DNA of 64,000 bases, taken from contig JACQVV010000510.1 of the NCBI GenBank assembly GCA_016209595.1, positions 852-64,851 of the forward strand, given 5' to 3'. Below, one piece after another: positions 1 to 64,000 of this stretch. Position numbers and translations under genes: made by a program. Under the pieces are notes generated by a model. That model ran no database searches. It was not told the DNA's origin and worked only from the letters and a program-made list of their open reading frames with translations. How positions within the stretch are numbered: the first letter of the stretch is position 1; the number at the start of each line of letters is the position of its first letter. The DNA comes from Planctomycetota bacterium (GTDB taxonomy: Bacteria > Planctomycetota > JACQVV01).

Positions 1-1
1 G

Positions 2-814
2 CTCTCGGAGGAGCTCGCGCTCCACATCATCCTCCAGGTGGCCCGGGCGCTGACCTACCTCGCGAGCCAGAACATCACGCACCGGGACATCAAACCCGGG
101 AACATGCTGATCGACGCTTCGGGCCGGATCAAACTCTGCGACCTCGGCTTCGCCAAGACGAGCGTCCCCGAGGGCGGGCAGAAGGAAGAGGAGACGACCT
201 GCGGGACCGTGCAGTACATCAGCCCTGAGCAGGCCACCGGACGGAGCGACGTGGACATCCGGAGCGACATCTACTCGCTGGGCGCCACGCTCTACCACCT
301 GGTGGTCGGCGAGGTGCCGTTCTCGGGTTCCGACAGCATGGAGGTGATGGCGAAGCAGCTCCGCGAGGGGCTCTCGTGCCAGAAGGTGAAGACCCGGAAC
401 ATCTCGCGCCACCTGCACTACTTCCTCGAGAAGATGATGGCGAAGGAGCGCGAGATCCGCTACGAGAACCCGGGGGAGCTGATCGAGGACATCGAACGGA
501 CGGTCGAGGGGAACAAGTCGCTCCAGTTCAACCCGTACGGCGATACGGGTAGCCCCCACCTCGCGGAGCTCGCCGAGGTCTTCCGGGAGCTCGGGCTTCC
601 CACCGTCGAGGAGAGCCTCGCCGCCAGGCGCCCTCGCTCCGACACACGCCGGAACCCCCTCGCGCCGCCGGAGCGCCGCAGAGGCACGAGCCGGATCACG
701 AAGCCCGAGGGGCAGGGCCCCACGCGGCCGCGGAGCGAGCCGGGGAAAGCCCCCGTACGTCGTTCGAGCCGGCTCGACAAGTACCTGGGGCGCCGGCGGA
801 AGGATGGCGAGTAG
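2..814 (+). CDS. Ser/Thr protein kinase, C-terminal part (5' end outside window)
   Basis: The frame is open from the window edge. It carries the catalytic loop HRDIKPGNML, DLGFAK, GTVQYISPEQ and SDIYSLG, followed by an Arg/Pro-rich tail. Confidence 0.85.
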   Translation, partial: LSEELALHIILQVARALTYLASQNITHRDIKPGNMLIDASGRIKLCDLGFAKTSVPEGGQKEEETTCGTVQYISPEQATGRSDVDIRSDIYSLGATLYHLVVGEVPFSGSDSMEVMAKQLREGLSCQKVKTRNISRHLHYFLEKMMAKEREIRYENPGELIEDIERTVEGNKSLQFNPYGDTGSPHLAELAEVFRELGLPTVEESLAARRPRSDTRRNPLAPPERRRGTSRITKPEGQGPTRPRSEPGKAPVRRSSRLDKYLGRRRKDGE

Positions 815-884
815 CCCGTCCTTGGAAAGCTGCGGCAAGAGAGGCTCGCCACATCTCACCCCCCAAAGGAAAGAGATCTACAGG

Positions 885-1343
885 ATGAAGAAGGGAAACT
901 GGACGCAGCTCTCCCTTTGCGGGCTGGTCCTCGCCGCCGCGGGTTGCGGCGATGAGATCCTCCGCCGCGGAGAGGACCTGGAGGTCCCGCCCTCCCGGGA
1001 TGTGGCCGTGACAGTGAAGCCCGAGGGGCACGACCCCGCGAACGTCGAGGTCGAGGCCGCCACCTCGGCCGTGATCTGGTTCAATCACACCCAGGGCAAG
1101 AACATCACGATCCTCGTGAAGGGCGCCACCTTGCTCGCGGGCGTCGCCGCGAACCGGAACATGATGCAGCACGGCGCGGATGTCGTGACCGACCGGATGA
1201 TCCCGCCCGGCGGCCTGGCGAGCGCGAAGTTCGCCCAGCCCGGGCGGTTCGCGTACGAGATCCACGGCCTGGGCACGCCGGTCACGGGCACGATCACGGT
1301 CCGGCCGGGTCCGGTCACGGCCGGCGGGGAGAAACGGCCATGA
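885..1343 (+). CDS. Cupredoxin-like lipoprotein
   Basis: MKKGNW..LVLAAAGC signal peptide with lipobox. The beta-sandwich pattern VIWFNHT..ITILV..PGRFAYEIHG..TGTITV resembles small blue-copper folds, but I see no ligand Cys. ATGA overlap with the next gene. The start is chosen at the internal Met of ORF 804..1343. Confidence 0.5.
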   Translation: MKKGNWTQLSLCGLVLAAAGCGDEILRRGEDLEVPPSRDVAVTVKPEGHDPANVEVEAATSAVIWFNHTQGKNITILVKGATLLAGVAANRNMMQHGADVVTDRMIPPGGLASAKFAQPGRFAYEIHGLGTPVTGTITVRPGPVTAGGEKRP

Positions 1344-2650
1344 AACAGACCATGTGCCTCCTATGGCTCGCCGCGCTCGCCGCCGGCTGCGGGCCGGACG
1401 TCGAGGTCGCCGAGGACCTCAAGACATCTCCCCCCGAGCGGGTGGCAGTCCTTCTCTTCGAGGCGCCGGACCTCGAGGACCGAGACTCGACCGAGATGCG
1501 CTTCGTCCGGAGGATCTTCTACAGCCATTGGGCAAACCTCCCATTCCGGGACATGCCCCTCAACCTCGTGGACATGCTGCTCGCCAAGAACGGCCTCGAC
1601 GACGTGGACAAGGTCCGGGGTGCTGACCCCGAGAAGCTCGGGGAGCTCCTCCAGGTCGACGCCGTCGTCCAGGGCGAGGTGACCTCGATCTCCAACATCG
1701 CTCCCCTGGTCGCCTACCGCCGCGCCATGGGGGGCGAGTTCCGGCTCGTGGACTGCCGGCCCGGGAAGGGCGGCACGGTCCTCTGGCGGTCCGATCACGA
1801 GGAGAGCGAATGGGGCGGTCCGCTCCTGGAGAGCGGCCAGGTCATCACAGGGATCCGGCGCCAGATCGAGAACTCCTCCGCCGTCGCGTTCTATCGCATT
1901 TGCGACCGTTTCTGCCGCAGGATCGTCGAGACCATGCCTCCCGAGGTCGGCCAGGCCGTGAAACCGCAACAGCACGTGCCCCAGATCGGCGAGGTCGAGG
2001 TCCGACTCCCCCGGCAGGGGCCGCTCGCGGCCGGGGACAGGATCGAGGTCGCCCTCGCGGGCGAGCCCCAGCACGTCGCCTCGTTCGACATCGGCATCTA
2101 CCGGAACGGAATCCCCATGACGGAGGTCTCTCCGGGGAAGTACTCCGGCACCTACACCGTTCAGGTCGGCGACGCGGTCGAGGGCGCCCAGATCCGGGCC
2201 CAGCTCTCGACGGTCTTCGGCGAGACGGCGGTCGCCCAGGCCCAGGGGTCCCCGGTCGCGATCCGGGCGCGCCCCCCCCTTCCGCCGGCGGGACTCGAGG
2301 TGCGCGCGGAGGGAGCGGGAGTTCTCCTCACGTGGAAGCCGGGTTCGGCACGCGCGGAGGCCCCGGAAGCCGGCGAAAATGCCAAGGAGCAGATCGCGCT
2401 CGCCGGGGCCAGCGCCCCGCCGCCGCCCGCGGCCGGCTACCTCGTCTACAGGGCCGTGGCGACGCCGCTCCTCTTCGAGGAGATCGGCGAAACGCGGGGC
2501 CCCACGGAATTCCGCGACGAGAGCCCGGGAAAGGGCCCCGTCTTCTACCTCGTCCTGGCCGTCGATCAGGCGGGGAACCGGAGCTACCCGACGCCGTTCG
2601 TGGAGCTCGGGGCCCCGAAAGCGCCCGCGGAGGAAGGAGAACCGAAATGA
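1340..2650 (+). CDS. Lipoprotein, DUF799/LpoB-like N-domain plus beta-sandwich and Fn3-like C-terminus
   Basis: MKQTMCLLWLAALAAGC lipobox. VAVLLFEAPD...VDAVVQGEVTS...FRLVD..GTVLW is the pattern typical of the GNA1162/LpoB-type fold. It is a paralog of the next gene. Confidence 0.6.
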   Translation: MKQTMCLLWLAALAAGCGPDVEVAEDLKTSPPERVAVLLFEAPDLEDRDSTEMRFVRRIFYSHWANLPFRDMPLNLVDMLLAKNGLDDVDKVRGADPEKLGELLQVDAVVQGEVTSISNIAPLVAYRRAMGGEFRLVDCRPGKGGTVLWRSDHEESEWGGPLLESGQVITGIRRQIENSSAVAFYRICDRFCRRIVETMPPEVGQAVKPQQHVPQIGEVEVRLPRQGPLAAGDRIEVALAGEPQHVASFDIGIYRNGIPMTEVSPGKYSGTYTVQVGDAVEGAQIRAQLSTVFGETAVAQAQGSPVAIRARPPLPPAGLEVRAEGAGVLLTWKPGSARAEAPEAGENAKEQIALAGASAPPPPAAGYLVYRAVATPLLFEEIGETRGPTEFRDESPGKGPVFYLVLAVDQAGNRSYPTPFVELGAPKAPAEEGEPK

Positions 2651-3630
2651 GACCCTCTCTCGCCATCGTCCTTCTCGCCGCAGCGTTCCTCGCCGGTGGC
2701 TGCGCCGACGACACCTATCAGCTCAACTACGATCCTCGGGCGCCGCTCCGCGTCGCCGTGCTTCCTTTCACCGAGACGCAGGCCGGCGACACGTTCACGA
2801 GCGTCCCGTTCGCCGCCGTCGTGGACGTCCTGCCCATCATCGGCAGGAGCGACGACCGCGGGCCAGCGACGATCCTCCGGTGGCGCTTCCTCGCCCGCGC
2901 GCGCGACACCCAGATGGAGATCGTCGATCCCTCCTACGTCGACTCCATTCTCCTCGAGCGCGGCATCTACGAGAACGCCGCTTTCCTGAAGGTAGACCCC
3001 AAGGACCTCGGGAAGACCCTGGGCGCCGACGCCGTCCTCTACGGCGAGGTGACGAAGTGGGACCGGACCTACGCCGTGGTCGAATCGGTCACCACAGTCG
3101 GACTCAAGATCGCGATGCACGAGAGCCAGACCGGGACGCTCCTCTGGGAGGCCCAGTGCGAGGCGACGGACGCGGCCGGACTCACGGGCGGCCCGACCGG
3201 CTACACCTCGGCGGCCCTGGAGCCGGTCCGCGGCCTGTCCGGAGAGACGCTCTACAAGCTCGCGGACGAGGTCTGCCGCAAGATCGTCGAGCCGCACCTC
3301 TTCGGCGGCGAGGATGTCGAACACTCGACGCCCCCGTTCATCGCGGCGAGCGCCCACAGCGCCAAGGGACCCGACTCGATGCGGGCCGGTTCCGAGTTCC
3401 ACGTCGTCGCGATCGGGAGCCCCGACTGCAAGGCGAGCTTTTCGATCGGCCCGTTCCGCGAGTCGGTCCCCATGACCGAGTTCGGCGACGGGACATACGT
3501 CGGGACCTACGTCGTCCAGCCGGGAGACCGGTTCGACGCGAACGAGATCAAGATCGAGCTCGTCGGCCCGGACGGCGGCGTCACGGTCCAGAGGCTCAAA
3601 GGGGCGAAGATCGAATTCGCCCCGGAGTAA
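2647..3630 (+). CDS. Lipoprotein, DUF799/LpoB-like (paralog of 1340..2650)
   Basis: ATG at 2647 overlaps the previous stop (ATGA). MRPSLAIVLLAAAFLAGGC lipobox; VAVLPFTE...ADAVLYGEVTKWD...IAMHESQTGTLLWEA. The C-terminal domain GDGTYVGTYVVQPGD matches PGKYSGTYTVQVGD of the upstream paralog. Confidence 0.7.
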   Translation: MRPSLAIVLLAAAFLAGGCADDTYQLNYDPRAPLRVAVLPFTETQAGDTFTSVPFAAVVDVLPIIGRSDDRGPATILRWRFLARARDTQMEIVDPSYVDSILLERGIYENAAFLKVDPKDLGKTLGADAVLYGEVTKWDRTYAVVESVTTVGLKIAMHESQTGTLLWEAQCEATDAAGLTGGPTGYTSAALEPVRGLSGETLYKLADEVCRKIVEPHLFGGEDVEHSTPPFIAASAHSAKGPDSMRAGSEFHVVAIGSPDCKASFSIGPFRESVPMTEFGDGTYVGTYVVQPGDRFDANEIKIELVGPDGGVTVQRLKGAKIEFAPE

Positions 3631-4932
3631 CTACCGGTACTTCTCCCGGCAGAACTCGAGCCACGCGCGGTCGAGATCGTCGCCCGAGAGGCCGAGGAGC
3701 TCCCTAGAGAGCTCGCCGGTCTTCTTCCCCTCGCGCCAGCCGGCGACGAAAGAAGCGAAGGAACCGGCCCGCTCCCCGGCCCGAAGGAACTCCAAGAACG
3801 TCATCGCCTGGAGATAGAGGGGACCGGGGCGGAGCCGCTCCGCTTCGAAGAGCCTGGCGAGGGGGACGTGGTTCTTCTCCTCGAGCATCTTCTGGATTTG
3901 CTCGTCGAGGTCGGGCTGGGGGCGCTTTGCGTTCTGCATGAGCGTCGCGGCGCCCTCCTGGAGCCAGTTCCCGTTCGAGGGGAGCCGGAGGTGGTAGCCC
4001 AGGAGGCAGTGGGTCATCTCGTGCAGGAAGACGGGGCGCCCGAGGGGCTGTCCGGGGTCATGGGAGGAAGCGGCGAGGTAGCCGACGCTCATCCCGTCGG
4101 CTTCCGGCGGCGCGAGCTCCGCGGAGTAGAGGCGCCGCACGAGGCCGGGGAAGAGCGACCGGTAGTCCGATTCCTCCCGATAGAGGAAGAGGTCGAAAGG
4201 GGCCACGGGAGGCGGCTCCTCGACGGCGAAGATCCGGCGAAAGTCTCCGTAGAGCGACTCCATCTCGTCCAGAAAGAGCCCGGCATCGACCTCCCGCGCG
4301 TCGGTGAAGAGACGGAACGGTCCCTTCCGGTGGACTCGCCGGACGTACGCTCGGTCGGGGAAGGCGTATCCGAGGCCTTCCTCGTCCGGGAGGACGTGGC
4401 TCGCCTCTCCCGCGGAGCCGGGAACGAGGACCATGTCGTCGAGATCGATCGGGCCGGGCGCTCGCGCGGCGAGAGCGAGCGACTCCATCTCCGTCCAGCG
4501 CGGGCTTCCCGCTTGGCGGAACCGCCAGAGCGGGAGCTCGACCTCGGTCCACTCGCCGGCTGGAACCGAGACCTTGCGCCACCAGGCGTGGCGGCCTCCT
4601 CGCTCCCGCACGCGAACCTCGAGAGTCCGTTCCACGAGTGCGGTCGGGGCTGCGTGCGGGCGGACGGAAAACCGGAGCGCCGCGAAGCTCCTCCAGTCCT
4701 CGGGGATCGCCGTCCGGATCGCGCTCGACCCGGGGCCGGGATTCCAGCGCCCGCCCGACTCGCCGGTCCGCGCGGCCTCGCCCAGCCGCTCGATCGGGTC
4801 GGCCGCCTTCGACCATCGGTCCGCCGGGGCGGTCTCGAAGTCCTCCAGCACGACCCGCTCCTGGGCGGCAGAGGGCTGCGCCGCCGGGAGCACGAGGATC
4901 GCGAGCGAGAGCAGCGGGCGGGTGATCGACAT
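3631..4932 (-). CDS. Secreted HExxH metalloprotease-like protein (DUF1570-like)
   Basis: Signal peptide MSITRPLLSLAILVLPAAQPSAAQ and zinc motif FLHEMTHCLL. The start could also be 4944. Its stop codon abuts the convergent stop at 3630. Confidence 0.65.
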   Translation of the reverse strand: MSITRPLLSLAILVLPAAQPSAAQERVVLEDFETAPADRWSKAADPIERLGEAARTGESGGRWNPGPGSSAIRTAIPEDWRSFAALRFSVRPHAAPTALVERTLEVRVRERGGRHAWWRKVSVPAGEWTEVELPLWRFRQAGSPRWTEMESLALAARAPGPIDLDDMVLVPGSAGEASHVLPDEEGLGYAFPDRAYVRRVHRKGPFRLFTDAREVDAGLFLDEMESLYGDFRRIFAVEEPPPVAPFDLFLYREESDYRSLFPGLVRRLYSAELAPPEADGMSVGYLAASSHDPGQPLGRPVFLHEMTHCLLGYHLRLPSNGNWLQEGAATLMQNAKRPQPDLDEQIQKMLEEKNHVPLARLFEAERLRPGPLYLQAMTFLEFLRAGERAGSFASFVAGWREGKKTGELSRELLGLSGDDLDRAWLEFCREKYR

Positions 4933-5031
4933 CGAATCCTCCACGAACGCGCAATGTCGAACGTCGAAGTTCGACGTTCAATGAGGCAGTAAACCACGGC
5001 GCTCGCCCGGGCTGGGGCAGCACCCCGCAAG

Positions 5032-5250
5032 TTATAGCTGGTTCGGCGCCACCTCGGAGAGCTCTTGGAGCGCGCCCCGCAGGCTCTCGCGGACCTCCCG
5101 GAGCGTCCGCTCCTGGACATTGATACCTGGAACCTCGAGGACGTGGCCGACCTTCCAGCGACCCCGTCGCTCGATTTCGACGCGGGGACGTGCGTCGCCA
5201 AGGGCACGCTCGACGCGCCCGAGTCGCCGCTGGTCCGCAGGATGGAGGCG
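5032..5250 (-). pseudogene. HicB-like antitoxin domain remnant without canonical start
   Basis: VEIERRGRWKVGHVLEVPGINVQERTLREVRESLRGALQEL resembles the HicB N-domain (xPxxPGxxxxGxTxxEA). There is no ATG/GTG/TTG in frame downstream of the PilZ stop at 5273, and no HicA partner is seen. Confidence 0.3.
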
Positions 5251-5272
5251 AGTAGGTCTCTCGCCGGTCGAT

Positions 5273-5656
5273 CTACATCCGCAGCCGCTGGAGCTCCCGC
5301 CGGATCCCCTCGTCGCGGAGCGAAGCGAGCATCCGCTCCGCCTTTCTGGAAGGTGCAAGGAACTCGACGCCGACCTGGTGGGCATGGACGTCGGCGCTCA
5401 TTCGGCACCACGCGACCCGAGCCGCGAGCTCGATCGGCCGCGAGAACTGGGGGACGGCGAGCGAGATCCGCAAGCGCTCGCCCACGGCGAACGGTGTTTT
5501 GGACGCGAACTGCAGGCCCCCGCGCGAGAGATCGACGAGGGGGTGGGGGGCGCGCCCCTCGCCGGAGAGGTAGCGGTCGAGGCCCGCCGGGTCCACAAGC
5601 CGGACGGAGCAGCCGCGGAACTTCAGCCGCCTGTCCCGGCGCTTGTCTTGCGACAT
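5273..5656 (-). CDS. PilZ domain protein (c-di-GMP receptor family)
   Basis: RRDRR (RxxxR) near the N-terminus and DLSRGGLQF (D/NxSxxG) about 30 residues later. Confidence 0.8.
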   Translation of the reverse strand: MSQDKRRDRRLKFRGCSVRLVDPAGLDRYLSGEGRAPHPLVDLSRGGLQFASKTPFAVGERLRISLAVPQFSRPIELAARVAWCRMSADVHAHQVGVEFLAPSRKAERMLASLRDEGIRRELQRLRM

Positions 5657-5674
5657 GCCGGTCCTTCTCCTTCC

Positions 5675-6703
5675 TCAAGCGAAGATCAAGAAGAGCATGT
5701 ACGACATCACGGCGATGTTGTGGAGCGCGTGGAGCGCGATCGGGGCGGCGAGCGACCCGGACCGCTCGTAGGCGTAGGCGAGCACGAGCCCCAGGATGTA
5801 GATGGAGGGCCAGGTCGAGATGGGCCAGTGGACAAGCGAGAAGAGGAAAGCGGAGACCGCCATCGCCGGGAGCGGCCGGAGCCGCCGCCGGAGCGAGGAG
5901 TACAGGACCCCGCGAAAGAAGAACTCCTCGACCACGGGTGCCACGAAGCAGGCGGTGAGCGTTGCGCAGATGAGGAAGCTCCAGTAGCCGCCCTCGTCCC
6001 TGTCCCGCATTCGGTTGAGGATCTCCTGCGCCTCGACCTCCTTGCCGAACAGGAAGTGGATCGTTTCCACCGAGAAGCTCGACAGGAAAAAGATCGGGAC
6101 GAAGAGGATCCAGGCAAGGAACGCTCCGAGGAGGATCCTCCCCCATCGGTCGGGAAGGAGCCCCATCGCCCGCGGGCCGCTCCTGCGGAGCGCGAGGAGG
6201 ACGAGCGGGAGGAGGACCCACACCGCCACCTGCCACAGGTTCTGGGCGACCTGGTAGAGCGCGATCCGTGCGAGCTCCGGGACACGGAACCGCTCGAGCA
6301 AGGAGTGGACGAGGCCTGCGAGCGCGACGAGCAGGAGAAAACTCGCCGAAACGATCAAGACGATATCCAGGAACCGGAACGGGGAGGCAGGCTCGCGGAC
6401 GCGGACGAAGACTCGCCGCCCGACCGGGCCCAGAAGGTAGACGGCCGGAATCGAAACCACGATGAGGAAGGCGAGCGCCTTGACCCGATCGTGGGTGGTC
6501 AAGGGGGGATCTTCCCCGAGCTTGGGCGCCGGTTCGCTGCTTCTCGTCTCGTGCCAGGCCATCAGCGTGACGCAGGCGAAGAAGAAGGCGAGGATGCCTG
6601 CGACGAGAACGATGTCCCGGCGGCGTGTGCCCGCCGGAGGCGCTAGCGCCGGAATGGGTCCCATCAACGCGGAGAGCGGAACGACGAAGGCGGAAAAGGG
6701 CAC
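5675..6703 (-). CDS. CPBP family intramembrane glutamic endopeptidase (CAAX protease-like)
   Basis: Multiple TM helices; motifs EEFFFRG, FSLVHW and ALHALHN. Confidence 0.85.
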   Translation of the reverse strand: MPFSAFVVPLSALMGPIPALAPPAGTRRRDIVLVAGILAFFFACVTLMAWHETRSSEPAPKLGEDPPLTTHDRVKALAFLIVVSIPAVYLLGPVGRRVFVRVREPASPFRFLDIVLIVSASFLLLVALAGLVHSLLERFRVPELARIALYQVAQNLWQVAVWVLLPLVLLALRRSGPRAMGLLPDRWGRILLGAFLAWILFVPIFFLSSFSVETIHFLFGKEVEAQEILNRMRDRDEGGYWSFLICATLTACFVAPVVEEFFFRGVLYSSLRRRLRPLPAMAVSAFLFSLVHWPISTWPSIYILGLVLAYAYERSGSLAAPIALHALHNIAVMSYMLFLIFA

Positions 6704-6738
6704 TCGCGAGCAAGCCCGGTCCTACCGCTGTTTTTCAT

Positions 6739-6759
6739 TCCGCAATCCGCAATCCGCAA
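6739..6759. repeat. Perfect tandem heptamer (tccgcaa)x3 in a 62-bp intergenic spacer
   Basis: Read directly: ttccgcaatccgcaatccgcaatc. Its reverse complement with flank (ggaatgaaaaacagcgg) resembles one arm of the element at 33781..33914 (ggaactgaaaacagcagg). Confidence 0.8.
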
Positions 6760-6765
6760 TCAGAG

Positions 6766-7800
6766 TCATTTCCGGGGCTTGCCGAAGACGAGGCGACCCT
6801 GTGGCTTCTGGATCACGCTCGTCACCTCCACCTCCAGCTCCTCGCCGATCCGCTCGCGGGAGTTCTCGACGATCACCATCGTCCCGTCGTCGAGGTAGCC
6901 GCACGCCTGCCCGGGGTTTTCCCCCTCCCGGAGGAGCTCGACCCGGATCTCCTCGCCGGGGAGGACGGCCGTCTTCAGGGCGCACGCCACCTCGTTCATG
7001 TTGACGACCCGTACGCCGACGAGCTCGGCCATCGCCTTGAGGCGGTGGTCGGAGGTGATGACCTGGGCCCCCCGCCGGCGGGCGAGCTCGACGACCTTCT
7101 GCTCGATGGTCTCGACGGCCGAAACGTCCTCTTCGGCGATCGTGAGCTGGACGGCGCCGTTCGCCTGGATCTTCTGCAACATCTCCAGTCCGCGCCGTCC
7201 CCGCGCTCGGACGGGCTTCGCGGAGCTCTCCGCGGCCTTCTGCATCTCCACGACCACGAAGCGAGGGACGACGATCGGTCCCTCGATGAGCTTCGAGTGG
7301 AGGAGCTCGACGACCCGGCCGTCCATGAGGGCCGAGGCGTCGAGGATCCTCGGCACTCGGAGGCGATCCTGCTGGGTCAGCCGCACGAACGGGACGAGGA
7401 GCATGAACTCGTCCTTGGCCTTGAGGAAGAGCGAAACCGTGAGGTAGCAGAGCAGCGTGGTGAGTGCCGCGCGCACGGCAGAGGCGATCTTGGCGTCGAT
7501 CTCGGTGAACTGGGGGAGAAGCGCGAGGCCCTGGAGGAAGAAGTTGGCCGATACGAATCCCACCAGGAGCCCGAAAACGATCGCGAAGACCGCCGGGTAG
7601 AACCCCTTGGCAGCCCGCGCTTCGACGACGATCGTCGCGAGCGAGAGCGCGAGGCCGATCGCCAGCCCGGCGAGGTTCCGCAGGGCGAACCAGTCCGCGG
7701 GGCGGTTAATCGTCCACGCGAGCGACCAGCCGAGGCTCGCCGCGGCGATCACGAAGAAACCCCGCAGGACGTTGAGCGGGGCATTCGATTCGTGGCGCAC
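6766..7800 (-). CDS. PIN and TRAM domain membrane protein (YacL-like)
   Basis: N-terminal TM helices, a PIN-like ILDASALMDGR...VITSDHRL segment and a C-terminal TRAM-like GEEIRVELLREGENPGQACGYLDDGTMVIVE segment. GTG start overlaps the dGTPase stop by 1 nt. Confidence 0.8.
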   Translation of the reverse strand: MRHESNAPLNVLRGFFVIAAASLGWSLAWTINRPADWFALRNLAGLAIGLALSLATIVVEARAAKGFYPAVFAIVFGLLVGFVSANFFLQGLALLPQFTEIDAKIASAVRAALTTLLCYLTVSLFLKAKDEFMLLVPFVRLTQQDRLRVPRILDASALMDGRVVELLHSKLIEGPIVVPRFVVVEMQKAAESSAKPVRARGRRGLEMLQKIQANGAVQLTIAEEDVSAVETIEQKVVELARRRGAQVITSDHRLKAMAELVGVRVVNMNEVACALKTAVLPGEEIRVELLREGENPGQACGYLDDGTMVIVENSRERIGEELEVEVTSVIQKPQGRLVFGKPRK

Positions 7801-8951
7801 TACACGATCTCGAACGGGTGGAAGAGTCTCTGGTACTCCTGCTGCGCGTACCGGTCGGTCATGCCGGCGATGTAGTCGCAGACGGCGCGCTCCGTGCCGA
7901 CCTCGCGTGCCCAGGCCTGGAACTTCGATGGGAGCTGGCGGGGGTAGGCGATGAACTCGTTGAAGAGCTGGTGCACGAAGCGCTTGGCCTTCGCCTCCAT
8001 CCTCGCAACCCGGTAGTGCTTGTAGACCCGGTCCATGAGGAAGGACTGGAGCTCGCGCCGCATCCCGTCGAGTCGCTCCGAGAAGCCCGACGCGCCGGCG
8101 CCGCGCTGGCGGACGTCCTCCAGGGTGCGAATCCCACGCTCCTCGACCCGCGCGAGCGTCGTCCGGACGAGGTCGGTGACCTCGGCGTCAATGAGCCATC
8201 GGATTGCCTGCATCCGCTTCATTTCGCCGGAGGCGCCCGGGTGGACCGCGCGGACGGCCTCGATGGCCTTCCTCCAGAGTTCGAACTGGTCGAGGTCGCC
8301 CTCGGTGATCGACCCCGCCCGGAGGCCGTCGTCGATGTCGTGGTTGTCGTAGGCGATCGGGTCCGCCGCGTTCACCACCTGCGCCTCGATCAAGGGCTGG
8401 AGCTCCGGCTCGAACTCCGCGGCCGAGGGCTTGTCGTACTCGGTCTCGTGCTTCACGATCGACTCGCGGACCTCCCAGGTCAGGTTGAGGCCCGCGAAGT
8501 CCGGATACCGCCGCTCCAAGACGTCCACCACGCGCAGGCTCTGGGCGTTGTGCTCGAACCCTCCGTGGTCCGCCATGAGCTCCGAAAGGGCCTCTTCGCC
8601 CGAGTGGCCGAACGGCCCGTGGCCGAGGTCGTGGGCGAGCGCGAGGGTCTCGACCAGGTCCTCATTCAGGCGGAGCGCCCGTGCGATCGAGCGGGCGATC
8701 TGGGAGACCTCGATCGTGTGCGTCAAGCGCGTCCGGTAGTGGTCCCCCTCGTGGTTCACGAACACCTGGGTCTTGTACTCCAGCCGCCGGAACGCGGTCG
8801 AGTGGATGATCCGGTCGCGGTCGCGCTGGAAGACGGTCCGGTAGGCGTGTTCCGGTTCGGAATGCCGGCGGCCGCGGCTTGCTCCGCTCTTCATCGCGTA
8901 GCCCGCGAGCTCCCTGTCTTCCCTTTCCTCAGAGTTTTCGCGGGTGAGCAA
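7800..8951 (-). CDS. dgt: dGTP triphosphohydrolase-like HD-domain protein
   Basis: FQRDRDRIIHS, RLEYKTQVF, RLTHTIEVSQIARSIA and AHDLGHGPFGH. Confidence 0.9.
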   Translation of the reverse strand: MLTRENSEEREDRELAGYAMKSGASRGRRHSEPEHAYRTVFQRDRDRIIHSTAFRRLEYKTQVFVNHEGDHYRTRLTHTIEVSQIARSIARALRLNEDLVETLALAHDLGHGPFGHSGEEALSELMADHGGFEHNAQSLRVVDVLERRYPDFAGLNLTWEVRESIVKHETEYDKPSAAEFEPELQPLIEAQVVNAADPIAYDNHDIDDGLRAGSITEGDLDQFELWRKAIEAVRAVHPGASGEMKRMQAIRWLIDAEVTDLVRTTLARVEERGIRTLEDVRQRGAGASGFSERLDGMRRELQSFLMDRVYKHYRVARMEAKAKRFVHQLFNEFIAYPRQLPSKFQAWAREVGTERAVCDYIAGMTDRYAQQEYQRLFHPFEIV

Positions 8952-9029
8952 AGGCCGGATCCCTCGAATGGAACGCTTCCCTGAAAACTAGCACACGGTT
9001 CCGGGGGTTGCAAACCGGAGGGAGCCCGT

Positions 9030-10232
9030 TCAGTCCTTTTCGCCCGGTCCGACCTCGATCGGCGGATGGACGGTGACGCCCCCCTGTTCGGAGGGACCGC
9101 GCGCCCCGGAGAGGACCCACGCCTCCACCTTCTCGTACTCGGCGCGAGGGAGGGGAGGGAGGCCGAACGGCATCGCGGGGTGCTTCGCGCCCGAAAGATG
9201 GGCGAGAAGCGGTGAATTCGCCGCGAAGCGGACGACCACCGGCCGCCGCAAGCCGAGGTCGTCCGTGCTCCCGCGGACGAGGTCCTCGTAGCTTTCGAGG
9301 CTGAGTTTCCGCGGGTGGCGGCCCCACGTCGCGAGCCACCCGGCTCCGCCCTCGGGGTTCGCCGTGGGCGGCGGGTCTGCGCGCGGGCCGTAGTGGCAGG
9401 CGAGGCAGCGCTCGTCGAAGATTCGTTGCACCTCGCCGTAGGAGACCTCGGGCCGCGGGGAGGGGACGGCGTTGGCCACGTACCATGCGAGGAGCCGGGC
9501 ATCCTCTTCGCCCATCGCCGGGTCGTCGGGCATGGCCGACCAGGGCATCGAGCGATGCCCCTCGCGGATCGCGCCCGCGAGCCAGCCGGGCCGCACTCGC
9601 TGCCAGGCGAGTGTGAGGTCGGGTGCGGCGCGTGCCTCGACCGAGATCGCCTCGCTCGGGAGCGAATCTCCCATCGCATGACACTTCGCGCAACCCTTCT
9701 CTTCGAAGCACCGGCGTCCCTCCGCCAGTCGGGCGGGGTCGGGGGACTCCTCCCTTTCGGGCCCCGGGGACCCTTGGCGCTGGACTTGCTCCCTCCCGAG
9801 CTCCTCCAGATAGAGGGCGAGGACCTCGACCTCGAAGTCGGAGAGATCGAGGTCGGGCATGCGTGAGGGCTGGTTGGAACGGACGGGGTAGGGGTAGCGC
9901 AGGAAGCGACGGAGCCAGTCGCCCGGCCGCCGCTCTGCGATTCGAGCGAGAGGGAGCGCCAGGAAGTCGGCGATCCCCTCCCGCGCGTGGCAGTCCTGGC
10001 AGTTCGCTCTCGGGTGCTCGACGGGAGTTCCCGGCTCGGTTCGGTGGCAGTACTCGCAGCCGCGATCCCGGACGACGCGGCCTCCGGAGGCGAGGATCTC
10101 CTCTCGTGTCCGGGGGAGCGCGAGATCCCCCGGCCAGGGCGGCGAAGCTCGATCGGCGACGCGGACGGCCGCGGCGAGGAGCGCAACCAGGCCCCCCAGA
10201 AAGAGAATCCCTATCCCTCTTCCTCTGTCCAC
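9030..10232 (-). CDS. Tetraheme c-type cytochrome, membrane anchored
   Basis: Four CxxCH motifs (CEYCH, CQDCH, CAKCH, CLACH) and an N-terminal hydrophobic anchor. Overlaps the anti-sigma gene end by 22 nt. Confidence 0.8.
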   Translation of the reverse strand: MDRGRGIGILFLGGLVALLAAAVRVADRASPPWPGDLALPRTREEILASGGRVVRDRGCEYCHRTEPGTPVEHPRANCQDCHAREGIADFLALPLARIAERRPGDWLRRFLRYPYPVRSNQPSRMPDLDLSDFEVEVLALYLEELGREQVQRQGSPGPEREESPDPARLAEGRRCFEEKGCAKCHAMGDSLPSEAISVEARAAPDLTLAWQRVRPGWLAGAIREGHRSMPWSAMPDDPAMGEEDARLLAWYVANAVPSPRPEVSYGEVQRIFDERCLACHYGPRADPPPTANPEGGAGWLATWGRHPRKLSLESYEDLVRGSTDDLGLRRPVVVRFAANSPLLAHLSGAKHPAMPFGLPPLPRAEYEKVEAWVLSGARGPSEQGGVTVHPPIEVGPGEKD

Positions 10233-12454
10233 CAGGGCTCTCCGAGGAGAGGAAGGACCCGCGAGGCCCGCTCGCGGACCTCGGGGTCATCCGATCGGGC
10301 TGCCTCTTCGACGCCAGTGCGCGCGGCCGGCCCGATCCGGACGAGCTCCCTCTCGGCCGCCTCGCGCGTCTGCCAGGAGGCCGCGCCAAGGTCCGCGACA
10401 AGGGACCGGATGCGATCGGCGTTCGCCGGGGCATCGGGACGTTCCTCGCCGCCCTCGGCGGGATGCCCGTACCGCCGGAAGAGAAGGTGCGTGGGTTCGA
10501 AGCTCACGCCCGGCCTAACGGCTATCCGGGGCGGGCGTACGTTCCGTCCCTTGGGACTCACATAGAACAGGTCATCGACCATGCGCGCGCGGTGAAAGCA
10601 CGCGACGGCGTCGCCCTCCGGAGACACGGCCCCGGCGAGCGCCGAACCGACACGCCCCGAAACGTGCTCGGAGAGGAGGCCGGTCTGCCAGCTCCTCCCG
10701 GCGTCCGTGGAGAGGTGCGCGCGGTGGTGGCTCGAGGAGCGGCCCTCGAGGGCGAGGACGTTCTCTCCTGCCGCGACCGAGACGAGCATCGCTCCGGCGT
10801 CCCCCGGGACGGGCCGTGCCTCGGGCTGTCCTTCACCGCGCGCCGCCACAAGGAAGTGCCCGCGAAGGCCCGTTGCGAGGAAGTGGGGACCTTGGGTGAG
10901 CTCGAGGATCTGGCGAAGGCGCGCTGGCCGGTGCTCGGGCGGGACCGCGACCGACTCCGCGCGCCAAGTCCGGCCCTCCGCGCTCGAATACCCCGAGAAC
11001 GAGTCTCCCGCCTTTCCCAGTCTCCAGAGCTCGTAGCGCCCTTCCTGCGAACCGAGCGCCCAGTCCACCTCCTCGTCCTCGGGGTCGCGTGGCGCGGGGG
11101 CCTCGAAGGGGGAGAACGCTTCCCAGGTCGCGCCGCCGTCGGGGCTCGTGGCGAGCTCCCGCGCGAGGAGTTTCCCGGGACCCCCGGCAAGGACGACGCC
11201 GCGTTCGCCGATCCAGGCCCACCGGGCCCAGGTCGCCTCCTGGGAAAGAGGAGGCAGGGGAACTCTCTTCACGGAGGGCTGCGCGTCGAGCGAGATGTCG
11301 ATCGTCTCGAGCGCCCCACTCTCGAAGTCCATGGCCAGTAACGAGAGCGTCCTGTCCCTGGTCCGCGAATCCAAGGGAGCCTTGCCCGGAAGGTCCGCGA
11401 TCATTCCAAAGGAGCGGCCCTGGTCGTCGCTCGAGAGGACGACCGTCCGGTTCGCGCGCACGAACCGGCGCTCCGTGAGGCCGTAGCTTTGCGCCACGAG
11501 GAGGACGCGTTCGCCCGCGAACTCGATCCTCCACGGCCCAAGGGGGCCCGCGGAGACTTCCGGCACGCGGATCTCCGAGGGGAAGAGCCAGGCGCGCTCC
11601 CCCGGAAGGCCGATCCGCTTCCCGGAAGCCCCTCCCCGCTCGCTCCACAGGATCTCCCCCCTGCGACCGAGGATGCGGCCTCCGGCCGCGGAAAGCTCCA
11701 CCCGGCCCTCCCAGACCGTCACCTCGATACGGCCCTCGCCACCGGCGGGCGCCGAGACCTCGAAGCGCGTGCCGAGCGCCCGGACCTCTCCCGCGCCCGT
11801 CTCGACCGTGAGCGTGGCGGAGCCCTTCGCCACGTCGAGGAAGACCCTGCCCCGCGAGAGGCGGATGCGCGGGCGCCCGCTTTGCAGCGGACCGATCGCG
11901 ACCTCGGTTCCGGGGAGCGCCTCCAGGTAGGTCCCGTCCCCCAGGAGGACCTCGGCGCGCGCGCGGGCGGCGAGGGAGACGGACTCACCTGGGGCGAGAA
12001 TCGTCCCGGCTGCGACCGGGCGGCCCGAGACGTCCGTCAAGCCGTCGCCAGAGATCACCCGGGCGAGGAAGGGGGCGGCCGTTTCGGGGAGCTGTGCCTG
12101 GCTCTCGGGAGATGGGCCCCTCCCGTCCCCCGACCTCCGACCCCCGTCGCCCGGAAGGAGGGCGATCCCGGCGACGACGATCACCCCCGCGGCGAGAAGG
12201 GCGGCCGCCGCGATCCGTGCGACCCGGGCGCGGCGGACCTGTCTAGCGGTCCGGCTCGCGAGGCGCGCCGGCGGTGCGGGGGCCGCTCCGCCGGCGATCG
12301 CGCCCGAAACGGCGCGGGCCTCACCTTCGAGATGCGCGAGCAAGGTCGCGCACTCCGGGCAGCCGGCGACGTGGGAGGCCACCTCTTCCCGGCGCCCGGG
12401 TTCGAGCCCCTCGAAGAAGTGGAGGTTGATCTCCTCCCAGGTCGGGTGAGTCAT
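10211..12454 (-). CDS. Anti-sigma factor with zf-HC2, TM, FecR-like, BNR/sialidase-like propeller and HEAT-like C-terminus
   Basis: N-terminal HVAGCPECATLLAH, then one TM segment. The FecR-like region reads GDGTYLEALPGTEVAI. BNR-like SxDxGxxW/F repeats are SDDQGRSF, SPDGGATW, SAEGRTW and STDAGRSW. The C-terminus REAAERELVRIGPAA...DPEVRERASRVL is HEAT-like. Confidence 0.7.
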   Translation of the reverse strand: MTHPTWEEINLHFFEGLEPGRREEVASHVAGCPECATLLAHLEGEARAVSGAIAGGAAPAPPARLASRTARQVRRARVARIAAAALLAAGVIVVAGIALLPGDGGRRSGDGRGPSPESQAQLPETAAPFLARVISGDGLTDVSGRPVAAGTILAPGESVSLAARARAEVLLGDGTYLEALPGTEVAIGPLQSGRPRIRLSRGRVFLDVAKGSATLTVETGAGEVRALGTRFEVSAPAGGEGRIEVTVWEGRVELSAAGGRILGRRGEILWSERGGASGKRIGLPGERAWLFPSEIRVPEVSAGPLGPWRIEFAGERVLLVAQSYGLTERRFVRANRTVVLSSDDQGRSFGMIADLPGKAPLDSRTRDRTLSLLAMDFESGALETIDISLDAQPSVKRVPLPPLSQEATWARWAWIGERGVVLAGGPGKLLARELATSPDGGATWEAFSPFEAPAPRDPEDEEVDWALGSQEGRYELWRLGKAGDSFSGYSSAEGRTWRAESVAVPPEHRPARLRQILELTQGPHFLATGLRGHFLVAARGEGQPEARPVPGDAGAMLVSVAAGENVLALEGRSSSHHRAHLSTDAGRSWQTGLLSEHVSGRVGSALAGAVSPEGDAVACFHRARMVDDLFYVSPKGRNVRPPRIAVRPGVSFEPTHLLFRRYGHPAEGGEERPDAPANADRIRSLVADLGAASWQTREAAERELVRIGPAARTGVEEAARSDDPEVRERASRVLPLLGEPWWTEEEG

Positions 12455-12460
12455 CGGACG

Positions 12461-13399
12461 CTATCGTTCCTTCGACCCGGCCGCGGCGAGCGAGATTCGG
12501 AAGTCCTGGGTCCACCGCGAGAGCGGGTTGGTTTCGCCTCCGATCCGGCGGCCGGCGATCTTCGTGATCACCGCCGTCTCGATCGGCTTCCATGTCCCCT
12601 CCTTCGAGGCGCGGTCCTGGACGGCCTGGAGTGGTTCCGGGAGCGCGAACTCGGCCACCCCTTCGAGCTCGAAGCCGAACGCGGCGACCTTGGCCTGGAC
12701 GTCGGGGATCGCGTCCTCCGTGACCACGTAGAGGCTGATGTCGAAGACGCCTTGCCCCCTGCTGAAGAGGACGGGGTAGACGATGGCCTCGGAGGCGAAG
12801 GAGATGCGAAGCGGCCGGAGGCTTCCGTTCCGGACGAGCGTCGATTCGCCCTGGCCCGGCCGCACGTCCACCGCGAGCCAGACCCATCCGCGTTCGACGT
12901 ACCAGGCCATGTTCTCGGCCGGGATCTCGCCGAAGCCGTTCGCGACGAGCCACTCGCCGAGCGCCCGGGCACCCTCGGTCCCGCTCGCCCGGATAGGCTG
13001 GATCTCGTACTCGCCGACCGAGACCTTGTCGAGGAGCTCGATCCCGCCCCGCGGCACGGCGTCCTCGCCCTTCGCGCCCTGGCCGTTCCGGAGCGACTTC
13101 TCCCACGCCTGCCAGGCGTCGAACATCGACCGGAAGATCTCGACGTCCTCGACCGCATAGTCGTCGGGGACCGCCGGGACCGGGATGACCCAGGCGAGGT
13201 GCGACGGGAGCTGCCCGCCGGCGCCCGGCTCGATGCGGAAGTCGTTCTTGAGGATCAGGTGCTCGCGCCCGTCGTTGTAGAGGAGGATCGCCTCCTGCCC
13301 GCCCTGCTCCGCGCTCCCGGCGTAGTCCTTCGGGACGTGGATGCAGGCGAGGACGGGGGCGGCGGCGAAGATCGCGGCGATCGTCGTGAGGATTCTCAT
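12461..13399 (-). CDS. Secreted DUF2330-like protein
   Basis: Signal peptide, then the conserved block LILKNDFRIEPGAGGQLPSHLAWVIPVP. The family name is from memory of the FAWVxPVP signature. Paralog of 13421..14341. Confidence 0.6.
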   Translation of the reverse strand: MRILTTIAAIFAAAPVLACIHVPKDYAGSAEQGGQEAILLYNDGREHLILKNDFRIEPGAGGQLPSHLAWVIPVPAVPDDYAVEDVEIFRSMFDAWQAWEKSLRNGQGAKGEDAVPRGGIELLDKVSVGEYEIQPIRASGTEGARALGEWLVANGFGEIPAENMAWYVERGWVWLAVDVRPGQGESTLVRNGSLRPLRISFASEAIVYPVLFSRGQGVFDISLYVVTEDAIPDVQAKVAAFGFELEGVAEFALPEPLQAVQDRASKEGTWKPIETAVITKIAGRRIGGETNPLSRWTQDFRISLAAAGSKER

Positions 13400-13420
13400 G
13401 GGTGGTCTTCTCCTGGCAAT

Positions 13421-14341
13421 TTACCGTGGCGTGATCTTGAAATCGTCCTTCCAGCTCGCGAGCGAGATGCGCGGCCCGTTGACGCCGCGCCCCACGACCT
13501 TGTGGACGCAGGGGCTCTCGATCGTCTTCCAGCTCCCCTCGCGGGCGGCCCTCTCCTGGATGGCCTGGACTCGCTCCGGCAGGGCGAACGAGAGGACCCC
13601 TTCGAAGGAGAAACCGTACCGGGCGACCTGCTCGCCGATGTCGGCGACCTCATCCTCGGTCACGATGTACAGGTTGACGTCGAAGGTCCCCTGGCCCGCG
13701 TTCACGAGGACCGGGTAGGCAATCTCGTCCGTCGCAAACGAGATCGAGAGCGGGCGAAGGCTGCCGTTCCGCACCAGTTCCGACTCGCCCTGCGCGAGGC
13801 GGACCTTGACGGCGAGCCAGACCCAGCCCCGTCCCGCGTACCAGGCGAGGTTTTCAGCCGGCACCTCGCCGAATCCGTTCGTGGAGAGCCAGGCGCCGAG
13901 GGCCTTCGCCCCCTCCTCGCCGCGGGCGCGGATCGGCTGGATCTCGTACTCGCCCACCTCGACCTTCTTGAGGAGCTCCATCTCCTCGCCCGCCGGCGGT
14001 CCGTCCTCTTCGAGCTCCTCCTTGCTGTTCTCGGCGAACTGCTCCTCCCAGGCGGCGAAGAGGTCGCGGAAGACCTCGACGTCCTCCACGGCGTAGGCGG
14101 AAGGCTCGCTCGGGACGGGCAGCACCCAGGCGAGGTGCGAGGGGAGCTGTCCGCTCGCCCCCGGATCGATCCGGAAGTCGTTCTTGAGGACGAGGATCTC
14201 GCGGCCGGCGTTCCAGAAGACGATCGCCTCCTGGGCGGTCTGCTCGAGCGTTCCGTCGTAGCCCCGAGGAAGGTGCTCGCAGGCGAACACCGGCGCGGCG
14301 ACGGCCGCGGCGGCGAGGATGAGCGCTGGGGTCCGTGACAT
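13421..14341 (-). CDS. Secreted DUF2330-like protein (tandem paralog)
   Basis: Internal ATG at 14341 gives MSRTPALILAAAAVAAPVFA; LVLKNDFRIDPGASGQLPSHLAWVLPVP. The upstream part of ORF 13421..14806 is Arg/Pro junk overlapping the sigma gene. Confidence 0.65.
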   Translation of the reverse strand: MSRTPALILAAAAVAAPVFACEHLPRGYDGTLEQTAQEAIVFWNAGREILVLKNDFRIDPGASGQLPSHLAWVLPVPSEPSAYAVEDVEVFRDLFAAWEEQFAENSKEELEEDGPPAGEEMELLKKVEVGEYEIQPIRARGEEGAKALGAWLSTNGFGEVPAENLAWYAGRGWVWLAVKVRLAQGESELVRNGSLRPLSISFATDEIAYPVLVNAGQGTFDVNLYIVTEDEVADIGEQVARYGFSFEGVLSFALPERVQAIQERAAREGSWKTIESPCVHKVVGRGVNGPRISLASWKDDFKITPR

Positions 14342-14358
14342 CGGTTGCTTCCTTTCTC

Positions 14359-14919
14359 TTATCGAAGTTGGTGCGGGCGGGACGCCGGCGGGTCGTCGGA
14401 TCTCGCCGGGGGCATGGTGAACGGCGTTCGCGCTTTCTTCCGAAGCCGTTCCATCGCCCGGAAGAGGGCGACGCCCACGGCGTTCGGCGTGAGGCCGAGC
14501 GCCCCGGCGATCTCCTGGTTCGAAAGCCCCTGGTAGTGGCGCGCGACCACGAGGAAGCGGTCCCGATCCGTGAGCGAGTCCAGAGAGTCGCGTAGCCGGG
14601 CCCGGTCCTCCTCGGAGTCCGCGGCGAGGACCGCCTCGCAGGGGACCTCGGGGGCCGCTTCGAGCGGGACCTCCCGGCGGCGGCGCCGCGCGCGCAGTTT
14701 CTTGAGGCAGACCCGGTCGAGGATCCCGAAGAGCCAGGGCTCGATCGGCCGCGTCCGGTCGAAGCGGTCTATTCCCCGGAAGGCGGCGACCAGGGCCTCC
14801 TGGCAAGCGTCCTCGGCCTCATGGGCGCGTCCCAGAATCCTCTCCGCGGCTCGGTACAAGGGTTTCCAGTGGCTCTCGACCAGGGTTTCCCAGCTCTCCA
14901 GGACCTCTCGTCCCTTCAC
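14359..14919 (-). CDS. ECF-type RNA polymerase sigma-70 factor
   Basis: Region 2 is EDACQEALVAAFRGIDRF...PWLFGI. Region 4 is LTDRDRFLVVARHYQGLSNQEIAGALGLTPNAVGVALFRAMERLRK. Confidence 0.9.
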   Translation of the reverse strand: MKGREVLESWETLVESHWKPLYRAAERILGRAHEAEDACQEALVAAFRGIDRFDRTRPIEPWLFGILDRVCLKKLRARRRRREVPLEAAPEVPCEAVLAADSEEDRARLRDSLDSLTDRDRFLVVARHYQGLSNQEIAGALGLTPNAVGVALFRAMERLRKKARTPFTMPPARSDDPPASRPHQLR

Positions 14920-14967
14920 GCCCTGTTTTCCCCGAGCGCGGGCGTCATTACAGGAAAACCGAAAACG

Positions 14968-15570
14968 TCACGGGCCGACCCCGCTCCAAGCCGCGGCGGA
15001 GCGCCGCTTCGCCCATCCGGCGAACTTGACGAGGGCGGCGACGTAGAGGCCGACAAGGACGAGCCGGAGGATCGCCACGAACGCGATCCCGATGAGGCCG
15101 CCGGAGTACTCGGGCGATCCGGACCGGAACTGCTCCAGCATGATCGTCCCCTGCCAGACTCCGATGCCGAGCGAGGCGAACGACGCGAGGACGTCGAACC
15201 AGCCCAGCGCCTGCGCCCAGGCCTGGCGGGCGAGCAGGAACGCGTTCGCGGAGAGCCCGAAAAACGCGAGCGCGGCGCCGGAGACGAGCTCCGCGATGGC
15301 CGTCCCGGCCATCGGGTCGTCCTTCTTCATCACGCTATAGCCGTAGACGCCGAAGCCGACAATGAACACCCGCAGGCCCGCGAAGACGAGGTCGAGAATG
15401 AACATCACCTTGCAGAACGTGGGAAGGGCGGCAGCATCCGGCGCCCGGGGGCGCGCGGCGGGAGCGCCGTACGACTCCCGGATCTGCGGCGTGAGGAATT
15501 CCCCGCAGTGCTTGCACTTCAGCGCAGCGGCGAGGATCGCCTCTCCGCAGAAGGGGCAGTTCTTGGTCAC
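14968..15570 (-). CDS. Zinc-ribbon membrane protein
   Basis: GTG at 15570 gives VTKNCPFCGEAILAAALKCKHCGEF (CxxC..CxxC) followed by about four TM helices. The upstream part of ORF 14968..16128 is Arg/Pro-rich and antisense to the kinase. Confidence 0.6.
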   Translation of the reverse strand: MTKNCPFCGEAILAAALKCKHCGEFLTPQIRESYGAPAARPRAPDAAALPTFCKVMFILDLVFAGLRVFIVGFGVYGYSVMKKDDPMAGTAIAELVSGAALAFFGLSANAFLLARQAWAQALGWFDVLASFASLGIGVWQGTIMLEQFRSGSPEYSGGLIGIAFVAILRLVLVGLYVAALVKFAGWAKRRSAAAWSGVGP

Positions 15571-15614
15571 GGGACAGCCTCGGCTGGACGTGCCGACGAT
15601 CCTACCACGGTAGA

Positions 15615-18600
15615 ATGCGCGGGTCGCCAACCGACAGCGAAAGTGGAGAATCGGTCTTGGTCCCCAGGCACGACCCCGAGAGCGTCTACGCTCAGGTCCT
15701 CGCCGAGGGCGGCCTCCCGGCGAGGTTTCTCTCGCTCGTCGAGAGGGATGGGGAGAAGGTCGTGGTCGTGCGCAGGACGGATCACGCCGTCCGGGAGATC
15801 CTGGCGGCCATGGACGGCGGGGCGAGCGGCGCCGACCTGCAGGCAGGCTTCCCCGGCGTGACCTCCGAGGACGTGCGCGCGATCCTGGAACTCTCCCGGC
15901 GCGTGGACGAGATCGCGGGAAGAAGGAGCGCGTCCAGGCGGACCGTGCGGAAGCGGCCGGGTCTTGAGACGACCGAGGAGACGATCGTCGTCCCGCCGCC
16001 CCCGCCTGAGCGCCGGCGCAACCCGGGATCTGGATCGCATGCGCGATCCCGGACCGGGAGCGCCTGCGCGACCCCGGACAAGGACGTGAGGAAGCCCGTG
16101 GCGACGGGGGCGGAGCCGGAAATCGCACCGGCGGCCGGGGACCGCTACGAAATCCGCGAGGAGCTCGGTCGGGGTGGGATGGGACAGGTCCTCGTCGCCC
16201 ATGACCGCGAGCTCCGCCGCGATGTGGCTCTGAAAATCCTCCGCGAGGACCTCTCGTCCGACCCGCGCTACGCCCAGCGATTCCTGGAGGAGGCGCAGGC
16301 CTCCGCGCAGCTCGAGCACCCGAACATCGTCCCGACCTACGACTTCGGGCACCTCCCCGATGGGCGGGTCTACTTCGCGATGAAACTCGTGCGCGGGCGG
16401 ACGCTCGCCCGGGCTATCGAGGAACTCCGCGCCCAGAAGTCGCGGGCGCTGGAACGTATGCGCGACTCCGAATCTCAAGCGCATGCGCGACCCAGGACCG
16501 GGAGCGCAGGCGCGACCCCGGACAAGTACTTCGGCCTGGAGCTCCTTCTCCAGATATTCCTCAAGATGTGCGACGGCGTCGCCTACGCGCACGCCCGGGG
16601 CGTGATCCACCGCGACCTCAAGCCCGCGAACGTCATGCTCGGCGAGTTCGGCGAGGTCCTTCTCATGGACTGGGGACTGGCGAAGCTCCTGCCGCGCCGG
16701 CGCCGGCAGACGACGGGGTCGCGGAAGAGAGTCGCCCCCGATGTCCACACGCTTCGGGAGGAGTCCGACCTCGTGCTCACGCGGGACGGCGAGATCGCGG
16801 GGACCGCGCTCTACATGTCCCCCGAGCAGGCGCGCGGGGACCAGGACCACGTGGACCAGCAGTCGGACGTCTACGCCCTGGGCTCCATCCTCTACGAGAT
16901 GTTGACGCTCTCCGCGCCGTTCGAAGGAGCCGAGGGGGACGAGATCTTCGAACGGATCGCGAACGAGGACCCCGAGCCGCCCGCGAGGCGCGCTCCCGCC
17001 AGGCGGATCCCGCGCGAGCTCTCCGCGATCTGCCTGAAGGGGCTCGCGAAGGAGAAACGCGATCGCTACCGGACGGCGGCTGCCCTCCAGGAGGACATCC
17101 AGCGCTTCCTCGCCCACCAGCCGGTGCGGGCCGCTCCGGACAACCCGCTCCGGCTCGCCGGGAAGTGGGCGGTCCGCCACCCGACCCTCTCGGCCGCGGT
17201 CTCGATCGCGCTTGTCGTCTCCGCGCTCGCGGGCGCGGTCCTCAGGGTCCAGTGGACCGAGGCGAGGAACCAGAACCGGCTCCGGCTCGACGGGTATCGC
17301 GCCTCGGGCCGGGCCCATCAGGAGCGGGCCGCCGCGCTCCTCGACGAGTGTGCGGATGGCGCCGCGCGGGGCGACGTCCCACTCGAGGAGCTCCGTCTCG
17401 TCGTGCGCGAGTACGACCTCGCGCGCTCCTGGTACGAGATGCTCCGCAAGGAGGAGGAGGGGAGCGAGGCGTACGAGGCCGTCGTCCGGAGCTACCTCGG
17501 CCAGGCCCGGGCGGCGAGACTGGAAGAGATCATGAAGAAAACCCCAGGAGAGTACCCGGAGGCCGTTCGCTACCTCGAAGCGGCCCGCGCCGCGGACACC
17601 GAACGCCGCTTCGCAGGCGAGATCGACGCGGCTCTCCGCGACGCCGCCGCGATCGTGACGGTCACGCTCTCCCTCGCCCCGGCCGGCGCCACGGTCGAGG
17701 TCTTTCGGGTCGAGGGACCCTTCTGCGAGGAGACGTCCCTCTTCGAGGAGGTGGCCGGCGATTCGCCCGTTGTGCTTGACCTTGCCGCCGGGAGCTATGT
17801 CCTGGCCGCGCGCGCTCCCGGCCGGGCGCCCGCGAGGCTCCCCCTCTACCTCGAACGGTACTTCGACCGGAACCGGGAGCTCTCGCTCTCGCTTCTTCCG
17901 GCCGAGGAGGTGCCCCCCGGCTTCGTCCACGTCCCCGCCGGCTGGTTCCGCGCGGGCGAGGACGCGTCCTGGACTCGCATCGAGAAGGACTTCCTCATCG
18001 CCGAACGCGAGGTGGCCTTCGGGGAATACGTCGAGTTCTTGTCCTCCCTCCCCGAGGCGAAACGAGCGGAGTTCGCGCCGGCGGCCACGACGCTGGGCGA
18101 TCGCCAGCAGGACCTCCTCCCGGTCGTCCAGGAACTCGCCGACTGGGAGAAGTACCCTGCCGTCGGGATCTCGCTCGGGCAGGCAATTCCCTACGCGCGC
18201 TGGCGGAGCGAAGAGTCGCGCGGGGCTTTCCGCTTCCGTCTTCCGACCGACATGGAATGGGAGTATGCCGCGCGCGGCGCCGATGGCCGCCCCTATCCGT
18301 GGGGCTGGACCTTCGACCGCGAGCGCACGAACATGGCCCGGACCAAGGAGCACAACGTCAGCCTCGATGCCCTCCAGACCTGCCTCGAACACGCGGGCGG
18401 ACGTCCCGCCGGGCGTTCGGTCTTCGGGTGCCTGGAGATGGCGGGAAACGTCTCCGAATGGACCTCCACCGCGGAGCCGGACTTCGCCGTCTTCCGCGTT
18501 CGGGGCGGAGCCTTCAACTCCCCGGAGACGGGCTGCCTCACGTCCCACTACCAGGCCATGCATCAGATGGCCCAGTACACCCAGATCGGCATGCGCCTGG

Positions 18601-18620
18601 CGGCGGATGTGGCGAAGTAG
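15615..18620 (+). CDS. Ser/Thr protein kinase fused to a C-terminal FGE-sulfatase (SUMF1-like) domain
   Basis: Kinase motifs are LGRGGMGQV, VALKIL, HRDLKPANVML, DWGLAK and YMSPEQ. A TM segment (LSAAVSIALVVSALAGAV) follows. FGE motifs are VPAGWFRAG, RLPTDMEWEYAARG, YPWG, GNVSEWT and RGGAF. The N-terminal REILAAMDGGASGADLQAGFPGVTSEDVRAIL is DUF433-like. The exact start is uncertain. Confidence 0.85.
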   Translation: MRGSPTDSESGESVLVPRHDPESVYAQVLAEGGLPARFLSLVERDGEKVVVVRRTDHAVREILAAMDGGASGADLQAGFPGVTSEDVRAILELSRRVDEIAGRRSASRRTVRKRPGLETTEETIVVPPPPPERRRNPGSGSHARSRTGSACATPDKDVRKPVATGAEPEIAPAAGDRYEIREELGRGGMGQVLVAHDRELRRDVALKILREDLSSDPRYAQRFLEEAQASAQLEHPNIVPTYDFGHLPDGRVYFAMKLVRGRTLARAIEELRAQKSRALERMRDSESQAHARPRTGSAGATPDKYFGLELLLQIFLKMCDGVAYAHARGVIHRDLKPANVMLGEFGEVLLMDWGLAKLLPRRRRQTTGSRKRVAPDVHTLREESDLVLTRDGEIAGTALYMSPEQARGDQDHVDQQSDVYALGSILYEMLTLSAPFEGAEGDEIFERIANEDPEPPARRAPARRIPRELSAICLKGLAKEKRDRYRTAAALQEDIQRFLAHQPVRAAPDNPLRLAGKWAVRHPTLSAAVSIALVVSALAGAVLRVQWTEARNQNRLRLDGYRASGRAHQERAAALLDECADGAARGDVPLEELRLVVREYDLARSWYEMLRKEEEGSEAYEAVVRSYLGQARAARLEEIMKKTPGEYPEAVRYLEAARAADTERRFAGEIDAALRDAAAIVTVTLSLAPAGATVEVFRVEGPFCEETSLFEEVAGDSPVVLDLAAGSYVLAARAPGRAPARLPLYLERYFDRNRELSLSLLPAEEVPPGFVHVPAGWFRAGEDASWTRIEKDFLIAEREVAFGEYVEFLSSLPEAKRAEFAPAATTLGDRQQDLLPVVQELADWEKYPAVGISLGQAIPYARWRSEESRGAFRFRLPTDMEWEYAARGADGRPYPWGWTFDRERTNMARTKEHNVSLDALQTCLEHAGGRPAGRSVFGCLEMAGNVSEWTSTAEPDFAVFRVRGGAFNSPETGCLTSHYQAMHQMAQYTQIGMRLAADVAK
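16036..16082. repeat. 47-bp palindrome-rich repeat, copy A (in frame in the kinase linker)
   Basis: cgcatgcgcgatcccggaccgggagcgcctgcgcgaccccggacaag contains gcatgc and the tcccgg-a-ccggga inverted repeat. It encodes HARSRTGSACATPDK. Confidence 0.8.
16480..16526. repeat. 47-bp palindrome-rich repeat, copy B (in frame inside the kinase catalytic domain)
   Basis: cgcatgcgcgacccaggaccgggagcgcaggcgcgaccccggacaag; 43 of 47 positions match copy A by eye. It encodes HARPRTGSAGATPDK between the hinge region and the HRD helix. Confidence 0.8.
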
Positions 18621-18794
18621 CACCCCCGGGTTCGCGGCAGAGCCCCGGTGTTGGCCCCGCGGAACTACCGGCGCGCTTGACGGCCTGCTACGATACGGCG
18701 TGCCCGGCGAACGGCGATTACGTCGCGCGGGGGGGACGAACGCCCGTCCGGCACAGTGGTCCGACTCTCGATCCCGATGCCGGAGGCTCCCGTC

Positions 18795-20066
18795 ATGTCC
18801 CGCGCGATCCGCCCCGCCGTCCTCGTCCTTGCCGCCGTCCTCGCCCTTCTCGTCTCCTGCAACGGATCGTCCGACTCGGACTCCGAAGGGGGTGCGGGAA
18901 CGATCGTGATCGGGTTCACCGCCTCGCTCACGGGGAAGCTCAACGTCGAATCGGTGCGGCAGAAGAACGGACTGGAGCTCTGGGCGAAGGATGTCAACGA
19001 TGCGGGCGGGCTCGCCCTGGCGGACGGAAGGGTGCTTCGTTTCGCGACGAAGTGCTACGACGACGAGTCCGCGCAGGACCGGGTCCAGCAGCTCTACACG
19101 CGCCTGGTCACGGAGGACAGGGCCGACTTCCTGGTGAGCCCCTACTCAAGCGGCCTCACGTCGGCTGCCTCGGTCATCGCCGAGCAGAACGGCAAGGTCA
19201 TGATCTCGGCCGGCGCGGCCTCCGACTCGAACTACCGGCAAGGGTTCTCGCTCGTCTATCAGGTCTACACCCCGGCAAGCCATTACCTCACGGGCTCGAT
19301 CGACCTCATCCGGGCCGCCGCTCCGGACGCGAAGCGGATCGCCATCGTCCACGAGAACGACAAGTTCTCGACCGACGTCTGCTCCGAGCTCCGGTCGTAC
19401 GCCGAATCGAAGGGGATCGAGGTCGCGCTCTTCGAGGGCTACGATTCGGGGACCACGGATTTCGCGCCGCTCATCAACAAGGTTGCCCAGGCGTCGCCAG
19501 CGGGCATACTCGGCGGCGGACATTTCCAGGACGGCAGCACGCTCGCGCGGCAGCTCGCGGAGAAGGGGATCCCGATCCAGTTCCTCGTGCTCCTCGTCGC
19601 CCCCCCCGAGCCGAGCTTCGGCGAGCTCGGGGACGCCGCGGCGGGCGTGATCGGACCGAGCCAGTGGGAGCCCCGGGCGGCCTTCGCGCCCGGGGATGCG
19701 ACGGAGGGCGTGAGGGGGTGCGGCCCCGCCGCCGAGAGCTTCGTCGCGGCCTACCGGGCGGCGCACGGCGAGGAGCCTTCGTATCACGCGGCCGGAGGCT
19801 ACGCGGCAGGACTCGTCCTGGCGGATGCCATCTTGCGGGCGGGTGGAGTCGAGACCGAGGCCGTGCGGGAGGCGCTCGACCGGACCGACATTCTGACCTT
19901 TTTCGGCCGGATGAAGTTCGACGCGAGCGAGTCGGCGCACGGGCTCCAGATCGGCCACGAGATGGTCTACATCCAGTGGCAGAAGAACCGGGAAGGGAAT
20001 CTCGTCAAGGAGGTGGTCTGGCCCCGGGAGGCGAAGACGGCGGAGGTCCGCCACCCGGTCCGGTAG
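18795..20066 (+). CDS. ABC transporter substrate-binding lipoprotein, branched-chain amino acid (LivK/LivJ) family
   Basis: MSRAIRPAVLVLAAVLALLVSC lipobox, and IVIGFTASLTGKL...GLELWAKDVNDAGG typical of Peripla_BP_6. An alternative start is 18756. Confidence 0.8.
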   Translation: MSRAIRPAVLVLAAVLALLVSCNGSSDSDSEGGAGTIVIGFTASLTGKLNVESVRQKNGLELWAKDVNDAGGLALADGRVLRFATKCYDDESAQDRVQQLYTRLVTEDRADFLVSPYSSGLTSAASVIAEQNGKVMISAGAASDSNYRQGFSLVYQVYTPASHYLTGSIDLIRAAAPDAKRIAIVHENDKFSTDVCSELRSYAESKGIEVALFEGYDSGTTDFAPLINKVAQASPAGILGGGHFQDGSTLARQLAEKGIPIQFLVLLVAPPEPSFGELGDAAAGVIGPSQWEPRAAFAPGDATEGVRGCGPAAESFVAAYRAAHGEEPSYHAAGGYAAGLVLADAILRAGGVETEAVREALDRTDILTFFGRMKFDASESAHGLQIGHEMVYIQWQKNREGNLVKEVVWPREAKTAEVRHPVR

Positions 20067-20080
20067 CGACGGGCGCTCGC

Positions 20081-20941
20081 GTGGTCGTGGAGCTCCTGCC
20101 CTCCGCCGTCGACGGCCTCCTCGTCGGGGTCATCTACGGCCTCGCGGCGATGGGGCTCTCCCTCATCTTCGGCGTGATGCGGGTCGTCAACCTCGCGCAC
20201 GGGCCGCTGATCGCGCTCGGAATGTTCGGCGTCCACTCCCTCTTCACCGGCCTCGGCGTGAACCCCTTCCTGGCGCTCGTGCCGGTGGGGGCGCTCGGAT
20301 TCCTCGCGGGGCTCGTCCTCTACTTCGCGGCCGTCCATCCGGTGCGCAACGCGCCCCATCTCTCGAGCCTTCTTTCCACGTTCGCGGTCAACATGATCCT
20401 CGTTGGCGTGGGAACGAGCCTCTTTACGACCAACTTCCGGAACGTCGACTACTCGCTGGGGAAGGTCGAGCTCGGGACGCTCTCGATCCCGGGAACGCGG
20501 CTCGCGGCAGCCGGCATCGCCGTCCTCGTGGCCGCCGGCCTCCACGCCTTCCTCGCCTTCTCCCGGCCCGGGAAATACGTGCGCGCGGTCGCGGGCGACC
20601 GCGAGGCTGCGGAGCTCGTGGGGATCCCCTCGACCCGGGTCCTCGCCGCGAGCTTCGGCCTGGGCACGTCGCTCGCCGCGGTCGCGGGAGGGCTCGTGGC
20701 CATTCTCTTCCCCTTCACGATCCTCTCCGGCGGGACCTACGAGCTCAAGAGCTTCGTGATCGTCGTCCTGGGGGGGCTCGGCAACCCGCTCGGCGCGCTC
20801 GCGGGGGGTCTCATCCTCGGGCTCGTCGAAGGCATCGTCCCGTTCTACTTGGGGACGGGCTGGGTCCCGGTGATCGAGTTCGGGCTCTTCGTGGCGCTCC
20901 TCCTCGTCCGGCCGCAGGGGCTTTTCGGGGGGAAAAGGTGA
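20081..20941 (+). CDS. livH: Branched-chain amino acid ABC transporter permease
   Basis: GTG start inside the long ORF frame. LLPSAVDGLLVGVIYGLAAMGLSLIFGVMRVVNLAHG and the C-terminus LLVRPQGLFG. Confidence 0.85.
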   Translation: MVVELLPSAVDGLLVGVIYGLAAMGLSLIFGVMRVVNLAHGPLIALGMFGVHSLFTGLGVNPFLALVPVGALGFLAGLVLYFAAVHPVRNAPHLSSLLSTFAVNMILVGVGTSLFTTNFRNVDYSLGKVELGTLSIPGTRLAAAGIAVLVAAGLHAFLAFSRPGKYVRAVAGDREAAELVGIPSTRVLAASFGLGTSLAAVAGGLVAILFPFTILSGGTYELKSFVIVVLGGLGNPLGALAGGLILGLVEGIVPFYLGTGWVPVIEFGLFVALLLVRPQGLFGGKR

Positions 20942-21987
20942 AGGCGCTCCTCGCGCCCGGCCTGTGGACGAGCCTCGCCCTCGTGGCTGCGATCGTCTTT
21001 TACCCGGCTCTCGCCGGGGACGCCAGCGAGCGGCAGAACGCGCGGGAGACGGCCTTCCTCGTTCTCCTCGCGATCGCTCTTGCTTCGAGCCTGAACATCC
21101 TCCTGGGCTATTCGGGCTACGTGAGCTTCGGCCATATCGTCTTCTATGGGGTTGGCGGGTATGCCGGCTTCTACCTCATCTCCGTTCGAGGCTGGCATCT
21201 TGTCCCGGCTGTGCTCGCGGGCGCGCTCGTGGCTGGGCTCCTCGCGCTCGTCCTCGGGCTCTCGATCCTCCGCCTTCGCGGGCCCTACTTCGCGCTCGCC
21301 ACGATCGGCATCTCCGAGGCGATGAAGGCCTTCGTCAAGAACTTCGAGCCCCTGGGCGGCTCGACCGGGCTCACGCTCCACTTCAGCATCTACCGCGAAT
21401 ACGGCGGGGCCGCGCCGGCTCTCCGGACGGCGTACTGGGGGGTCGCGCTCATCGCGTTCCTCGCCGTCGCCATGAGCTTCTTCGTCAAGCGGTCGCGGTT
21501 CGGGCTGGGCCTCCTCGCGATCCGCGAGGACGAGGATGCCGCCCAGGGTCTCGGCGTGGCGGCGCCGCGCGCCAAGACAGTCGCGTACGTGCTCTCCGCC
21601 CTCCTCCCCGGCGCGGTCGGGGTCCTCGTCTTCTTCAAGAACGGCGTCATCGAGCCCGAGAGCGCCTTCCGGCTCCAGCTCTCGATCGAGCTCCTCGTGA
21701 TGGTCATGCTCGGAGGGCAGGGCACGGTGCTGGGGCCCCTGGTCGGTGCGGCCCTCTACCAGCAGTTGCGCTTGAAGCTCCTCACGACTCCGTTCCTCCG
21801 CGATTTCCAGCTCGCCGTGGCCGGGCTCCTTCTCCTCGCGATCGTCCTTTTTCTTCCGGCCGGCGCGGTCGGGGGGCTGCGGGCCGTGGCGAGGTTCCTC
21901 AACAGGAAGATGGTTCTCTTTCTCCCGGCGGGAGCCGTCGAATGGCTTCGCGCCCGGTCGAGGTTCCTCGCCAGGTTGATCGAATGA
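20938..21987 (+). CDS. livM: Branched-chain amino acid ABC transporter permease
   Basis: SLNILLGYSGYVSFGHIVFYGVGGY and LRGPYFALATIGISE. Overlaps livH by 4 nt. The C-terminal 23-residue segment is tandemly duplicated. Confidence 0.85.
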   Translation: MKALLAPGLWTSLALVAAIVFYPALAGDASERQNARETAFLVLLAIALASSLNILLGYSGYVSFGHIVFYGVGGYAGFYLISVRGWHLVPAVLAGALVAGLLALVLGLSILRLRGPYFALATIGISEAMKAFVKNFEPLGGSTGLTLHFSIYREYGGAAPALRTAYWGVALIAFLAVAMSFFVKRSRFGLGLLAIREDEDAAQGLGVAAPRAKTVAYVLSALLPGAVGVLVFFKNGVIEPESAFRLQLSIELLVMVMLGGQGTVLGPLVGAALYQQLRLKLLTTPFLRDFQLAVAGLLLLAIVLFLPAGAVGGLRAVARFLNRKMVLFLPAGAVEWLRARSRFLARLIE

Positions 21988-22775
21988 TCCTTGTCGCCGA
22001 GGGCGTGACCAAGGAGTTCGGCGGCCTCGTGGCGCTCCGGGACGTGAGCTTCGAGGCGCGCGAGGGAGAGATCCTGGGCGTGATCGGGCCGAACGGCGCC
22101 GGGAAGACCACGCTCTTCCACTGCGTCCACGGCATGCACCGGCCGACGCGGGGGCGCGTGATCTTCCGCGGGAAGGCGATCCAGGGGCTCCCGCCCCACC
22201 GGGTGGCGAGGCTGGGGCTCGCGCGGACGCACCAGATCGTCCGGCCGCTCCCGGAGCTCACGGTGCGCGAGAACGCCGCCGTGGGCGCGTGCTACGGGCG
22301 CGAAGGGCTCGGGCTCGCGAAGGGCCTCGCGGCCGCCGACGAGGCGCTCGCCCAGGTGGGGCTCGTCGCGAAGCGCGACGTCCCCGCGGCGAAACTCAAC
22401 CTGGGGGAGAAGAAGCGTCTGGAGCTCGCCCGCGCCCTCGCGGCCCGGCCCTACCTCGTTCTCCTCGACGAGGTCCTGGCGGGCCTCAATCCCTCCGAGG
22501 TCGACGCGATGCTTGTCACGCTCCGCGCTGTCCGGGACCGAGGCGTGACGCTCGTCCTCGTGGAGCACATCCTGCGGGCCGTGATGGGCCTCTCCGACCG
22601 CGTCCTCGTCCTCGATCGCGGGGAGAAGATCGCCGAGGGACCTCCCGACGAGGTCTCCCGGGATCCTCGCGTGATCGAGGCGTACCTCGGAGACCCGCGG
22701 GCCGCGGCAAGGCTCGTAGAGGGATCGGGGAAGGGGGCCGGTTCCTCTCCCCCCTGCGAGGGAACGGGGGCGTAG
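21984..22775 (+). CDS. livG: Branched-chain amino acid ABC transporter ATP-binding protein
   Basis: ATGA overlap with livM. Walker A GPNGAGKTT, signature LNLGEKKRLELARAL, Walker B YLVLLDEVLAG and EAYLG, followed by a tail of roughly 25 residues. Confidence 0.9.
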   Translation: MILVAEGVTKEFGGLVALRDVSFEAREGEILGVIGPNGAGKTTLFHCVHGMHRPTRGRVIFRGKAIQGLPPHRVARLGLARTHQIVRPLPELTVRENAAVGACYGREGLGLAKGLAAADEALAQVGLVAKRDVPAAKLNLGEKKRLELARALAARPYLVLLDEVLAGLNPSEVDAMLVTLRAVRDRGVTLVLVEHILRAVMGLSDRVLVLDRGEKIAEGPPDEVSRDPRVIEAYLGDPRAAARLVEGSGKGAGSSPPCEGTGA

Positions 22776-22776
22776 C

Positions 22777-23535
22777 GTGCAGATCCTGGAAGCGCACGGG
22801 ATCGAATCGGGCTACGGCGACGTCCAGGTCCTCTGGGGTGTGAGCCTCGCGCTCGAGGCCGGCCATGTGACCGCGCTCGTCGGTGGAAACGGCGCGGGAA
22901 AGACGACGCTCCTCTCGACGCTCGTCGGGCGGATCCGACCGCGGAGGGGCCGGATCGTTTTCCAGGGCGAGGACGTGACCCGGCTCGCCGCACACGCGAG
23001 GACCCGGCGCGGGCTCGTCCTCGTGCCCGAGGGGCGGCGCCTCTTCACCGAGATGACGGTCCTGGAGAACCTCCAGATGGGCGCGACCCCGAAGCGCGCC
23101 CGCGCGCGGATGCGCCCGAACCTCGATCGCGTCCTCGCCCTCTTCCCGCGCCTCTCGGAGCGGACCCGCCAGAAGGCCGGGACCCTCTCGGGCGGCGAGC
23201 AGCAGATGCTCGCGGTGGCGCGGGGCCTCATGTCGGAGCCGTCCCTCCTCATGGTGGACGAGCTCTCGCTCGGCCTCGCGCCCGTCCTCGCCGTGGAGCT
23301 CTTCCGCGCGCTCCTCACGCTCAAGGACGACGGGCTCTCGATCCTCCTCGTCGAGCAGAACGTCAGCCTGGCCCTGGGCGCGAGCGACCACGCCTACGTG
23401 CTCCGCGAGGGGAGGATCGAGCTCTCCGGCCCGGCGAGCGAGGTGAAGAGCGACGAGCGGGTCCGGCGGGCGTACCTCGGGATCGCCTGCGATCCAGGCC
23501 GTCCTCTCCCTCCCTCCCCGACCGCCGAAGCGTGA
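22777..23535 (+). CDS. livF: Branched-chain amino acid ABC transporter ATP-binding protein
   Basis: Walker A GGNGAGKTT, signature LSGGEQQMLAVARGL, Walker B LLMVDELSLGLAP and RRAYLGI, followed by a 16-residue tail encoded by repeat sequence. Confidence 0.9.
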   Translation: MQILEAHGIESGYGDVQVLWGVSLALEAGHVTALVGGNGAGKTTLLSTLVGRIRPRRGRIVFQGEDVTRLAAHARTRRGLVLVPEGRRLFTEMTVLENLQMGATPKRARARMRPNLDRVLALFPRLSERTRQKAGTLSGGEQQMLAVARGLMSEPSLLMVDELSLGLAPVLAVELFRALLTLKDDGLSILLVEQNVSLALGASDHAYVLREGRIELSGPASEVKSDERVRRAYLGIACDPGRPLPPSPTAEA

Positions 23536-23597
23536 GGCGGACGGATTGCGCCGGAAGGCCGCGAAGGGGCCCTCCCTCCACGACCGCCGAGGCGTGA
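23459..23597 (+). repeat. Direct repeat, left copy (livF 3' end plus truncated hairpin element)
   Basis: 139 bp matching 27316..27454 with about six mismatches by eye. It spans the livF codons RVRRAYLGI..AEA-stop and downstream sequence, and it ends exactly at ggcgtga. Confidence 0.85.
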
Positions 23598-23607
23598 CAG
23601 CGCGGCT

Positions 23608-24837
23608 TCAAGTCGAACCGGGCGGTGCTTGACACCCGGCGGCCGGACGCGTGTAGCCGATCCTGGAGACCCCCTTCTCCTCGACGTCCGGGCGCCCGTG
23701 GATGGTCGCGTAGAGCGCCGCCAGCGACGGGTCTTCTGCGAACGAGACGCCCGCGTGGCCGCGTCTGGACAGCCAGTCTTCTGCCGCCGCTCGATCGAAC
23801 GGAAGGAATCGAAGTCCCTGGAGGGCCCGGCCGGGCCGCATGAACGCGGGATCGATGCGATCGATCTCCTCGTTCGTCGTGAGCAGGAACAAGAGACCCG
23901 TCCCCTGGCCGAGCAGTCCGTCGGTCAGGTTGAGGAGCCGTGCCATCCGGTTCGCTACAGTCGATCTCGAGGCCTCCATCACCAGGTCCGGAGCGTCCTC
24001 GACGACGAACAGCCGGCCGCGCCCGGAGTCGTCCGCGTGGTCCTCGTCAGAGACTAGCCCGAGGACATTCGGCGAGAACAGGACCTCGTGGAGATAACTC
24101 GCATCCTCGAAGAAGCGCTCGGGGTCGGTGACGACCTCGATTCGCATCGACCTCCAGGCTCGCATGAGAGCCCGAACCGCGTAGGACTTTCCGGTTCCCG
24201 GCGGACCGTGCCAGAAGACGAGCCTTCCGATCTCGTGCGGCCGCTCGAGCCCGACCAGCCATTCGATCCGGGATGCGATGCCGGGATAGTTGCCCGCGAT
24301 CGACGGCCAGGAAGGGCAGTCGAGCACCCTCGTGGTCGCCTGTGCCCCACGCGGCCCCGAGAACCAGAAGATGACCCGGACCCCGGAGGGCCCGACATCC
24401 TGGCGAGGAAACGTGGCGCCGACGACATCGAGCGACGCGCGAGCGGCACCTGCATCTCGCGAATAGGCGACGGCCTCGATCCAGTCGCGAGCGACCCGGA
24501 TCTCGAGAACCAGACCGCTCCCGGCCAGGATCGCAACGAGTCGCCGGTCGGTTCTCATCCGGTATGCGACCCGCAGGCCGAGTCCTTCGGAGACCGAGTC
24601 CAGCAGACTGTCCCACACGTCCGGGGAGTTTGGCGAGCAACCGTCCGATCGCCACCGCCACTCGCGCGTGACGGTCTCCAGGGGCCGGAGCGCATCGACC
24701 TGTTGCCGGACCGCCTGCAAGAACAGGTAGTCCTCGATGGTGCGCGCCTGGAGCGTGATGACCGCGCCTGCTTTCAGATCGCCCAGGCTTCCCATCGATT
24801 CGGCTCCCGGACTCGCGCGCACCGCGGACTGGTTCAT
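23608..24837 (-). CDS. AAA+ ATPase with uncharacterised ~200-aa N-terminal domain
   Basis: Walker A HGPPGTGKS, Walker B RLFVVEDAPD, sensor LLFLLTTN and Arg finger region DPAFMRPGR. I do not recognise the N-terminal half. An alternative start is 24795. Confidence 0.8.
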   Translation of the reverse strand: MNQSAVRASPGAESMGSLGDLKAGAVITLQARTIEDYLFLQAVRQQVDALRPLETVTREWRWRSDGCSPNSPDVWDSLLDSVSEGLGLRVAYRMRTDRRLVAILAGSGLVLEIRVARDWIEAVAYSRDAGAARASLDVVGATFPRQDVGPSGVRVIFWFSGPRGAQATTRVLDCPSWPSIAGNYPGIASRIEWLVGLERPHEIGRLVFWHGPPGTGKSYAVRALMRAWRSMRIEVVTDPERFFEDASYLHEVLFSPNVLGLVSDEDHADDSGRGRLFVVEDAPDLVMEASRSTVANRMARLLNLTDGLLGQGTGLLFLLTTNEEIDRIDPAFMRPGRALQGLRFLPFDRAAAEDWLSRRGHAGVSFAEDPSLAALYATIHGRPDVEEKGVSRIGYTRPAAGCQAPPGST

Positions 24838-24888
24838 GTTCGATCCCTCGCTGTTCCGTCTGGGTCTTCAGCCCGGATGCTAGCAAGT

Positions 24889-24915
24889 CTCCCTGGACAC
24901 GGACTGTCCAGGGAG
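24889..24915. promoter_or_regulatory. Perfect 11-bp inverted repeat (candidate WYL-regulator operator or RBS-masking hairpin)
   Basis: ctccctggaca-cggac-tgtccagggag, read directly. It lies in the 92-bp divergent spacer, 15 nt upstream of the GTG at 24930, and overlaps the gggagg Shine-Dalgarno-like sequence. Confidence 0.45.
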
Positions 24916-24929
24916 GCGAGAATCGCGCC

Positions 24930-26060
24930 GTGAAGACCCCCACCCCCTGGCGCTCCGGCGCGGGCGACGACTACCTGAACCGGTTCAAGCGCTTCTTCCA
25001 CGTCGACCGGCGGCTACGGGACGGCGGCTGCCCCAGCGTGTCCGTGCTCGCCCGGGAATGCGGGGTCTCGACCAAGACCATCTACCGGGATCTCGAGAGC
25101 CTCCGGACGGAGTTCGGGGCTCCCCTTGAGTACGTGGCGCGCATGCGAGGCTGGCGCTACCAGGGAACGACGTTCGCGCTACCGGCCGCGGTCCTCGGCA
25201 AGCGCGACCTCTTCGCCCTGATGGTGGCGGAGAAGGCCGTCGCCCAGTACGAGGGCACGCCGCTCGCGCAGGAGCTCCGGATGTCTTTCGACAAGATTCT
25301 CTCGGCCTTGCCCCCCGACGAGCTGAGAGCTCACCGGATCGCGTCCGCGGCGATCCACTTCGGCGGGCTCCCGGCCCCGCGGATCGACCCCGACGTGTGG
25401 TCGGCACTCGCATGTGCGATCCGCGACCGCCAGGTTCTCGAGCTGGACTACCGTCCCGCTGGTGATTGTTCTGTTCAGCCTCGAGAGGTCGAGCCCTACG
25501 CGCTCGTCGTCCGGGATCGCGATTGGTTCCTTGTCGGACGATCCGTCCTCCACGACCAGATCCCCATGTACTACCTCCCGCGCATCGCCGGAATCCGCCC
25601 GCTCGGGCGCCTGTTCGAGGTTCCGGATGGATTCTCAGTGGAGGAGTACCTCGCCCAGGGATTCAACGCCGTCCAGTCGGGTCGCGGGATCTACTCGATC
25701 GCCCTCCGTTTTCCGCCCGATCACGCGCACCTTGCCTCCGAGCGCGCCTGGTCGCCGTCGCAGCAGATCGCCCGGCATCGCGATGGCTCGGTGACGGTGC
25801 GGTTCCACTCGAGCGCCCTGTTCGAAATCGAGCGACAGGTCCTTCGGTTCGCGGGCGCCGTCGAGGTCGTCGCGCCCCGCGAGCTCCGGGAGTCGGTGGC
25901 ACGGGCGGCGTCGATCGTCGCCAGAATGCACCGAACGAAGACGCCGGACTCCGGTAGAATCACGCGGTCGGGCCGGTCCACCGATCGCCGCGCGAAGGGG
26001 AGGAATCCGGATGGAAGAGCTCGGAATGCGGGTGAGCGCCGCTCTGGACGCGCTCCTTGA
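24930..26060 (+). CDS. HTH-WYL-WCX transcriptional regulator (CapW/BrxR/PafBC-like architecture)
   Basis: The N-terminal wHTH is SVLARECGVSTKTIYRDLESLRTEFGAPL. The WYL-type domain is VLELDYRP...REVEPYALVVRDRDWFLVGR. The C-terminal part ends with GAVEVVAPRELRESV. Confidence 0.8.
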   Translation: MKTPTPWRSGAGDDYLNRFKRFFHVDRRLRDGGCPSVSVLARECGVSTKTIYRDLESLRTEFGAPLEYVARMRGWRYQGTTFALPAAVLGKRDLFALMVAEKAVAQYEGTPLAQELRMSFDKILSALPPDELRAHRIASAAIHFGGLPAPRIDPDVWSALACAIRDRQVLELDYRPAGDCSVQPREVEPYALVVRDRDWFLVGRSVLHDQIPMYYLPRIAGIRPLGRLFEVPDGFSVEEYLAQGFNAVQSGRGIYSIALRFPPDHAHLASERAWSPSQQIARHRDGSVTVRFHSSALFEIERQVLRFAGAVEVVAPRELRESVARAASIVARMHRTKTPDSGRITRSGRSTDRRAKGRNPDGRARNAGERRSGRAP

Positions 26061-26529
26061 GGACCCTGGGCGGAGCACCTGGGATACCAAGAGATGGACG
26101 GACCATGTGAAGTCCGCCGTGGTGGGGCTCGCCCGCGAGGCCGGGCAGCGTGCCTACGCGTCGGGCGATTGCGGGGCGTACGGTCGAGAATGGCTCTACG
26201 ATCTTTCTTGGCTCGATTACTCCCCCGGCGAGAAGCGCCTCTCGAGGACTGTCCTCGTCATGGAATCCGAGTGGGCATGGGATAAGCGGGAACGCGACCG
26301 GGATTTCCTCAAGCTCCTGGTCGCGCGGGCCGACCTCCGCGTGATGGTCTTCCCAGCCCAGGACGCCGCCAAGTGGCAGAGCACCGTGGATTGGTTCGTG
26401 GATCTCATCCAGGCATGCCAGCAGTCACAGCCGGGTGATCGCTACCTCTTCGCTGGCTGGAGGACGGATATCAAGCGCTTCCAGCATCGCCACTACGTCC
26501 ACGCGAGCCCGGCGTCCCCTCCGCCCTAG
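26011..26529 (+). CDS. Hypothetical protein (family not recognised; possible nuclease-like fold)
   Basis: 172-aa ORF overlapping the WYL gene end by 50 nt, with non-junk composition. The pattern EWLYDLSWL...VLVMESEWAW...DFLKLLVARADLRVMVF (strand, acidic residues, strand) only weakly suggests a PD-(D/E)xK-like core. Confidence 0.5.
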   Translation: MEELGMRVSAALDALLEDPGRSTWDTKRWTDHVKSAVVGLAREAGQRAYASGDCGAYGREWLYDLSWLDYSPGEKRLSRTVLVMESEWAWDKRERDRDFLKLLVARADLRVMVFPAQDAAKWQSTVDWFVDLIQACQQSQPGDRYLFAGWRTDIKRFQHRHYVHASPASPPP

Positions 26530-26560
26530 AGACCCCTTCCCTTCATCGGGCAGCGTGCGT

Positions 26561-26782
26561 ATGCTCCATGCCATGCGGGGCGTCAAAGGCGTATATGAGA
26601 ATCAGGTCGTGCGACCGGAGCACCCCCTTCCCGTCCCCGAGGGCACGCAGGTGACGATTCTCGTGCCGGGGGAGGTGACGGACTACGACGAGCTGAGACA
26701 ACAGGCGCTCGAGTGGCTGCACCGCGGATTCCGGCTCGGTCCGAGGCTCTACCGCAGCCGCGACGAGTTGCATGAGCGGTAG
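26561..26782 (+). CDS. Antitoxin, DUF104/AF2212-like, partner of the PIN toxin
   Basis: MRGVKGVYENQVVRPEHPLPVPEGTQVTILVP matches the YENGVxKPLEPVxLPEGTxVxI signature. Overlaps the vapC start by 11 nt. Start is 26561 or 26573. Confidence 0.65.
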   Translation: MLHAMRGVKGVYENQVVRPEHPLPVPEGTQVTILVPGEVTDYDELRQQALEWLHRGFRLGPRLYRSRDELHER

Positions 26783-27194
26783 AGTCTTCGTCGACACGAA
26801 CGTCCTCGTGTACGCGCACGACAAGACGGACACGGCGAAGAACGCGCGGGCCCAAGCCGTGGTCAAGGACCTGTGGGTGACACACCTGGGGGTGATCAGC
26901 TCGCAGGTGATACTTGAGTTCTTCACCGTCGTTACTCGTAAGGTCGCCAAGCCGATCCCCTCAGCCGAGGCCCACGGGCTCGTATCGCTTTACCTGCGCG
27001 CCTGGCATGTCGTTTGGCCGACCCCGGAGCTCGTCGAAAAGACACTGGGACGCTCGGTCCAGGACAACCGGACCGTCTGGGATTCGCAGATCATCGAGAG
27101 CGCGATCGCTGCAGGCGCTGACGAGCTTCTCTCCGAGGATTTCACCGATGGCGAGCGCTTCGGAGCAGTGCGCGTGAGGAACCCGCTGGCGTAG
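26772..27194 (+). CDS. vapC: PIN-domain ribonuclease toxin (VapC family)
   Basis: VFVDTNVLVYAHD at the N-terminus and, later, WDSQIIESAIAAGADELLSEDF, as in VapC acidic-residue positions. Confidence 0.8.
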   Translation: MSGRVFVDTNVLVYAHDKTDTAKNARAQAVVKDLWVTHLGVISSQVILEFFTVVTRKVAKPIPSAEAHGLVSLYLRAWHVVWPTPELVEKTLGRSVQDNRTVWDSQIIESAIAAGADELLSEDFTDGERFGAVRVRNPLA

Positions 27195-27209
27195 TGCCTC
27201 GGCCGTCGT

Positions 27210-27392
27210 CACGGTCTCATTGAGGCGGCGCGGTTCGCCGAGCGCACCCACGGGCCGGCGGCGCGGGTTGAGCGATGCGGGCCGCCGGGGCTCCTCGGGC
27301 AGGGGAAGGACGAAAGGGTCCGCCGGGCCTACCTCGGGATCGCCGGCGATCCAGGCCGCCCTCTCCCTCCCTCCCCGACCGCCGAAGCGTGA
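27210..27392 (+). pseudogene. Displaced, decayed 3' fragment of a livF-type gene
   Basis: In frame it reads ..AARFAERTHGPAARVERCGPPGLLGQGKDERVRRAYLGIAGDPGRPLPPSPTAEA-stop. This parallels the livF end ..ASDHAYVLREGRIELSGPASEVKSDERVRRAYLGIACDPGRPLPPSPTAEA-stop. There is no N-terminal ABC domain. Confidence 0.65.
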
Positions 27393-27454
27393 GGCGGACG
27401 GATTGCGCCGGAAGGCTGCGAAGGGGCCCTCCCTCCACGACTGCCGAGGCGTGA
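27316..27454 (+). repeat. Direct repeat, right copy
   Basis: Matches 23459..23597. Here it continues into gagagggagggagagg (27453..27468), the inverted partner of cctctccctccctc (27359..27372), forming a long hairpin element between convergent genes. Confidence 0.85.
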
Positions 27455-27478
27455 GAGGGAGGGAGAGGACCCGGCGCG

Positions 27479-29200
27479 CTACTTGTAGAGGAGCGACTGG
27501 TTCATCGGGTGCTCGATCTGATAGCCGAAGGTCACGTCGAGCGGCGTGCGGGCCGGGACCTTGAGGCTAAAGGAGAGGATCCCCTTCTCGTCGGGCTTGG
27601 TGTCGGCGACGCTCGCGCCAAGGAACTTCACCTGGACGTCGTCGCTCTGCGAGATCGGGATCTGGTCCTCGAGTTCGACCTCGACCTCCTGGCCGTGGAA
27701 GTTCTCGACCTTGATCTTGAACTCGTAGGTGACGAGCTGGCTCTGGCGGAACCGCTCGGGCCCTTTGGTCTCGCGCTTCACGAGCTCGCGGGTGACCTTG
27801 AGGCCGTCGTCGGGGCCGAAGAAGAGGTCGAGCTCCTCGTTGGCGGAGGCGTCGGGGACGTTCGCGGCCCCGACATACGAGCCGTCGACGAAGACGTTCG
27901 AGGCCCCGGCGAGGAAGGGGAACGAGGTGGCGTTGGCGAGCTCGGCCTTCCGGATGACGAGCGACTGCGCGGCGGGAAGCGCGACGTACTTCAGGCGGGC
28001 GGGCAGGAGCTCCGAGAAGATCACGACCTTGTGGGCGGAGCGATCGGAGAGGATCGTCTCGGGTTTGGCGAGGTCGTAGCGCACGCTCGAGAAGCGGTCC
28101 TGGATCCGCTCGATCGCCTGCTCGATCTCCTTCTTCGAGAGGCCGTTCGCCGCGAGGAAGCTCTCGTCCTGGCTCGCGAACTCGAGCATGTTCTGGCGGA
28201 AGTTCCCGAGATCGTGCTGGCTCTGGAAGCGCGACTGGACCCAGGCCTGCGTGTCGAGGGCGTCGTTCAGGCCGCGGACGTCCAGGACGAGCTGCTGGAT
28301 CCCCGCCCCGTCCATCGAGACCACGACGGGCGAGGTCTCGGGGACGTCGAGCCGGTACTCCGGCCGGGCGCGGGCGAGCGTGAGCTTCACCCCTTCCCAG
28401 CCTTCTCCGGAAGCCTGGGTCACGAGCCCATAGCAGGTGAAACGGACGCGGGCGTCGTCCGTGTAGAGGTGGACGTCGTAGGTCGGCGCCCAGTAGACCT
28501 CGGGGACGACGTAGTGGATGCGGACCGTGACCTTGCCCGCGCGTTCGGCACGGACCGTGACCGTCACCTCCTTCATCTCCTGCGGCCTCTCCGAGGCGAG
28601 GCGCGCCCGTTCGCTCGTGAGCTTCTCGAGCTCCGTCTTCTTGACGCGCAGATCCTCCTCGATCGCGAGCCGGCTCTTGTCCGACCCCTCCATCCCCTCG
28701 CGAACGAAGGTCATGATCCGCTGCCACTCCTCGATCGAGAGGGCTTTCCCTTTCTCGGTGTCCTGGATCGACTGGAGCGTGGCGGTCCGGATCGTCCCGT
28801 AGAAGGCGCGCTCCTCCTCCAGGCGCTTGAGCGTCCACTCGACCTCGCGGACGAGGTCCGCCTGCTCCCGGATCTTGGCGTCGAGCTCGGCGACCTGGCG
28901 GGAGAGGGGCTCGGTGAGGTAGCGGGTCTGGGTTTCGATCCCGACCACGTCCACCCCCTCGTCGGTGGAGGCCCGCAGGGTCCCCGCGTCGAGGTTGGCG
29001 ACGAGTCCCGAAAAAGGAACCTGATTCAGGCCGACGGAGACTTCGACTTCGCGCTCCCGGGTCACCTCCGCCGACTGTGGATAGACGACGACGTGCGAGA
29101 TCTTCGATGTCGCCGACCCGTTCTCCCCCTGGCCGAAGGCGGGGGAGAGGGCGAGCGCGGCGAAGAGGGCGAGGACGGCGAGAGCGCGGTCAGGTCGCAT
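27479..29200 (-). CDS. DUF4139/DUF4140 protein (mucoidy inhibitor MuiA-like)
   Basis: Internal ATG at 29200 gives the signal peptide MRPDRALAVLALFAALALSPAFG. VVVYPQSAEVTRE...GLVANLDAGTLRAS is followed by a coiled-coil and a C-terminal beta-rich domain typical of the family. Confidence 0.7.
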   Translation of the reverse strand: MRPDRALAVLALFAALALSPAFGQGENGSATSKISHVVVYPQSAEVTREREVEVSVGLNQVPFSGLVANLDAGTLRASTDEGVDVVGIETQTRYLTEPLSRQVAELDAKIREQADLVREVEWTLKRLEEERAFYGTIRTATLQSIQDTEKGKALSIEEWQRIMTFVREGMEGSDKSRLAIEEDLRVKKTELEKLTSERARLASERPQEMKEVTVTVRAERAGKVTVRIHYVVPEVYWAPTYDVHLYTDDARVRFTCYGLVTQASGEGWEGVKLTLARARPEYRLDVPETSPVVVSMDGAGIQQLVLDVRGLNDALDTQAWVQSRFQSQHDLGNFRQNMLEFASQDESFLAANGLSKKEIEQAIERIQDRFSSVRYDLAKPETILSDRSAHKVVIFSELLPARLKYVALPAAQSLVIRKAELANATSFPFLAGASNVFVDGSYVGAANVPDASANEELDLFFGPDDGLKVTRELVKRETKGPERFRQSQLVTYEFKIKVENFHGQEVEVELEDQIPISQSDDVQVKFLGASVADTKPDEKGILSFSLKVPARTPLDVTFGYQIEHPMNQSLLYK

Positions 29201-29305
29201 GAGAATCCTCCTGTGGGCTTTCTTGAATCCCTTGGGTCCGTACCAGGCTACCACCGGGAGGAGGATGGTATTCCCGGTTGTCCGTGATCCGGCCATCCAA
29301 GATAG

Positions 29306-29335
29306 TTGCCCGCCGCGCGCGGGCGCGTGTACAAT
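29306..29335 (+). promoter_or_regulatory. Candidate sigma-70 promoter for the lipoprotein / mega-ORF operon
   Basis: TTGCCC-N18-TACAAT, read directly. The AT-rich -10 hexamer is conspicuous in this GC-rich DNA. It is followed about 30 nt later by gagaggag and the ATG at 29382. Confidence 0.35.
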
Positions 29336-29381
29336 CCCCGCTCAAGTGTCGCTCCGGTGGCCGTTTGAGAGGAGACCGATC

Positions 29382-29654
29382 ATGGCCCGTACGCTCGTGC
29401 TGGCCCTACTGCTGGGAGCCGTCCTCCTGGCCGTCGGCTGCCACTATTCCGATTACAGCGTCGCCTACGCCGACAAGAACACGGCCGTCTTCGTGTCCAA
29501 ACGGTCGGCGCCGCCGCCGCCGCCTCCGGCCCCGCCGCCCTACTACGGGCCCCCCCCGCACTACCCCGGAGACCAGGCTTCGGGCTTCAGGCTTCAGGGG
29601 TTGCGTTGCGGGGCCGGGAAGCCGCGTCTGAGCTGTAGGCGCCGCCCGCCGTGA
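29382..29654 (+). CDS. Small proline-rich lipoprotein
   Basis: RBS gagaggag, MARTLVLALLLGAVLLAVGC lipobox and a PPPPPPAPPPYYGPPPHYPG tract. Its last ~25 codons run through heptamer-repeat DNA. The stop overlaps the GTG start of the mega-ORF (GTGA). Confidence 0.5.
   Translation: MARTLVLALLLGAVLLAVGCHYSDYSVAYADKNTAVFVSKRSAPPPPPPAPPPYYGPPPHYPGDQASGFRLQGLRCGAGKPRLSCRRRPP
29576..29610. repeat. Tandem heptamers (ggcttcg ggcttca ggcttca) followed by ttgcg-ttgcg
   Basis: Read directly. The ttgcg units resemble the reverse complement of the tccgcaa heptamer at 6739..6759. Confidence 0.7.
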
Positions 29655-30830
29655 TACCCAGATACGACGCGATCGTCGTCGGCGCGGGCCCGGCGGGCGT
29701 CACCGCCGCGGCCGTCCTCGGCCGGAGAGGGCTTTCGGTGCTCCTCTTGGAGGCCGCGGTCTTCCCGGGGGCGGAGAACTGGTCGGGCGCGGTCTATTTC
29801 ACCGAGACCCTCGAGGACGAATCGGTGTTCGGGGCCGCCGGGCTCTCCGAGGCCCCGTTCGAGCGAAAGGTCGTCCGGAGAGGGTTCTTCTCCTCGAACG
29901 GCCACACCGTCCTCGGCGCGACGCTCGACTCGCCCGACACCTTCGCAAGCTCCTGCACCGTGCTCCGGCCGGTCTTCGACCGGTATCTCGCCGAGAAGAC
30001 CCGCGACTACGGGGTCACCCTCGTTCCGGAGACGACGGTTACGAGCCTCATCCGCGAACGCGGGCGGGTCGTGGGCGTCCACACGGAGCGGGGCCCCGCC
30101 TACGCGGACGTGGTCTTCCTCGCCGAGGGGGACGCGAGCCACCTGGTGAGCCAGGAGGGATACGAACGTCGCGGACCGGACGGGCGCTCAATCCGGCCGA
30201 AATTCCTCCAAGGCGTCCGCGAGGTGCTCCGGCTCCCGCCGTCCGAGATCGAGCGCCGCTTCGGGCTCATCCCGGGCGAGGGGGCAGCCTACGAGTTCCT
30301 GGTGAGGAACGGGGTTCGCCACGGCCGCCCGGTTCCCCTGAACCTGGGCGCCTTCCTCTACACGAACCTCGACTCTCTCTCGATCGGATACGTTCTCCCC
30401 CTCTCGAACCTCCGCGAGCACTGGGACGGCGACCACAACCAGCTTATGGAATGGTTGAAAGCCCAGGAAGTTTTCCGGCCCTGGATCGAGGGAGGGGAGA
30501 GCGCGAGTTACGGTGCGAAGCTCATCCGCGGCGGCGGCTTCCGGGAGATACCGCGGCTCGCCGCCCACGGCCTGGCGATCGGCGGCGCGGCGAGCGGGAT
30601 CGGCCTCGACTTCCCCTACCCCAACTTCACGGGGCCCGCGACGGCCATGGGGAAGCTCTTCGCCGAGGCGGTGCTCTCGATCCGGGAGTCCGGCGAGGCG
30701 TTCACCGCCGAGGCGCTCGAAGAGGAATACGTCCGGAAGCTCGAGCGGTCCCACTACTACAGGAGCGTCGAGTACCTCTCTGACTGGCCCGCCTATGTCG
30801 AGTCCACGCGGGTCTTCTTCGGATCTTCCA
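29651..30830 (+). other. Domain: FAD-dependent oxidoreductase, FixC / ETF-quinone oxidoreductase-like
   Basis: YDAIVVGAGPAGVTAAAVLGRRGLSVLLLE dinucleotide fold; later GDASHLV and LAIGGAASG. Confidence 0.7.
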
Positions 30831-33800
30831 TCGATCTCGCCAACGGGGCGGCCTACGTCCTCACCCGACCGCATCTCCCGGCTTTTCCCAAGTGGTGGGA
30901 GCTCGTCCGGGTGGTGCGGGAGGCCGTGCCGATTCGCGCCCTGCCGGCCACCCTCCGGGACGGCCTCATCCTCGCGCGCGTCTTCCGGGTGCCGGAGCTC
31001 CTCCTCGCCCATCTCCCCCGGGTCCTCGTGGCCTGGACGGTGAACTCCCTCACCGCGCTTCTGCCCGGAGGCTGGATCCCCTTCGACCGGTTCCGGGTCC
31101 ACTTCCACGTCGCGGGCGGGCGGGAGCCGGTGGCGGATCCGCCGGCGTTCGTTCGCTGGGCCGGACGGCGGATCGTGCCAGGTCTCGGGCGGGCCCTCCT
31201 TTCTGTCTACGCGAACGACGGGGCGGCGCTCCCCGAGAAGCTCCGCGCGGCTGCCCGGAGGGTCCTGGAGCGCCTTTCCTGGCTCGACCTTCTCCTCGCC
31301 TGCGGACTCGCGGTCGTCTTCGCCGTGACGGCGACGGTCCAGCGCGCCGGCGAGATCCTGCGCGCCGCCCTCGGCGGGCTTTTCGCCCTGGGCTTCCGCG
31401 GCGGCGCCGGACCCGCCGAGCGCTGTCGCGCCGCGCGCGACGCGGCGGCGGCCCTCGACGACCCCGCCCATGCCGCCGGGACGGACCTGGCGCGGAAGCT
31501 CGGCTACAACACCTACTTCCCCGGCCGCGAGAGCCACATCCAGGTCTTCCGGCCCTCCGGGATTCCCCGGCGGGGCGAGCTCGCGCGTTCCTCGCTTTTC
31601 TCCATCTGTCCGGCGAAGGTCTACGAGAAAGAGGAAAATCCGGGAGGCCCGCCGTCGGTCGCCGTCCACTTCGAGAACTGCGTGAAGTGCGAGAGCTGCT
31701 GGCGGGCGACGGACGAGGTCCACTGGAGCCGGGCAACCTCGCAACGCCTGATCTACGAAACGTACTCCCCGGCGCAGCGGAAGCTCGTCTCCTACCTCGA
31801 ATCGCGTCCGGATCCGGAACCGACTCCGCCGCCCGCGCTCGATCGCTGGGCCGACTGGCTCCTCCCACAGCGCTCGGGGCTCGATGCTTTCGCGGACTCG
31901 CTCGCGCCCGCGACGGCACTCCGCGTCGCCCGGCGCGTGAAGGAGGTTCTGGCCCGGGCATCTTCCGTGAAACGCGCCGCAAACCGGTTCGCCGAGGCGC
32001 TCTCAAAGGTCCCGCGCGTCCTCGACGAGGCACGAGCGGCCTGGCTCGCGGACCTCGCCGCCGCAGGCCGCTCGGGAGTCCTTTCCCTCGCCGAGCGGGT
32101 CCTCTCCTCACCCCTGGCGGAGCTCCGTCCGTACCTCGAAGCGCGGGCCCCCGACCATCTCTTCACGCTGGTCGGCTCGCTCGTCGAGAGGGTCGAGGAG
32201 TTCCCCCGGCTCGCCTCCGAGCGCAGGTTCTTCTGGATCGGCGTTCTTTTCCGGCAGTTGGTCGACCACCAACTCCATGGCCTCATCCTCGCGGTGTCGC
32301 CGCTCGCCATCCGGCTCGACCTTTGCGAGTCGAGGCCGCCGCGGGTGCCGGGGCTCCGGCGGACCCGATGGGACGAGCTCCGCGGCTCGCTGCGCGAGAG
32401 ACTCGCCTCGGCGTTCGACCGCGCCTCCGTGAAGGCTCTCGACGACGGGAAAGATCTCGGGGAGCCGGCCCGCGAGCTCCTCGGCCGGCTCTACGTCGAG
32501 GCGCGCCGGCTCGCCCCCTCGGACGGTTACGGACCCGGGGAGGTTCTGGTGGAGGAGCTCGCCAGGATCGACCCCTCGCTCGCGCTGTCGGTGGGAGGAC
32601 ACCAGGCGGCGGTGCGCTACCTCGATCTCCTGGGAGCTCAAGCGAGGACCGGAGACCTCGCCGAGGGTCGCGAGTGGGCGGTCCTCGTTCCCCGGCCGGG
32701 GGAACTCGTCCCGGCGGCACTTGCCGACCGATTCTGCGTTCTCTCCCCCGATGGTTCCGCCCATGTCGTTCGCAAGGACCACCCGGGACTCGCCGTGGAG
32801 CCGTGCCGGACGATCGGGGTGCGCGGGGCACGGCTCTCCCGAGTCCGATTCGACCCGGCCGCCGGGGATGTGGATTTTGCCGTTGCGGCCCCCGCCGGAT
32901 TCGTCCCGGAGGACGCGCTTCTCGCGGCATGGAGTCGCTCCTTTCTCGCCCTCGCCCTGGGCGCGGGCGAGTACCTGCTGGAACGGGCCAGAGCGCACGC
33001 GACGGGGCGCGTTCAGTTCCCGGGCGAGTTCCGCGATGAGGCCGGCCGCGAGGGGATCGCGAAGTTCGGGGCCGTGAAGGAGATGCTCGCCACGATGGAG
33101 CTCCATCGCCTCGAACTCTCGGCCCTCGCCGGAGAGGATGAGGATGAGGATCCGGGTGCGACACGGGCCGCCGTGCGCCATCTCGCTGCTGCCCTCGCGC
33201 TTTCCCCGGTCCCGGGCTCCTTCACCTACGACTCCGGACAGGTCTTCGGCGGCACCGCCTACAGCGAGGACGACGTCCTCGCGAAGTTCTACCGCGACGG
33301 CGTCGCGCTGGGACGATTGACGCCGGACGTTTCGCTCGCCAGGACGCGAATCGCGACGAGCTTCCTCGCGGGTTGGCCCGAGAACGCGAGCATGCGCGCG
33401 CTCGATGAGGCCGAGCGCTGGGGCGTGCTCGCCGGCGCCGCCCGCCGGATTCGAGAGGCGTGTGGCGTCCTCTCGGAGTGGGCCTCTCGCGCTCGCGAGT
33501 CCGCTACCCCCGACGCGGCTCTGGCCGGCGCGGTGGTTGGGGACGCGATCCTCGCGGTCCACCTCGCGCGACTTGTGGCGGTCGAGGCCCAGGAGCTGCT
33601 GGAATCGGGCCGCGCGGCCCATCTGGAGACCGAGCTCGCGCGCCTCGCGGCGGACCGGGCGCTCCCGGCCGCCCGCGCGGCCGTCCGGTCCTGGGATCTT
33701 GCCGGGCGCACCGCCTTGCTCGGACGCCGCGCGCTCGAGGGTCCGCTCTTCGAGCCGGCGGCTTCGGTTGGCGCCTGTCAGGGGGAGGGGAACAGCCCCC

Positions 33801-36800
33801 CCTTCCAACTCGGAACGCGGAACTCGGAGCTCGGAACTGAAAACAGCAGGGCGGCCTTGGCCCCAGTTCCGCATTCCGCCTTCCGCACTCCGCATTCGGG
33901 CGGCCCCCTCCCCCTTCCCAAGCGCGGGACGTACCGCGAGATCATCGAGTCGCCGGCCACCTACGACTCGGGAGAATTCCTCTCGCGGCCCTTCGACCTT
34001 GAAAGGCCCCGCTACGTTCCGGAAACGGTCGCTCGCGACGCCGATCTCTGGGACTTCCACGTCCGGACTCGTGAGTTCTACCGTTCCCAGTTCCACGGGC
34101 GGCTCTTCGACGGCTCGACCTACGGCCGGATGCTGGAACGACTCCACCGGGTTCCAGCCGCGGACCTCGCGCGCATTCAGGATCACGGCCACTTCAGGGT
34201 GTTCATTCCGCGGGAACTGGGTGGCCTCGGGCTCCCCAAGGCGTACTACTACCTGGTGATCCTCCACGCGACGCGCTGGGCCGATCCGGCGGTCTCCCTC
34301 ACGATCCAAGTCAACTCCTCGATCGGGACGACCCCGTTCCTGATCGGCCTTTCGGAGGTCCGGGAGGCCGCGCGAGATCTCGCGGCGGGAAACGCGGCGG
34401 GGTTCTTCGGAGAGATCGCGTCGCTCTTGCTCAAGGACCGGGCCCAGGACGCGCGGGAACTCCTCGCCCGTCGGTTCGGCCGCTCGCCCGTCCTGCGACA
34501 GATCTCCGGGCCCCTCCTCGACGCCCTCCGCGGAAGGGCCGGGGAGGCCTCGCGTCTCCTGGAGGCCCTGCCGGCTGCTCTCGCGGCGCGCCTGGAGGAG
34601 TGCGAGCGCCAGCGCCGGGCGCTCTCGCTCGCGCTCTCGCTTGTCTCCGCCGGGCAGGTGAGCGCGTTCGCCCTCACCGAGCCGACGGCGGGGAGCGACT
34701 CGGGCGGGGTGAAGACGACCGCCCGCCGCGAGCGCCGCCGCGTCCATGCGGATCCCGACGGGGTCCTCTGGTTCTGGCTCGACGAGGAGAGTGAGGAAAA
34801 GCGCCGGAACCTCGTGGATGCCGACCGGATCTCGACCGAGAGTCGCCGGATCCTCTACCGCTGGTCGGATTCCGAGGCGCCCGCCGAGATCCGCTTCGAC
34901 GAGTACGACTACGAGCGAGCCGGCGCCGCCGGCTGGCGCACCTACCTCCACGGCTCGCGGAAGGTCGAGATCCACGACGTCGCCCAGGTCCGGCGCGGCC
35001 CGGACGGACTCTTCTACGAGTACTACGAGCTCTCGGGCGCCAAGATGTGGATCACGAACGGCCGGTACGCGGGGCTGTTCGCCCTCTACGCGCTCACGGC
35101 GCCGGGCGAGGTCTCTGGGCTAGTGGTGGACCGCCACGCCGAGGGGCTGGTCGTCGGCGCCGACGAGGAGAAGCTCGGCCAACTGGGCTCGCCGACGAAC
35201 GAGCTCTCGCTCGACCGGGTCCGGGTCGCTGCCGAGAACCTGATCGGCGTCGCCGGCCGGGGGCAGGTGAACGCGCTGGAGACTCTGAACGTCGGCCGGA
35301 GCGGCCTCGCGATGACCTCCGTCGGGATGCTCCGCGATCTCCTCTTCTGCGACGTAGAGGACCGGCGGGGCGCCGGGGAGGCCGCGCTCCCGGCCTCGGA
35401 CCTCTTCCGCATGGGCCGTATCGTCGAGGAACTCGCGGCCTGCGATTCGCTTGCCCACGAGCTCGTCGGACTCTTCGATCACAAGGGGACGAGGAGCCTG
35501 CGGATCGAGTCGGGCGTGGCCAAACTCTTCGCGACCGAGTCGCTCGGGCTGGCGATCTCCGAGGCGGAGGAGCTCCGCGGGGAGGGTGCGGTCTCCACTC
35601 GCTTCGACCTGGAGAAGAAGCGCCGCGACCACCGCGTGCTCACGATCTACGAGGGCACGAACGAGGTGCAGCGGTTCCTCGTGCTCAAGGATCTGGTGCA
35701 GCGCGTTCTCCCGGCGTGGCGGGTTGCTCCGCCAGGAGAGCCGCCCGCGTTGAAAGGGGGAGGGGAACTGCCCCCTCCCCCTTCCTGCCGCCGGCACTCC
35801 CCTTGCGAAGCAAGGGTCGTGCCAGCGGCCCCCTCCCCTTCCTCCCCCGTGGGCGTGAATCCCGTCCACGTTGCGTTCCTGGAGAGCGCGAAAGAGCGCC
35901 TCCGCGCGCGCCTCGCGAGCGCCGTGGATCGGTTCGGAGAGGACGTCTGGCGGAATCCCTCGCTCCAGCCCTCCTTCTTCCGCCTCGCGGAGACGGCGAG
36001 CTGGATCAAGGTCGCCGATTCGGTTCTCTACCGGATGGCGAGGCTCGCGGCGATGGCCGAGCCCGGCCCTGCCGATCCGCACGGGAAAGCCGGAAACGAG
36101 ACGCGCCCCGAGGACCCTTTCCTGGAGGCAGGGGCGCTCCTGCTCGAGCGGGCGCGGATCGAGCTCGACCTCCTCGACGAGCGACACGCCCTCTCTCTTG
36201 CCTACTTGGAGGCCGGCCGCTATCCGCCGGAGATCATCGCCGCCGAGCTGGGACTGGAGGAGGCCGCGCGTCCGGGGTCGGTCCCGGTCCCGTCGCCGGC
36301 GCCGGGCGCGTTCGGACGGCCCGCGACCGTCGTGGTCGCAGTGAAGCCTGAGTTTGTGCTCGCGCCTCGCCCGCGGGTCGAAGAGGGCCGACTCGTCGAG
36401 CCGCTTCGCGCGCTGTCTCTCGCCGACCGGCGTGCGCTTTCGGTGGCGGAGAAGATCCGGGACGCGGACCCGGGCCGCATTCGCCTCGTCGTCGTCACGG
36501 CCGGCCCCCCGATCTGGGCCGAGATTCTGAGAGAGGCCGCGAGCTACGGCGCGGACGATGCCGTCCATGTGCTCGTACCGGACGGGGGCGAGGACCCGAT
36601 CGCCGCCGCCGGGTGGGTGGCGAAGGCCCTGGCGGAGCTGGGGGTCCGTCCCGATCTCGTCCTGGCTGGAGAGCGGAGCCCCGGATCGGGGAGGGGCGCC
36701 TTCGTGCCCGCGCTCGCCGAGGAGCTCTCGGCGGAGCACGCATCGGAGCTTGCGGCGGTGCTCCCCGCGCCGCCCGATCCCGCGCTGGAGGGGGGTGGAC

Positions 36801-44922: not shown

Positions 44923-46284
44923 TCACTCCTGGCGGACCCGGGCCAGCCGGTCGAGGACCGCCGGCACCCTCTCCTCCACCGCGGAGAGGTTCGTCGAGGC
45001 GATCTCGATGACGGCGCGCCCGCTGGCCATGGCGGCCGAGTAGATCCGCTGGTCGGAGCCGAAGAGCTGGACCCGGCGAAGTCTCGCGTATCCCTTCGCT
45101 CCCTCGGGAAGGACGAGTTCGGATCGGACGCTCTCCTTGAGGACCATCGCGGGGTTCGCGTCCCCGGCGATCTTCTCATCCTTGGCGCGGTCGAGTTCCT
45201 CTCCGGCCGCGAGCATCGCGGTGGCGGCCTGGGGGGAGTCGAAGAGAACCGCGACAACGGTCACGCGTTCGAGCAGCGGGCTCGCTTTCGACGCGAGCTC
45301 GAGCTGCCGCCCCCGCACGAAGCCCGCGACGAGGGGGCGGCGCGTCTCCTCGGGAAGGTCCGACAGGCCCAGCGCGAGGTCCCGGGCTCCGAGGTCGGCC
45401 CGGGAAGGATCCCATCCTTCGCTGCCAAGCTCCGTCGCCACGAGGTCGAGGAACGCCTCGAGATCGGGGCCGTCCGAACCCTGCGGTCCGTCCTCGAAGT
45501 AGCGCGCCGGGGCGAGGATCTGGCCCGTCGTTGTCGGGGGGCCCCGGAAGACCCCTTCGAGCGCGGCGCGCCCCTTGTGCTCGACGACCCAGTCCACGAA
45601 GGCCCTCCCCTCGACATAGGGGAAGACCACCTCCCGCACCAGGGCTTCATGCAGGATCGCTGGAAGCGGCGAGGCGGGGTCCACTTCCCGGATCAACGCC
45701 TCGCGCTTCTCGAAGAGATCCAGGACGTCTCGCCGGCGGGCGAGCTCCCGCTCGACGTTCATCGCGTGTCCCTCGACGAGCGCCTGGAGGGCAAGGAGCG
45801 CGTCCCTTTCGGTCGCCCGCCGCAAGGCTCCGGCGAGGTCGAAGGCGAGGTCGTCGAGGGCGTGGACCTCTTCGTGGCCGAAGAGCAGGAAAAGGTAGTC
45901 GCCCTCCTGCCCCGGGGGGAAGCCGGCCTTCGCGTACCCCGCCTCCACGTTTTCCCGGCAGAAGTAGATCTTCTTCTCGGCGTACGAGTACTTGGCGGCC
46001 GTCGTCTCGGCTTCGATCGAAAGGATGGTCCGGTCGAGCTCTCCTTCCGCTGGCTGGCCAGCGCTCCCCCTGTCCCGGGCGAGGACCTCGCGGAGCTCTT
46101 CGCGGCCGATGGAGAGGACCTCAGGTGCGGCGAGAAAGGTCCGGCCGACGATTCCTTCGACGAGGGGGCAGGCCTCCGAAGCGGCGCGGGCCACGGCCTG
46201 GGGGGCGAAGGGCGCCGTGTCTTCCTGGGCCCATGACGGCGCGAGAACGGTCGCGAGGAGGCCGAGGAGGGCGAGCGGACGCAT
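44923..46284 (-). CDS. Secreted HExxH protein (putative metallopeptidase-like)
   Basis: Signal peptide MRPLALLGLLATVLAPSWAQ, then FGHEEVHALDD followed by LVEGHA. The family is not recognised beyond the motif. Confidence 0.55.
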   Translation of the reverse strand: MRPLALLGLLATVLAPSWAQEDTAPFAPQAVARAASEACPLVEGIVGRTFLAAPEVLSIGREELREVLARDRGSAGQPAEGELDRTILSIEAETTAAKYSYAEKKIYFCRENVEAGYAKAGFPPGQEGDYLFLLFGHEEVHALDDLAFDLAGALRRATERDALLALQALVEGHAMNVERELARRRDVLDLFEKREALIREVDPASPLPAILHEALVREVVFPYVEGRAFVDWVVEHKGRAALEGVFRGPPTTTGQILAPARYFEDGPQGSDGPDLEAFLDLVATELGSEGWDPSRADLGARDLALGLSDLPEETRRPLVAGFVRGRQLELASKASPLLERVTVVAVLFDSPQAATAMLAAGEELDRAKDEKIAGDANPAMVLKESVRSELVLPEGAKGYARLRRVQLFGSDQRIYSAAMASGRAVIEIASTNLSAVEERVPAVLDRLARVRQE

Positions 46285-46313
46285 GGTCAGCCCCCGGAGT
46301 CGAAGAGGAGACG

Positions 46314-46973
46314 CTACGGCAGGAACCGCTGGACGTGCGTGCGGATCTGCTCCTCTTCGACCTCGTTGAGGAGGCTGATCTCGATCAGGGTCTCGAGGAG
46401 CGATTTCGTACCCGAGTGGTTCCAGTGGTGGAGGAGCGCGTCGAACATCTGGGAGCGCCCGACGTAGCCGAGCTGGAAGGCAAGTCGGCCCTGTGTGAGG
46501 TTTCCCTTGTCCTCTACGAGCGTCTCGCAGTAGCCCGTCATGTGCATGAGCGGATCCACGACCGTGCGGTCGATCTCCTCGATCGACTTCGCGACGTTCT
46601 CATCAAGCCAGGTCTCCTCAACGAGCGCGCTCTTCGGCCACGGCGTGTTGTCCGGCGCCGTGGGAGCGAGCTCGAGGGCGCGCTTGAGAACCGAGTCCAC
46701 CGCGGAGCGTTCGATGAGTTTCTCCCGCACGACGTACTCCGCGAACACCTTGTCGTTCTCGGAGCGGTTGGTCGTGCGATGGTGGTGGAGAATCTCCTTG
46801 TGCTTGGCCGCGTCGATCAGGCTGTTCTCGATGTACAGCTGCCCGATCGGGACCCAGCGCCCGCGAGAAAGGAGCGAGTCCTGAAGCTGGTTGATACGCA
46901 GGATCTCTTCCTCGGAGACGCTCGTCGTCTGCCGGACGATCTTGCCGTACAGAATCGTGGATTTCAGGGGCAT
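46314..46973 (-). CDS. Hypothetical protein with repeated T2SSE_N/MshEN-like helical motifs
   Basis: Visibly less GC-rich and richer in Lys/Asn/His/Ile than its neighbours. Repeated segments of the type IGQLYIENSLIDAAKHKEIL, FAEYVVREKLIERSAVDSVL and LETLIEISLLNEVEEEQI. Confidence 0.5.
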   Translation of the reverse strand: MPLKSTILYGKIVRQTTSVSEEEILRINQLQDSLLSRGRWVPIGQLYIENSLIDAAKHKEILHHHRTTNRSENDKVFAEYVVREKLIERSAVDSVLKRALELAPTAPDNTPWPKSALVEETWLDENVAKSIEEIDRTVVDPLMHMTGYCETLVEDKGNLTQGRLAFQLGYVGRSQMFDALLHHWNHSGTKSLLETLIEISLLNEVEEEQIRTHVQRFLP

Positions 46974-47018
46974 AGCGGCGGCATTGTAAGTCGGGGGGAA
47001 GGCCCTGGCAAGTGGCTA

Positions 47019-48791
47019 TCAGCGCCCTTTCGCCAGCGCCTCGCGCGCTTTCTTCGCGTACTCCGTGTCGCCGTACTCGTCCACGACCTTCTGGAAGTAC
47101 TCGCGCGCCTTCGCCTCGTTGCCGTTCGCGCGCGAGTTCGTCCCCAGCGTGAAGAGCCTGCGTGCATCTTCGATTCGCCGGGCAGCCGCGACCCTCGCCT
47201 GCGCCTGGGGATCGGAGTCGATGGCCGCGAGCCGCTCCGCGGCCTGGCCGGCGAAGCGCGAGAGCGAGTGCCGCTTGACGAGGGTCTCGTACTTGCCGCG
47301 CGCCTCGAGGAGTTCGCCCTTCTTCTCGCATTCCTGGGCGCGCACCCAGACGCTCTGGGCCTCGGCGTCGGCGCGGGCCCGCGCGCCCGCGGCGAGCCGC
47401 GATGCCTCCTCTCCGAAAGATGTTCCCTCCCAGGCCCGGGCGAAGCCCTCGACCGCCGCGAGCGCCTGGGGCGTCCCGTCCCTTCGGAACGAGGCCGCGA
47501 GGCGATCGAGCTCTTCTCGCGCTCGAAGTTCGATCGCGGCTCTCGCTTCGTCGGCCCGCGTGCCCGCGGGGAGGTCGAGAGCAAGCTCGGCGAGCTCGTT
47601 CGCCTTGCGCCAGGCCTCGGCGAGACGGCCGGCCGCTTCCGCCGCGGCGCGCTCGGTCTCCAGGCTCTCCAGCTGGCGGCGGTTCCTCGCTTGTTCCTCC
47701 TTCCCTCCCGCGGCGAACGGAGCGTAGAGCGGGTCGCCCAGCACGATCGCCTGCCAGGAGAGGCAGCGGTCCGCCATCGCGAAGCTCTCGCCCAGCGTGT
47801 ATCCCGAGAGCAGCCGGTCGTAGGCAATGACCGAGATCGGGAAGCCGAGGGTGAGGGGCTCGTAAACGGTGCCGCAGGTCGCCGTCGCGCCGTGGGCGAG
47901 GAGCGGCCCGACCCAGCACTCCTTGTCCGTGCGCACGACGCCGGCTGCGAACGAGTGGAGGTGGACGGCGACGGCGCCCGGCGGGAACCGGAACTCCGGC
48001 TTCTTGAAATTGTAGGTCCCCGTGTACCAGCCGTCGTAGAGGACGACGTCGTCGAACTCGGAGAGGTCGAGAACCTCCGGCTTGTCGTCGTGGTGGAAGG
48101 GGAAGCCGTGCCTCTCCAGAACCTTGAGCGTCCCCTTCATCTCGTCGTCGCGCGCCTTGTAGCCGTCCGGGTTGGTGAGGCCGCGCGTGTCGATGTAAGC
48201 CTTGCCGGAGAGCCCGAAGCGTTCTCCGAGCAGCGCAAGGTTGACGAGCCCCTTCGCAACCTGCGCCGACGGCCCGTCGAGGCGCCCGAAGACGAGGCGC
48301 TTCACGCCGGCCGAGATCGGCTCGTCGCGGCCGTAGTACGGGTTCTCGACGAGCCCCTTCGTCTCCCAGGTTCCGCGGGGCAGGAGCGCGAGCTCCTGGT
48401 CCACCGCCGCGAAATCCCGCCCGCCGATGAAGCCCTCCCCGACTCCCTTGTCGTCAGAGCCGTCGGTCTCGGCGATCTTCACCGGGACGCCCCATGTCGT
48501 GACGAGGAACAGGACTTCGCGGTGAGCCTCGTAGAACGCCCGGACCGGCGCGAGGATCTCCCGGTCGAAGACCTCCCGCGAGATCTCCTCCTTCTCGGAG
48601 GTCGAGACCGAAACGATCATCGACTCCGGGATCCCCCGCCGCGACGCGTAGTGCCTGCCGATCTCGACCGACTCCGGCACCCGGTCGTTCACGACGACCA
48701 TGACCTGCCGCGTCACATCGACCTGGAACGGAACGTCTCCGGCAAGAGCCGGACCGGCGGAAAAGAGAACCGCGAGGAAGAGCCCATCCAT
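47019..48791 (-). CDS. TIGR03790-like secreted protein with C-terminal TPR region
   Basis: ATG at 48791 gives MDGLFLAVLFSAGPALAGD. VVVNDRVPESVEIGRHYASRRGIP, FGRLDGP, DGWYTG, VAVHLHSFAA, TCGTVYEPL and LGDPLYAPF. The family name is from memory. Confidence 0.65.
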   Translation of the reverse strand: MDGLFLAVLFSAGPALAGDVPFQVDVTRQVMVVVNDRVPESVEIGRHYASRRGIPESMIVSVSTSEKEEISREVFDREILAPVRAFYEAHREVLFLVTTWGVPVKIAETDGSDDKGVGEGFIGGRDFAAVDQELALLPRGTWETKGLVENPYYGRDEPISAGVKRLVFGRLDGPSAQVAKGLVNLALLGERFGLSGKAYIDTRGLTNPDGYKARDDEMKGTLKVLERHGFPFHHDDKPEVLDLSEFDDVVLYDGWYTGTYNFKKPEFRFPPGAVAVHLHSFAAGVVRTDKECWVGPLLAHGATATCGTVYEPLTLGFPISVIAYDRLLSGYTLGESFAMADRCLSWQAIVLGDPLYAPFAAGGKEEQARNRRQLESLETERAAAEAAGRLAEAWRKANELAELALDLPAGTRADEARAAIELRAREELDRLAASFRRDGTPQALAAVEGFARAWEGTSFGEEASRLAAGARARADAEAQSVWVRAQECEKKGELLEARGKYETLVKRHSLSRFAGQAAERLAAIDSDPQAQARVAAARRIEDARRLFTLGTNSRANGNEAKAREYFQKVVDEYGDTEYAKKAREALAKGR

Positions 48792-48829
48792 AAACCCGGA
48801 CCGAGCCCGGCGGAGCGCCGGCGGCCCGG

Positions 48830-49984
48830 CTACGAGGCGCGAGCCCCCCTCGCTTCGCTCGGGGTAAACTTCACCAGCCAGCTTGCCCCGAGCGAAGCGC
48901 GGGGAAGCAGACGGGCCGTCGCCGCCCGCCCGGCGACGGGAGGGTTTCTGGATGGGCTCCAAGACCAACCCGCGAGGCATGCTGGGCTCCTGACCGTTTC
49001 AGGGCCCCCATGATACCCGCTTCGCTTCACTCCTCGAAATTCGTCCGCGAGGTTGCGGCCGTCCTCGCGCGGCTCGGCCACGAGGTCCCAGAGGCGTATC
49101 TGGGAGCGCCGGATGATCGCGAGCGCCTTCCCGCTCTCGTCGCGGTCGAGCTCGAGCATGTGCGCGAGGGCCGAGAAATCCTCCACCACCGGCGGGATGT
49201 GCGGGCCCTCGTGCTCACCCGTCCCTTTCCCGCAGGTCTCGCACGTGGGCGCCCGGAGGTCCTCGTCGATCGGGTCGGGCGGGGCGACTCCCGCCCTCGC
49301 GAGGTTTTCCATCTTGGCCTGGAGGAGAGGCACGATCGCCGGGTTGAGCAGGTAATGCGCCGGCCGCGGGAAGAGATCCACGCGCCACTCCCGCACGGTC
49401 GCGAGCTGCTTTTCCATCTCTTGCATCTTCCCGATGGGCCGGAAGAGCTCCGCCAGAAGATCTCCGAGAGAGGTCTCGAAGTCCTCGTCGCTCATCGCGC
49501 GCACGCGGAGGAACAGGGCCTTCGCGCGGGTCGTCTCGCTCGCCACGACATCGTCGGGCAACTCGCCAAGCCAGTCCCTCAGGGTCCACAGGACGAGGCG
49601 CGTCAGGCCGGCGGCGACCTGCTCCGCGTCGCGAGACGACAGCATGCGGGCGATCCGCAGCCACTCCTCGCCCGGGCCGTTGCCCGAGGCGGCCTCTCCC
49701 GCGCGAACGGGATCCCGTAGATCGTCCGGCGGGATCACACAGGGCGAAAACGTCTCCGCGACGCGCCACTGCGCCGGCGCGAGGACGGCCTTGAGTTCCT
49801 CCGCGAGCTCGGCGAGCCTGGGCATCGCGTTCTCCGGGAGCCTGCCGGCGGCAGGGGGAGCCGGGTGGAGCTCTTCTTCGACTTCCTGGGGGATCTCGCC
49901 GGTGGCGATATCGAGGCGCTCCTTCACCCGTTCGAGGGCCCGGTGGTGCCTGCGAAAGGCCGCGTCCTGGGTCCGGAGCGCCAC
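48830..49984 (-). CDS. Hypothetical protein
   Basis: 384-aa ORF with mostly ordinary composition. No motif recognised, and the last ~50 residues look like run-on. Confidence 0.45.
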   Translation of the reverse strand: MALRTQDAAFRRHHRALERVKERLDIATGEIPQEVEEELHPAPPAAGRLPENAMPRLAELAEELKAVLAPAQWRVAETFSPCVIPPDDLRDPVRAGEAASGNGPGEEWLRIARMLSSRDAEQVAAGLTRLVLWTLRDWLGELPDDVVASETTRAKALFLRVRAMSDEDFETSLGDLLAELFRPIGKMQEMEKQLATVREWRVDLFPRPAHYLLNPAIVPLLQAKMENLARAGVAPPDPIDEDLRAPTCETCGKGTGEHEGPHIPPVVEDFSALAHMLELDRDESGKALAIIRRSQIRLWDLVAEPREDGRNLADEFRGVKRSGYHGGPETVRSPACLAGWSWSPSRNPPVAGRAATARLLPRASLGASWLVKFTPSEARGARAS

Positions 49985-49993
49985 CTTTGGAGA

Positions 49994-50230
49994 CTAGAGG
50001 CCGCCCCCGAGCCCGCCGAAGTTGTTGATTGCGAACGTCCCGATCAGGTGGACTGCGGTGGGCCCGCCGAACCCGATGCCGAGGCCCTTGGCGACGTTCA
50101 TGGCCGCCTCCCCGCCGTCGCGCTGGCCGAAGGCGATCTTCATTCCAGCCATGGACGACGGGATTGTCGAGAGGGCGGTCACAACACGCGAGATGTCGCG
50201 AGCGGTATCGTATCCGTAGGTTTCTTCCAT
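49994..50230 (-). CDS. Small Gly-rich hypothetical protein
   Basis: MEETYGYDTARDI...GLGIGFGGPTAVHLIGTFAINNFGGLGGGL; 78 aa from the internal ATG at 50230. Confidence 0.35.
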   Translation of the reverse strand: MEETYGYDTARDISRVVTALSTIPSSMAGMKIAFGQRDGGEAAMNVAKGLGIGFGGPTAVHLIGTFAINNFGGLGGGL

Positions 50231-50374
50231 GGGTCGAGCTCCGATGACGTGGTGGGAGCGCGACACGTTAGCAAACCGCGCGCCGCTGCCCGCTCAAGTC
50301 GCGAAATACACAACGTGGTCGCTGGTAAACACCTACGAACGCGCGAGCCAAGACATCGGAAGCGAGGAAGTGTC

Positions 50375-50959
50375 ATGGAACGATCATTTCTTGCGCGAAT
50401 TCGATCGAGGGCAATCGCGAACCGCTCGGCCGTGAGCAAGTCGAGGCGGCCCGACCGCGCACGAGAAGCACCGCCCAGCGGGCTCGCAGAGAGTTCCTTC
50501 GGAGAGAATGCCTTGCGACGACGCCTCCCCTTGTCCGTCGTCCTTCTTCTCGCGGGGTGCGCGGGCTCTGTCCCGCCGCCGGAAACCGATCGGCCCTTCG
50601 CCAACCGGATCGATGACCTCGCGGGAGAGCCGATCCCAGAGGGCGAAGCCTTCAGCGTGCACACGATCTTCTCTGCCCCCGCGCTCTCAGCCCACCTCAC
50701 GCGGATCCGGGCAGGGGCGGCCCTCGCTCCTCACTTCCACGAGAGCCATGACGAGACGGTCTACGTGCTCTCGGGGTCGGGCGACATGCGCATCGAAGAC
50801 ACGACCTGGCGGGTGGAGCCCGGGACCGTGATCCACATCCCGCGCGGAACCGTCCACTCGGTCGAGGCGGACGAAGGGGGGGAGCTCAGGGGATACGCGA
50901 TCTTCACGCCAGCCTTCGACGGCAGGGACAGACAGTTCGTGAAGCCGGAGGGACCTTGA
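50375..50959 (+). CDS. Cupin-domain lipoprotein
   Basis: The cupin motifs are LAPHFHESHDETVYVLSG and GTVIHIPRGTVHSVEA. The lipobox is LSVVLLLAGC. The true start may be the TTG near 50511 just before RRRLPLSVVLLLAGC. Confidence 0.7.
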   Translation: MERSFLARIRSRAIANRSAVSKSRRPDRAREAPPSGLAESSFGENALRRRLPLSVVLLLAGCAGSVPPPETDRPFANRIDDLAGEPIPEGEAFSVHTIFSAPALSAHLTRIRAGAALAPHFHESHDETVYVLSGSGDMRIEDTTWRVEPGTVIHIPRGTVHSVEADEGGELRGYAIFTPAFDGRDRQFVKPEGP

Positions 50960-51215
50960 ACCGGCTGGAGTTTCAGGAGATCTCTCCGCCTGGGGCACAC
51001 CCGCGAGCGAAGAGGTCGAGGCTTACGGCCACCCGATCTACTACCTGGAGACCTTCGTCGATCCCGCCCGGTACCGGGGAACCTGCTACCGGGCCGCCAA
51101 CTGGATCGTCCTTGGACGGAGCGGTCCAGGGATCGAGGTTCACTCCTGCCGGCACATCTGGACGACCTCGTCGGACCACCGGCCGGTCTTCCGCGAGTTC
51201 TCCCTGGCGGAGTGA
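50958..51215 (+). pseudogene. Remnant of a DUF4338-like gene (C-terminal block only)
   Basis: My own translation gives ..EEVEAYGHPIYYLETFVDPARYRGTCYRAANWIVLGRSG.., matching the ETFVDPxRFxGTCYRAANWxxxG signature I recall for DUF4338. There is no start, the N-terminal two thirds are absent, and the sequence after GRSG diverges. Confidence 0.45.
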
Positions 51216-51307
51216 CAGAGCGGTCAGGTCGCCTATCCTACGTGGAAGGTGCTCCTGCCGGAGACGTTTTCCTTCTCCCCAAGACCTCCCGCCTGGAGGG
51301 CCGCCCC

Positions 51308-52543
51308 CTACCTCTGCCGGGCCAACCGCCGCCCGCGCGGACGGGACCCGCGCCCGCCGTCCCGGAACCGCGCTGCGGGAATGGTATTTCGCGCGGGAGT
51401 TCCCCCCGAGGCCACGCGAGGCGTGGGGGCGCCGATCACGCGAAGGGGATGGCGCGTCAGGCGCTCGATCGCCGCGAGCAGGGGCCGCTCGGTAGAGTCG
51501 CAGAAGGACAGGGCGGCGCCGGTCGTCTCGGCCCGGCCGGTCCGGCCGATGCGGTGGATGTACATCTCCGGTTCGTGAGGCAGGTCGTAGTTCACGATGT
51601 GCGAGATCCCATCCACGTCGAGCCCGCGGGCGGCAAGGTCCGTGGCGACCAGGACGCGCAGGTCGCCGCGGCGGAAGTCCTCCAGGCTTCTCCCTCGCGC
51701 GCCCTGGGACTTGTTGCCGTGGATGGCCTGGGCGCGGATCCGCGAGCGCCCCAGGAGCTTCACAACCCGATCGGCACCGCGCTTGGTGCGGGTGAAGACG
51801 AGGACCCGGCGCGCGTCGGGTCCTTCCAGCACCCGGACGAGGAGGTCCGGTTTCTCAGGCCTCTCGACGAAGTGGACCGACTGGTCGATCAGGCGGGAGG
51901 CGGGGGTCACGGGGGCCACGCGAACCTGCACCGGGTCGCGGAGGAACTGCTCGGCGAGCCGCCGGATCTCTTCCGGTATGGTCGCCGAGAAGAGGAGCGT
52001 CTGGCGGTTCCGGGTGAGCCGGCCGAGGATGCGCCGGACGTCGGGAAGGAAACCCATGTCGAGCATCCGGTCCACCTCGTCCAGGACCAGGATCTTGACC
52101 GAGTCGAGTCGCGCGAGGCCCTGGCCCAGGAGGTCGAGGAGCCGGCCCGGCGTGGCGACCAGGACGTCCACGCCCTCGGCGAGCGCGCGGACCTGCGGGC
52201 GCTGGCTCACGCCCCCGTGCACCACGGCGACCGAGAGTCCTGTCCCGCGGCCGTAGACTTCGAAACTCTCGCCCACCTGGAGCGCGAGTTCGCGCGTCGG
52301 CGCGAGGACGAGGCAGCGGAGCGTTCCCCGCTCCCGCGCACGCTCGGCCGCGGCGAGTCGCTGGAGGATGGGCAGAGCGAATGCCGCCGTCTTCCCGGTT
52401 CCGGTCTGGGCGCAGGCGACGAGGTCGTCGCCCGCGAGCGCCCGGGGGATCGCTTCGGCCTGGATGGGAGTGGGGAGGGAGTAGCCCTCCGAGCGGACGG
52501 CCGCCAGGAGGGAGGGGACGAGTCCAAGGTCTTCGAAGCGCAT
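51308..52543 (-). CDS. DEAD-box ATP-dependent RNA helicase (RhlE-like)
   Basis: ATG at 52543. Q motif FEDLGL..PTPIQ, AQTGTGKT, PTRELA, DEVD, SAT and HRIGRTGR, with an Arg-rich C-terminal tail. Confidence 0.9.
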   Translation of the reverse strand: MRFEDLGLVPSLLAAVRSEGYSLPTPIQAEAIPRALAGDDLVACAQTGTGKTAAFALPILQRLAAAERARERGTLRCLVLAPTRELALQVGESFEVYGRGTGLSVAVVHGGVSQRPQVRALAEGVDVLVATPGRLLDLLGQGLARLDSVKILVLDEVDRMLDMGFLPDVRRILGRLTRNRQTLLFSATIPEEIRRLAEQFLRDPVQVRVAPVTPASRLIDQSVHFVERPEKPDLLVRVLEGPDARRVLVFTRTKRGADRVVKLLGRSRIRAQAIHGNKSQGARGRSLEDFRRGDLRVLVATDLAARGLDVDGISHIVNYDLPHEPEMYIHRIGRTGRAETTGAALSFCDSTERPLLAAIERLTRHPLRVIGAPTPRVASGGTPARNTIPAARFRDGGRGSRPRGRRLARQR

Positions 52544-52789
52544 GTGTCCTTCGGGATTCCGTTCTTGGGGAAGAGAGAGAGTCGACATGCTCCCTCCTGC
52601 CGGCGGACGGCACCTTGCGCGGAGAAACGGCCGCGATCGGACCGGTGCGAGATTCGCTGGCGGGCTGTCCCAGACGCTTCGGGAGCCGGCCCGTGGGCCG
52701 GCGTGCGTGAGCGACCCCGGACGTGAAAGCGGCGGGATCTTACGACATCGCGCCCCACAAGCGAGAAAAGATCCGAAAAACCCAGTTTC

Positions 52790-53239
52790 GGCCCCGAGTG
52801 TCAGCCACGCGAGCTCCCGGGGTGGCACAAGGCCGGTTGTCCGCGCGATCGGAGCCCGTTCCAGGAAGAGGTCCCACTCGTGATCGCCGTGCCGCCTGGC
52901 TGGCGGCACCCCTCCGCGAGGGAGCGCGCTCGTCGTTTGCAGGAGCTCGTCCAGGCCCGCGAGGAGGAGTTCCGGAAAGCGCGAAAGGCGGCGGGGATCC
53001 GAGTTCTCGGCGTCCGGGCGATCCACGCCGCGCGTCACACCGATCGGCCTCGCCACATCGACAAGAGCCCGAGGCCGCTCTGCCACGCCTCGACCAGGGC
53101 GCTCTGGCTGGAGTACCGCGACGCCCGCCAGCGCTTCGTCTACCTCTACCGGATTGCGTCCGAGAAGTACCGCTCGGGGGAGAGTCACGTACAGTTCCCG
53201 GAGGGGAGCTTCCCGCACTGGTTACGCAAGGCGGGGTGA
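52790..53239 (+). pseudogene. C-terminal remnant of a Y1 (IS200-like / REP-associated RAYT-like) transposase-family gene
   Basis: ..ARERARRLQELVQAREEEFRKARKAAGIRVLGVRAI...SPRPLCHASTRALWLEYRDARQRFVYLYRIASEKYRSGESHVQFPEGSFPHWL matches the C-terminal region of a widespread 'transposase' family (..SPxPLxHAS..FRxAYRxFV..FPxGxFPP). The catalytic N-terminal domain is absent. Confidence 0.5.
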
Positions 53240-53509
53240 TGCCCGCGGGGACCCGGTAGCCGTGACCCTTCGCTGCGCTCAGGGCAAGCTGGGTCCGGCG
53301 CGAGAGCGCCGGCAGCCGCGGCATGGATTGGGGGTCCCCTCCTACGCTCCGGAGGGCCTCTTCGATGCCTTCGGGAACGTCGTAGATGCCTCCAAGAACC
53401 TCCACGCGACCGTCCATCTCACCCCCGCGGTGACCGTCGTTCGGCGATGGGTGATACCCGATGGCGGCCTGCCGGCGATCGGGACGGCCCCGGCCTCTTG
53501 ATGGGGGCA

Positions 53510-53779
53510 TCAGCGGTAAACGTCTCTCCGGTGGCCTATCCTCACGACGAGAACGAGGAGCCGGTCGTCCTCGACCGCGTAGACCACGCGGTACTCCCCG
53601 GCCCGAACGCGATAGAGGGTCTCCGCGCCAGAAAGCTTCCTCGCGCCGGCCGGGCGGGGGTCCTCAGTGAGGGCGTCGATTCGCGGCCGGAGCCGTCGCT
53701 GAACGTCGCGCGGGAGCGCGCGAAGCGCCCGCAGGGCGGCCGGGGCGAACTCGACCCGGTAGCGCCGGACTTTCGCCAT
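53510..53779 (-). CDS. RelE/ParE family toxin
   Basis: YRVEFAPAALRALRALPRDVQRRL...LSGAETLYRVRAGEYRVVYAVEDDRLLVLVVRIGHRRDVY. Confidence 0.85.
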   Translation of the reverse strand: MAKVRRYRVEFAPAALRALRALPRDVQRRLRPRIDALTEDPRPAGARKLSGAETLYRVRAGEYRVVYAVEDDRLLVLVVRIGHRRDVYR

Positions 53780-54037
53780 CTAGAGCGCCAGCTCGGCCTT
53801 GATGTCCTCCCACCGGACCGTGCCCCTTTTGCGCGCCTCGGCCAGCGCCTTCCGGGCGGCCCGCACGTCATCCCGGTCCTCCATCTCTTCCAGGAGGGCC
53901 AGGTCCTCGACGGGCACCAGCGCCGCGACGGCCTTCCCGCGCCGGACGAGGACGAACCGCTCCTCGCCGTAGGCGACCGCGTTCAAGGTGTCCGCGAACT
54001 CCGACCGCGCCTTGCTCGCCTCGATGGTCCTTGCCAT
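53780..54037 (-). CDS. Phd/YefM family antitoxin
   Basis: IEASKARSEFADTLNAVAYGEERFVLVRRGKAVAALVPVEDLALLEEME. It lies directly adjacent to the toxin start. Confidence 0.85.
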   Translation of the reverse strand: MARTIEASKARSEFADTLNAVAYGEERFVLVRRGKAVAALVPVEDLALLEEMEDRDDVRAARKALAEARKRGTVRWEDIKAELAL

Positions 54038-54343
54038 GCTGGCCTCCTTACGCGTACGTGCGGAACGACTCGTACTTAGTGTACCCGAAGGCTCGCGCCG
54101 GGGGCCAGAGGTTCCGGCACGGTTGCGGGAACCCCTCGCGAGCCTACGCCGTCGCCTCGCCGACCACGCGGAACGCCTCCCTGGCCCTCGCGCGTTCGAT
54201 CGCCCGCTCGATGAACGGCGGTGAGGCCGGCGGCATGGCAGACTCGCTCAGCTTCCAGAAACTGCGTGATAGCCACTGTTTCCGGTCGGTCGCCGCAGGG
54301 CCGGCAGAGTTTCCCGGGTAATCATCAACCGCGAAACCCCAGC

Positions 54344-56467
54344 CTATCGCGCGCCGAGTTCGGCGAGGCGCTGGGCGGCTTTCTCGCTCTCGGCGGAGAG
54401 AGGGTAGGCCTTTGCGATCCGCTCGTAGCAGCCCCTGGCCTCCTCCTTTTCGCCCGCGCGCGCGAGAGAGTCCCCGGCGAGGAGGAGGGCGGCGGGGGCG
54501 TGGTTCGCCTCGGGGAAGAGGTCGGCCATCCGGCGGAGGTCCCGGGCCGCCGCGCGGTCGAAGCCCTGCGTGACAAGGAGCCGGCCCTGGAGGTAGCGGG
54601 GGTAGCCGGTGAGGCGCTCCAGGGGGCATTCCTCGACCCAGAGATCGAGGCTCTCCTCGGCCATGAGGTACTCCTCGCGCGCGAGGTAGTTCTCGAAGCT
54701 CGCGGTGTGGACGCCGCGCTGGATTTCGGCGGGGGCGGTGCGGTCACGGTCGAGGAAGGCGTCGATCTCGGCGAGGAGGGCGCGCGCCTTGTCCTTTTCG
54801 CCGCGGGCGATGTGGATCTCGGCGAGGCGGGCGCGGACCCGGCCGATCTGGCGGGCGTTCAGTCCTCGGGGGGCCGCAAGGACCTCGGAAAGGAGGGACT
54901 CGGCTTTCGCGATGTCGCCGAGACATTCGAGGTGGATCTCGGCCGCGCGGACCTTGCCCTCCGCGGCGCGCGCGAGCTGGGGGGTCTGGGTGGCGAGGGA
55001 ATCGCAGAGCAAAAGGGCGCTCGTGTAGTCCATCTTGCGGTCGCGGAAGAGGACGACGGCGCGCGAGACGTAGTCCGCGACGTCGGGATCGTCGTAGGAG
55101 ACGCCGGTTTTCGCGGCGTGGAGGATCGCGTCCGCGGCGAGGTCGTACCGGGCGGTCTCGTAGAGGACGGTGCCGAGGCGGAAGGCGGCCACGGGAGCGA
55201 GGGATTCGATCCGGTAGCCGGAGACGATCCGGCCGTATTCGTCGAGGATCCTCCCGGACTCGGAAGGGGGCCGGCCGCCGTAGGGCTGGACGAGGATCCG
55301 CTGGATCGAGACCGAGGTCTCGCCGTCCGGGCTCGTCACCTGGTGCTTGACGGAATAGAGGCCGCTCTCGAGGTAGATGTGGACGGGACCCGACTCGATC
55401 GAAATCTGGCCGTCCCCGAAGTCCCAGTAGTGGCCGAACGCGTCGCCTCGCGAGTCGCCGCGGAAATGGATCTCGGTGAGGTTGACTCCTTCGATGCCCA
55501 GATCGCTCGCGATCCGCCAGGAGGTATCCGCACAGAGCGACTTCCCCAGCTCCTCGACGGGATCGACCCGGGTGGGGAGGCCGGCGAGGAAGGCTCGGGG
55601 CGGGATGGGGGTGAGGCTCTCACGGCCGGGAGGCTGCCAGCCGGCCACGAGCCCCTGGTCGGCGCCCCGGATCGCGTTCACGCATTCGATCGGGTGGGGC
55701 CCCCGGGAGAGGCGGACCTTCCCCGCGTGGCCTCCCCACTCCCCGCCCACGGCGTTGTGCCAGCCCGGCCATTCGGCCACGACCTTCCCGTCGACCAGGA
55801 GGAACGACGCGTCCCAGGAGTTCAGCGCGAAGGCGTACTCGCCGTCGGCGGGCGCGAGGAGGATGCCGGTGAAGCGCAGGATGTAGCTCGACGGGCGGCC
55901 GAAGGGATTGAACGCGAGGCGGATCTCGGGATAGAGGCCGCGGCCGAGGATCGTCGGGCTCCCTTCCAGGATCCGTTGCATCTCGGCCCAGGAGGTGGGG
56001 ACTCCCGGGCCCCGGTCGCGGACCTCGAGAACGAGACCGGCGTCCGGGAGGTAGCTCGCCTCCGGTGCGCTCGCGGAGGGGTTCCCGAAGTAGACGTGGT
56101 AGACCTCGCCGGGTGCGGCCGCGGGGAACGCGATCTGGGCGAGGTCGTCCTTCCCGGCGGAGACGAGCGCGTGGGGGACCACCCGTCCCGAGGACGCGAC
56201 GACGCGGAGATCGCTCCCGTCGGCCTTGCCCCGCCCGAGGAGGTTCACCTCCGCGAACGCGGTCTTTCCCGCCCGGTGGCCTGGCTCGACCGGCTGGGTC
56301 GTGATCCTCCTCCGGAGAGGCCACTCGGCGTTCCACCAGTCGTCGGCCCGCAGGGCGGGGGCGAGGAGAAGGAGGGCCGCGACACAGATCGCTCGGCGCC
56401 TGGAGCACATCCCCAGACCCGGACCGAGCCGAGCAACAGGTGGGTCCTGGGCTGGGCTCTTATTCAT
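54344..56467 (-). CDS. Secreted DUF2341-like / PA14 / PKD / TPR multidomain protein
   Basis: WWNAEWPLRRRI (DUF2341-like start), PA14-like GEYAFALNSWDASFLLVDGKVV, PKD-like WDFGDGQ...GLYSVKHQVTSPDGE and C-terminal TPR-like repeats. An alternative start is 56410. Confidence 0.7.
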   Translation of the reverse strand: MNKSPAQDPPVARLGPGLGMCSRRRAICVAALLLLAPALRADDWWNAEWPLRRRITTQPVEPGHRAGKTAFAEVNLLGRGKADGSDLRVVASSGRVVPHALVSAGKDDLAQIAFPAAAPGEVYHVYFGNPSASAPEASYLPDAGLVLEVRDRGPGVPTSWAEMQRILEGSPTILGRGLYPEIRLAFNPFGRPSSYILRFTGILLAPADGEYAFALNSWDASFLLVDGKVVAEWPGWHNAVGGEWGGHAGKVRLSRGPHPIECVNAIRGADQGLVAGWQPPGRESLTPIPPRAFLAGLPTRVDPVEELGKSLCADTSWRIASDLGIEGVNLTEIHFRGDSRGDAFGHYWDFGDGQISIESGPVHIYLESGLYSVKHQVTSPDGETSVSIQRILVQPYGGRPPSESGRILDEYGRIVSGYRIESLAPVAAFRLGTVLYETARYDLAADAILHAAKTGVSYDDPDVADYVSRAVVLFRDRKMDYTSALLLCDSLATQTPQLARAAEGKVRAAEIHLECLGDIAKAESLLSEVLAAPRGLNARQIGRVRARLAEIHIARGEKDKARALLAEIDAFLDRDRTAPAEIQRGVHTASFENYLAREEYLMAEESLDLWVEECPLERLTGYPRYLQGRLLVTQGFDRAAARDLRRMADLFPEANHAPAALLLAGDSLARAGEKEEARGCYERIAKAYPLSAESEKAAQRLAELGAR

Positions 56468-57533
56468 CCTTCCAGCCCTCCCCGAGGTACTCCACGCCGT
56501 CGCCGCCGCCGGCCTTGCGATCCGGGCCGGTCGACGACAGATCGAAGGCCTCCGGTCTCGCGCTTCCGGGCGAGAAGTAGCGATACCTCATGCCCCACGG
56601 GTCGAGCGGGATCGAGTCGTCGAGGTACGGCCCCTGCCAATTCGAGGGGACGGGTTCCCTCTGGGGTTTCTCGCGCAGGGCTTTCAAGCCCTGGAGCGTG
56701 GTCGGGTAGGAGCCGGCCGACTCCCGATAGCGCTCGAGGGCGGCCACGAAGAGCCGGATCTGGTCCCTCGCGGCCCGGTACTCGGTCTCGAGCCGGTCGG
56801 GATTCGAAGCCGGAGCCACCCCGGCGCCAAGGATGACCTGTACGCGGTCGAACCAGTAGACGCCCGGCGGCCAGTAGGGGAAGAGCATGACGCGGATCCA
56901 CTTCACCTCGGGCGTCCGGGCGGTGGGGTCGAACTCCAGGACGTACGTCTTCCACTCGGTCGAGGGGTCTTCGAGGTTCTTGTAGATCTCGTAGATCGAG
57001 CGGTGGAGCTCGACCTTCTCGGGTTTCCCGTCCTCGCCTGCGACCTCGACCTCGGCCAGGCGGTAGCCCTTGACGAAGACCTTGGGCACGTACCTCCGGG
57101 TGGGTTTCTCGTTCGCCGGGTCGGCCCGGTAGTCGATCCGGAGGGTGTAGAGCCGGTTCGACTCCACCTCGACGTAGTCGCTGTAGAAGTAGGCGCCCTC
57201 GTGGCCGCCGATCGTGCCGTACTTGGGCTCGCGAGTCGGCTTCTTGGGCGCGGCCGGAGGGGCGGGCTCGTCCTCTCCGAGCTCGCGTAGAAGATGCCAG
57301 CGCGCGACCGCCTCGTCGCGCTCGACGTCGGTGTCGAAGCGCATCGCCTTCCCCGTCCGGAGGGGATCGGCCTCCCAGAACGAGGTGAGCCCGTCGGGCC
57401 GCTGCCAGTGCGCGGGCCGGTCGCCGCGAGCCTCCTCGAAGTCCCCGTTGGGGAGGATGTTCGCTCCCTCCTGGGCGAGGACGCCAGGCGCCGCCAGGGC
57501 GCATGCAAGTAGAAGGACGGGCGCCCCCTTCAT
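56460..57533 (-). CDS. Secreted beta-sandwich protein fused to a GspG-type pseudopilin globular domain
   Basis: Sec-type signal MKGAPVLLLACALAAPGVLAQE. The C-terminus ALERYRESAGSYPTTLQGLKAL...WQGPYLDDSIPLDPWGMRYRYFSPG...FDLSSTGPD matches T2SS protein G C-terminal domains. No prepilin leader or hydrophobic helix is present. Confidence 0.7.
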   Translation of the reverse strand: MKGAPVLLLACALAAPGVLAQEGANILPNGDFEEARGDRPAHWQRPDGLTSFWEADPLRTGKAMRFDTDVERDEAVARWHLLRELGEDEPAPPAAPKKPTREPKYGTIGGHEGAYFYSDYVEVESNRLYTLRIDYRADPANEKPTRRYVPKVFVKGYRLAEVEVAGEDGKPEKVELHRSIYEIYKNLEDPSTEWKTYVLEFDPTARTPEVKWIRVMLFPYWPPGVYWFDRVQVILGAGVAPASNPDRLETEYRAARDQIRLFVAALERYRESAGSYPTTLQGLKALREKPQREPVPSNWQGPYLDDSIPLDPWGMRYRYFSPGSARPEAFDLSSTGPDRKAGGGDGVEYLGEGWKDE

Positions 57534-60500
57534 CGACGCTCTTCCGAGAGCGAGCGGAAGTACTCCTTGAGGAGCTCGCGGTAGGCCTCGGGCGCCTCCT
57601 CGTCCTGGGCGCTCCGGAGCTCGTCGCGAAGCGCGGGCGGGAGCCCGGCCGAGGGGTCCCGGCTCTGGCGGACGAGGCCCGCCACGACCTCGCGGGTGGC
57701 CTCGAGTTCTCGGACGATCTCCTTGCGGCGCTCCTCGTAGTCGGCGCCCCGGAAGAGGCGGAGGTCCTCTTCCATCTCCTTCATCCGCCGGATCGCCTCT
57801 TCGAGGTCCTCGACCGAGTAGCTCCTCCTCGCCAGCGAGAGCTTGAGCTTCTCGGCGGAGTTGCGGACCTGCGCCTGGCTCTCCGCGATCCGTTTCATCG
57901 CCTCCTCTATCTCGGGCGGGGGGGTCCCCCGGAGCCCCTCCTGGCCGACGCTCCCCACCTTGCCTCCGCCGGTCGAGCCCCCGGAGGCGTCCGTGCTCTC
58001 GTCCTTCACCTGGCCGGCCTCGTAGGGGTCGTTCGTGTTGCGGGTGGGCGTCTGCCTTCCGCCCTTCCCCGTCGCCTCCTCCTCGACCATCTGGCCGCTC
58101 GATTTCCCGCTCCGGCCCTCACCGCTCCGCCCGCCGACCTCGTTCGTGTTGGGCTGGAGGTTCCCGGTGATCCCCTTCGCGCTCATGTTGGAGATCGGGC
58201 CGTCCGCGGCGGTCCAGCCCGCCCCCTTGTCGAGCGAGTCCATCCACGCGCTCGTCACGTCCTCGGTGTCCTCGGCCATCTCCTCCTCCTGGTCGAGGAG
58301 GTCGCCGGCGAGATCCTCGAGCTCCTCGGGGAGGTCGGCCATCGGGACGTCCAGGTCGGTCGTCGGATCCTCCATCTCCCACTTCTTGATGTCGGGTTCG
58401 TCGGAGAGCCAGCGCTCGAGGTTCGAGGTGATCTCCTCGGCGAGTTCGAGGCCCGCTTGCTCGGCCGGGACCGCGATCTCGACGTTCTTCTTCTCCAGGG
58501 CGTCCGCCGCGAGCTCGACCTGCCCGTAGGCCTCGACGAATTCCTTCGCCAGGGAGGAGTTCGAGAAATCCTGGGGGTAGAGCTTGCTCAGGTCCTTCAC
58601 CGCCTCCTGGAAGAACTTCGCCCACTTCCCTTCCTCTTCCGCGAGCTCCTCGATCGCCGCCAGCTCCTCCGGGCTGAAGTCGTCCGGGTCCTTGCCGGCG
58701 AGGTTCTCGGAGGCCTCGATCGCCTTCTTCTGCTCCTCGGCGAACCGCTTGAGATCCTCGAGGATCTTCCGCGCGGCGTCCTCGTCCTTCGATTCCGGCG
58801 AGCCGGCGAGCGCCGGTTCGAGGCCCTCGTCGCGGGCAGTCCGCCTCGTCCCCGCGACCTCGCCCGCGATCTCCCGGAGGACCCGGAGGATCTTCTCGTC
58901 GAGCCCCTTCGCCCGGGAGAGACCGTTCGAGACCTCCTCGCCAGAGGCGCCCGAAAGGAGGCCGACCAGGACATCCGTGGCCTCGACCATCTCCTCCCGC
59001 GCGAGGTTCGAGAGCCTCGTGCGGGACGTCATGGGCGCGAGACGTGGATCGCTCCAGAGGTCGAGCAGCTTCAGGGTCTCGAGTCGGACCGACTCCTGTT
59101 CCTCGGCCCGGTTCTCGATCTCCGCGAGGTCTCCCGTGCACGAGGCAAGGCCCGCCAGCGCTTTTTCCTGGAGTTCGATCAAGTGCCGGAGCCCGTCGAG
59201 GATGTCCGCGAGCTTCCGGAGCGCCGTGCGATCGGCGAGCCGGGCCGGGACGAGACTCACCCTCACGCCGGCCGAGCGGGTCCGGTTGCCCTTCATGTCT
59301 ACGGCCTCCGCCACGCACGAGAGCGAGGTGCCGGAGGCGAGCGAGAGAGCCGCGAGGTCGATCTCTTTCGCGACGGTCCACTCGGCGGGCCCGCCGGGGA
59401 TCGCCCATTCGGCGAGCATCATCGGACGATCTTCCGGCGCCCCCTCCCGCTCCGCGAGGAAGGTGACCGACGCGAGCGCGACGTCGTCCGCCGCCCGGAT
59501 CGAGACGGGGAACGCCTCCTCGGGGGAGAGCGAGAGTCGGCCCGCCGGCTCCAGGATCTCGACCGACGGGGGCAGATCCTCGAGACAAGTGACGGTCCGC
59601 TTCGCCCCCCGGGCCGATTCGATCCCCGCGGCGTCCTCCAGCTCGAACTCGTAGGAATCGTCCGTCCGGACCGTGAAGGACGTCTCCCAGACGCGCTCGG
59701 AGATCCGTTTCAGGGTCGAGCCGGGTCCGGATTCGAAGTGGATGCGGGCGCTCACGAGATCGCTCGAGGCCGTCCCCCGGAGTCGGACGACCGTCCCCGC
59801 GAGGGCCGCGATGTCGCCGGTCGCGTGGCGCTCGACCCGCTCGGGCCGCCCGAGGTACGGGGGATCGAGATAGGTGATCTCGAGGTCCTCGATCCGCGGG
59901 CGCGGGAGGACCGTCACCCAGAAGTGGTGGGAGCGCGCGTCTCCCGCGTAGACCGTGTAGCTGAATCGCTCGAGGACCTCGTCGAACGTGAAGACGAAGG
60001 CGTTCCCCGTGAAGCGCATGGGGTGGTCCTCCTCGTTCCCCGTCCCCTGGGTCCGGACGAGCACGCTCTCGACCGGCTCGCCCGAGACAAGGACGCGGAT
60101 CGAGACGGGCTCACCCCGCGCGACCGTCACGTCGCCGGGCTCGACCTCGATCCTCGTCCCCGAGAGCGCGGGGACGTCGCCCAAAGGGTCGGCGTAGCGG
60201 TCGATCGCGTTGTCGAGCGCCTCGGGAAAGGCCGCCGCGTAGATCGCGAGCGCCGCGGCCGCGACCGCGAAGGCGAGGATCGGCCGGCGGAGCGCCGAGA
60301 AGGGCACGATCTGGCCCGGCTTCAGGGAGGAGAGCATCGCGACCGCGTCCTCTCGGATGAGCGAGGCGACCTCCCGGCCTTCGCCCCCGAGAGATTCCCG
60401 GTCGAGGAGGACCGAGTTGATGAGCCGGTTGTCTAGGTCGGGCCGAGCCCGCTCCACCTCGAGCGCGGCCGCCTCGTCCGAGAACCGGCCGAGCGCGGCG

Positions 60501-60733
60501 GGGAGGATCCTGCGCGAGATGAACCAGACCGTCCCGCCCGCGACGAGCGCGGCGAGCGCGATCCGCAAGGGACCGGGCAGGGCGAGGAGGTTGTCGAGGG
60601 CGAAGGCGGCGAGCGCCCCCGAGAGGATGAAGAACGTCGCGAGAGCCGTCCCGGAGAGGACCCGCACCGCGCGCCGGCGCCTCCGGACCCTGCCCAGGAC
60701 GGCGGTTCTCTTGCTCGCGTGGTCGGTCTTCAT
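57530..60733 (-). CDS. Large membrane protein, DUF4175-like
   Basis: Two N-terminal TM helices, long beta-rich and coiled regions, a low-complexity Gly/Ser/Thr segment and the C-terminal EAYRELLKEYFRSL. The family name is from memory. Confidence 0.55.
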   Translation of the reverse strand: MKTDHASKRTAVLGRVRRRRRAVRVLSGTALATFFILSGALAAFALDNLLALPGPLRIALAALVAGGTVWFISRRILPAALGRFSDEAAALEVERARPDLDNRLINSVLLDRESLGGEGREVASLIREDAVAMLSSLKPGQIVPFSALRRPILAFAVAAAALAIYAAAFPEALDNAIDRYADPLGDVPALSGTRIEVEPGDVTVARGEPVSIRVLVSGEPVESVLVRTQGTGNEEDHPMRFTGNAFVFTFDEVLERFSYTVYAGDARSHHFWVTVLPRPRIEDLEITYLDPPYLGRPERVERHATGDIAALAGTVVRLRGTASSDLVSARIHFESGPGSTLKRISERVWETSFTVRTDDSYEFELEDAAGIESARGAKRTVTCLEDLPPSVEILEPAGRLSLSPEEAFPVSIRAADDVALASVTFLAEREGAPEDRPMMLAEWAIPGGPAEWTVAKEIDLAALSLASGTSLSCVAEAVDMKGNRTRSAGVRVSLVPARLADRTALRKLADILDGLRHLIELQEKALAGLASCTGDLAEIENRAEEQESVRLETLKLLDLWSDPRLAPMTSRTRLSNLAREEMVEATDVLVGLLSGASGEEVSNGLSRAKGLDEKILRVLREIAGEVAGTRRTARDEGLEPALAGSPESKDEDAARKILEDLKRFAEEQKKAIEASENLAGKDPDDFSPEELAAIEELAEEEGKWAKFFQEAVKDLSKLYPQDFSNSSLAKEFVEAYGQVELAADALEKKNVEIAVPAEQAGLELAEEITSNLERWLSDEPDIKKWEMEDPTTDLDVPMADLPEELEDLAGDLLDQEEEMAEDTEDVTSAWMDSLDKGAGWTAADGPISNMSAKGITGNLQPNTNEVGGRSGEGRSGKSSGQMVEEEATGKGGRQTPTRNTNDPYEAGQVKDESTDASGGSTGGGKVGSVGQEGLRGTPPPEIEEAMKRIAESQAQVRNSAEKLKLSLARRSYSVEDLEEAIRRMKEMEEDLRLFRGADYEERRKEIVRELEATREVVAGLVRQSRDPSAGLPPALRDELRSAQDEEAPEAYRELLKEYFRSLSEERR

Positions 60734-60751
60734 GGAATCCTGCCTTCGATT

Positions 60752-61822
60752 CTAGCGGTCGATGTCGATAACCTGGTCGCCCGAGTCTCCGATCCACACG
60801 TCGGCGAGATCGGGTCGCTGGACGAGCTCTAGTTCGGGGAACTCTTCCCCGGAACGGACGGAGTCGCGGAAGAGGAAGAGCCGCGCGCGGATCTCCCAGT
60901 CCGCCTCGCCGCGCCGGACGAGCCAGAGGTCCCACCGGATCGTGAGGATGGGATTCCCGGCCTCGTCCTTCAAGTGCGAGGGGCGCGTCCTGCGGCTCTC
61001 GAGGAGCACCCAGAGATCGTCCTTCGTGCCGGCGAGGGACCGGATCTTCTTCTCGTCGAAGAACTCCTCGACGCGTTCTACGAAGCCCTGGAGCTCCCCG
61101 CGTTCCGCTTCGGAGAGGAGGTTCCCCTGGGCGGCGGGCATCCCGGAGAGGAGCGCTTTCTCGGTCCGCGCGAAAACCCTGAAGGACCCGGGGAGGAGCC
61201 GCTCGGCCCGGTAGCGGCCCCCCTCCAGGATGGCCTCGCAGCGTGCGGCCCGGTCGCGGTCAATGAAGACGATGTCGCGGACCCCCTCCGCCCGGCCGGT
61301 CACATCGACGACGGCCGAAGGGCCCGGCTCGCCCGCGCCGGCGTCGGCGAGGACCACTTCCTTCACGTAGACGAGGTCCGCGAGGGTCTGGTCCTTCTCG
61401 CCCTTCTGGCTCGATGTGAGGATGAACCGCGTGGAACTCTCGCCGGTCTCGAGGGTGAGCGTCGTGCCGGTCACGTGTCCCTCGACCTCCTGGCCGGAGG
61501 CGAGCTCGATCCGGGCGGCGAGCTTCCGGACCGGGTACTGGAACGCGAGCCGGATCTTCTCGTCCGAGCCCTCCTCCTTGAACATCCAGCCGTTCTCCAT
61601 CGACTCGGACTCGACCTCGAAGCGGATCCTCCGGATCCCGGAGAGCGCCAGGTGGAGCCGGCGTTTCTGGGAAGTCTCGAAGAGATTGATCTCCTGCCCC
61701 CTTCCGAGGCGGAGCCCGCCCTCGAGGACCTCGCCGTTCGAGAGCACGACCTTCCCGGGGACGGTGTCGTCGGCAAGCGACGGCATCGCGGAGAGGGCGA
61801 GGAGGATTGCGATTCGCTTCAT
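60752..61822 (-). CDS. Secreted hypothetical protein
   Basis: ATG at 61822 overlaps the upstream stop (ATGA). Signal peptide MKRIAILLALSAMPSLADD. No family recognised. Confidence 0.55.
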   Translation of the reverse strand: MKRIAILLALSAMPSLADDTVPGKVVLSNGEVLEGGLRLGRGQEINLFETSQKRRLHLALSGIRRIRFEVESESMENGWMFKEEGSDEKIRLAFQYPVRKLAARIELASGQEVEGHVTGTTLTLETGESSTRFILTSSQKGEKDQTLADLVYVKEVVLADAGAGEPGPSAVVDVTGRAEGVRDIVFIDRDRAARCEAILEGGRYRAERLLPGSFRVFARTEKALLSGMPAAQGNLLSEAERGELQGFVERVEEFFDEKKIRSLAGTKDDLWVLLESRRTRPSHLKDEAGNPILTIRWDLWLVRRGEADWEIRARLFLFRDSVRSGEEFPELELVQRPDLADVWIGDSGDQVIDIDR

Positions 61823-63981
61823 AGGATCTGCATCCATCTCCGGAGGGCCCATTCGCACGAGAGGAGGAGGACGAAGACGGCGAAGAGGACAGGCGAATCG
61901 CCGGCCGAGTGCTCGACCCGCTCGACCGAGGTCCGCCGCGATCTCTCGAGTGCCTCGGGGATGCGATGGGCGTCGAGGACCGTGTAGTAGGCTCCCCCCG
62001 AGTCCCGGGCAAGATCCCTGAGGAGGTGCTCGTCCAGGAACGGCTCGTCCATCTCGCCCGCGGGACGTAGAGCGACGAAGCTCGCCCGCGCCTCTCGGGA
62101 GCCCTCGCGGGCGACGGCCGCGTGCTCGCCGGGCGACGTGGGCCGGAAAGTGCCGGAGCGGGTCCCCTCTCCCGCGGCGAGCTCGACGTCCGCGACCGCA
62201 CCGTCGGGCGAGACGACCTGGACTCGGACCTGGGAACCCTCGGGCGCTCCGGTCACCGTGAGGAGGACGGGTTCTCCGGAGGGGACGAGCCGGGGCGCCG
62301 CGCGGAGCGCGAAACCCGAGCCGCCGGCCTCGCCATCCTGGTCCCGCCGGGCGGCCCAGCGGACGCTCTGGCCCCAGAGCGCCTCGAACGTTTTCGCCGC
62401 GGGGGTGCGGGCCCACTGCCAGTCCGCCTCGGAGAGGAAGATCGCCACGCGACCCTCCCCGTAGCGCCGTTCCACGAGGAGGAGGCCTTCCGAATCAGCG
62501 CCCGACCACAGGGCGAGAGGCGTCGCGCCGGGGGCGAGCCGGACCGGTGCGAGGACCGAGGCGAGATGCGGGAAGGGGCCGAGGCCGGCGAGGATCGCGT
62601 GACCGGTCCCTTCGGCCGTGACCGCGATCGCGAGGTCGCCTGTGTGCTCGGTCGCGCCCGAAAGGGCGACGGGGAGCGCGGGCGCGAGCGCCGTCGCCCC
62701 GAGGCCCGCCGGCCCCGCGGCCTTCTTCCCCGGGAGGAGAAGGAGCCCCCCTCCCGCCTCGGAGACGTAGTCGCGGACGAGCTTCCACTCATCCTCGGTC
62801 AGGTCGGTCGCCGCGAGGTCGCCCAGGACGAGGCAGTCGAACACCTGGAGCGCCGCCCGCGTGGCCGGGAACCCGTCCGCCAGGTCGACGGGCGAGCTTC
62901 CCTGGAAGGACGCCCGGGCCGGCCCGGTCCGGACGAGGCACGCGAGCATCACGTTCTCGTCCTGTTCCAGGGCTCGCTTGAGGTAGGTGTACTTCCAGCG
63001 GAGCGTGGTCTCGTAGCAGAGGACCCGGACCTTCTCCGCCGAGACCGAGAGCCCCACGAACCTCGAGTTGTTCTCCTCGATCGCTTCCCCGGCCACCGGC
63101 ACGACGCGGACCTCGAACTCGAACGCCCCGGGCTCGATCGGCAGGAACTCGATCTCCTCCTCAGCCGAACCTGGGGAGAGCTCGATCCGTCGGGTCGCCA
63201 GGACCGCTCCGGCCCTGCGGAGCTCGAGAGCCGTCTCGACCGGCCCGGGGGCGGAGCACCGGATCGTGGCCAGGAACGCGATCCGGTTCCGGACAAGCGC
63301 GGTCCGCGGCGCGCGGAGGTCGGCGACCGCGAGGTCGATCGCGTACGGATCGCCCGAAGCGAGCGAGCCTATGCCCACGGCGTGGATCGGCGCGCCGGCC
63401 CGGGCGAGCTCCCGGGCGGACCCGGTCGTCGTCTCCCTGCCGTCCGACACGAGGACCACGGCCTGGGCCTCCCCGCTCTCTCGCGATCGGGCGAGCGCCT
63501 CCCGGACGTCGGTCGCCGGCCCGGCCGGGTCGAGTCCCTCGAGCGACTCCGCCCCGGCCAGCCGGCGGGCGCCGGCGTCGAACGCGTAGACTTCGACTTC
63601 GTAGAGATCCTTGAGCGGTTCGAGGATGCCCCTGTCCGGGTCGGAGAGGATCCGCCGGGCGGCGTCGAGACGCCTCGCGCCGTCCGGCCCGTCGGAGACG
63701 GCCATGGAGCCGGAGGTGTCAACGAGCACGACGACGCGGCCGCGAGGCGAGTCCTCCCGCTCCCAGGAGAGGATGGGCGCGAGGAGAAAGAGGAGGATCG
63801 CCCCGACCGCGAGAGAGCGCGCCGCGAGGAGGACCCAGGGTCCCTTCGCGCCGGCCGGGGAGTGTGCGAGCTCGAAGATGCGGCGGTACGAGACGTACGC
63901 CGCCGCGAGAGCGAGCCCGACGATCACGGCGTCCCAGAACGGTCCGCCGAGGCCCGGGACGGTGAGGTCGAGGTTCCTCAT
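61819..63981 (-). CDS. BatA-like membrane protein with VWA domain
   Basis: N-terminal TM helices, a VWA MIDAS-like VVVLVDTSGSM, later VVLVSDGRETT, and a C-terminal domain resembling the GATase1-like modules of Bat-type proteins. An aggagg RBS precedes the ATG. Confidence 0.7.
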   Translation of the reverse strand: MRNLDLTVPGLGGPFWDAVIVGLALAAAYVSYRRIFELAHSPAGAKGPWVLLAARSLAVGAILLFLLAPILSWEREDSPRGRVVVLVDTSGSMAVSDGPDGARRLDAARRILSDPDRGILEPLKDLYEVEVYAFDAGARRLAGAESLEGLDPAGPATDVREALARSRESGEAQAVVLVSDGRETTTGSARELARAGAPIHAVGIGSLASGDPYAIDLAVADLRAPRTALVRNRIAFLATIRCSAPGPVETALELRRAGAVLATRRIELSPGSAEEEIEFLPIEPGAFEFEVRVVPVAGEAIEENNSRFVGLSVSAEKVRVLCYETTLRWKYTYLKRALEQDENVMLACLVRTGPARASFQGSSPVDLADGFPATRAALQVFDCLVLGDLAATDLTEDEWKLVRDYVSEAGGGLLLLPGKKAAGPAGLGATALAPALPVALSGATEHTGDLAIAVTAEGTGHAILAGLGPFPHLASVLAPVRLAPGATPLALWSGADSEGLLLVERRYGEGRVAIFLSEADWQWARTPAAKTFEALWGQSVRWAARRDQDGEAGGSGFALRAAPRLVPSGEPVLLTVTGAPEGSQVRVQVVSPDGAVADVELAAGEGTRSGTFRPTSPGEHAAVAREGSREARASFVALRPAGEMDEPFLDEHLLRDLARDSGGAYYTVLDAHRIPEALERSRRTSVERVEHSAGDSPVLFAVFVLLLSCEWALRRWMQIL

Positions 63982-64000
63982 CGGACCTCCTGGAGGTCGG

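Follow-up and report, generated by a model that had tools for sequence, protein, structure and literature searches.

Palindromic repeats lying in frame in protein genes have been described as the RPEs of Rickettsia (Ogata et al. 2000, 2002; reviewed in PMC10969869, PMC3733652). Rickettsia conorii carries the short types RPE-4 and RPE-6 (PMC3733652), and intragenic REPs tagged by GTAG or CGTC have been documented, for example, in Opitutus terrae, a member of the PVC superphylum (Di Nocera et al. 2013; PMC3733652). A planctomycete repeat analysed here resembles these elements in several respects. Like intragenic REPs and RPE-4/RPE-6, it forms imperfect hairpins in the 20–40-nt range, occurs in a copy number between tens and thousands and is species-specific. 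As with intragenic REPs, most copies are extragenic and some are in frame in known genes, including one of replication/repair (here LigA); a single unit encodes about 10 residues and grouped units 20–30, and some host genes are hit twice. With the RPEs it shares the presence of stop-free selfish palindromes in frame in unrelated functional genes, with a product that fits the fold.

Two segments of such repeats are found in a Ser/Thr kinase gene of the analysed stretch of DNA (64,000 nt, hereafter the window). The reading favoured here, with a probability of about 0.8, is that both are lineage-specific REP/RPE-like palindromic arrays that entered the kinase gene as DNA-level insertions and were tolerated because the frame is kept, no stop codon arises and the regions concerned are disordered. 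They belong to a family that is new, but the phenomenon, 'selfish DNA inside proteins', is already known and no new principle is involved. The features of the window are collected in Table 1.

Table 1. Repeat arrays, their units and neighbouring features in the window
Feature	Position	Strand	Details
Host gene, Ser/Thr kinase ORF	15615..18620	+	1001 aa; ORF list and Pfam
Array A	16005..16079	+	75 nt, 25 codons, residues 131-155; TRF period 25, 2.9 copies
Array A units	16005-16029 (degenerate), 16030-16054, 16055-16079	+	25 nt, head-to-tail; consensus mismatches 7/2/2
AAGGAC directly 3' of array A	16080..16085	+	fits A(A/T)GGA, putative target-site motif
Array B	16449..16523	+	75 nt, 25 codons, residues 279-303; kinase alphaD-alphaE
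Array B units	16449-16473, 16474-16498, 16499-16523	+	25 nt; consensus mismatches 5/3/2
AAGTAC (Lys-Tyr) directly 3' of array B	16524..16529	+	native; alignment of 40 homologues
Single copy of 27-nt type, CCTGGAACGCGTATGCGCGACCCCGGACATGGA	38129..38161	-	nhmmer E 1.4e-6

A dispersed family of short palindromic units

The basic unit, CYGGAGCGCGCATGCGCGACCCCGGAC, is 27 nt (9 codons) long and can be written as CYGGAGCGC(GC)ATGCGCGACCCCGGAC, since a 25-nt variant lacks the GC of the central palindrome. Its hairpin is imperfect, with a 4+4-bp stem broken by a 2x2 internal loop and closed by a CATG loop, and the fold of a single unit does not exceed that of shuffled sequence in stability (z -1.4). 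In the information-content profile of 238 aligned copies, a conserved 33-nt window has sharp boundaries. A genome search of the kind suggested in the preliminary description of this DNA reveals a dispersed family: with up to two mismatches, the 20-nt core is matched 177 times on 122 contigs and the reversed pattern not at all, while nhmmer (E<=1) retrieves 248 loci in the genome versus 1 in the reversed genome. The family thus numbers about 250 loci, or one copy per 32 kb, in one uncultured 8-Mb Planctomycetota MAG (656 contigs, 7% contamination, about 95% complete), and 58 copies have an identical 20-nt core. Some copies lie at contig ends. The core gives 0–1 matches in each of 30 relatives, the repeat was not found in 150 other genomes of the phylum, and an exact-core scan of 185,579 species representative genomes and of the JGI metagenomes returned single chance matches only.

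Loci with several units are nearly all head-to-tail with a period of 25 or 27, apart from a few inverted pairs (contigs C648 and C342). Three-unit (75-nt) arrays of the 25-nt variant occur at about a dozen loci, two of which are in the kinase of the window; the single 27-nt-type copy elsewhere in the window is antisense within the 3' end of a giant ORF (29651-38263). That the family reflects faulty assembly or binning, or a sequence of the DNA-uptake type, is hardly credible. Fragmentation and contamination of the MAG, together with copies at contig ends, could be read as signs of an artefact, but the sequence varies among copies, and both the frame and the homology of the kinase N- and C-lobes run unbroken across the two arrays. 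The uptake sequences of Neisseria (DUS) and Haemophilus (USS) have a density of about one per kb, occupy both strands and are common to their family; the present repeat occurs about once per 32 kb, is oriented with genes and is not found in relatives.

Around 30% of the copies are located within unrelated genes, in several frames, and about 70% are not intragenic. A breakdown of 204 loci gives 46 in-frame sense copies and 8 antisense copies within genes, 35 sense copies just upstream of a gene, and 38 copies with non-coding DNA on either side. The frames used by in-gene copies number 26, 12 and 2. At least six kinase sites bear the element, which is about the chance expectation given the hundreds of kinase matches in the genome, so that an enrichment in kinases was discarded.

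Two arrays in a kinase gene

The host protein comprises a Pkinase domain (residues 178-493, Pfam 4.6e-39) and an FGE-sulfatase (SUMF1-like) domain (768-953, 1.8e-24), separated by a transmembrane/linker region and preceded by a weakly DUF433-like N-terminus; homologues carry the name 'bifunctional serine/threonine-protein kinase/formylglycine-generating enzyme family protein'. Neither an orthologue nor an empty allele was found, no protein exceeding ~46% identity among 5.8 billion sequences, and three genomes of the same order gave kinase matches of paralogue level only. The preliminary description had reported two copies of a 47-bp palindromic element, at 16036-16082 and 16480-16526. These 47-mers are indeed identical at 43 of 47 positions. 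The sequence features listed for them are also present, namely the gcatgc core, its extension to gcgcatgcgc in copy B and, in copy A, the tcccgg-a-ccggga palindrome. Within the 1001-aa ORF, the copies encode the near-identical peptides HARSRTGSACATPDK and HARPRTGSAGATPDK; a degenerate pattern covering both copies has 2 sites in the window and 0 in 100 shuffles. What has to be replaced is the size of the element, because the real unit measures 25/27 nt and each 47-mer corresponds to the last two units within a three-unit 75-nt array. Similarity between the two sites spans ~83 nt at 78% identity, with an internal 25-nt period (TRF).

Array A is translated as PERRRNPGSGSHARSRTGSACATPD and array B as LERMRDSESQAHARPRTGSAGATPD. 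As 25 nt do not make a whole number of codons, successive units of an array fall in three reading frames and are read as LERMRDSES, QAHARPRTGS and AGATPD, so that the repetition exists at the level of DNA and not of protein. This bears directly on the idea that a useful peptide, such as a Thr-Pro phospho-acceptor or a docking motif in an ATPDK linker, was duplicated within the gene. Near-identical peptides with an ATPDK end at both sites fit that idea, as does the finding that over 47 nt the two arrays are mutual best matches, with 4 differences versus at least 6 for others. It is nevertheless very improbable: each array has its unit translated in three frames, this DNA recurs ~250 times in the genome, also in non-coding regions, on both strands and in three frames, and ATPDK, ARPRT or RMRD is present in 0 of 119 homologues. 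Moreover, comparison of the whole 75 nt gives 17 differences between A and B, while arrays on other contigs are closer (13-16). The same counts led to the rejection of A and B as 'sister arrays'. Of the 'recent element insertion' proposed earlier, the insertion stands, given the dispersed family, the clean 27-nt gains at other sites (see below) and the length of the kinase segment that holds array B; the recency is not supported, in view of these differences and of the degenerate 5' units, in which 5-7 of 25 positions are changed.

Both arrays are located where the earlier account had placed their 47-bp portions. Array A lies in the linker, 22 residues ahead of the kinase domain; folded as single-stranded DNA, it reaches -26 kcal/mol (z -3.4). 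Array B falls within the catalytic domain, between alphaD and alphaE, where the alignment with PknB gives the window kinase 32 additional residues. In 35 of the 40 closest kinase-FGE homologues, the segment from MKLV to IFMK has exactly 38 residues, as opposed to 62 in the window kinase, a difference accounted for by the 25-codon array B. A long alphaD-alphaE loop as a family feature, suggested by in-genome paralogues, was dismissed on the grounds of this fixed length in kinase-plus-FGE homologues. The Lys-Tyr that follows array B is the conserved K-Y of the KYSLG motif opening alphaE (a homologue reads ...AQKYSLGVLLQIFMK), and array B thus stands immediately 5' of a native AAG codon. In agreement with the alphaD-alphaE site foreseen for copy B, an AlphaFold (AF2) model predicts a lengthened alphaD helix followed by a low-confidence coil (model residues 124-148, with pLDDT falling from 75 to 61 and 49). 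Array A would extend the pre-kinase linker, and array B would add 25 residues to the alphaD-alphaE surface connection. All catalytic motifs are intact, and the effect of the two arrays on the kinase is most likely neutral.

A unit length that is not a multiple of 3, in head-to-tail arrays within a coding region, is also what would be seen if the 25-nt arrays were contingency (phase-variation) switches, in which gain or loss of units by slippage toggles the kinase. This has very little likelihood, as adjacent units are about 60-90% alike and make a poor slippage substrate, and as the number of units is three in arrays within genes and in leaders alike. A difficulty for the favoured reading of DNA-level insertion is that one 25-nt unit on its own would put the gene out of frame, so that the 75-nt arrays must have come as blocks or by some other route.

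Filled and empty sites, probable target choice and possible mobilisation

Comparison of filled with empty sites reveals a clean gain of 27 nt, with an ambiguity of at most 1 nt and without target-site duplication. In a MITE-like repeat that has no Rfam match, the copies on contigs C630 and C514 exceed at least 10 empty copies in length by exactly 27 nt; kinase genes are longer by 27 nt on C158 (versus C297 and C493) and on C552 (versus its neighbour), and an NtrC-like gene on C75 is longer by the same amount than its counterpart on C650. At the protein level, LigA (DNA ligase; insert LERASATPD) and ArgS (arginyl-tRNA synthetase) each have 9 additional residues compared with five relatives. The two events in the MITE-like repeat were not retained as independent insertions, because C630 and C514 have a common derived CAATAC flank, which makes a single event plus recombination possible.

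The insertion point is immediately 5' of A(A/T)GGA, a motif that stands 3' of about 70-88% of members (238 copies), and the sequence at empty sites is G^CAACGA or G^CGAGAA. A duplication of 3-5 nt of target (GGA or NNGGA) was considered and rejected, as the two ends differ systematically (CY versus AW) and the empty sites misfit. The inserting unit would prefer C^A(A/T)GGA. Such a preference would explain the commonest intragenic frame, LERACATPD followed by Lys/Met-Asp (AAG GAx), the sense orientation of most copies, and the many copies that coincide with Shine-Dalgarno sequences (AAGGAG) or with start codons (ACATGGA). Head-to-tail arrays form because the A(A/T)GGA junction is recreated by every unit that inserts. 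In coding DNA, CAWGGA is itself biased 2.3:1 towards the sense strand, and AWG is a codon in 90% of its sense occurrences. The ratio of sense to antisense copies inside genes (53:8) exceeds this target availability and the second frame is over-represented among intragenic copies, which indicates that selection or another factor also acts.

The association with gene starts could alternatively mean that the repeat is under selection as a signal acting in cis, either as a 5'-leader hairpin combined with a ribosome-binding module or as the site bound by an abundant DNA- or RNA-binding protein, and that it spread because it is useful and left in-gene copies, those in the kinase included, as by-products. 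Sense-type contexts relative to neighbouring genes outnumber antisense-type ones by 114 to 41. Probable start codons lie inside the element or within 12 nt of its 3' end at ~18 loci, including tuf; these copies end in AAGGA 5-12 nt ahead of the start codon or supply ACATGGA there, and the tuf leader holds a three-unit array. Conservation is also suggestive, with the 58 identical cores and, between C75 and C115, an element that is about 90% alike where the flanks reach 73%. Yet this account is unlikely. Empty sites carry an A(A/G)G(A/G)A-like motif before any insertion, and the K-Y codons that follow array B are part of the native sequence; since the motif precedes insertion, the association with Shine-Dalgarno and ATG sequences is better explained by target choice. 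In addition, about 30% of the copies are in unrelated genes and in several frames, and none of the relatives searched has the family, which is not how a conserved regulatory signal behaves.

How insertion of the palindromic units would be catalysed can be outlined tentatively, at somewhat less than even odds: a trans-acting enzyme may mobilise the repeat by acting on its single-stranded hairpin as RAYT or the IS200/IS605 Y1 transposases do. IS608 and ISDra2, of the IS200/IS605 group, insert beside a short motif without target-site duplication and have a hairpin instead of terminal inverted repeats. An action of this type on the hairpin would account for the lack of duplication and for insertion beside a short fixed motif. 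In the MAG, whose completeness of about 95% leaves room for a missing gene, no mobilising gene linked to the element was found, and a search of the genome for TnpB was negative. The only two Y1-transposase-like genes (C369:13502-14494 and its homologue on C637) score 57 bits versus the 80-bit RAYT cut-off (NF047646); they are flanked by other GTAG/GCAG hairpins in 5-9 copies, and the closest copies of the element are >8 kb away. A lagging-strand mechanism of the IS200/IS605 type predicts an orientation bias relative to GC skew; orientation versus the sign of the skew over 10 kb is 105:94, on contigs that are short and have a weak skew (mean absolute value 0.02). There is a small chance that a non-RAYT enzyme is at work, a 'loop and leader writer' making duplication-free nine-codon insertions at C^A(A/T)GGA, with the 25-nt arrays perhaps serving as frame switches. 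If so, its targets would be Shine-Dalgarno sequences, ATG-GAx starts and Lys-Asp/Glu dicodons, and initiation regions and surface loops, among them those of kinases, LigA and ArgS, would be remodelled systematically.

Place among described elements and significance

The likeness to REPs and RPEs has limits. The consensus GCYGGAGCGCGCATGCGCGACCCCGGACAWGGA and its complement contain neither the GTAG/CTAC of GTAG-type REPs nor CGTC/GACG, and the interrupted stem differs from the CGTC type, which has a CGTC tag, an 8-9-bp stem, a 4-5-nt loop and a 3-bp tail. Whereas REPs mostly form head-to-head or tail-to-tail dimers and lie preferentially downstream of genes, the planctomycete arrays are head-to-tail with overlapping ends and a period of 25 or 27, and copies favour the 5' side and the sense orientation; here units insert at a defined point (5' of AWGGA), and no flanking RAYT gene (REPtron) was found. 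RPE-1-type elements are about 100-150 bp long and are read in one frame with a conserved peptide, as opposed to a unit of 25-27 nt read in up to three frames. In size and in host phylum, the family also differs from RPE-1 to RPE-10. With IS200/IS605 elements and their derivatives (REP/RAYT, PATEs) it has in common the lack of duplication, a fixed adjacent motif of 4-6 nt and a hairpin, but neither a linked Y1 transposase nor TnpB was found and the mechanism is a matter of inference. MITEs have terminal inverted repeats plus a target-site duplication, whereas the present repeat has no such duplication and its filled and empty sites are exactly 27 nt apart. MIRUs are likewise short, dispersed and tandem units oriented with flanking genes, their ends overlapping start and stop signals; at 46-101 bp they are intergenic within operons, in contrast to a palindromic insertion in coding sequence. 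The same genome has other in-frame palindromic repeats, of ~138 nt (33781-33914) and ~93 nt (35756-35848), which are also stop-free hairpins translated inside conserved genes. They are unrelated in sequence and 3-5 times longer, and the 25/27-nt family is far more numerous, with a defined insertion unit. One loop of the kinase on C158 holds a 27-nt-family copy beside a longer-type in-frame repeat.

The family is a well-resolved case of selfish palindromic DNA translated in essential and signalling proteins outside Rickettsia and Proteobacteria, and its unusually clean empty sites fix the unit (27 nt, 9 codons), the absence of duplication and the target motif. The mobilising enzyme, if found, could be a compact sequence-specific inserter of single-stranded DNA. 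For the kinase itself, array B is probably just a tolerated 25-residue surface loop. For annotation in this lineage, the repeat explains odd low-complexity kinase loops, spurious N-terminal extensions and assembly breaks.

Probable insertion target and distribution of the repeat family

The preliminary description of the window had reported two 47-bp copies of a repeat (16036-16082 and 16480-16526), recently inserted in frame in a Ser/Thr kinase gene, and the genome search that it proposed reveals a dispersed family, with 248 loci at E ≤1 in a profile search against 1 in the reversed genome. The assembly (G000; 8.0 Mb, 656 contigs, 68.7% G+C; the window lies in contig C415) contains 177 matches at ≤2 mismatches to a 20-nt core, GCGCATGCGCGACCCCGGAC, spread over 122 contigs; the reversed control gives none in the assembly, and 30 relatives have 0-1 matches per genome. 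Aligned copies share a conserved stretch of 33 nt with sharp borders (GCYGGAGCGCGCATGCGCGACCCCGGACAWGGA) and fall into two variants: units repeat in tandem every 27 nt with the 12-nt palindrome CGCGCATGCGCG in the first, and every 25 nt with GCGCATGCGC in the second. The exact core yields 13 loci across 185,579 species genomes and 6 across JGI metagenomes, all of them single matches at chance level, and an 85-nt array query finds no convincing match in 150 genomes of the phylum. Because matches outside the assembly are at chance level or lacking, the family is found only in this lineage among the genomes searched.

Evidence for insertion comes from the comparison of element-bearing loci with paralogous or orthologous ones. 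A MITE-like repeat of ~160 nt exists in two filled copies (contigs C630 and C514) and at least 10 empty ones, the difference being exactly 27 nt (empty ...GCGAAG^CAACGA..., filled ...GCGAAG[CCTGGAGCGCGCATGCGCGACCCCGGA]CAAT..., where ^ marks the insertion point). Likewise, 27 nt are gained in the kinase gene of contig C158 relative to C297 and C493 (at GGGG^CGAGAA), in the activation loop of the C552 kinase relative to a neighbouring paralogue, and in an NtrC-like gene of C75 relative to C650. Nine extra residues, absent from five relatives, occur in DNA ligase LigA (LERASATPD, 20 residues ahead of the KxDG adenylation lysine) and in arginyl-tRNA synthetase ArgS, essential housekeeping genes that bear nine-codon copies of the element. 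These clean gains over paralogues and orthologues bear out the notion of a DNA element inserted in frame.

Apart from a 1-nt ambiguity, filled and empty sites show no target duplication. Directly after 70-88% of copies stands the motif A(A/T)GGA, which, since empty sites already hold sequence resembling it, can be read as a target preference that places insertion at C^A(A/T)GGA. At such a site, each new unit would regenerate the junction, which would explain the exact 27- or 25-nt head-to-tail arrays.

The 150-nt flanks of 204 loci were scored by codon-usage log-odds, with long ORFs from the same genome as the training set. This crude gene model, which is not a curated annotation, placed 46/204 inside genes in sense and in frame, 7/204 in sense with a changed frame (at gene ends or through miscalls), 8/204 inside genes in antisense, 35/204 and 23/204 just 5′ of a gene in sense and antisense, 26/204 and 10/204 3′ of a gene in sense and antisense, and 38/204 between non-coding flanks. 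Intragenic copies read LERACATPD-K/M-D (26 copies), GARMRDPGQG (12) or SAHARPRT (2). Long ORFs contain CAWGGA 2.3 times as often in sense as in antisense, and AWG is a codon in 90% of the sense cases; the dominant frame would follow from this, and the sense bias in part, the observed 53:8 sense-to-antisense ratio inside genes exceeding the prediction. Translation probably starts, at ~18 loci, either with the ATG of an ACATGGA end or 2-12 nt past an AAGGA end. One of these loci, a three-unit array in the tuf (EF-Tu) leader, lies downstream of a promoter-like TTCAGC...CATAAT and directly 5′ of an AAGGAGG Shine-Dalgarno sequence.

The MITE-like repeat itself has 18-nt terminal inverted repeats (GAGCCCATCCAWAAACCC ... 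GGGTTTWTGGATGGGCTC), an internal hairpin with compensatory variants between subfamilies, many copies at contig ends and no match in Rfam; its copy in the window has a different central module. Another short module, GAAGCTTGCCCCGAGCGGAGCGAGGGGAC, occurs at several places immediately adjacent to the element, and also within that window copy, which suggests nested or modular mini-repeats.

Coordinates of the element, its host genes and associated repeats (C, contigs of assembly G000)
Feature	Position	Strand	Remarks
Window kinase ORF	15615-18620	+	1001 aa
Array A	16005-16079	+	residues 131-155; three 25-nt units head-to-tail; 75 nt = 25 codons
Array B	16449-16523	+	residues 279-303; three 25-nt units head-to-tail; 75 nt = 25 codons
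Single 27-nt-type copy	38129-38161	-	antisense, last ~130 nt of giant 2870-aa ORF 29651-38263; would-be peptide SMSGVAHTRSR
MITE-like repeat	48779-48963 (C415:49630-49814); C409:16010-16220; C272, C511, C35, C75, C179, C382		~40 further matches
GAAGCTTGCCCCGAGCGGAGCGAGGGGAC module	48880-48905; C50:9690-9740; C446:7030-7075; C562:4830-4870		first in the MITE-like copy, others beside the element
GGTCCGGCGCTCGCGCGCCGGTAG-type hairpin	53292 (C415:54143)
Kinase loops with GCGGAACGCGGAGCGCGGAACGCGGAACTGAAAAAGA piece	C158:600-790; C297:3800-3960; C493:150-320		related to window 33781-33914
tuf leader array	C243:1190-1270	-
LigA insert	C36:~10319
ArgS insert	C512:7424
RAYT-like genes	C369:13502-14494; C637 (about 22627-23526)		~300 aa each

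The two arrays of the kinase gene

The 47-mers are indeed present (43/47 positions identical), and a degenerate pattern spanning both has no further match in the window and 0 in 100 shuffles. As a unit size, 47 bp does not stand: similarity reaches ~83 nt at 78% identity, Tandem Repeats Finder detects an internal 25-nt period within the similar segments, and the true form is three 25-nt units per array. As 25 nt do not make up whole codons, one array reads its unit in three frames (LERMRDSES / QAHARPRTGS / AGATPD), which marks the repeat as a feature of the DNA and not a protein-level duplication, as had been proposed. A 'recent' insertion is not supported. The arrays are mutual best matches over the 47 nt only, and since they differ at 17 positions over 75 nt, with closer arrays elsewhere and degenerate 5′ units of their own, they are two ordinary family members, not especially young. 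Three-unit 75-nt arrays occur at about a dozen loci, non-coding ones among them; those in the kinase gene must have entered as blocks, or else the gene would have passed through a frameshifted state.

The host protein combines a protein kinase domain (residues 178-493) with a C-terminal FGE-sulfatase domain and has no orthologue in 5.8 billion proteins, the best matches being 43-46% identical. Array A lies, as described, in the linker before the Gly-rich loop, 22 residues ahead of it in an unalignable stretch. For array B, kinase paralogues in the genome form a subfamily with uniformly long, variable alphaD-alphaE loops, suggesting a family feature, but this reading is overturned by the fixed length in kinase + FGE homologues: the MKLV-to-IFMK segment has exactly 38 residues in 35/40 of them and 62 in the window kinase, or 37 without the 25 array-encoded residues. 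Array B ends directly before the conserved K-Y of KYSLG, and ATPDK, ARPRT and RMRD occur in 0/119 homologues. The alphaD-alphaE segment is 32 residues longer than in M. tuberculosis PknB structures, and in an AlphaFold2 model (mean pLDDT 84), the first unit of array B prolongs the alphaD helix while the remainder is coil (pLDDT 49-61) ahead of alphaE; homologues, structures and model thus agree on the alphaD-alphaE connection. The catalytic motifs (GxGxxG, VALK, HRDLKPAN, DWG, SPE) are intact. Most simply, the arrays would be tolerated surface or linker insertions.

In three paralogous kinases, the alphaD-alphaE loop holds a piece of another repeat family, GCGGAACGCGGAGCGCGGAACGCGGAACTGAAAAAGA, directly beside which the 27-nt element lies in the C158 kinase; insertions of different repeats recur in this kinase loop. 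The kinase complement is very large, with >300 segments matching a kinase query in each of the order's four genomes (G000 and G001-G003).

Mobilisation and relation to known repeats

The insertion of the present element, without duplication, at a fixed motif and centred on a hairpin, resembles single-strand transposition of the IS200/IS605 and REP/RAYT type, which by analogy may be its mechanism. Two distant RAYT-like Y1 transposase genes occur in the assembly (57 bits versus a cut-off of 80); they adjoin GTAG/GCAG-tagged hairpins of their own, which are few in number (GGTCCGGCGCTCGCGCGCCGGTAG; 5-9 copies), and not the 27-nt element. TnpB was not found in the assembly, and element orientation shows no clear relation to local GC skew on these short contigs, where the skew is weak. 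Folded as DNA, one unit gives a hairpin of modest stability (-7.1 kcal/mol, z -1.4), and array A a long composite one (-26 kcal/mol, z -3.4).

Intragenic REPs are known in which single units encode ~10 residues and grouped units 20-30, some genes carrying two and replication and repair genes being often affected; among the cases are Opitutus terrae, a PVC bacterium, and the short Rickettsia elements RPE-4 and RPE-6 (PMC3733652). Classical RPEs measure ~150 bp (PMC10969869). The family described here behaves in the same way but, unlike REPs, has neither GTAG nor CGTC tags and no RAYT link; its arrays run head-to-tail, and it favours the 5′ side of genes. Overall, the preliminary interpretation is supported for in-frame DNA insertion, with the 47-bp unit corrected and the recent date unsupported. 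The element is a new family of an already known kind, of moderate interest, chiefly for its cleanly defined insertion unit and target.

Follow-up and report, generated by a model that had tools for sequence, protein, structure and literature searches.

Within the 64-kb stretch of DNA analysed here (the window), a composite palindromic repeat of about 138 nt, E1, is read in frame at the junction of two conserved modules of a large fusion protein. We consider it probable that E1 is a non-autonomous palindromic repeat with copies dispersed in the genome – selfish DNA resembling the RPE of Rickettsia and MITEs – that is tolerated in surface loops and linkers. The relevant features are the following.

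29651-38263, forward strand: host gene (ORF and translation), encoding a 2870-aa fusion protein.
33777-33915, forward strand: E1, composite palindromic repeat of ~138 nt, unique among 120 homologues and marked by its hairpin z-scores.
33780-33790, forward strand: outer left arm of E1, AGGGGGAGGGG, within a 21-nt terminus, AGGGGGAGGGGAACNGCCCCC, common to E2.
33807-33838, forward strand: left heptamer array of E1, ~4.6 units of (N)CGGAAC type (TRF period 7, AACTCGG).
33838-33847, forward strand: central motif of E1, TGAAAACAGC, common to E3 and to the 5' spacer CTAAAACAGC of the 4HB (four-helix-bundle) cassette L059/L078.
33867-33897, forward strand: right heptamer array of E1, facing the left one, ~4.4 units of TTCCGCN type (TRF period 7, TTCCGCA).
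33905-33915, forward strand: outer right arm of E1, CCCCTCCCCCT, within a 3' terminus, GCGGCCCCCTCCCC(C)TTCC, common to E2.
35754-35848, forward strand: E2, second in-frame insertion in the host gene, aa ~2031-2066, in the variable ACAD-EtfB linker.
6669-6761, reverse strand: E3, intergenic relative of the E1 heptamer core, without the G-rich outer arms.

The host protein is identical to MBI4617204.1, a record labelled 'MAG: Planctomycetes bacterium', and its modules (Pfam) comprise, in order, a FixC/ETF-QO-like flavoprotein, a Cys-rich ferredoxin-like segment, a weakly ACAD-like module, ACAD, an EtfB-like and an EtfA-like module. The same six-module fusion occurs in more than 100 full-length homologues (33-45% identity) from Planctomycetota, Acidobacteriota and Verrucomicrobia-labelled records. 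E1 lies between two blocks conserved across 120 homologues, the host included; the segment that spans its site (reference aa 1366-1441) is 76 aa long in the host and 26-34 aa long in 119 of 119 others, and an alignment of 23 sequences shows a clean gap opposite E1. Measured against the homologues, E1 is a 49-codon in-frame insertion (G1378-G1426, nt 33782-33928). Since more than 100 homologues have the fusion and none of the 119 others has E1, the fusion long predates the insert: on this comparison E1 is a lineage-specific insertion that arrived long after the fusion. The sequence-only reading had placed the element between two folded modules. Its position between conserved blocks stands, and the identification of the upstream block as 'ACAD1' is plausible at most, because its hhalign match to the downstream ACAD module is weak (E 0.004, probability 8%) and it has no Pfam or PDB sequence match. 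Besides E1 and E2, a 9-aa insert in this giant gene derives from a repeat, which brings its separate insertions of such origin to three.

E1 has a nested structure, in which G-rich terminal inverted repeats (GTCAGGGGGAGGGG ... CCCCTCCCCC) enclose the hairpin of facing arrays and the TGAAAACAGC spacer. Its left boundary, GTCAGGGGG, and its right boundary, ...GGCCCCCTCCCC, are drawn from the homologous GatB copy described below; the palindrome first recognised at 33781-33914 is confirmed, with limits of 33777-33915. The outer arms are complementary at 11 of 11 positions, the inner arms (33811-33839 and 33864-33892) at 76% over 29 nt, and 28 nt separate the two arrays. Compared with shuffled sequences E1 folds unusually well both as DNA (z = -3.4) and as RNA (z = -4.05); both times one shuffle in 200 did equally well, and the predicted RNA hairpin has an energy of -73.8 kcal/mol. 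The in-frame read-through reported earlier is likewise upheld: E1 is translated without stops as ...CQGEGNSPPFQLGTRNSELGTENSRAALAPVPHSAFRTPHSGGPLPLPKRG..., a peptide rich in Gly, Pro and Ser.

Further copies lie both inside and outside the host gene. E2 (fold z = -5.4) matches E1 in its 21-nt 5' terminus and resembles it at the 3' end, but its inner hairpin is another one. Translation of the 21-nt terminus gives GEGNSPP in E1 and KGGGELPP in E2, as the two reading frames differ. The inner hairpins of both elements are each flanked by two copies of a C-rich arm, CCCC(TC)CCCTTCC. E3, the one intergenic relative of E1 within the window, lies directly 3' of the stop codon (6766) of a TRAM-domain gene and consists of (GCGGATT)x3-4, TGAAAAACAGC, a GC-rich centre and then TTCCGC-type units. 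A phmmer search with the 49-aa E1 peptide against 1.84 billion representative proteins matched GatB (P0241, MBI4617550.1; E 5e-13, 79% over 43 aa) and a lipoate-protein ligase (P0243, MBI4617100.1; E 3e-6, 77% identity). Both records are labelled 'MAG: Planctomycetes bacterium' and both accessions are close to that of the host protein, from which we infer that all three genes come from the same MAG. The GatB copy amounts to ~40-44 aa that have no counterpart in Aquifex GatB (3h0l_B); domain matches longer than their profiles are seen for GatB_N (266 residues for 215 profile positions) and, in the ligase, for LplA-B_cat (107 residues for 73). E1-like peptides also occur in spurious-looking ORFs through long heptamer arrays (P0242, P0244-P0249), and a strict pattern for the G-rich terminus found no match in the JGI metagenomes.

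Translation of E1 DNA from 33777 with one added base, which would represent a 1-nt indel, matches the GatB insert at 41 of 46 residues, and these include the G-rich arm in its other frame. Because the reading frame across the terminus differs among E1, E2 and the GatB copy, what is conserved is, by all appearances, the DNA and not the peptide. Recent spread, or a degree of selection on the peptide, could also account for the 77-79% identity of the copies at the peptide level.

The suggestion that E1 belongs to a dispersed family comparable to the Rickettsia RPE gains weight from the copies in GatB and the ligase and from intergenic E3. RPE (Ogata et al. 2000/2002) are summarised in a review of MITEs, which gives 44 as the number of copies initially described in R. 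conorii (PMC10969869). Like E1 they are palindromic, about 100-150 bp long, able to form a long hairpin and devoid of an internal transposase; several copies per genome lie in frame in unrelated conserved genes, whose proteins tolerate the peptide. E1 differs in its Planctomycetota host (~70% GC) and in its facing heptamer arrays and G-rich terminal arms, and kinship with RPE in sequence is not expected. By analogy of size, hairpin and in-frame copies in unrelated genes E1 may be called RPE-like in kind; since its host is labelled a Planctomycetes bacterium, membership in the Rickettsia families is not claimed. Tandem heptanucleotide repeats are also known from cyanobacteria as STRR. These, and similar repeats of Geobacter, share with E1 short arrays of ~4 heptamers dispersed in the genome, but have other heptamer sequences and other hosts. 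The GGGACCG x4 elements of Geobacter metallireducens are described as four tandem repeats in one set, and the description makes no mention of a facing array (PMC2700814).

A resemblance to REP and MITE elements had also been proposed, and it holds in part. The MITE and REP/REPIN class (ERIC, Correia, BOX, REPINs) shares with E1 a small, structured form with terminal inverted repeats, the MITE hallmark that AGGGGGAGGGG / CCCCTCCCCCT represent in both E1 and E2, and ERIC, among others, is now and then found in frame within genes (PMC10969869). No direct repeat that would indicate target-site duplication borders E1 or E2. The 64 kb of the MAG contain no identified transposase or other mobilising gene, and the gene-bearing relatives of E1 carry a 4HB gene and no transposase. 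REP/REPIN sequences are 20-40-bp palindromes with a GTAG or CGTC tag at one end and an associated RAYT gene (PMC3733652). E1 is far longer, and its ends, GTCAGGGGG... and ...CCCCCTTCC, lack either tag; we rejected it as a REP/REPIN.

The heptamer core leads to a different class of elements. A 21-base pattern common to E1 and E3 matched 17 metagenome loci, of which ~14, read directly, are heptamer arrays, six with a matching inverted array downstream; as the pattern was derived from E1 and E3 themselves, the AAAACAGC match is partly by construction. At L059 the arrays bracket a TIGR02436/PF05635 gene, and this layout (array, 4HB gene, inverted array) recurs in metagenome and plasmid cassettes: by our reading, among 12 4HB genes on plasmids, drawn from five phyla, ~8-9 have heptamer arrays on their flanks. 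The stem is preserved in the orthologous cassettes L088-L091, and L089-L091 have a compensatory GCGGAGA/TCTCCGC change. In Coxiella, tandem heptamers lie directly upstream of the S23p ORF of the 23S IVS, in the stem region cut by RNase III; IVS were identified in 1990, and their origin and mobility are still unclear (PMC4990558). Like E1, the cassettes compared (L059, L074, L076, L077, L098 and that of Coxiella) have a long stem, formed by terminal inverted repeats and containing tandem heptamers, and L059/L078 share with E1 the CGGAA-type heptamer and, in CTAAAACAGC, a similar spacer. Unlike them, E1 has no ORF of its own, its stem is degenerate (seven mismatches per 26 nt, 7-9 across E1 and E3, against 0-1 in gene-bearing cassettes), and it sits in protein-coding sequence, not in helix 25/45 of 23S rRNA nor between operon genes. 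Within the window tblastn with a 4HB protein found no match to the gene, and Rfam gave no match. These likenesses suggest that the E1 heptamer core belongs to the class of heptamer-array stems that bracket S23p ('23S rRNA IVS protein') 4HB genes across many phyla. A broader unification is conceivable, though doubtful: heptamer-array stem-loops with or without a 4HB (Avd/S23p-like) gene would form one pan-bacterial family of mobile cassettes, including 23S IVS, STRR-like repeats and E1-type elements, whose gene-less derivatives colonise coding sequence in frame. On that view an mRNA would contain, in E1, an element of IVS type that is possibly still a substrate of RNase III, and mobility or maintenance would depend on the 4HB protein or on a partner enzyme.

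Other explanations give E1 a function. The hairpin might be retained as a functional RNA or DNA structure: in the 8.6-kb mRNA it could be a site for processing by RNase III or for stability, comparable to the stems of 23S IVS, or it could make translation pause between modules. The very stable predicted RNA folds of E1 and E2 are consistent with such a role, as are the location of both at module boundaries, the compensatory change that maintains pairing around 4HB genes and the cleavage by RNase III of the Coxiella IVS stem, which bears heptamer repeats in its 5' region (PMC4990558). Yet in GatB and the ligase the copies fall inside catalytic-domain models and not between modules, the stems of E1 and E3 have decayed, no homologue needs such a site, and an mRNA cut within the ORF would yield a 5' fragment lacking a stop codon, an outcome difficult to square with the intact, conserved frame downstream; we think this role unlikely. 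It is more improbable still that the peptide is the object of selection, a 40-50-aa module (…QLGTRNSELGTENSR.ALAPVPHSAFR.PHS.GPLP) acquired by several proteins as a functional linker or interaction motif. The three in-frame copies are indeed similar and all preserve the host frame. However, palindromic heptamer DNA by itself yields peptides of 7-aa periodicity in any frame, the spurious-looking ORFs encode the same peptides, the G-rich terminus changes frame among copies, E3 is intergenic and 119 of 119 homologues lack the peptide.

The sequence-only reading had suggested that the fusion of separate neighboring genes turned an intergenic repeat into a fossilised linker. Such an origin would suit the position of E1 at a module boundary and the typical location of related heptamer-array cassettes between co-directional operon genes, but the fusion is shared by homologues of several phyla, none with an insert at the site, and gatB and the lplA-like gene, single-enzyme genes in which no fusion is involved, hold nearly identical copies that point to recent spread within what appears to be one MAG. 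We regard this origin as very improbable and the idea as superseded. That the palindrome is a chimera or hairpin artefact of assembly or amplification is barely credible: although the source is a MAG and amplification chimeras can create palindromes, E1 is not an inverted copy of its own flanks, elements of its type occur on three separate contigs, each time with a long conserved ORF preserved, and related elements are present in independent metagenomes.

We therefore return to E1 as a non-autonomous selfish repeat. The fusion gene was already old when it received the unit between two of its conserved modules, and at least two more conserved genes, those for GatB and a lipoate-protein ligase, received it as well. 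Copies would survive where their length keeps the frame, the frame is without stops and the peptide falls in a loop or linker that can accommodate it; no function of this peptide would be under selection. E1 may be a gene-less derivative of a 4HB cassette, joined to or lying inside a G-rich inverted repeat peculiar to this genome. Against the selfish-repeat reading stand the single intergenic relative in the window, itself without the G-rich arms, the imperfect stem of E1, the lack of a target-site duplication and of an identified mobilising gene in the window, and the empty result of the strict terminus pattern in the JGI metagenomes.

Selfish DNA read in frame within proteins is best documented in Rickettsia, and a 2024 review goes no further than to conjecture that MITEs drive protein evolution in a like manner in other prokaryotes (PMC10969869). 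The same phenomenon is seen here in a free-living, GC-rich Planctomycete lineage, with one element in three conserved enzymes, and the heptamer core would tie these coding-region insertions to the enigmatic 4HB / 23S-IVS cassettes. With 119 homologues as known empty sites, the insertions are natural events in which the spread of hairpins and the tolerance of proteins may be studied.

E1, a composite palindromic element of about 138 nt (33777-33915), lies in frame within a gene encoding a 2870-aa fusion protein, in a window of 69.6% GC content. The protein is identical to the database record P0001 (MBI4617204.1, 'MAG: acyl-CoA dehydrogenase family protein [Planctomycetes bacterium]', on a 78.7-kb contig).

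Features of the host gene and its insertions
29651-38263, + strand: giant ORF, 2870 codons (ORF call and translation)
N-terminal part of the giant protein: FAD-dependent oxidoreductase, FixC/ETF-QO type (Pfam)
aa 1378-1426: E1, whose outer arms, 33780-33790 and 33905-33915 (11 nt each), pair perfectly
33807-33838 and 33867-33897: period-7 arrays of E1 (4.6 and 4.4 units), which make up its inner arms
aa ~1497-2013: acyl-CoA dehydrogenase (ACAD), N-terminal, middle and C-terminal domains (Pfam)
giant protein: ETF (EtfB-like) domain (Pfam)
giant protein: ETF-alpha FAD-binding domain (Pfam)
35754-35848: E2, a second in-frame insertion, whose 21-nt 5' terminus is common with E1, AGGGGGAGGGGAAC[A/T]GCCCCC
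3' terminus common to E1 and E2: GCGGCCCCCTCCCC(C)TTCC

The sequence-only reading had described outer inverted repeats enclosing arms of heptamers, and this palindrome is confirmed from the DNA. The inner arms (29 nt) are 76% complementary and the ends of the element are GTCAGGGGGAGGGG; the G-rich arm is not in heptamer register with the arrays (offset 23 nt). The fold that the same reading had put forward for prediction is far better than that of dinucleotide shuffles (DNA z = -3.4, RNA z = -4.05). Four of the six reading frames of E1 are open. The borders of E1 and E2 carry no target-site duplication, no mobilising gene for the element was seen in the readable sequence (the window), and the window has no Rfam match at the gathering threshold.

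The same architecture is found in more than 100 full-length homologues (2400-3040 aa, 33-45% identity), labelled, where the record carries a name, as Planctomycetota (including Gemmataceae), Acidobacteriota and Verrucomicrobiae. The module upstream of E1 is conserved but shows only a weak ACAD-like signal in hhalign (E 0.004, probability 8%), with no match in a PDB sequence search. In an alignment of 120 sequences, the stretch at reference aa 1366-1441 is 76 aa long only in the host protein and 26-34 aa in all 119 others; a 23-sequence alignment has a clean 49-aa gap between ...IPDAE and PYEEV.... Given that the 119 others combine the short junction with the shared fusion, E1 entered a pre-existing, tight inter-module junction, and the aligned sequences place its insertion after the fusion. 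The idea that an intergenic repeat was fossilised as a linker when neighboring genes fused is accordingly rejected: the fusion is present in more than 100 homologues and the E1 site is filled in the host alone.

The single-polypeptide fusion (FixC / ferredoxin-like / ACAD-like / ACAD / EtfB / EtfA) constitutes a large conserved family in several phyla, whose members bear only the annotations 'acyl-CoA dehydrogenase family protein' or 'ETF-quinone oxidoreductase'. A heptamer array (CAGGCTT x3.6, 29574-29598) precedes the giant ORF start by about 50 nt and overlaps the last part of a small ORF, proline-rich and starting at 29383, that has a signal-peptide-like N-terminus.

AGGGGGAGGGGAAC recurs without mismatch at 35755, in the 5' terminus of E2. 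E2 occupies a variable linker that follows the C-terminal domain of the ACAD module, where the host sequence (77 aa) is the longest of 120 (mode 42). Its inner hairpin differs from that of E1 and has a fold z of -5.4; in both elements two copies of the C-rich arm border the inner hairpin. Translation of the shared terminus gives Q-GEG-N-SPP in E1 and, in a different frame, K-GGG-E-LPP in E2, from which it follows that the DNA is conserved and the peptide is not. Elsewhere in the window, at 9457, 11629, 22741 and 36688, GGGGAGGGG stands in sequence that is not element-like. Scanning genome contigs with GGGGGAGGGGAACNGCCCC gave at least 54 single matches; those listed are unrelated and attributable to chance or to the coding motif GEGNGPVNALD, and a strict G-rich terminus pattern found no match in the metagenome scan.

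The sole relative of E1 detected by blastn in the window is E3, which comprises the heptamer core only, without the G-rich arms (6676-6766, best match in minus orientation, E 2e-5). Its alignment runs (GCGGANN)x3-4, TGAAAAACAGC, a GC-rich centre and TTCCGC-type units. E3 is intergenic, directly 3' of the stop of a TRAM-domain gene and upstream of the next, minus-strand gene.

A phmmer search of 1.84 billion representative proteins with the 49-aa E1 peptide returned 10 matches. One is GatB (P0241, MBI4617550.1; insert VRGRETAPSSQLGTRNSELGTENSRGALAPVPHSAFRIPHSSGPLP; E 5e-13) and another a lipoate-protein ligase (P0243, MBI4617100.1; insert ...RGTGNSELGTENSKGASVPHSAFRTPHSSGALP...; E 3e-6). Both are labelled 'MAG: Planctomycetes bacterium', with accessions at most about 450 from that of the host protein, and from this closeness we infer that host protein, GatB and ligase belong to the same MAG. 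The GatB insert adds about 40-44 residues without counterpart in Aquifex GatB (3h0l_B), in a turn around residues 111-115. Pfam GatB_N spans about 51 residues more than its profile positions and LplA-B_cat about 34 more; the ligase had no match in the PDB search. With one base added after CCTTCC, E1 DNA from 33777 translates to VRGRGTAPPSQLGTRNSELGTENSRAALAPVPHSAFRTPHSGGPLP, in agreement with the GatB insert at 41 of 46 positions. The repeated unit is therefore the whole composite, G-rich arms included, and on this comparison the two copies differ by an indel shifting the frame over the left arm. In the remaining records characterised (P0242, P0244-P0249) the ORF runs across long arrays that translate as (NSELGTR)n, from CGGAAC-type heptamers, or as (PHSAFRI)n, from TTCCGC-type ones.

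Copies elsewhere in what is probably the same genome, which the sequence-only reading proposed to look for, thus exist, some of them intragenic (GatB, ligase), beside the intergenic relative E3. Its analogy with Rickettsia palindromic elements (RPEs) is likewise upheld, there being in-frame copies in conserved genes of one inferred MAG. The likeness to RPEs (PMC10969869) lies in copies of a palindromic repeat inside genes, here in several enzymes.

The 21-base pattern common to E1 and E3, CGGANNNCGGANNNCGGAANNNAAAACAGC, matched 17 loci in a JGI metagenome search, against fewer than one expected by chance (our own estimate, assuming roughly 10^12 bases in the collection). By reading of flanks, about 14 of the 17 are true heptamer arrays. 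An inverted array matching the locus's own heptamer variant is present in six (L055, L058, L059, L061, L063, L068); this second arm was not in the search pattern. Locus L059 is a cassette whose ORF encodes a four-helix-bundle (4HB) protein (TIGR02436, E 1e-26; PF05635, '23S rRNA-intervening sequence protein', E 7e-22). Orthologous cassettes from relatives with 77% protein identity keep both arrays, and in L089-L091 a GCGGAGA change in one array has its counterpart TCTCCGC in the facing one. We also examined 12 plasmid 4HB loci (Cyanobacteriota, Chloroflexota, Bacteroidota, Spirochaetota and Bacillota). Reading of the flanks puts heptamer arrays around roughly 8-9 of them; most of these arrays are inverted and have a lineage-specific heptamer.

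Heptamer arrays around 4HB genes
L059: (AGCGGAA)x4, then ACTAAAACAGC, 14 nt, ATG, 116-aa ORF, (TTTCCGC)x4
Nostoc: (AATTCGT)4/(TTACGAA)4
Euhalothece: (CCAGTGA)/(TCACTGG)n
Treponema: CTCCGCT-type arrays and AAAAAAGACAG spacer

The 4HB genes (plasmid loci L072-L077 and L094-L099, metagenome loci L078-L091) usually lie between co-directional operon genes, and reading of the flanks shows heptamer arrays specific to the lineage on both sides of most of them. Neighbors include DISARM drmD-MmeI, helicase-methylase, DUF1156-HEPN, RND adaptor and permease genes, adjacent cas1/cas2, and GFO_IDH_MocA-GHMP kinase.

In the Coxiella 23S rRNA intervening sequence (IVS), a 28-bp terminal stem is cut by RNase III, and three to four tandem heptamers stand directly upstream of the S23p ORF (PMC4990558). 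In the library of papers that we searched, none joins PF05635 4HB genes with heptamer arrays. With moderate confidence, we regard the E1 core as a putative gene-less member of this class of heptamer stems around 4HB genes; confidence is moderate because part of the match (AAAACAGC) arises by construction of the search. Stem arms compared with their own partner and with arms of other elements averaged 3.2 versus 5.8 mismatches, a signal so modest that the comparison is qualitative only. On metagenome contig L070 (~1200-1330) two gene-less units, ...GCGGAATGAAGGACAGCCCTGGAAAA and then (TGCGGAA)n-TAAAAAACAGCCCTGGAAAA, stand one behind the other, so that tandem arrangement of heptamer elements is possible.

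Repeats other than E1 also interrupt coding sequences. In P0071 (locus L092), a homologue of the giant protein in another lineage, two linkers contain heptamer arrays in frame, and a 25-nt unit, GAGCGC.TGCGCGACCCCGGAC.GG, occurs as three units (75 nt) twice in frame in one kinase ORF of the window.

Other repeats within coding sequences
L092, 6460-6563: site 2, (GGTTCAG)x4...(ACCACTC)x4, in frame
L092, 2118-2189, near aa 606-630: other linker, (CAGCRAT)x4 then CACTCNC-type units, in frame
window 16003-16085 and 16447-16529: 25-nt-unit copies in ORF 15615-18620, + strand, Ser/Thr kinase / FGE-sulfatase protein

The copy at 16447-16529 lies inside the Pkinase domain, which takes 316 residues for 260 profile positions. 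One inverted 25-nt unit (TGTCCGGGGTCGCGCATACGCG) at 38128-38185 (minus-strand match 38139) coincides with 9 aa inserted in the EtfA-like C-terminus (SGVAHTRSRGSADRG region); the segment has 45 aa in the host, whereas 118 homologues all have exactly 36. A sequence similar to the 25-nt repeat, SGVAHARSGVAHAR, is present in the ligase P0243. Coding sequences of this genome appear to accommodate many small repeats. The long site-2 linker of P0112 is GC-rich and foldable, with no heptamer arrays; P0092 and P0102 have unique inserts near aa 605. The window also holds a 154-nt direct repeat (23452-23605 / 27309-27462, 93% identical, 3.9 kb apart) and two adjacent segments (12577-13380 and 13516-14316, about 940 nt apart, 69-73% identical) that look as if a minus-strand gene had been duplicated in tandem.

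Insertion after the fusion, multiple in-frame copies in one inferred MAG, conservation of DNA across frames and hairpin potential together characterise E1. It would be a non-autonomous selfish repeat, whose copies would persist when stop-free and frame-keeping in a loop or linker, and the insert peptide would be a passenger. A functional RNA site, a selected peptide, a fusion relic and an artefact were weighed as rival readings. We class E1 with the in-frame palindromic repeats of the RPE kind, here in a phylum new to them; its heptamer-array architecture is unusual, and we link it with moderate confidence to IVS/4HB cassettes.

Follow-up and report, generated by a model that had tools for sequence, protein, structure and literature searches.

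Putative MITE-like palindromic repeats read through in-frame by an anciently fused flavoprotein gene of a Planctomycetota bacterium

Rickettsia is the best-known source of in-frame palindromic repeats, and scattered cases among MITEs and REPs have been documented elsewhere (PMC2229807, PMC10969869, PMC3733652, PMC5896051). According to Ogata et al. (2000), as cited in PMC2229807 and PMC10969869, the Rickettsia palindromic elements (RPEs) are 105-146 bp long and possess terminal inverted repeats of ~12 bp. Bacterial MITEs found as in-frame fusions comprise ERIC/IRU, the 107-bp Correia element, the Coxiella QMITE and the MITEs of Anabaena (PMC2229807, PMC5896051, PMC10969869). A REP is a palindrome of 20-40 bp that is tagged on one of its ends with an unpaired tetranucleotide, either GTAG or CGTC. 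REP/BIME elements are mobilised by RAYT transposases, which are of the IS200/IS605-type Y1 class, and both intragenic REPs and REP families in Planctomycetes have been reported (PMC3733652).

The window analysed here, i.e. the whole stretch of 64 kb, contains a gene for a very large fused flavoprotein that harbours two such palindromic segments, designated element 1 and element 2. It is very likely that both are copies of one dispersed, GC-rich, hairpin-forming, non-autonomous MITE-like repeat family, and that they were inserted after the gene fusion in the manner of RPEs. The relevant features are listed below; P0121, P0122 and P0123 are proteins that carry further copies.

29651-38263, + strand: host gene, a fused flavoprotein of 2870 aa encoded by a single uninterrupted ORF
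33780-33918, + strand: element 1, a palindromic repeat copy of the second subtype (~138 nt) with the termini of element 2 and another interior
33811-33892, + strand: inner hairpin of element 1, ~4 tandem heptamers (CGGAACN) facing their inverse (NGTTCCG); inverted repeat with 29-nt arms that are 76% complementary
35755-35843, + strand: element 2, a palindromic repeat copy of ~89 nt, delimited by its similarity with the copies carried by P0121, P0122 and P0123
35754-35783, + strand: hairpin 1 of element 2, a perfect 12-bp stem AAGGGGGAGGGG / CCCCTCCCCCTT with the 6-nt loop AACTGC; the 5' module common with element 1
35787-35829, + strand: hairpin 2 of element 2, GCCGC.CGGCAC..TCCCCTTGC-GAA-GCAAGGG..GTGCC.GCGGC in the MFE structure; the subtype-specific inner hairpin
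35825-35843, + strand: 3' terminal module of element 2, GCGGCCCCCTCCCCTTCC, the inverted complement of the 5' GGGGGAGGGG; also found at the 3' end of element 1 (33900-33918)

The modules of the host protein were assigned by means of Pfam and follow each other in the order FixC/ETF-QO-like FAD oxidoreductase, Cys-rich ferredoxin-like segment, ACAD-like, VLCAD-like ACAD, ETF (beta-like) and ETF_alpha. The GC contents of the three codon positions (GC1/2/3 = 0.75/0.52/0.87) represent a typical coding signature. The best 120 homologue matches all have a length of 2409-3036 aa, are 33-45% identical and are fused over their full length. They are labelled Acidobacteriota, Planctomycetota, Gemmataceae and Verrucomicrobiae, and have the order FAD oxidoreductase, ACAD-like, ACAD, ETF-beta-like and ETF-alpha in common. 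Because these best 120 homologues are all fused and stem from several phyla, the fusion must be far older than the lineage of the window. Nothing relevant to this family of fused ~2,800-aa flavoproteins was found in the literature searched.

The 5' part of element 2 had been described in the initial annotation as a near-perfect hairpin; in fact, its 12-bp stem is perfect. The second, nested hairpin was likewise confirmed at 35787-35829, and the proposed translation GGGELPPPPSCRRHSPCEARVVPAAPSPS is correct and in-frame within the ORF. Element 2 corresponds to residues ~2036-2065 of the protein (GGGELPPPPSCRRHSPCEARVVPAAPSPSS). It possesses a 12-bp terminal hairpin, and a second copy of the C-rich arm is located at the 3' end; the C-rich tail reads GGCCCCCTCCCC at 35828-35839. 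The 101-nt stretch containing the element folds with -59.2 kcal/mol, compared to -37.6 +/- 3.2 kcal/mol for 200 dinucleotide shuffles (z = -6.8), none of which was as good. Perfect stems that reach 10 bp or more and enclose no more than 12 nt are found at only three loci of the window, one of which is element 2. All six frames of the element are free of stop codons. Its GC1/2/3 values are 0.77/0.70/0.67, and a GC3 of 0.67 belongs to the lowest 1.2% of the 30-codon windows of the host gene.

Element 1 is translated in-frame as residues 1377-1423. It folds with -73.8 kcal/mol (z = -3.6), its ends (33780-33915) pair over 11 bp around the inner hairpin, five of the six frames lack a stop codon, and the GC1/2/3 values are 0.67/0.63/0.78. 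Compared to the host gene, the GC1/2/3 values of both inserts are unlike those of coding sequence; the composition of the elements is of a non-coding type. Peptides of the heptad type (RNSELGT / IPHSAFR) are widely distributed among hypothetical proteins from numerous organisms.

The two elements resemble each other at both ends. As had been noted from the first ~20 nt, the start of element 2 matches positions 33781-33800 of element 1 in 19 of 20 nucleotides. Furthermore, a blastn-short comparison identified the 16-mer GCCCCCTCCCCCTTCC and the 14-mer GCGGCCCCCTCCCC as exact matches between element 2 and the 3' end of element 1, and the 13-mer GGGGGAGGGGAAC occurs exactly in elements 1 and 2 and nowhere else in the window. 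The common termini can be written as 5' GGGGGAGGGGAAC[A/T]GCCCCC and 3' GCGGCCCCCTCCCC(C)TTCC and give rise to a terminal inverted repeat of 10-12 nt, which is present in both copies (5' GGGGGAGGGG, 3' CCCCTCCCCC). The common 5' motif is translated in different frames, namely as QGEGNS in element 1 and as GGGEL in element 2. On the basis of these sequence comparisons, elements 1 and 2 are to be regarded as two subtypes (~140 and ~90 nt) of a single repeat family: their ends agree, and their interior hairpins do not. The assumption that the two elements are related and do not co-occur by chance was thus well founded.

The positions of both elements were compared with the homologues in an alignment of 34 sequences, namely the protein of the window and 33 homologues. 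Both segments are absent from all 33 homologues and are the two largest insertions in the whole protein that are specific to the window sequence. Element 1 represents a clean insertion of ~49 residues at a site that shows nearly no length variation among the homologues; element 2 adds a net 30 residues to a linker that is short and variable. At the nucleotide level, the net gains (+147 nt and +90 nt for elements 1 and 2, respectively) are both divisible by three. Since there are almost no stop codons and the lengths are multiples of three, the elements are simply read through and add loops of 49 and 30 residues that are rich in Gly, Pro, Ser and Arg. In the two AlphaFold models, residues 1370-1423 (element 1) and 2030-2065 (element 2) are coils with pLDDT values below 50 that lie between confident helices, and the element peptides are the only long low-confidence coils. 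The encoded peptides are accordingly predicted to form disordered loops between folded domains. Judged from the alignment, both insertions are younger than the fusion and entered an already ancient multi-domain gene. The homologue P0071 possesses an in-frame palindrome of its own in another linker, with perfect 28-nt arms and a predicted 29-bp stem. This palindrome is an independent precedent in the same gene family.

These findings bear on the history that had been proposed for the gene. In the initial annotation, the elements were regarded as former intergenic repeats that ended up inside a mega-ORF once adjacent genes (ACAD, EtfB and others) had lost their stop codons and merged. Palindromic repeats are indeed typically intergenic, and the elements are situated at or near boundaries of homology modules. 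However, more than 100 homologues, with identities as low as 33%, keep the fusion, and none of the 33 that were aligned has the segments. Moreover, element 2 does not mark a former gene boundary; it lies inside the VLCAD-like module. The Pfam ETF domain starts at residue 2255, ~190 residues C-terminal of element 2, and the site of the element is flanked by the ACAD core on one side and by the conserved VLCAD-like C-terminal helical domain on the other. Element 2 is therefore not situated at the ACAD2/EtfB junction proper. In addition, the same elements occur in-frame in the single-domain genes for GatB, LplA and DctQ, which were never fused. Stop-loss fusion is thus a highly improbable origin of the two segments, and post-fusion insertion of a dispersed repeat remains the preferred reading.

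Further copies were found by six-frame peptide searches of a protein database, which is blind to intergenic copies, and at least seven copies of two subtypes are known in total. DNA is known for elements 1 and 2; the other five are known as peptides. A copy of the element-2 type is located internally and in-frame in the small TRAP permease subunit DctQ (P0123, 83% identity). Two more form the last residues of the partial proteins P0121 (91%) and P0122 (93%). Both proteins, and apparently also their contigs, stop within or just past the repeat, which is to be expected because repeats break assemblies. Hairpin 2 is kept at the peptide level in P0121 (RWHDPCFARGVPA), P0122 (GTTLASQGECRR) and P0123 (LPLRSKGRASG), each time in another frame or strand. 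Full-length in-frame peptide copies of the element-1 type are contained in GatB (P0124; E = 3e-11, 80% identity) and in a lipoate-protein ligase (P0125, 73% identity), and both were confirmed by a word-index-free search among 1.84 billion representatives. The GatB protein aligns with Aquifex GatB (3H0L_B) on both sides of an insert of ~40 residues, which occupies a hairpin turn immediately N-terminal of the conserved motif RxHxEEDAGK. The Pfam match to GatB_N comprises 266 residues of P0124 for 215 profile positions, and the match to LplA-B_cat comprises 107 residues of P0125 for 73 profile positions. All five proteins (MBI4613032 to MBI4617550; locus-tag prefix HY720) originate from one NCBI Planctomycetota MAG, which is probably the genome of the window itself. 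The initial annotation had made its case dependent on the element occurring elsewhere in the genome. Copies did turn up, which leaves the repeat itself standing; their location in ordinary genes argues against trapping by gene fusion.

The other copies match the element translations in plus-strand frame 2, minus-strand frame 0 and minus-strand frame 2. As the copies run in either orientation and are read in different frames, the repeated unit is a DNA repeat and not a protein module. This also bears on a local origin, according to which the palindromes were made in the two linkers by template switching, hairpin-primed repair or heptamer slippage, independently of any mobile family. In favour of it, element 1 encloses a simple heptamer tandem together with its inverse, and structures of this type have come about time and again in many genomes. 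Furthermore, hallmarks of transposition were not seen: for the two DNA copies, which offer no empty site to compare, inspection revealed no evident direct repeat at the flanks (TGTCA|...|TTCCCAAG; TTGAAA|...|TTCCTCCC), and Pfam detected no transposase, integrase or RAYT among the 36 ORFs of the 64-kb window. Against this stand near-identical copies of full length (73-93% at the peptide level) in five other genes and in both orientations, which include the complex, non-repetitive interior of element 2. It is therefore very unlikely that the palindromes were generated on the spot.

An assembly artefact would be even less probable, to the point of being negligible. Repeat-induced chimeric joining in a short-read MAG could mimic in-frame insertions, the source is evidently a metagenome-assembled contig, and two of the other copies are located where partial proteins, and apparently contigs, end. 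However, on either side of the elements the homologous protein goes on without a change of frame, five independent genes contain clean insertions with diverged copies, and a misassembly would disrupt or scramble a gene instead of lengthening it by a number of nucleotides exactly divisible by three.

In the intergenic DNA of the window, no further copy was detected with blastn-short at a word size of 7; elements 1 and 2 matched only each other. A scan with GGGGGAGGGGAACNGCCCCC yielded 13 loci in 185,579 species genomes and 21 loci in JGI metagenomes, all of which are isolated chance matches with no extended similarity; neither collection contains the contig of the window. The presence of two copies in one gene of 8.6 kb exceeds what uniform random insertion predicts, except in the case of local transposition or of a strong preference for linkers.

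The stability of the structures and their position exactly between folded domains could also reflect a selected function, for example ribosome pausing at domain boundaries that aids co-translational folding, or the provision of flexible Gly/Pro linkers. Along the same line, all five internal in-frame copies are co-oriented with respect to the host gene, though both elements are open in the reversed orientation too. This bias is not significant (two-sided p ~0.06), and the repeat has the opposite orientation in P0121 and P0122. Moreover, each of the 33 aligned homologues manages without the elements, the repeats occur also in small single-domain enzymes that need no pausing at domain boundaries, and a location at such boundaries is expected from purifying selection alone. 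Selected mRNA or protein elements are thus an unlikely explanation when compared with insertion of a repeat that is merely tolerated.

Several other candidates were rejected. An intrinsic terminator does not agree with the coding strand at 33000-36500, which lacks a terminator-like site; the hairpins are followed by CUUCC and not by U runs. Neither terminator nor promoter signals were found on the coding strand. Programmed frameshifting was dismissed, as the AAAGGGG that precedes hairpin 1 is out of the X_XXY_YYZ register and part of the stem itself, and the downstream protein continues in frame 0. An intein or intron was likewise rejected, since the elements are of insufficient length, match no RNA families and, being in-frame, require no excision. 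In Rfam, no match above the gathering score was obtained for the elements (~70% GC); microRNA-like matches were below threshold (mir-627, 35 bits versus a gathering score of 86) and are due to chance.

The elements were compared with three known systems. In function and evolution, they resemble RPEs. Both are short palindromes (here ~90 and ~140 nt) with terminal inverted repeats and several subfamilies, both keep reading frames open and are found in-frame in many unrelated conserved genes that are not destroyed by the insertion, and both encode peptides outside the folded core, here in disordered segments or at a turn; neither has a clear target-site duplication. In contrast, the CGTC tag reported for RPEs (PMC3733652) is missing in the elements of the window, and only ~7 copies of their family are known. 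The hosts differ as well: the window stems from a GC-rich (~70%) environmental Planctomycetota MAG, RPEs from an obligate intracellular alphaproteobacterium. Rickettsia genomes are AT-rich. In the case of Rickettsia gmk, protein activity has been compared between forms that contain or lack the insert. The elements would be an analogue and not a member of the RPE families; kinship in sequence is not expected.

With MITEs, the elements have in common that they are small (~89 and ~138 nt), non-coding, devoid of a transposase gene and multi-copy, that they possess terminal inverted repeats and would give long stem-loop transcripts, that they are occasionally read through in-frame, and that subfamilies with common termini have different interiors. 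They differ in that neither a target-site duplication nor TA termini were identified at elements 1 and 2 and no parent insertion sequence was identified within the window, and in that both window copies are intragenic whereas most MITE copies are intergenic. REPs are likewise short G+C-rich stem-loops, and hairpin 1 of element 2 alone (30 nt) is of REP size. However, the unit of the window is composite and comprises 90-140 nt instead of 20-40 nt, and inspection of both strands revealed neither GTAG nor CGTC adjoining the stems of elements 1 and 2.

It is plausible to assume that the elements spread as MITE-like mobile DNA, which may be mobilised in trans via the terminal inverted repeats or the hairpins, and that they are neutral or nearly neutral passengers. 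Selection would remove insertions outside permissive linkers, such that the survivors are found in disordered linkers between domains. The position of the elements at linkers and domain boundaries would then be best explained by the loss of insertions elsewhere.

Repeats of this kind fragment MAG assemblies, as illustrated by the two partial proteins, and apparently contigs, that end within or just past an element. They can also mislead the inference of gene-fusion history, as in the gene studied here. The inserts in gatB, the lipoate ligase, the TRAP permease and the flavoprotein would map sites that tolerate 30-50 extra residues. A more far-reaching and rather doubtful possibility is that the family represents a second, independent RPE-type system of protein-coding palindromes in free-living GC-rich Planctomycetota, which would be preferentially inserted or kept in coding sequence (the housekeeping gene gatB; twice in the flavoprotein) and would be orientation-biased. 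If the coding preference and the orientation bias were true, they would point to an insertion mechanism coupled to gene transcription or replication, or to a selected role of the mRNA hairpins or Gly/Pro loops at domain boundaries; the palindrome of P0071 would then suggest that the linkers of giant fusions are recurrent landing pads. An unrelated GC-rich family with the same behaviour in uncultured Planctomycetota would show that in-frame palindromes are a more general phenomenon.

Two related palindromic elements lie in a single unbroken ORF of this G+C-rich window (~70%): element 1 at 33780-33918 and element 2 at 35755-35843. The gene, the domains of its product and the hairpins of element 2 are as follows.

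29651-38263, + strand: host gene, one unbroken ORF of 2870 codons
Host protein, first in order: N-terminal FAD-dependent oxidoreductase of the FixC/ETF-QO type (Pfam)
Host protein, aa 1497-2013: Acyl-CoA_dh_N, Acyl-CoA_dh_M and Acyl-CoA_dh_1 (Pfam)
Host protein, aa 2255-2369: ETF domain (Pfam)
Host protein, aa 2721-2805: ETF_alpha domain (Pfam)
35754-35783, + strand: hairpin 1 of element 2, perfect 12-bp stem AAGGGGGAGGGG/CCCCTCCCCCTT with a 6-nt loop
35787-35829, + strand: nested hairpin 2 of element 2, seen in the sequence

Inspection of region 35754-35843 revealed a hairpin, a second, nested hairpin and a C-rich tail, exactly as described in the initial annotation. The first hairpin had been called near-perfect; it is present, and its 12-bp stem is in fact perfect. 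The stretch folds with -59.2 kcal/mol, compared to -37.6 +/- 3.2 kcal/mol in shuffled sequences (z = -6.8), and is one of only three loci in the 64 kb where a short loop is closed by a perfect stem of at least 10 bp. Element 1 is a longer, imperfect palindrome (-73.8 kcal/mol, z = -3.6). The proposed relatedness of the two was borne out: their first 20 nucleotides agree at 19 positions, and the 16-mer GCCCCCTCCCCCTTCC and the 3' 14-mer GCGGCCCCCTCCCC are common to both. For the 13-mer GGGGGAGGGGAAC, no exact match was found in the whole window outside the two elements. The two subtypes have terminal inverted repeats of 10–12 nt in common, and their inner hairpins differ. All six reading frames of element 2 and five of the six frames of element 1 are free of stop codons.

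The elements are a DNA repeat and not a protein module, because the two copies differ in the frame in which their common 5' motif is read. In element 1, (ca)G GGG GAG GGG AAC is translated to QGEGN; in element 2, GGG GGA GGG GAA CTG yields GGGEL. The codon-position signature of the gene is also lost within both inserts: the G+C content of the first, second and third positions is 0.75/0.52/0.87 for the host gene, 0.77/0.70/0.67 for element 2, and 0.67/0.63/0.78 for element 1. The GC3 value of element 2 falls into the lowest 1.2% of all 30-codon windows of the host gene.

The two hairpins had been interpreted as traces of a fusion by stop-loss, which would have created the giant ORF. A search of 5.8 billion proteins gave 470 homologues of the host protein. 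Every one of the best 120 of these 470 comprises 2409–3036 residues, with 33–45% identity and a coverage of mostly 80–100%; the named sources among these 120 are Acidobacteriota, Planctomycetota, Gemmataceae, and Verrucomicrobiae. The fused architecture is accordingly ancient and the norm. Elements 1 and 2 are absent from every homologue in a 34-sequence alignment. The region of element 1 contains 106 residues in the window protein and 51–57 in the homologues; that of element 2 contains 101 residues versus 64–78 in most homologues. The largest window-specific insertions of the whole protein are aa 1378-1426 and aa 2028-2057, and the third largest has 9 residues. As both elements are missing from all aligned homologues of an anciently fused protein, the insertions are younger than the fusion, and a stop-loss origin is not supported.

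Members of the fusion family are single chains of 2,400–3,000 residues that are widespread in Acidobacteriota, Planctomycetota and Verrucomicrobiota. The order of modules is FixC/ETF-QO-like oxidoreductase, ferredoxin-like Cys motif, ACAD-like, VLCAD-like ACAD, ETF-beta-like, and ETF-alpha. Judged by sequence, such a polypeptide would accommodate the entire acyl-CoA-to-quinone electron path on one chain. A literature search found no description of the family, which is apparently undescribed.

The location of the inserts was deduced from confident AlphaFold2 models computed with a 30-sequence alignment (mean pLDDT 77.5 and pTM 0.77 for the first, 76.6 and 0.61 for the second). In the first model, the sole long coil with a pLDDT below 50 comprises fragment residues 604-639, i.e. 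aa 2030-2065; element 2 encodes aa 2036-2065. The helix before this coil ends at aa 2025, and the one after it starts at aa 2071. In the second model, the matching coil spans aa 1370-1423, and element 1 encodes aa 1377-1423. The peptides of both elements are therefore predicted to be disordered. According to Foldseek, the model matches VLCAD, ACAD9 and other long ACADs over ~800 columns, which places element 2 between the ACAD core and a VLCAD-like C-terminal helical domain. Its previous assignment to the ACAD2/EtfB junction does not fit this location inside the VLCAD-like ACAD, as the ETF domain begins ~190 residues further downstream.

Scanning 185,579 species genomes and JGI metagenomes for exact patterns gave isolated chance matches only; neither collection contains the contig of the window. 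Concatenated six-frame translations of each element were then compared with the protein database, a mode of detection that skews the sample towards coding copies. Five proteins carrying further copies were found.

P0121: galactokinase-like, partial; C-terminal GGGGGRWHDPCFARGVPAVGRGRGPFPSP corresponds to element 2, minus-strand frame 2 (91% identity)
P0122: TPP-enzyme, partial; last residues correspond to element 2, minus-strand frame 0 (93%)
P0123: TRAP small permease, complete; internal RGRGTAPSPSSSHPLPLRSKGRASGPLPF corresponds to element 2, plus-strand frame 2 (83%)
P0124: GatB; internal RGRETAPSSQLGTRNSELGTENSRGALAPVPHSAFRIPHSSGPLP of the element 1 type (E = 3e-11, 80% identity)
P0125: lipoate-protein ligase; internal match to element 1 (73% identity)

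The accessions of these proteins are neighbouring (MBI4613032 to MBI4617550) and belong to one "Planctomycetes/Planctomycetota bacterium" MAG, which we infer to be the genome of the window. A phmmer search without word index, using the element 1 peptide against 1.84 billion representatives, recovered the same full-length matches. The remaining matches were all heptad-repeat junk peptides (RNSELGT/IPHSAFR), which came from many organisms. The interior of element 1 thus represents a simple heptamer palindrome of a common type, whereas the element as a whole is confined to this genome. This interior (33811-33892) consists of heptanucleotide tandem arms, four CGGAACN units and their inverse, which encode RNSELGT and (I/T)PHSAFR peptides. 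Very similar heptads fill many short hypothetical proteins of unrelated organisms (P0127-P0133), which suggests that heptamer-repeat hairpins are a widespread class routinely mistranslated by gene callers.

Where testable, the other copies likewise are clean in-frame insertions. In the alignment of P0124 with Aquifex GatB (3H0L_B), query residues 8-48 correspond to chain residues 75-115 and query residues 89-455 to 111-477; the ~40 extra residues are located at a turn directly before the conserved RxHxEEDAGK motif. The Pfam match to GatB_N in P0124 spans 266 residues for 215 profile positions, and that to LplA-B_cat in P0125 spans 107 residues for 73. P0121 and P0122 end at repeat copies, so the repeat, or the sequence immediately behind it, is apparently where their contigs break off; this fits the fact that multi-copy repeats break short-read assemblies. 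All five internal copies (33780-33918, 35755-35843, and those of P0123-P0125), a small sample, have the G-rich arm first on the coding strand of the host. Just two copies, both at the ends of the partial proteins P0121 and P0122, have the opposite orientation. Since neither element has stops in that orientation, the apparent bias is not explained by stop codons.

Further repeats were observed in a homologue of the host protein and in the window. P0071 contains an unrelated in-frame palindrome (L035:9678-9760, ENA ERZ27247320) with perfect 28-nt arms and a predicted 29-bp stem (-64.3 kcal/mol, z = -10.4). Its translation, GEKGDRYLLCEAPSGPFRQKVPVPFF, is an insertion of ~18 residues when compared with P0092 and P0102, both close relatives, and falls into another linker of the family, the one preceding the ETF domain. 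This hints that linkers of the giant fusion protein repeatedly accept in-frame palindromes. In the window, a Ser/Thr kinase gene (15615-18620, + strand) contains a ~100-nt direct repeat (15978-16085 and 16422-16529, ~78% identity, internal 25-nt period). Both copies are translated in-frame, as RRRNPGSGSHARSRTGSACATPDKD before and RMRDSESQAHARPRTGSAGATPDKY within the kinase domain, whose Pfam Pkinase match needs 316 residues to cover 260 profile positions. The repeat possibly represents a further in-frame family. A 154-nt direct repeat (23452-23605 and 27309-27462, 93% identity), whose first copy overlaps the 3' end of an ABC ATPase gene, brackets ~3.9 kb encoding an AAA ATPase, a WYL/WCX regulator, a small ORF and a PIN-domain protein. 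The region resembles a small integrated island that has an att-like duplication; no integrase was seen for it. The only other perfect hairpins of the window with a stem of at least 10 bp are 43781-43810 (13-bp stem CGCCGCCCTTCCC/GGGAAGGGCGGCG, near the 5' end of a radical-SAM/DUF3641 ORF) and 24889-24915, an 11-bp palindrome between divergent AAA-ATPase and WYL genes that could be an operator. A strong imperfect hairpin at 48843-48907 (25-nt arms, 88% complementary, -45.3 kcal/mol, z = -7.1), unrelated to elements 1 and 2, is intergenic, a short distance upstream of the likely true start (MDGLFLAV...) of the minus-strand gene ending at 47019. Tandem DUF2330 paralogues (12461-13399 and 13421-14806, - strand) are 69–73% identical in DNA over ~300-nt stretches.

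The closest analogue of the family is the Rickettsia palindromic element (RPE), which has 105–146 bp, a terminal inverted repeat of ~12 bp, an unclear target-site duplication, and open reading frames, with 19 in-frame insertions known in conserved genes (PMC2229807, PMC10969869). In-frame insertions are also on record for MITEs and REPs, namely ERIC, the 107-bp Correia element, Coxiella QMITEs and intragenic REPs (PMC2229807, PMC5896051, PMC3733652). The family resembles RPEs, MITEs and REPs in its way of working but is probably unrelated to them in sequence; it is classified as an RPE-like, MITE-like in-frame palindromic repeat. Neither a terminator nor a promoter signal was found with the elements, no Rfam family scored above threshold, and inspection of both elements showed none of the GTAG/CGTC tags of REPs (as defined in PMC3733652). 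Among 36 ORFs of the 64-kb window scanned with Pfam, no transposase gene was seen.

The repeat family comprises at least seven copies of two subtypes, in both orientations and several reading frames, with clean in-frame insertions across five genes; in the host gene, insertion came after an ancient fusion. Two copies in one 8.6-kb gene and none in ~10 kb of non-coding window DNA exceed the prediction for uniform insertion. The elements presumably are, or were formerly, mobile in the manner of MITEs; subfamilies that have their termini in common are usual where mobilisation occurs in trans. Copies would survive only where their length (a multiple of three, without stops) and their position (linker or loop) are tolerated, and such a filter would explain why the elements appear at domain boundaries.
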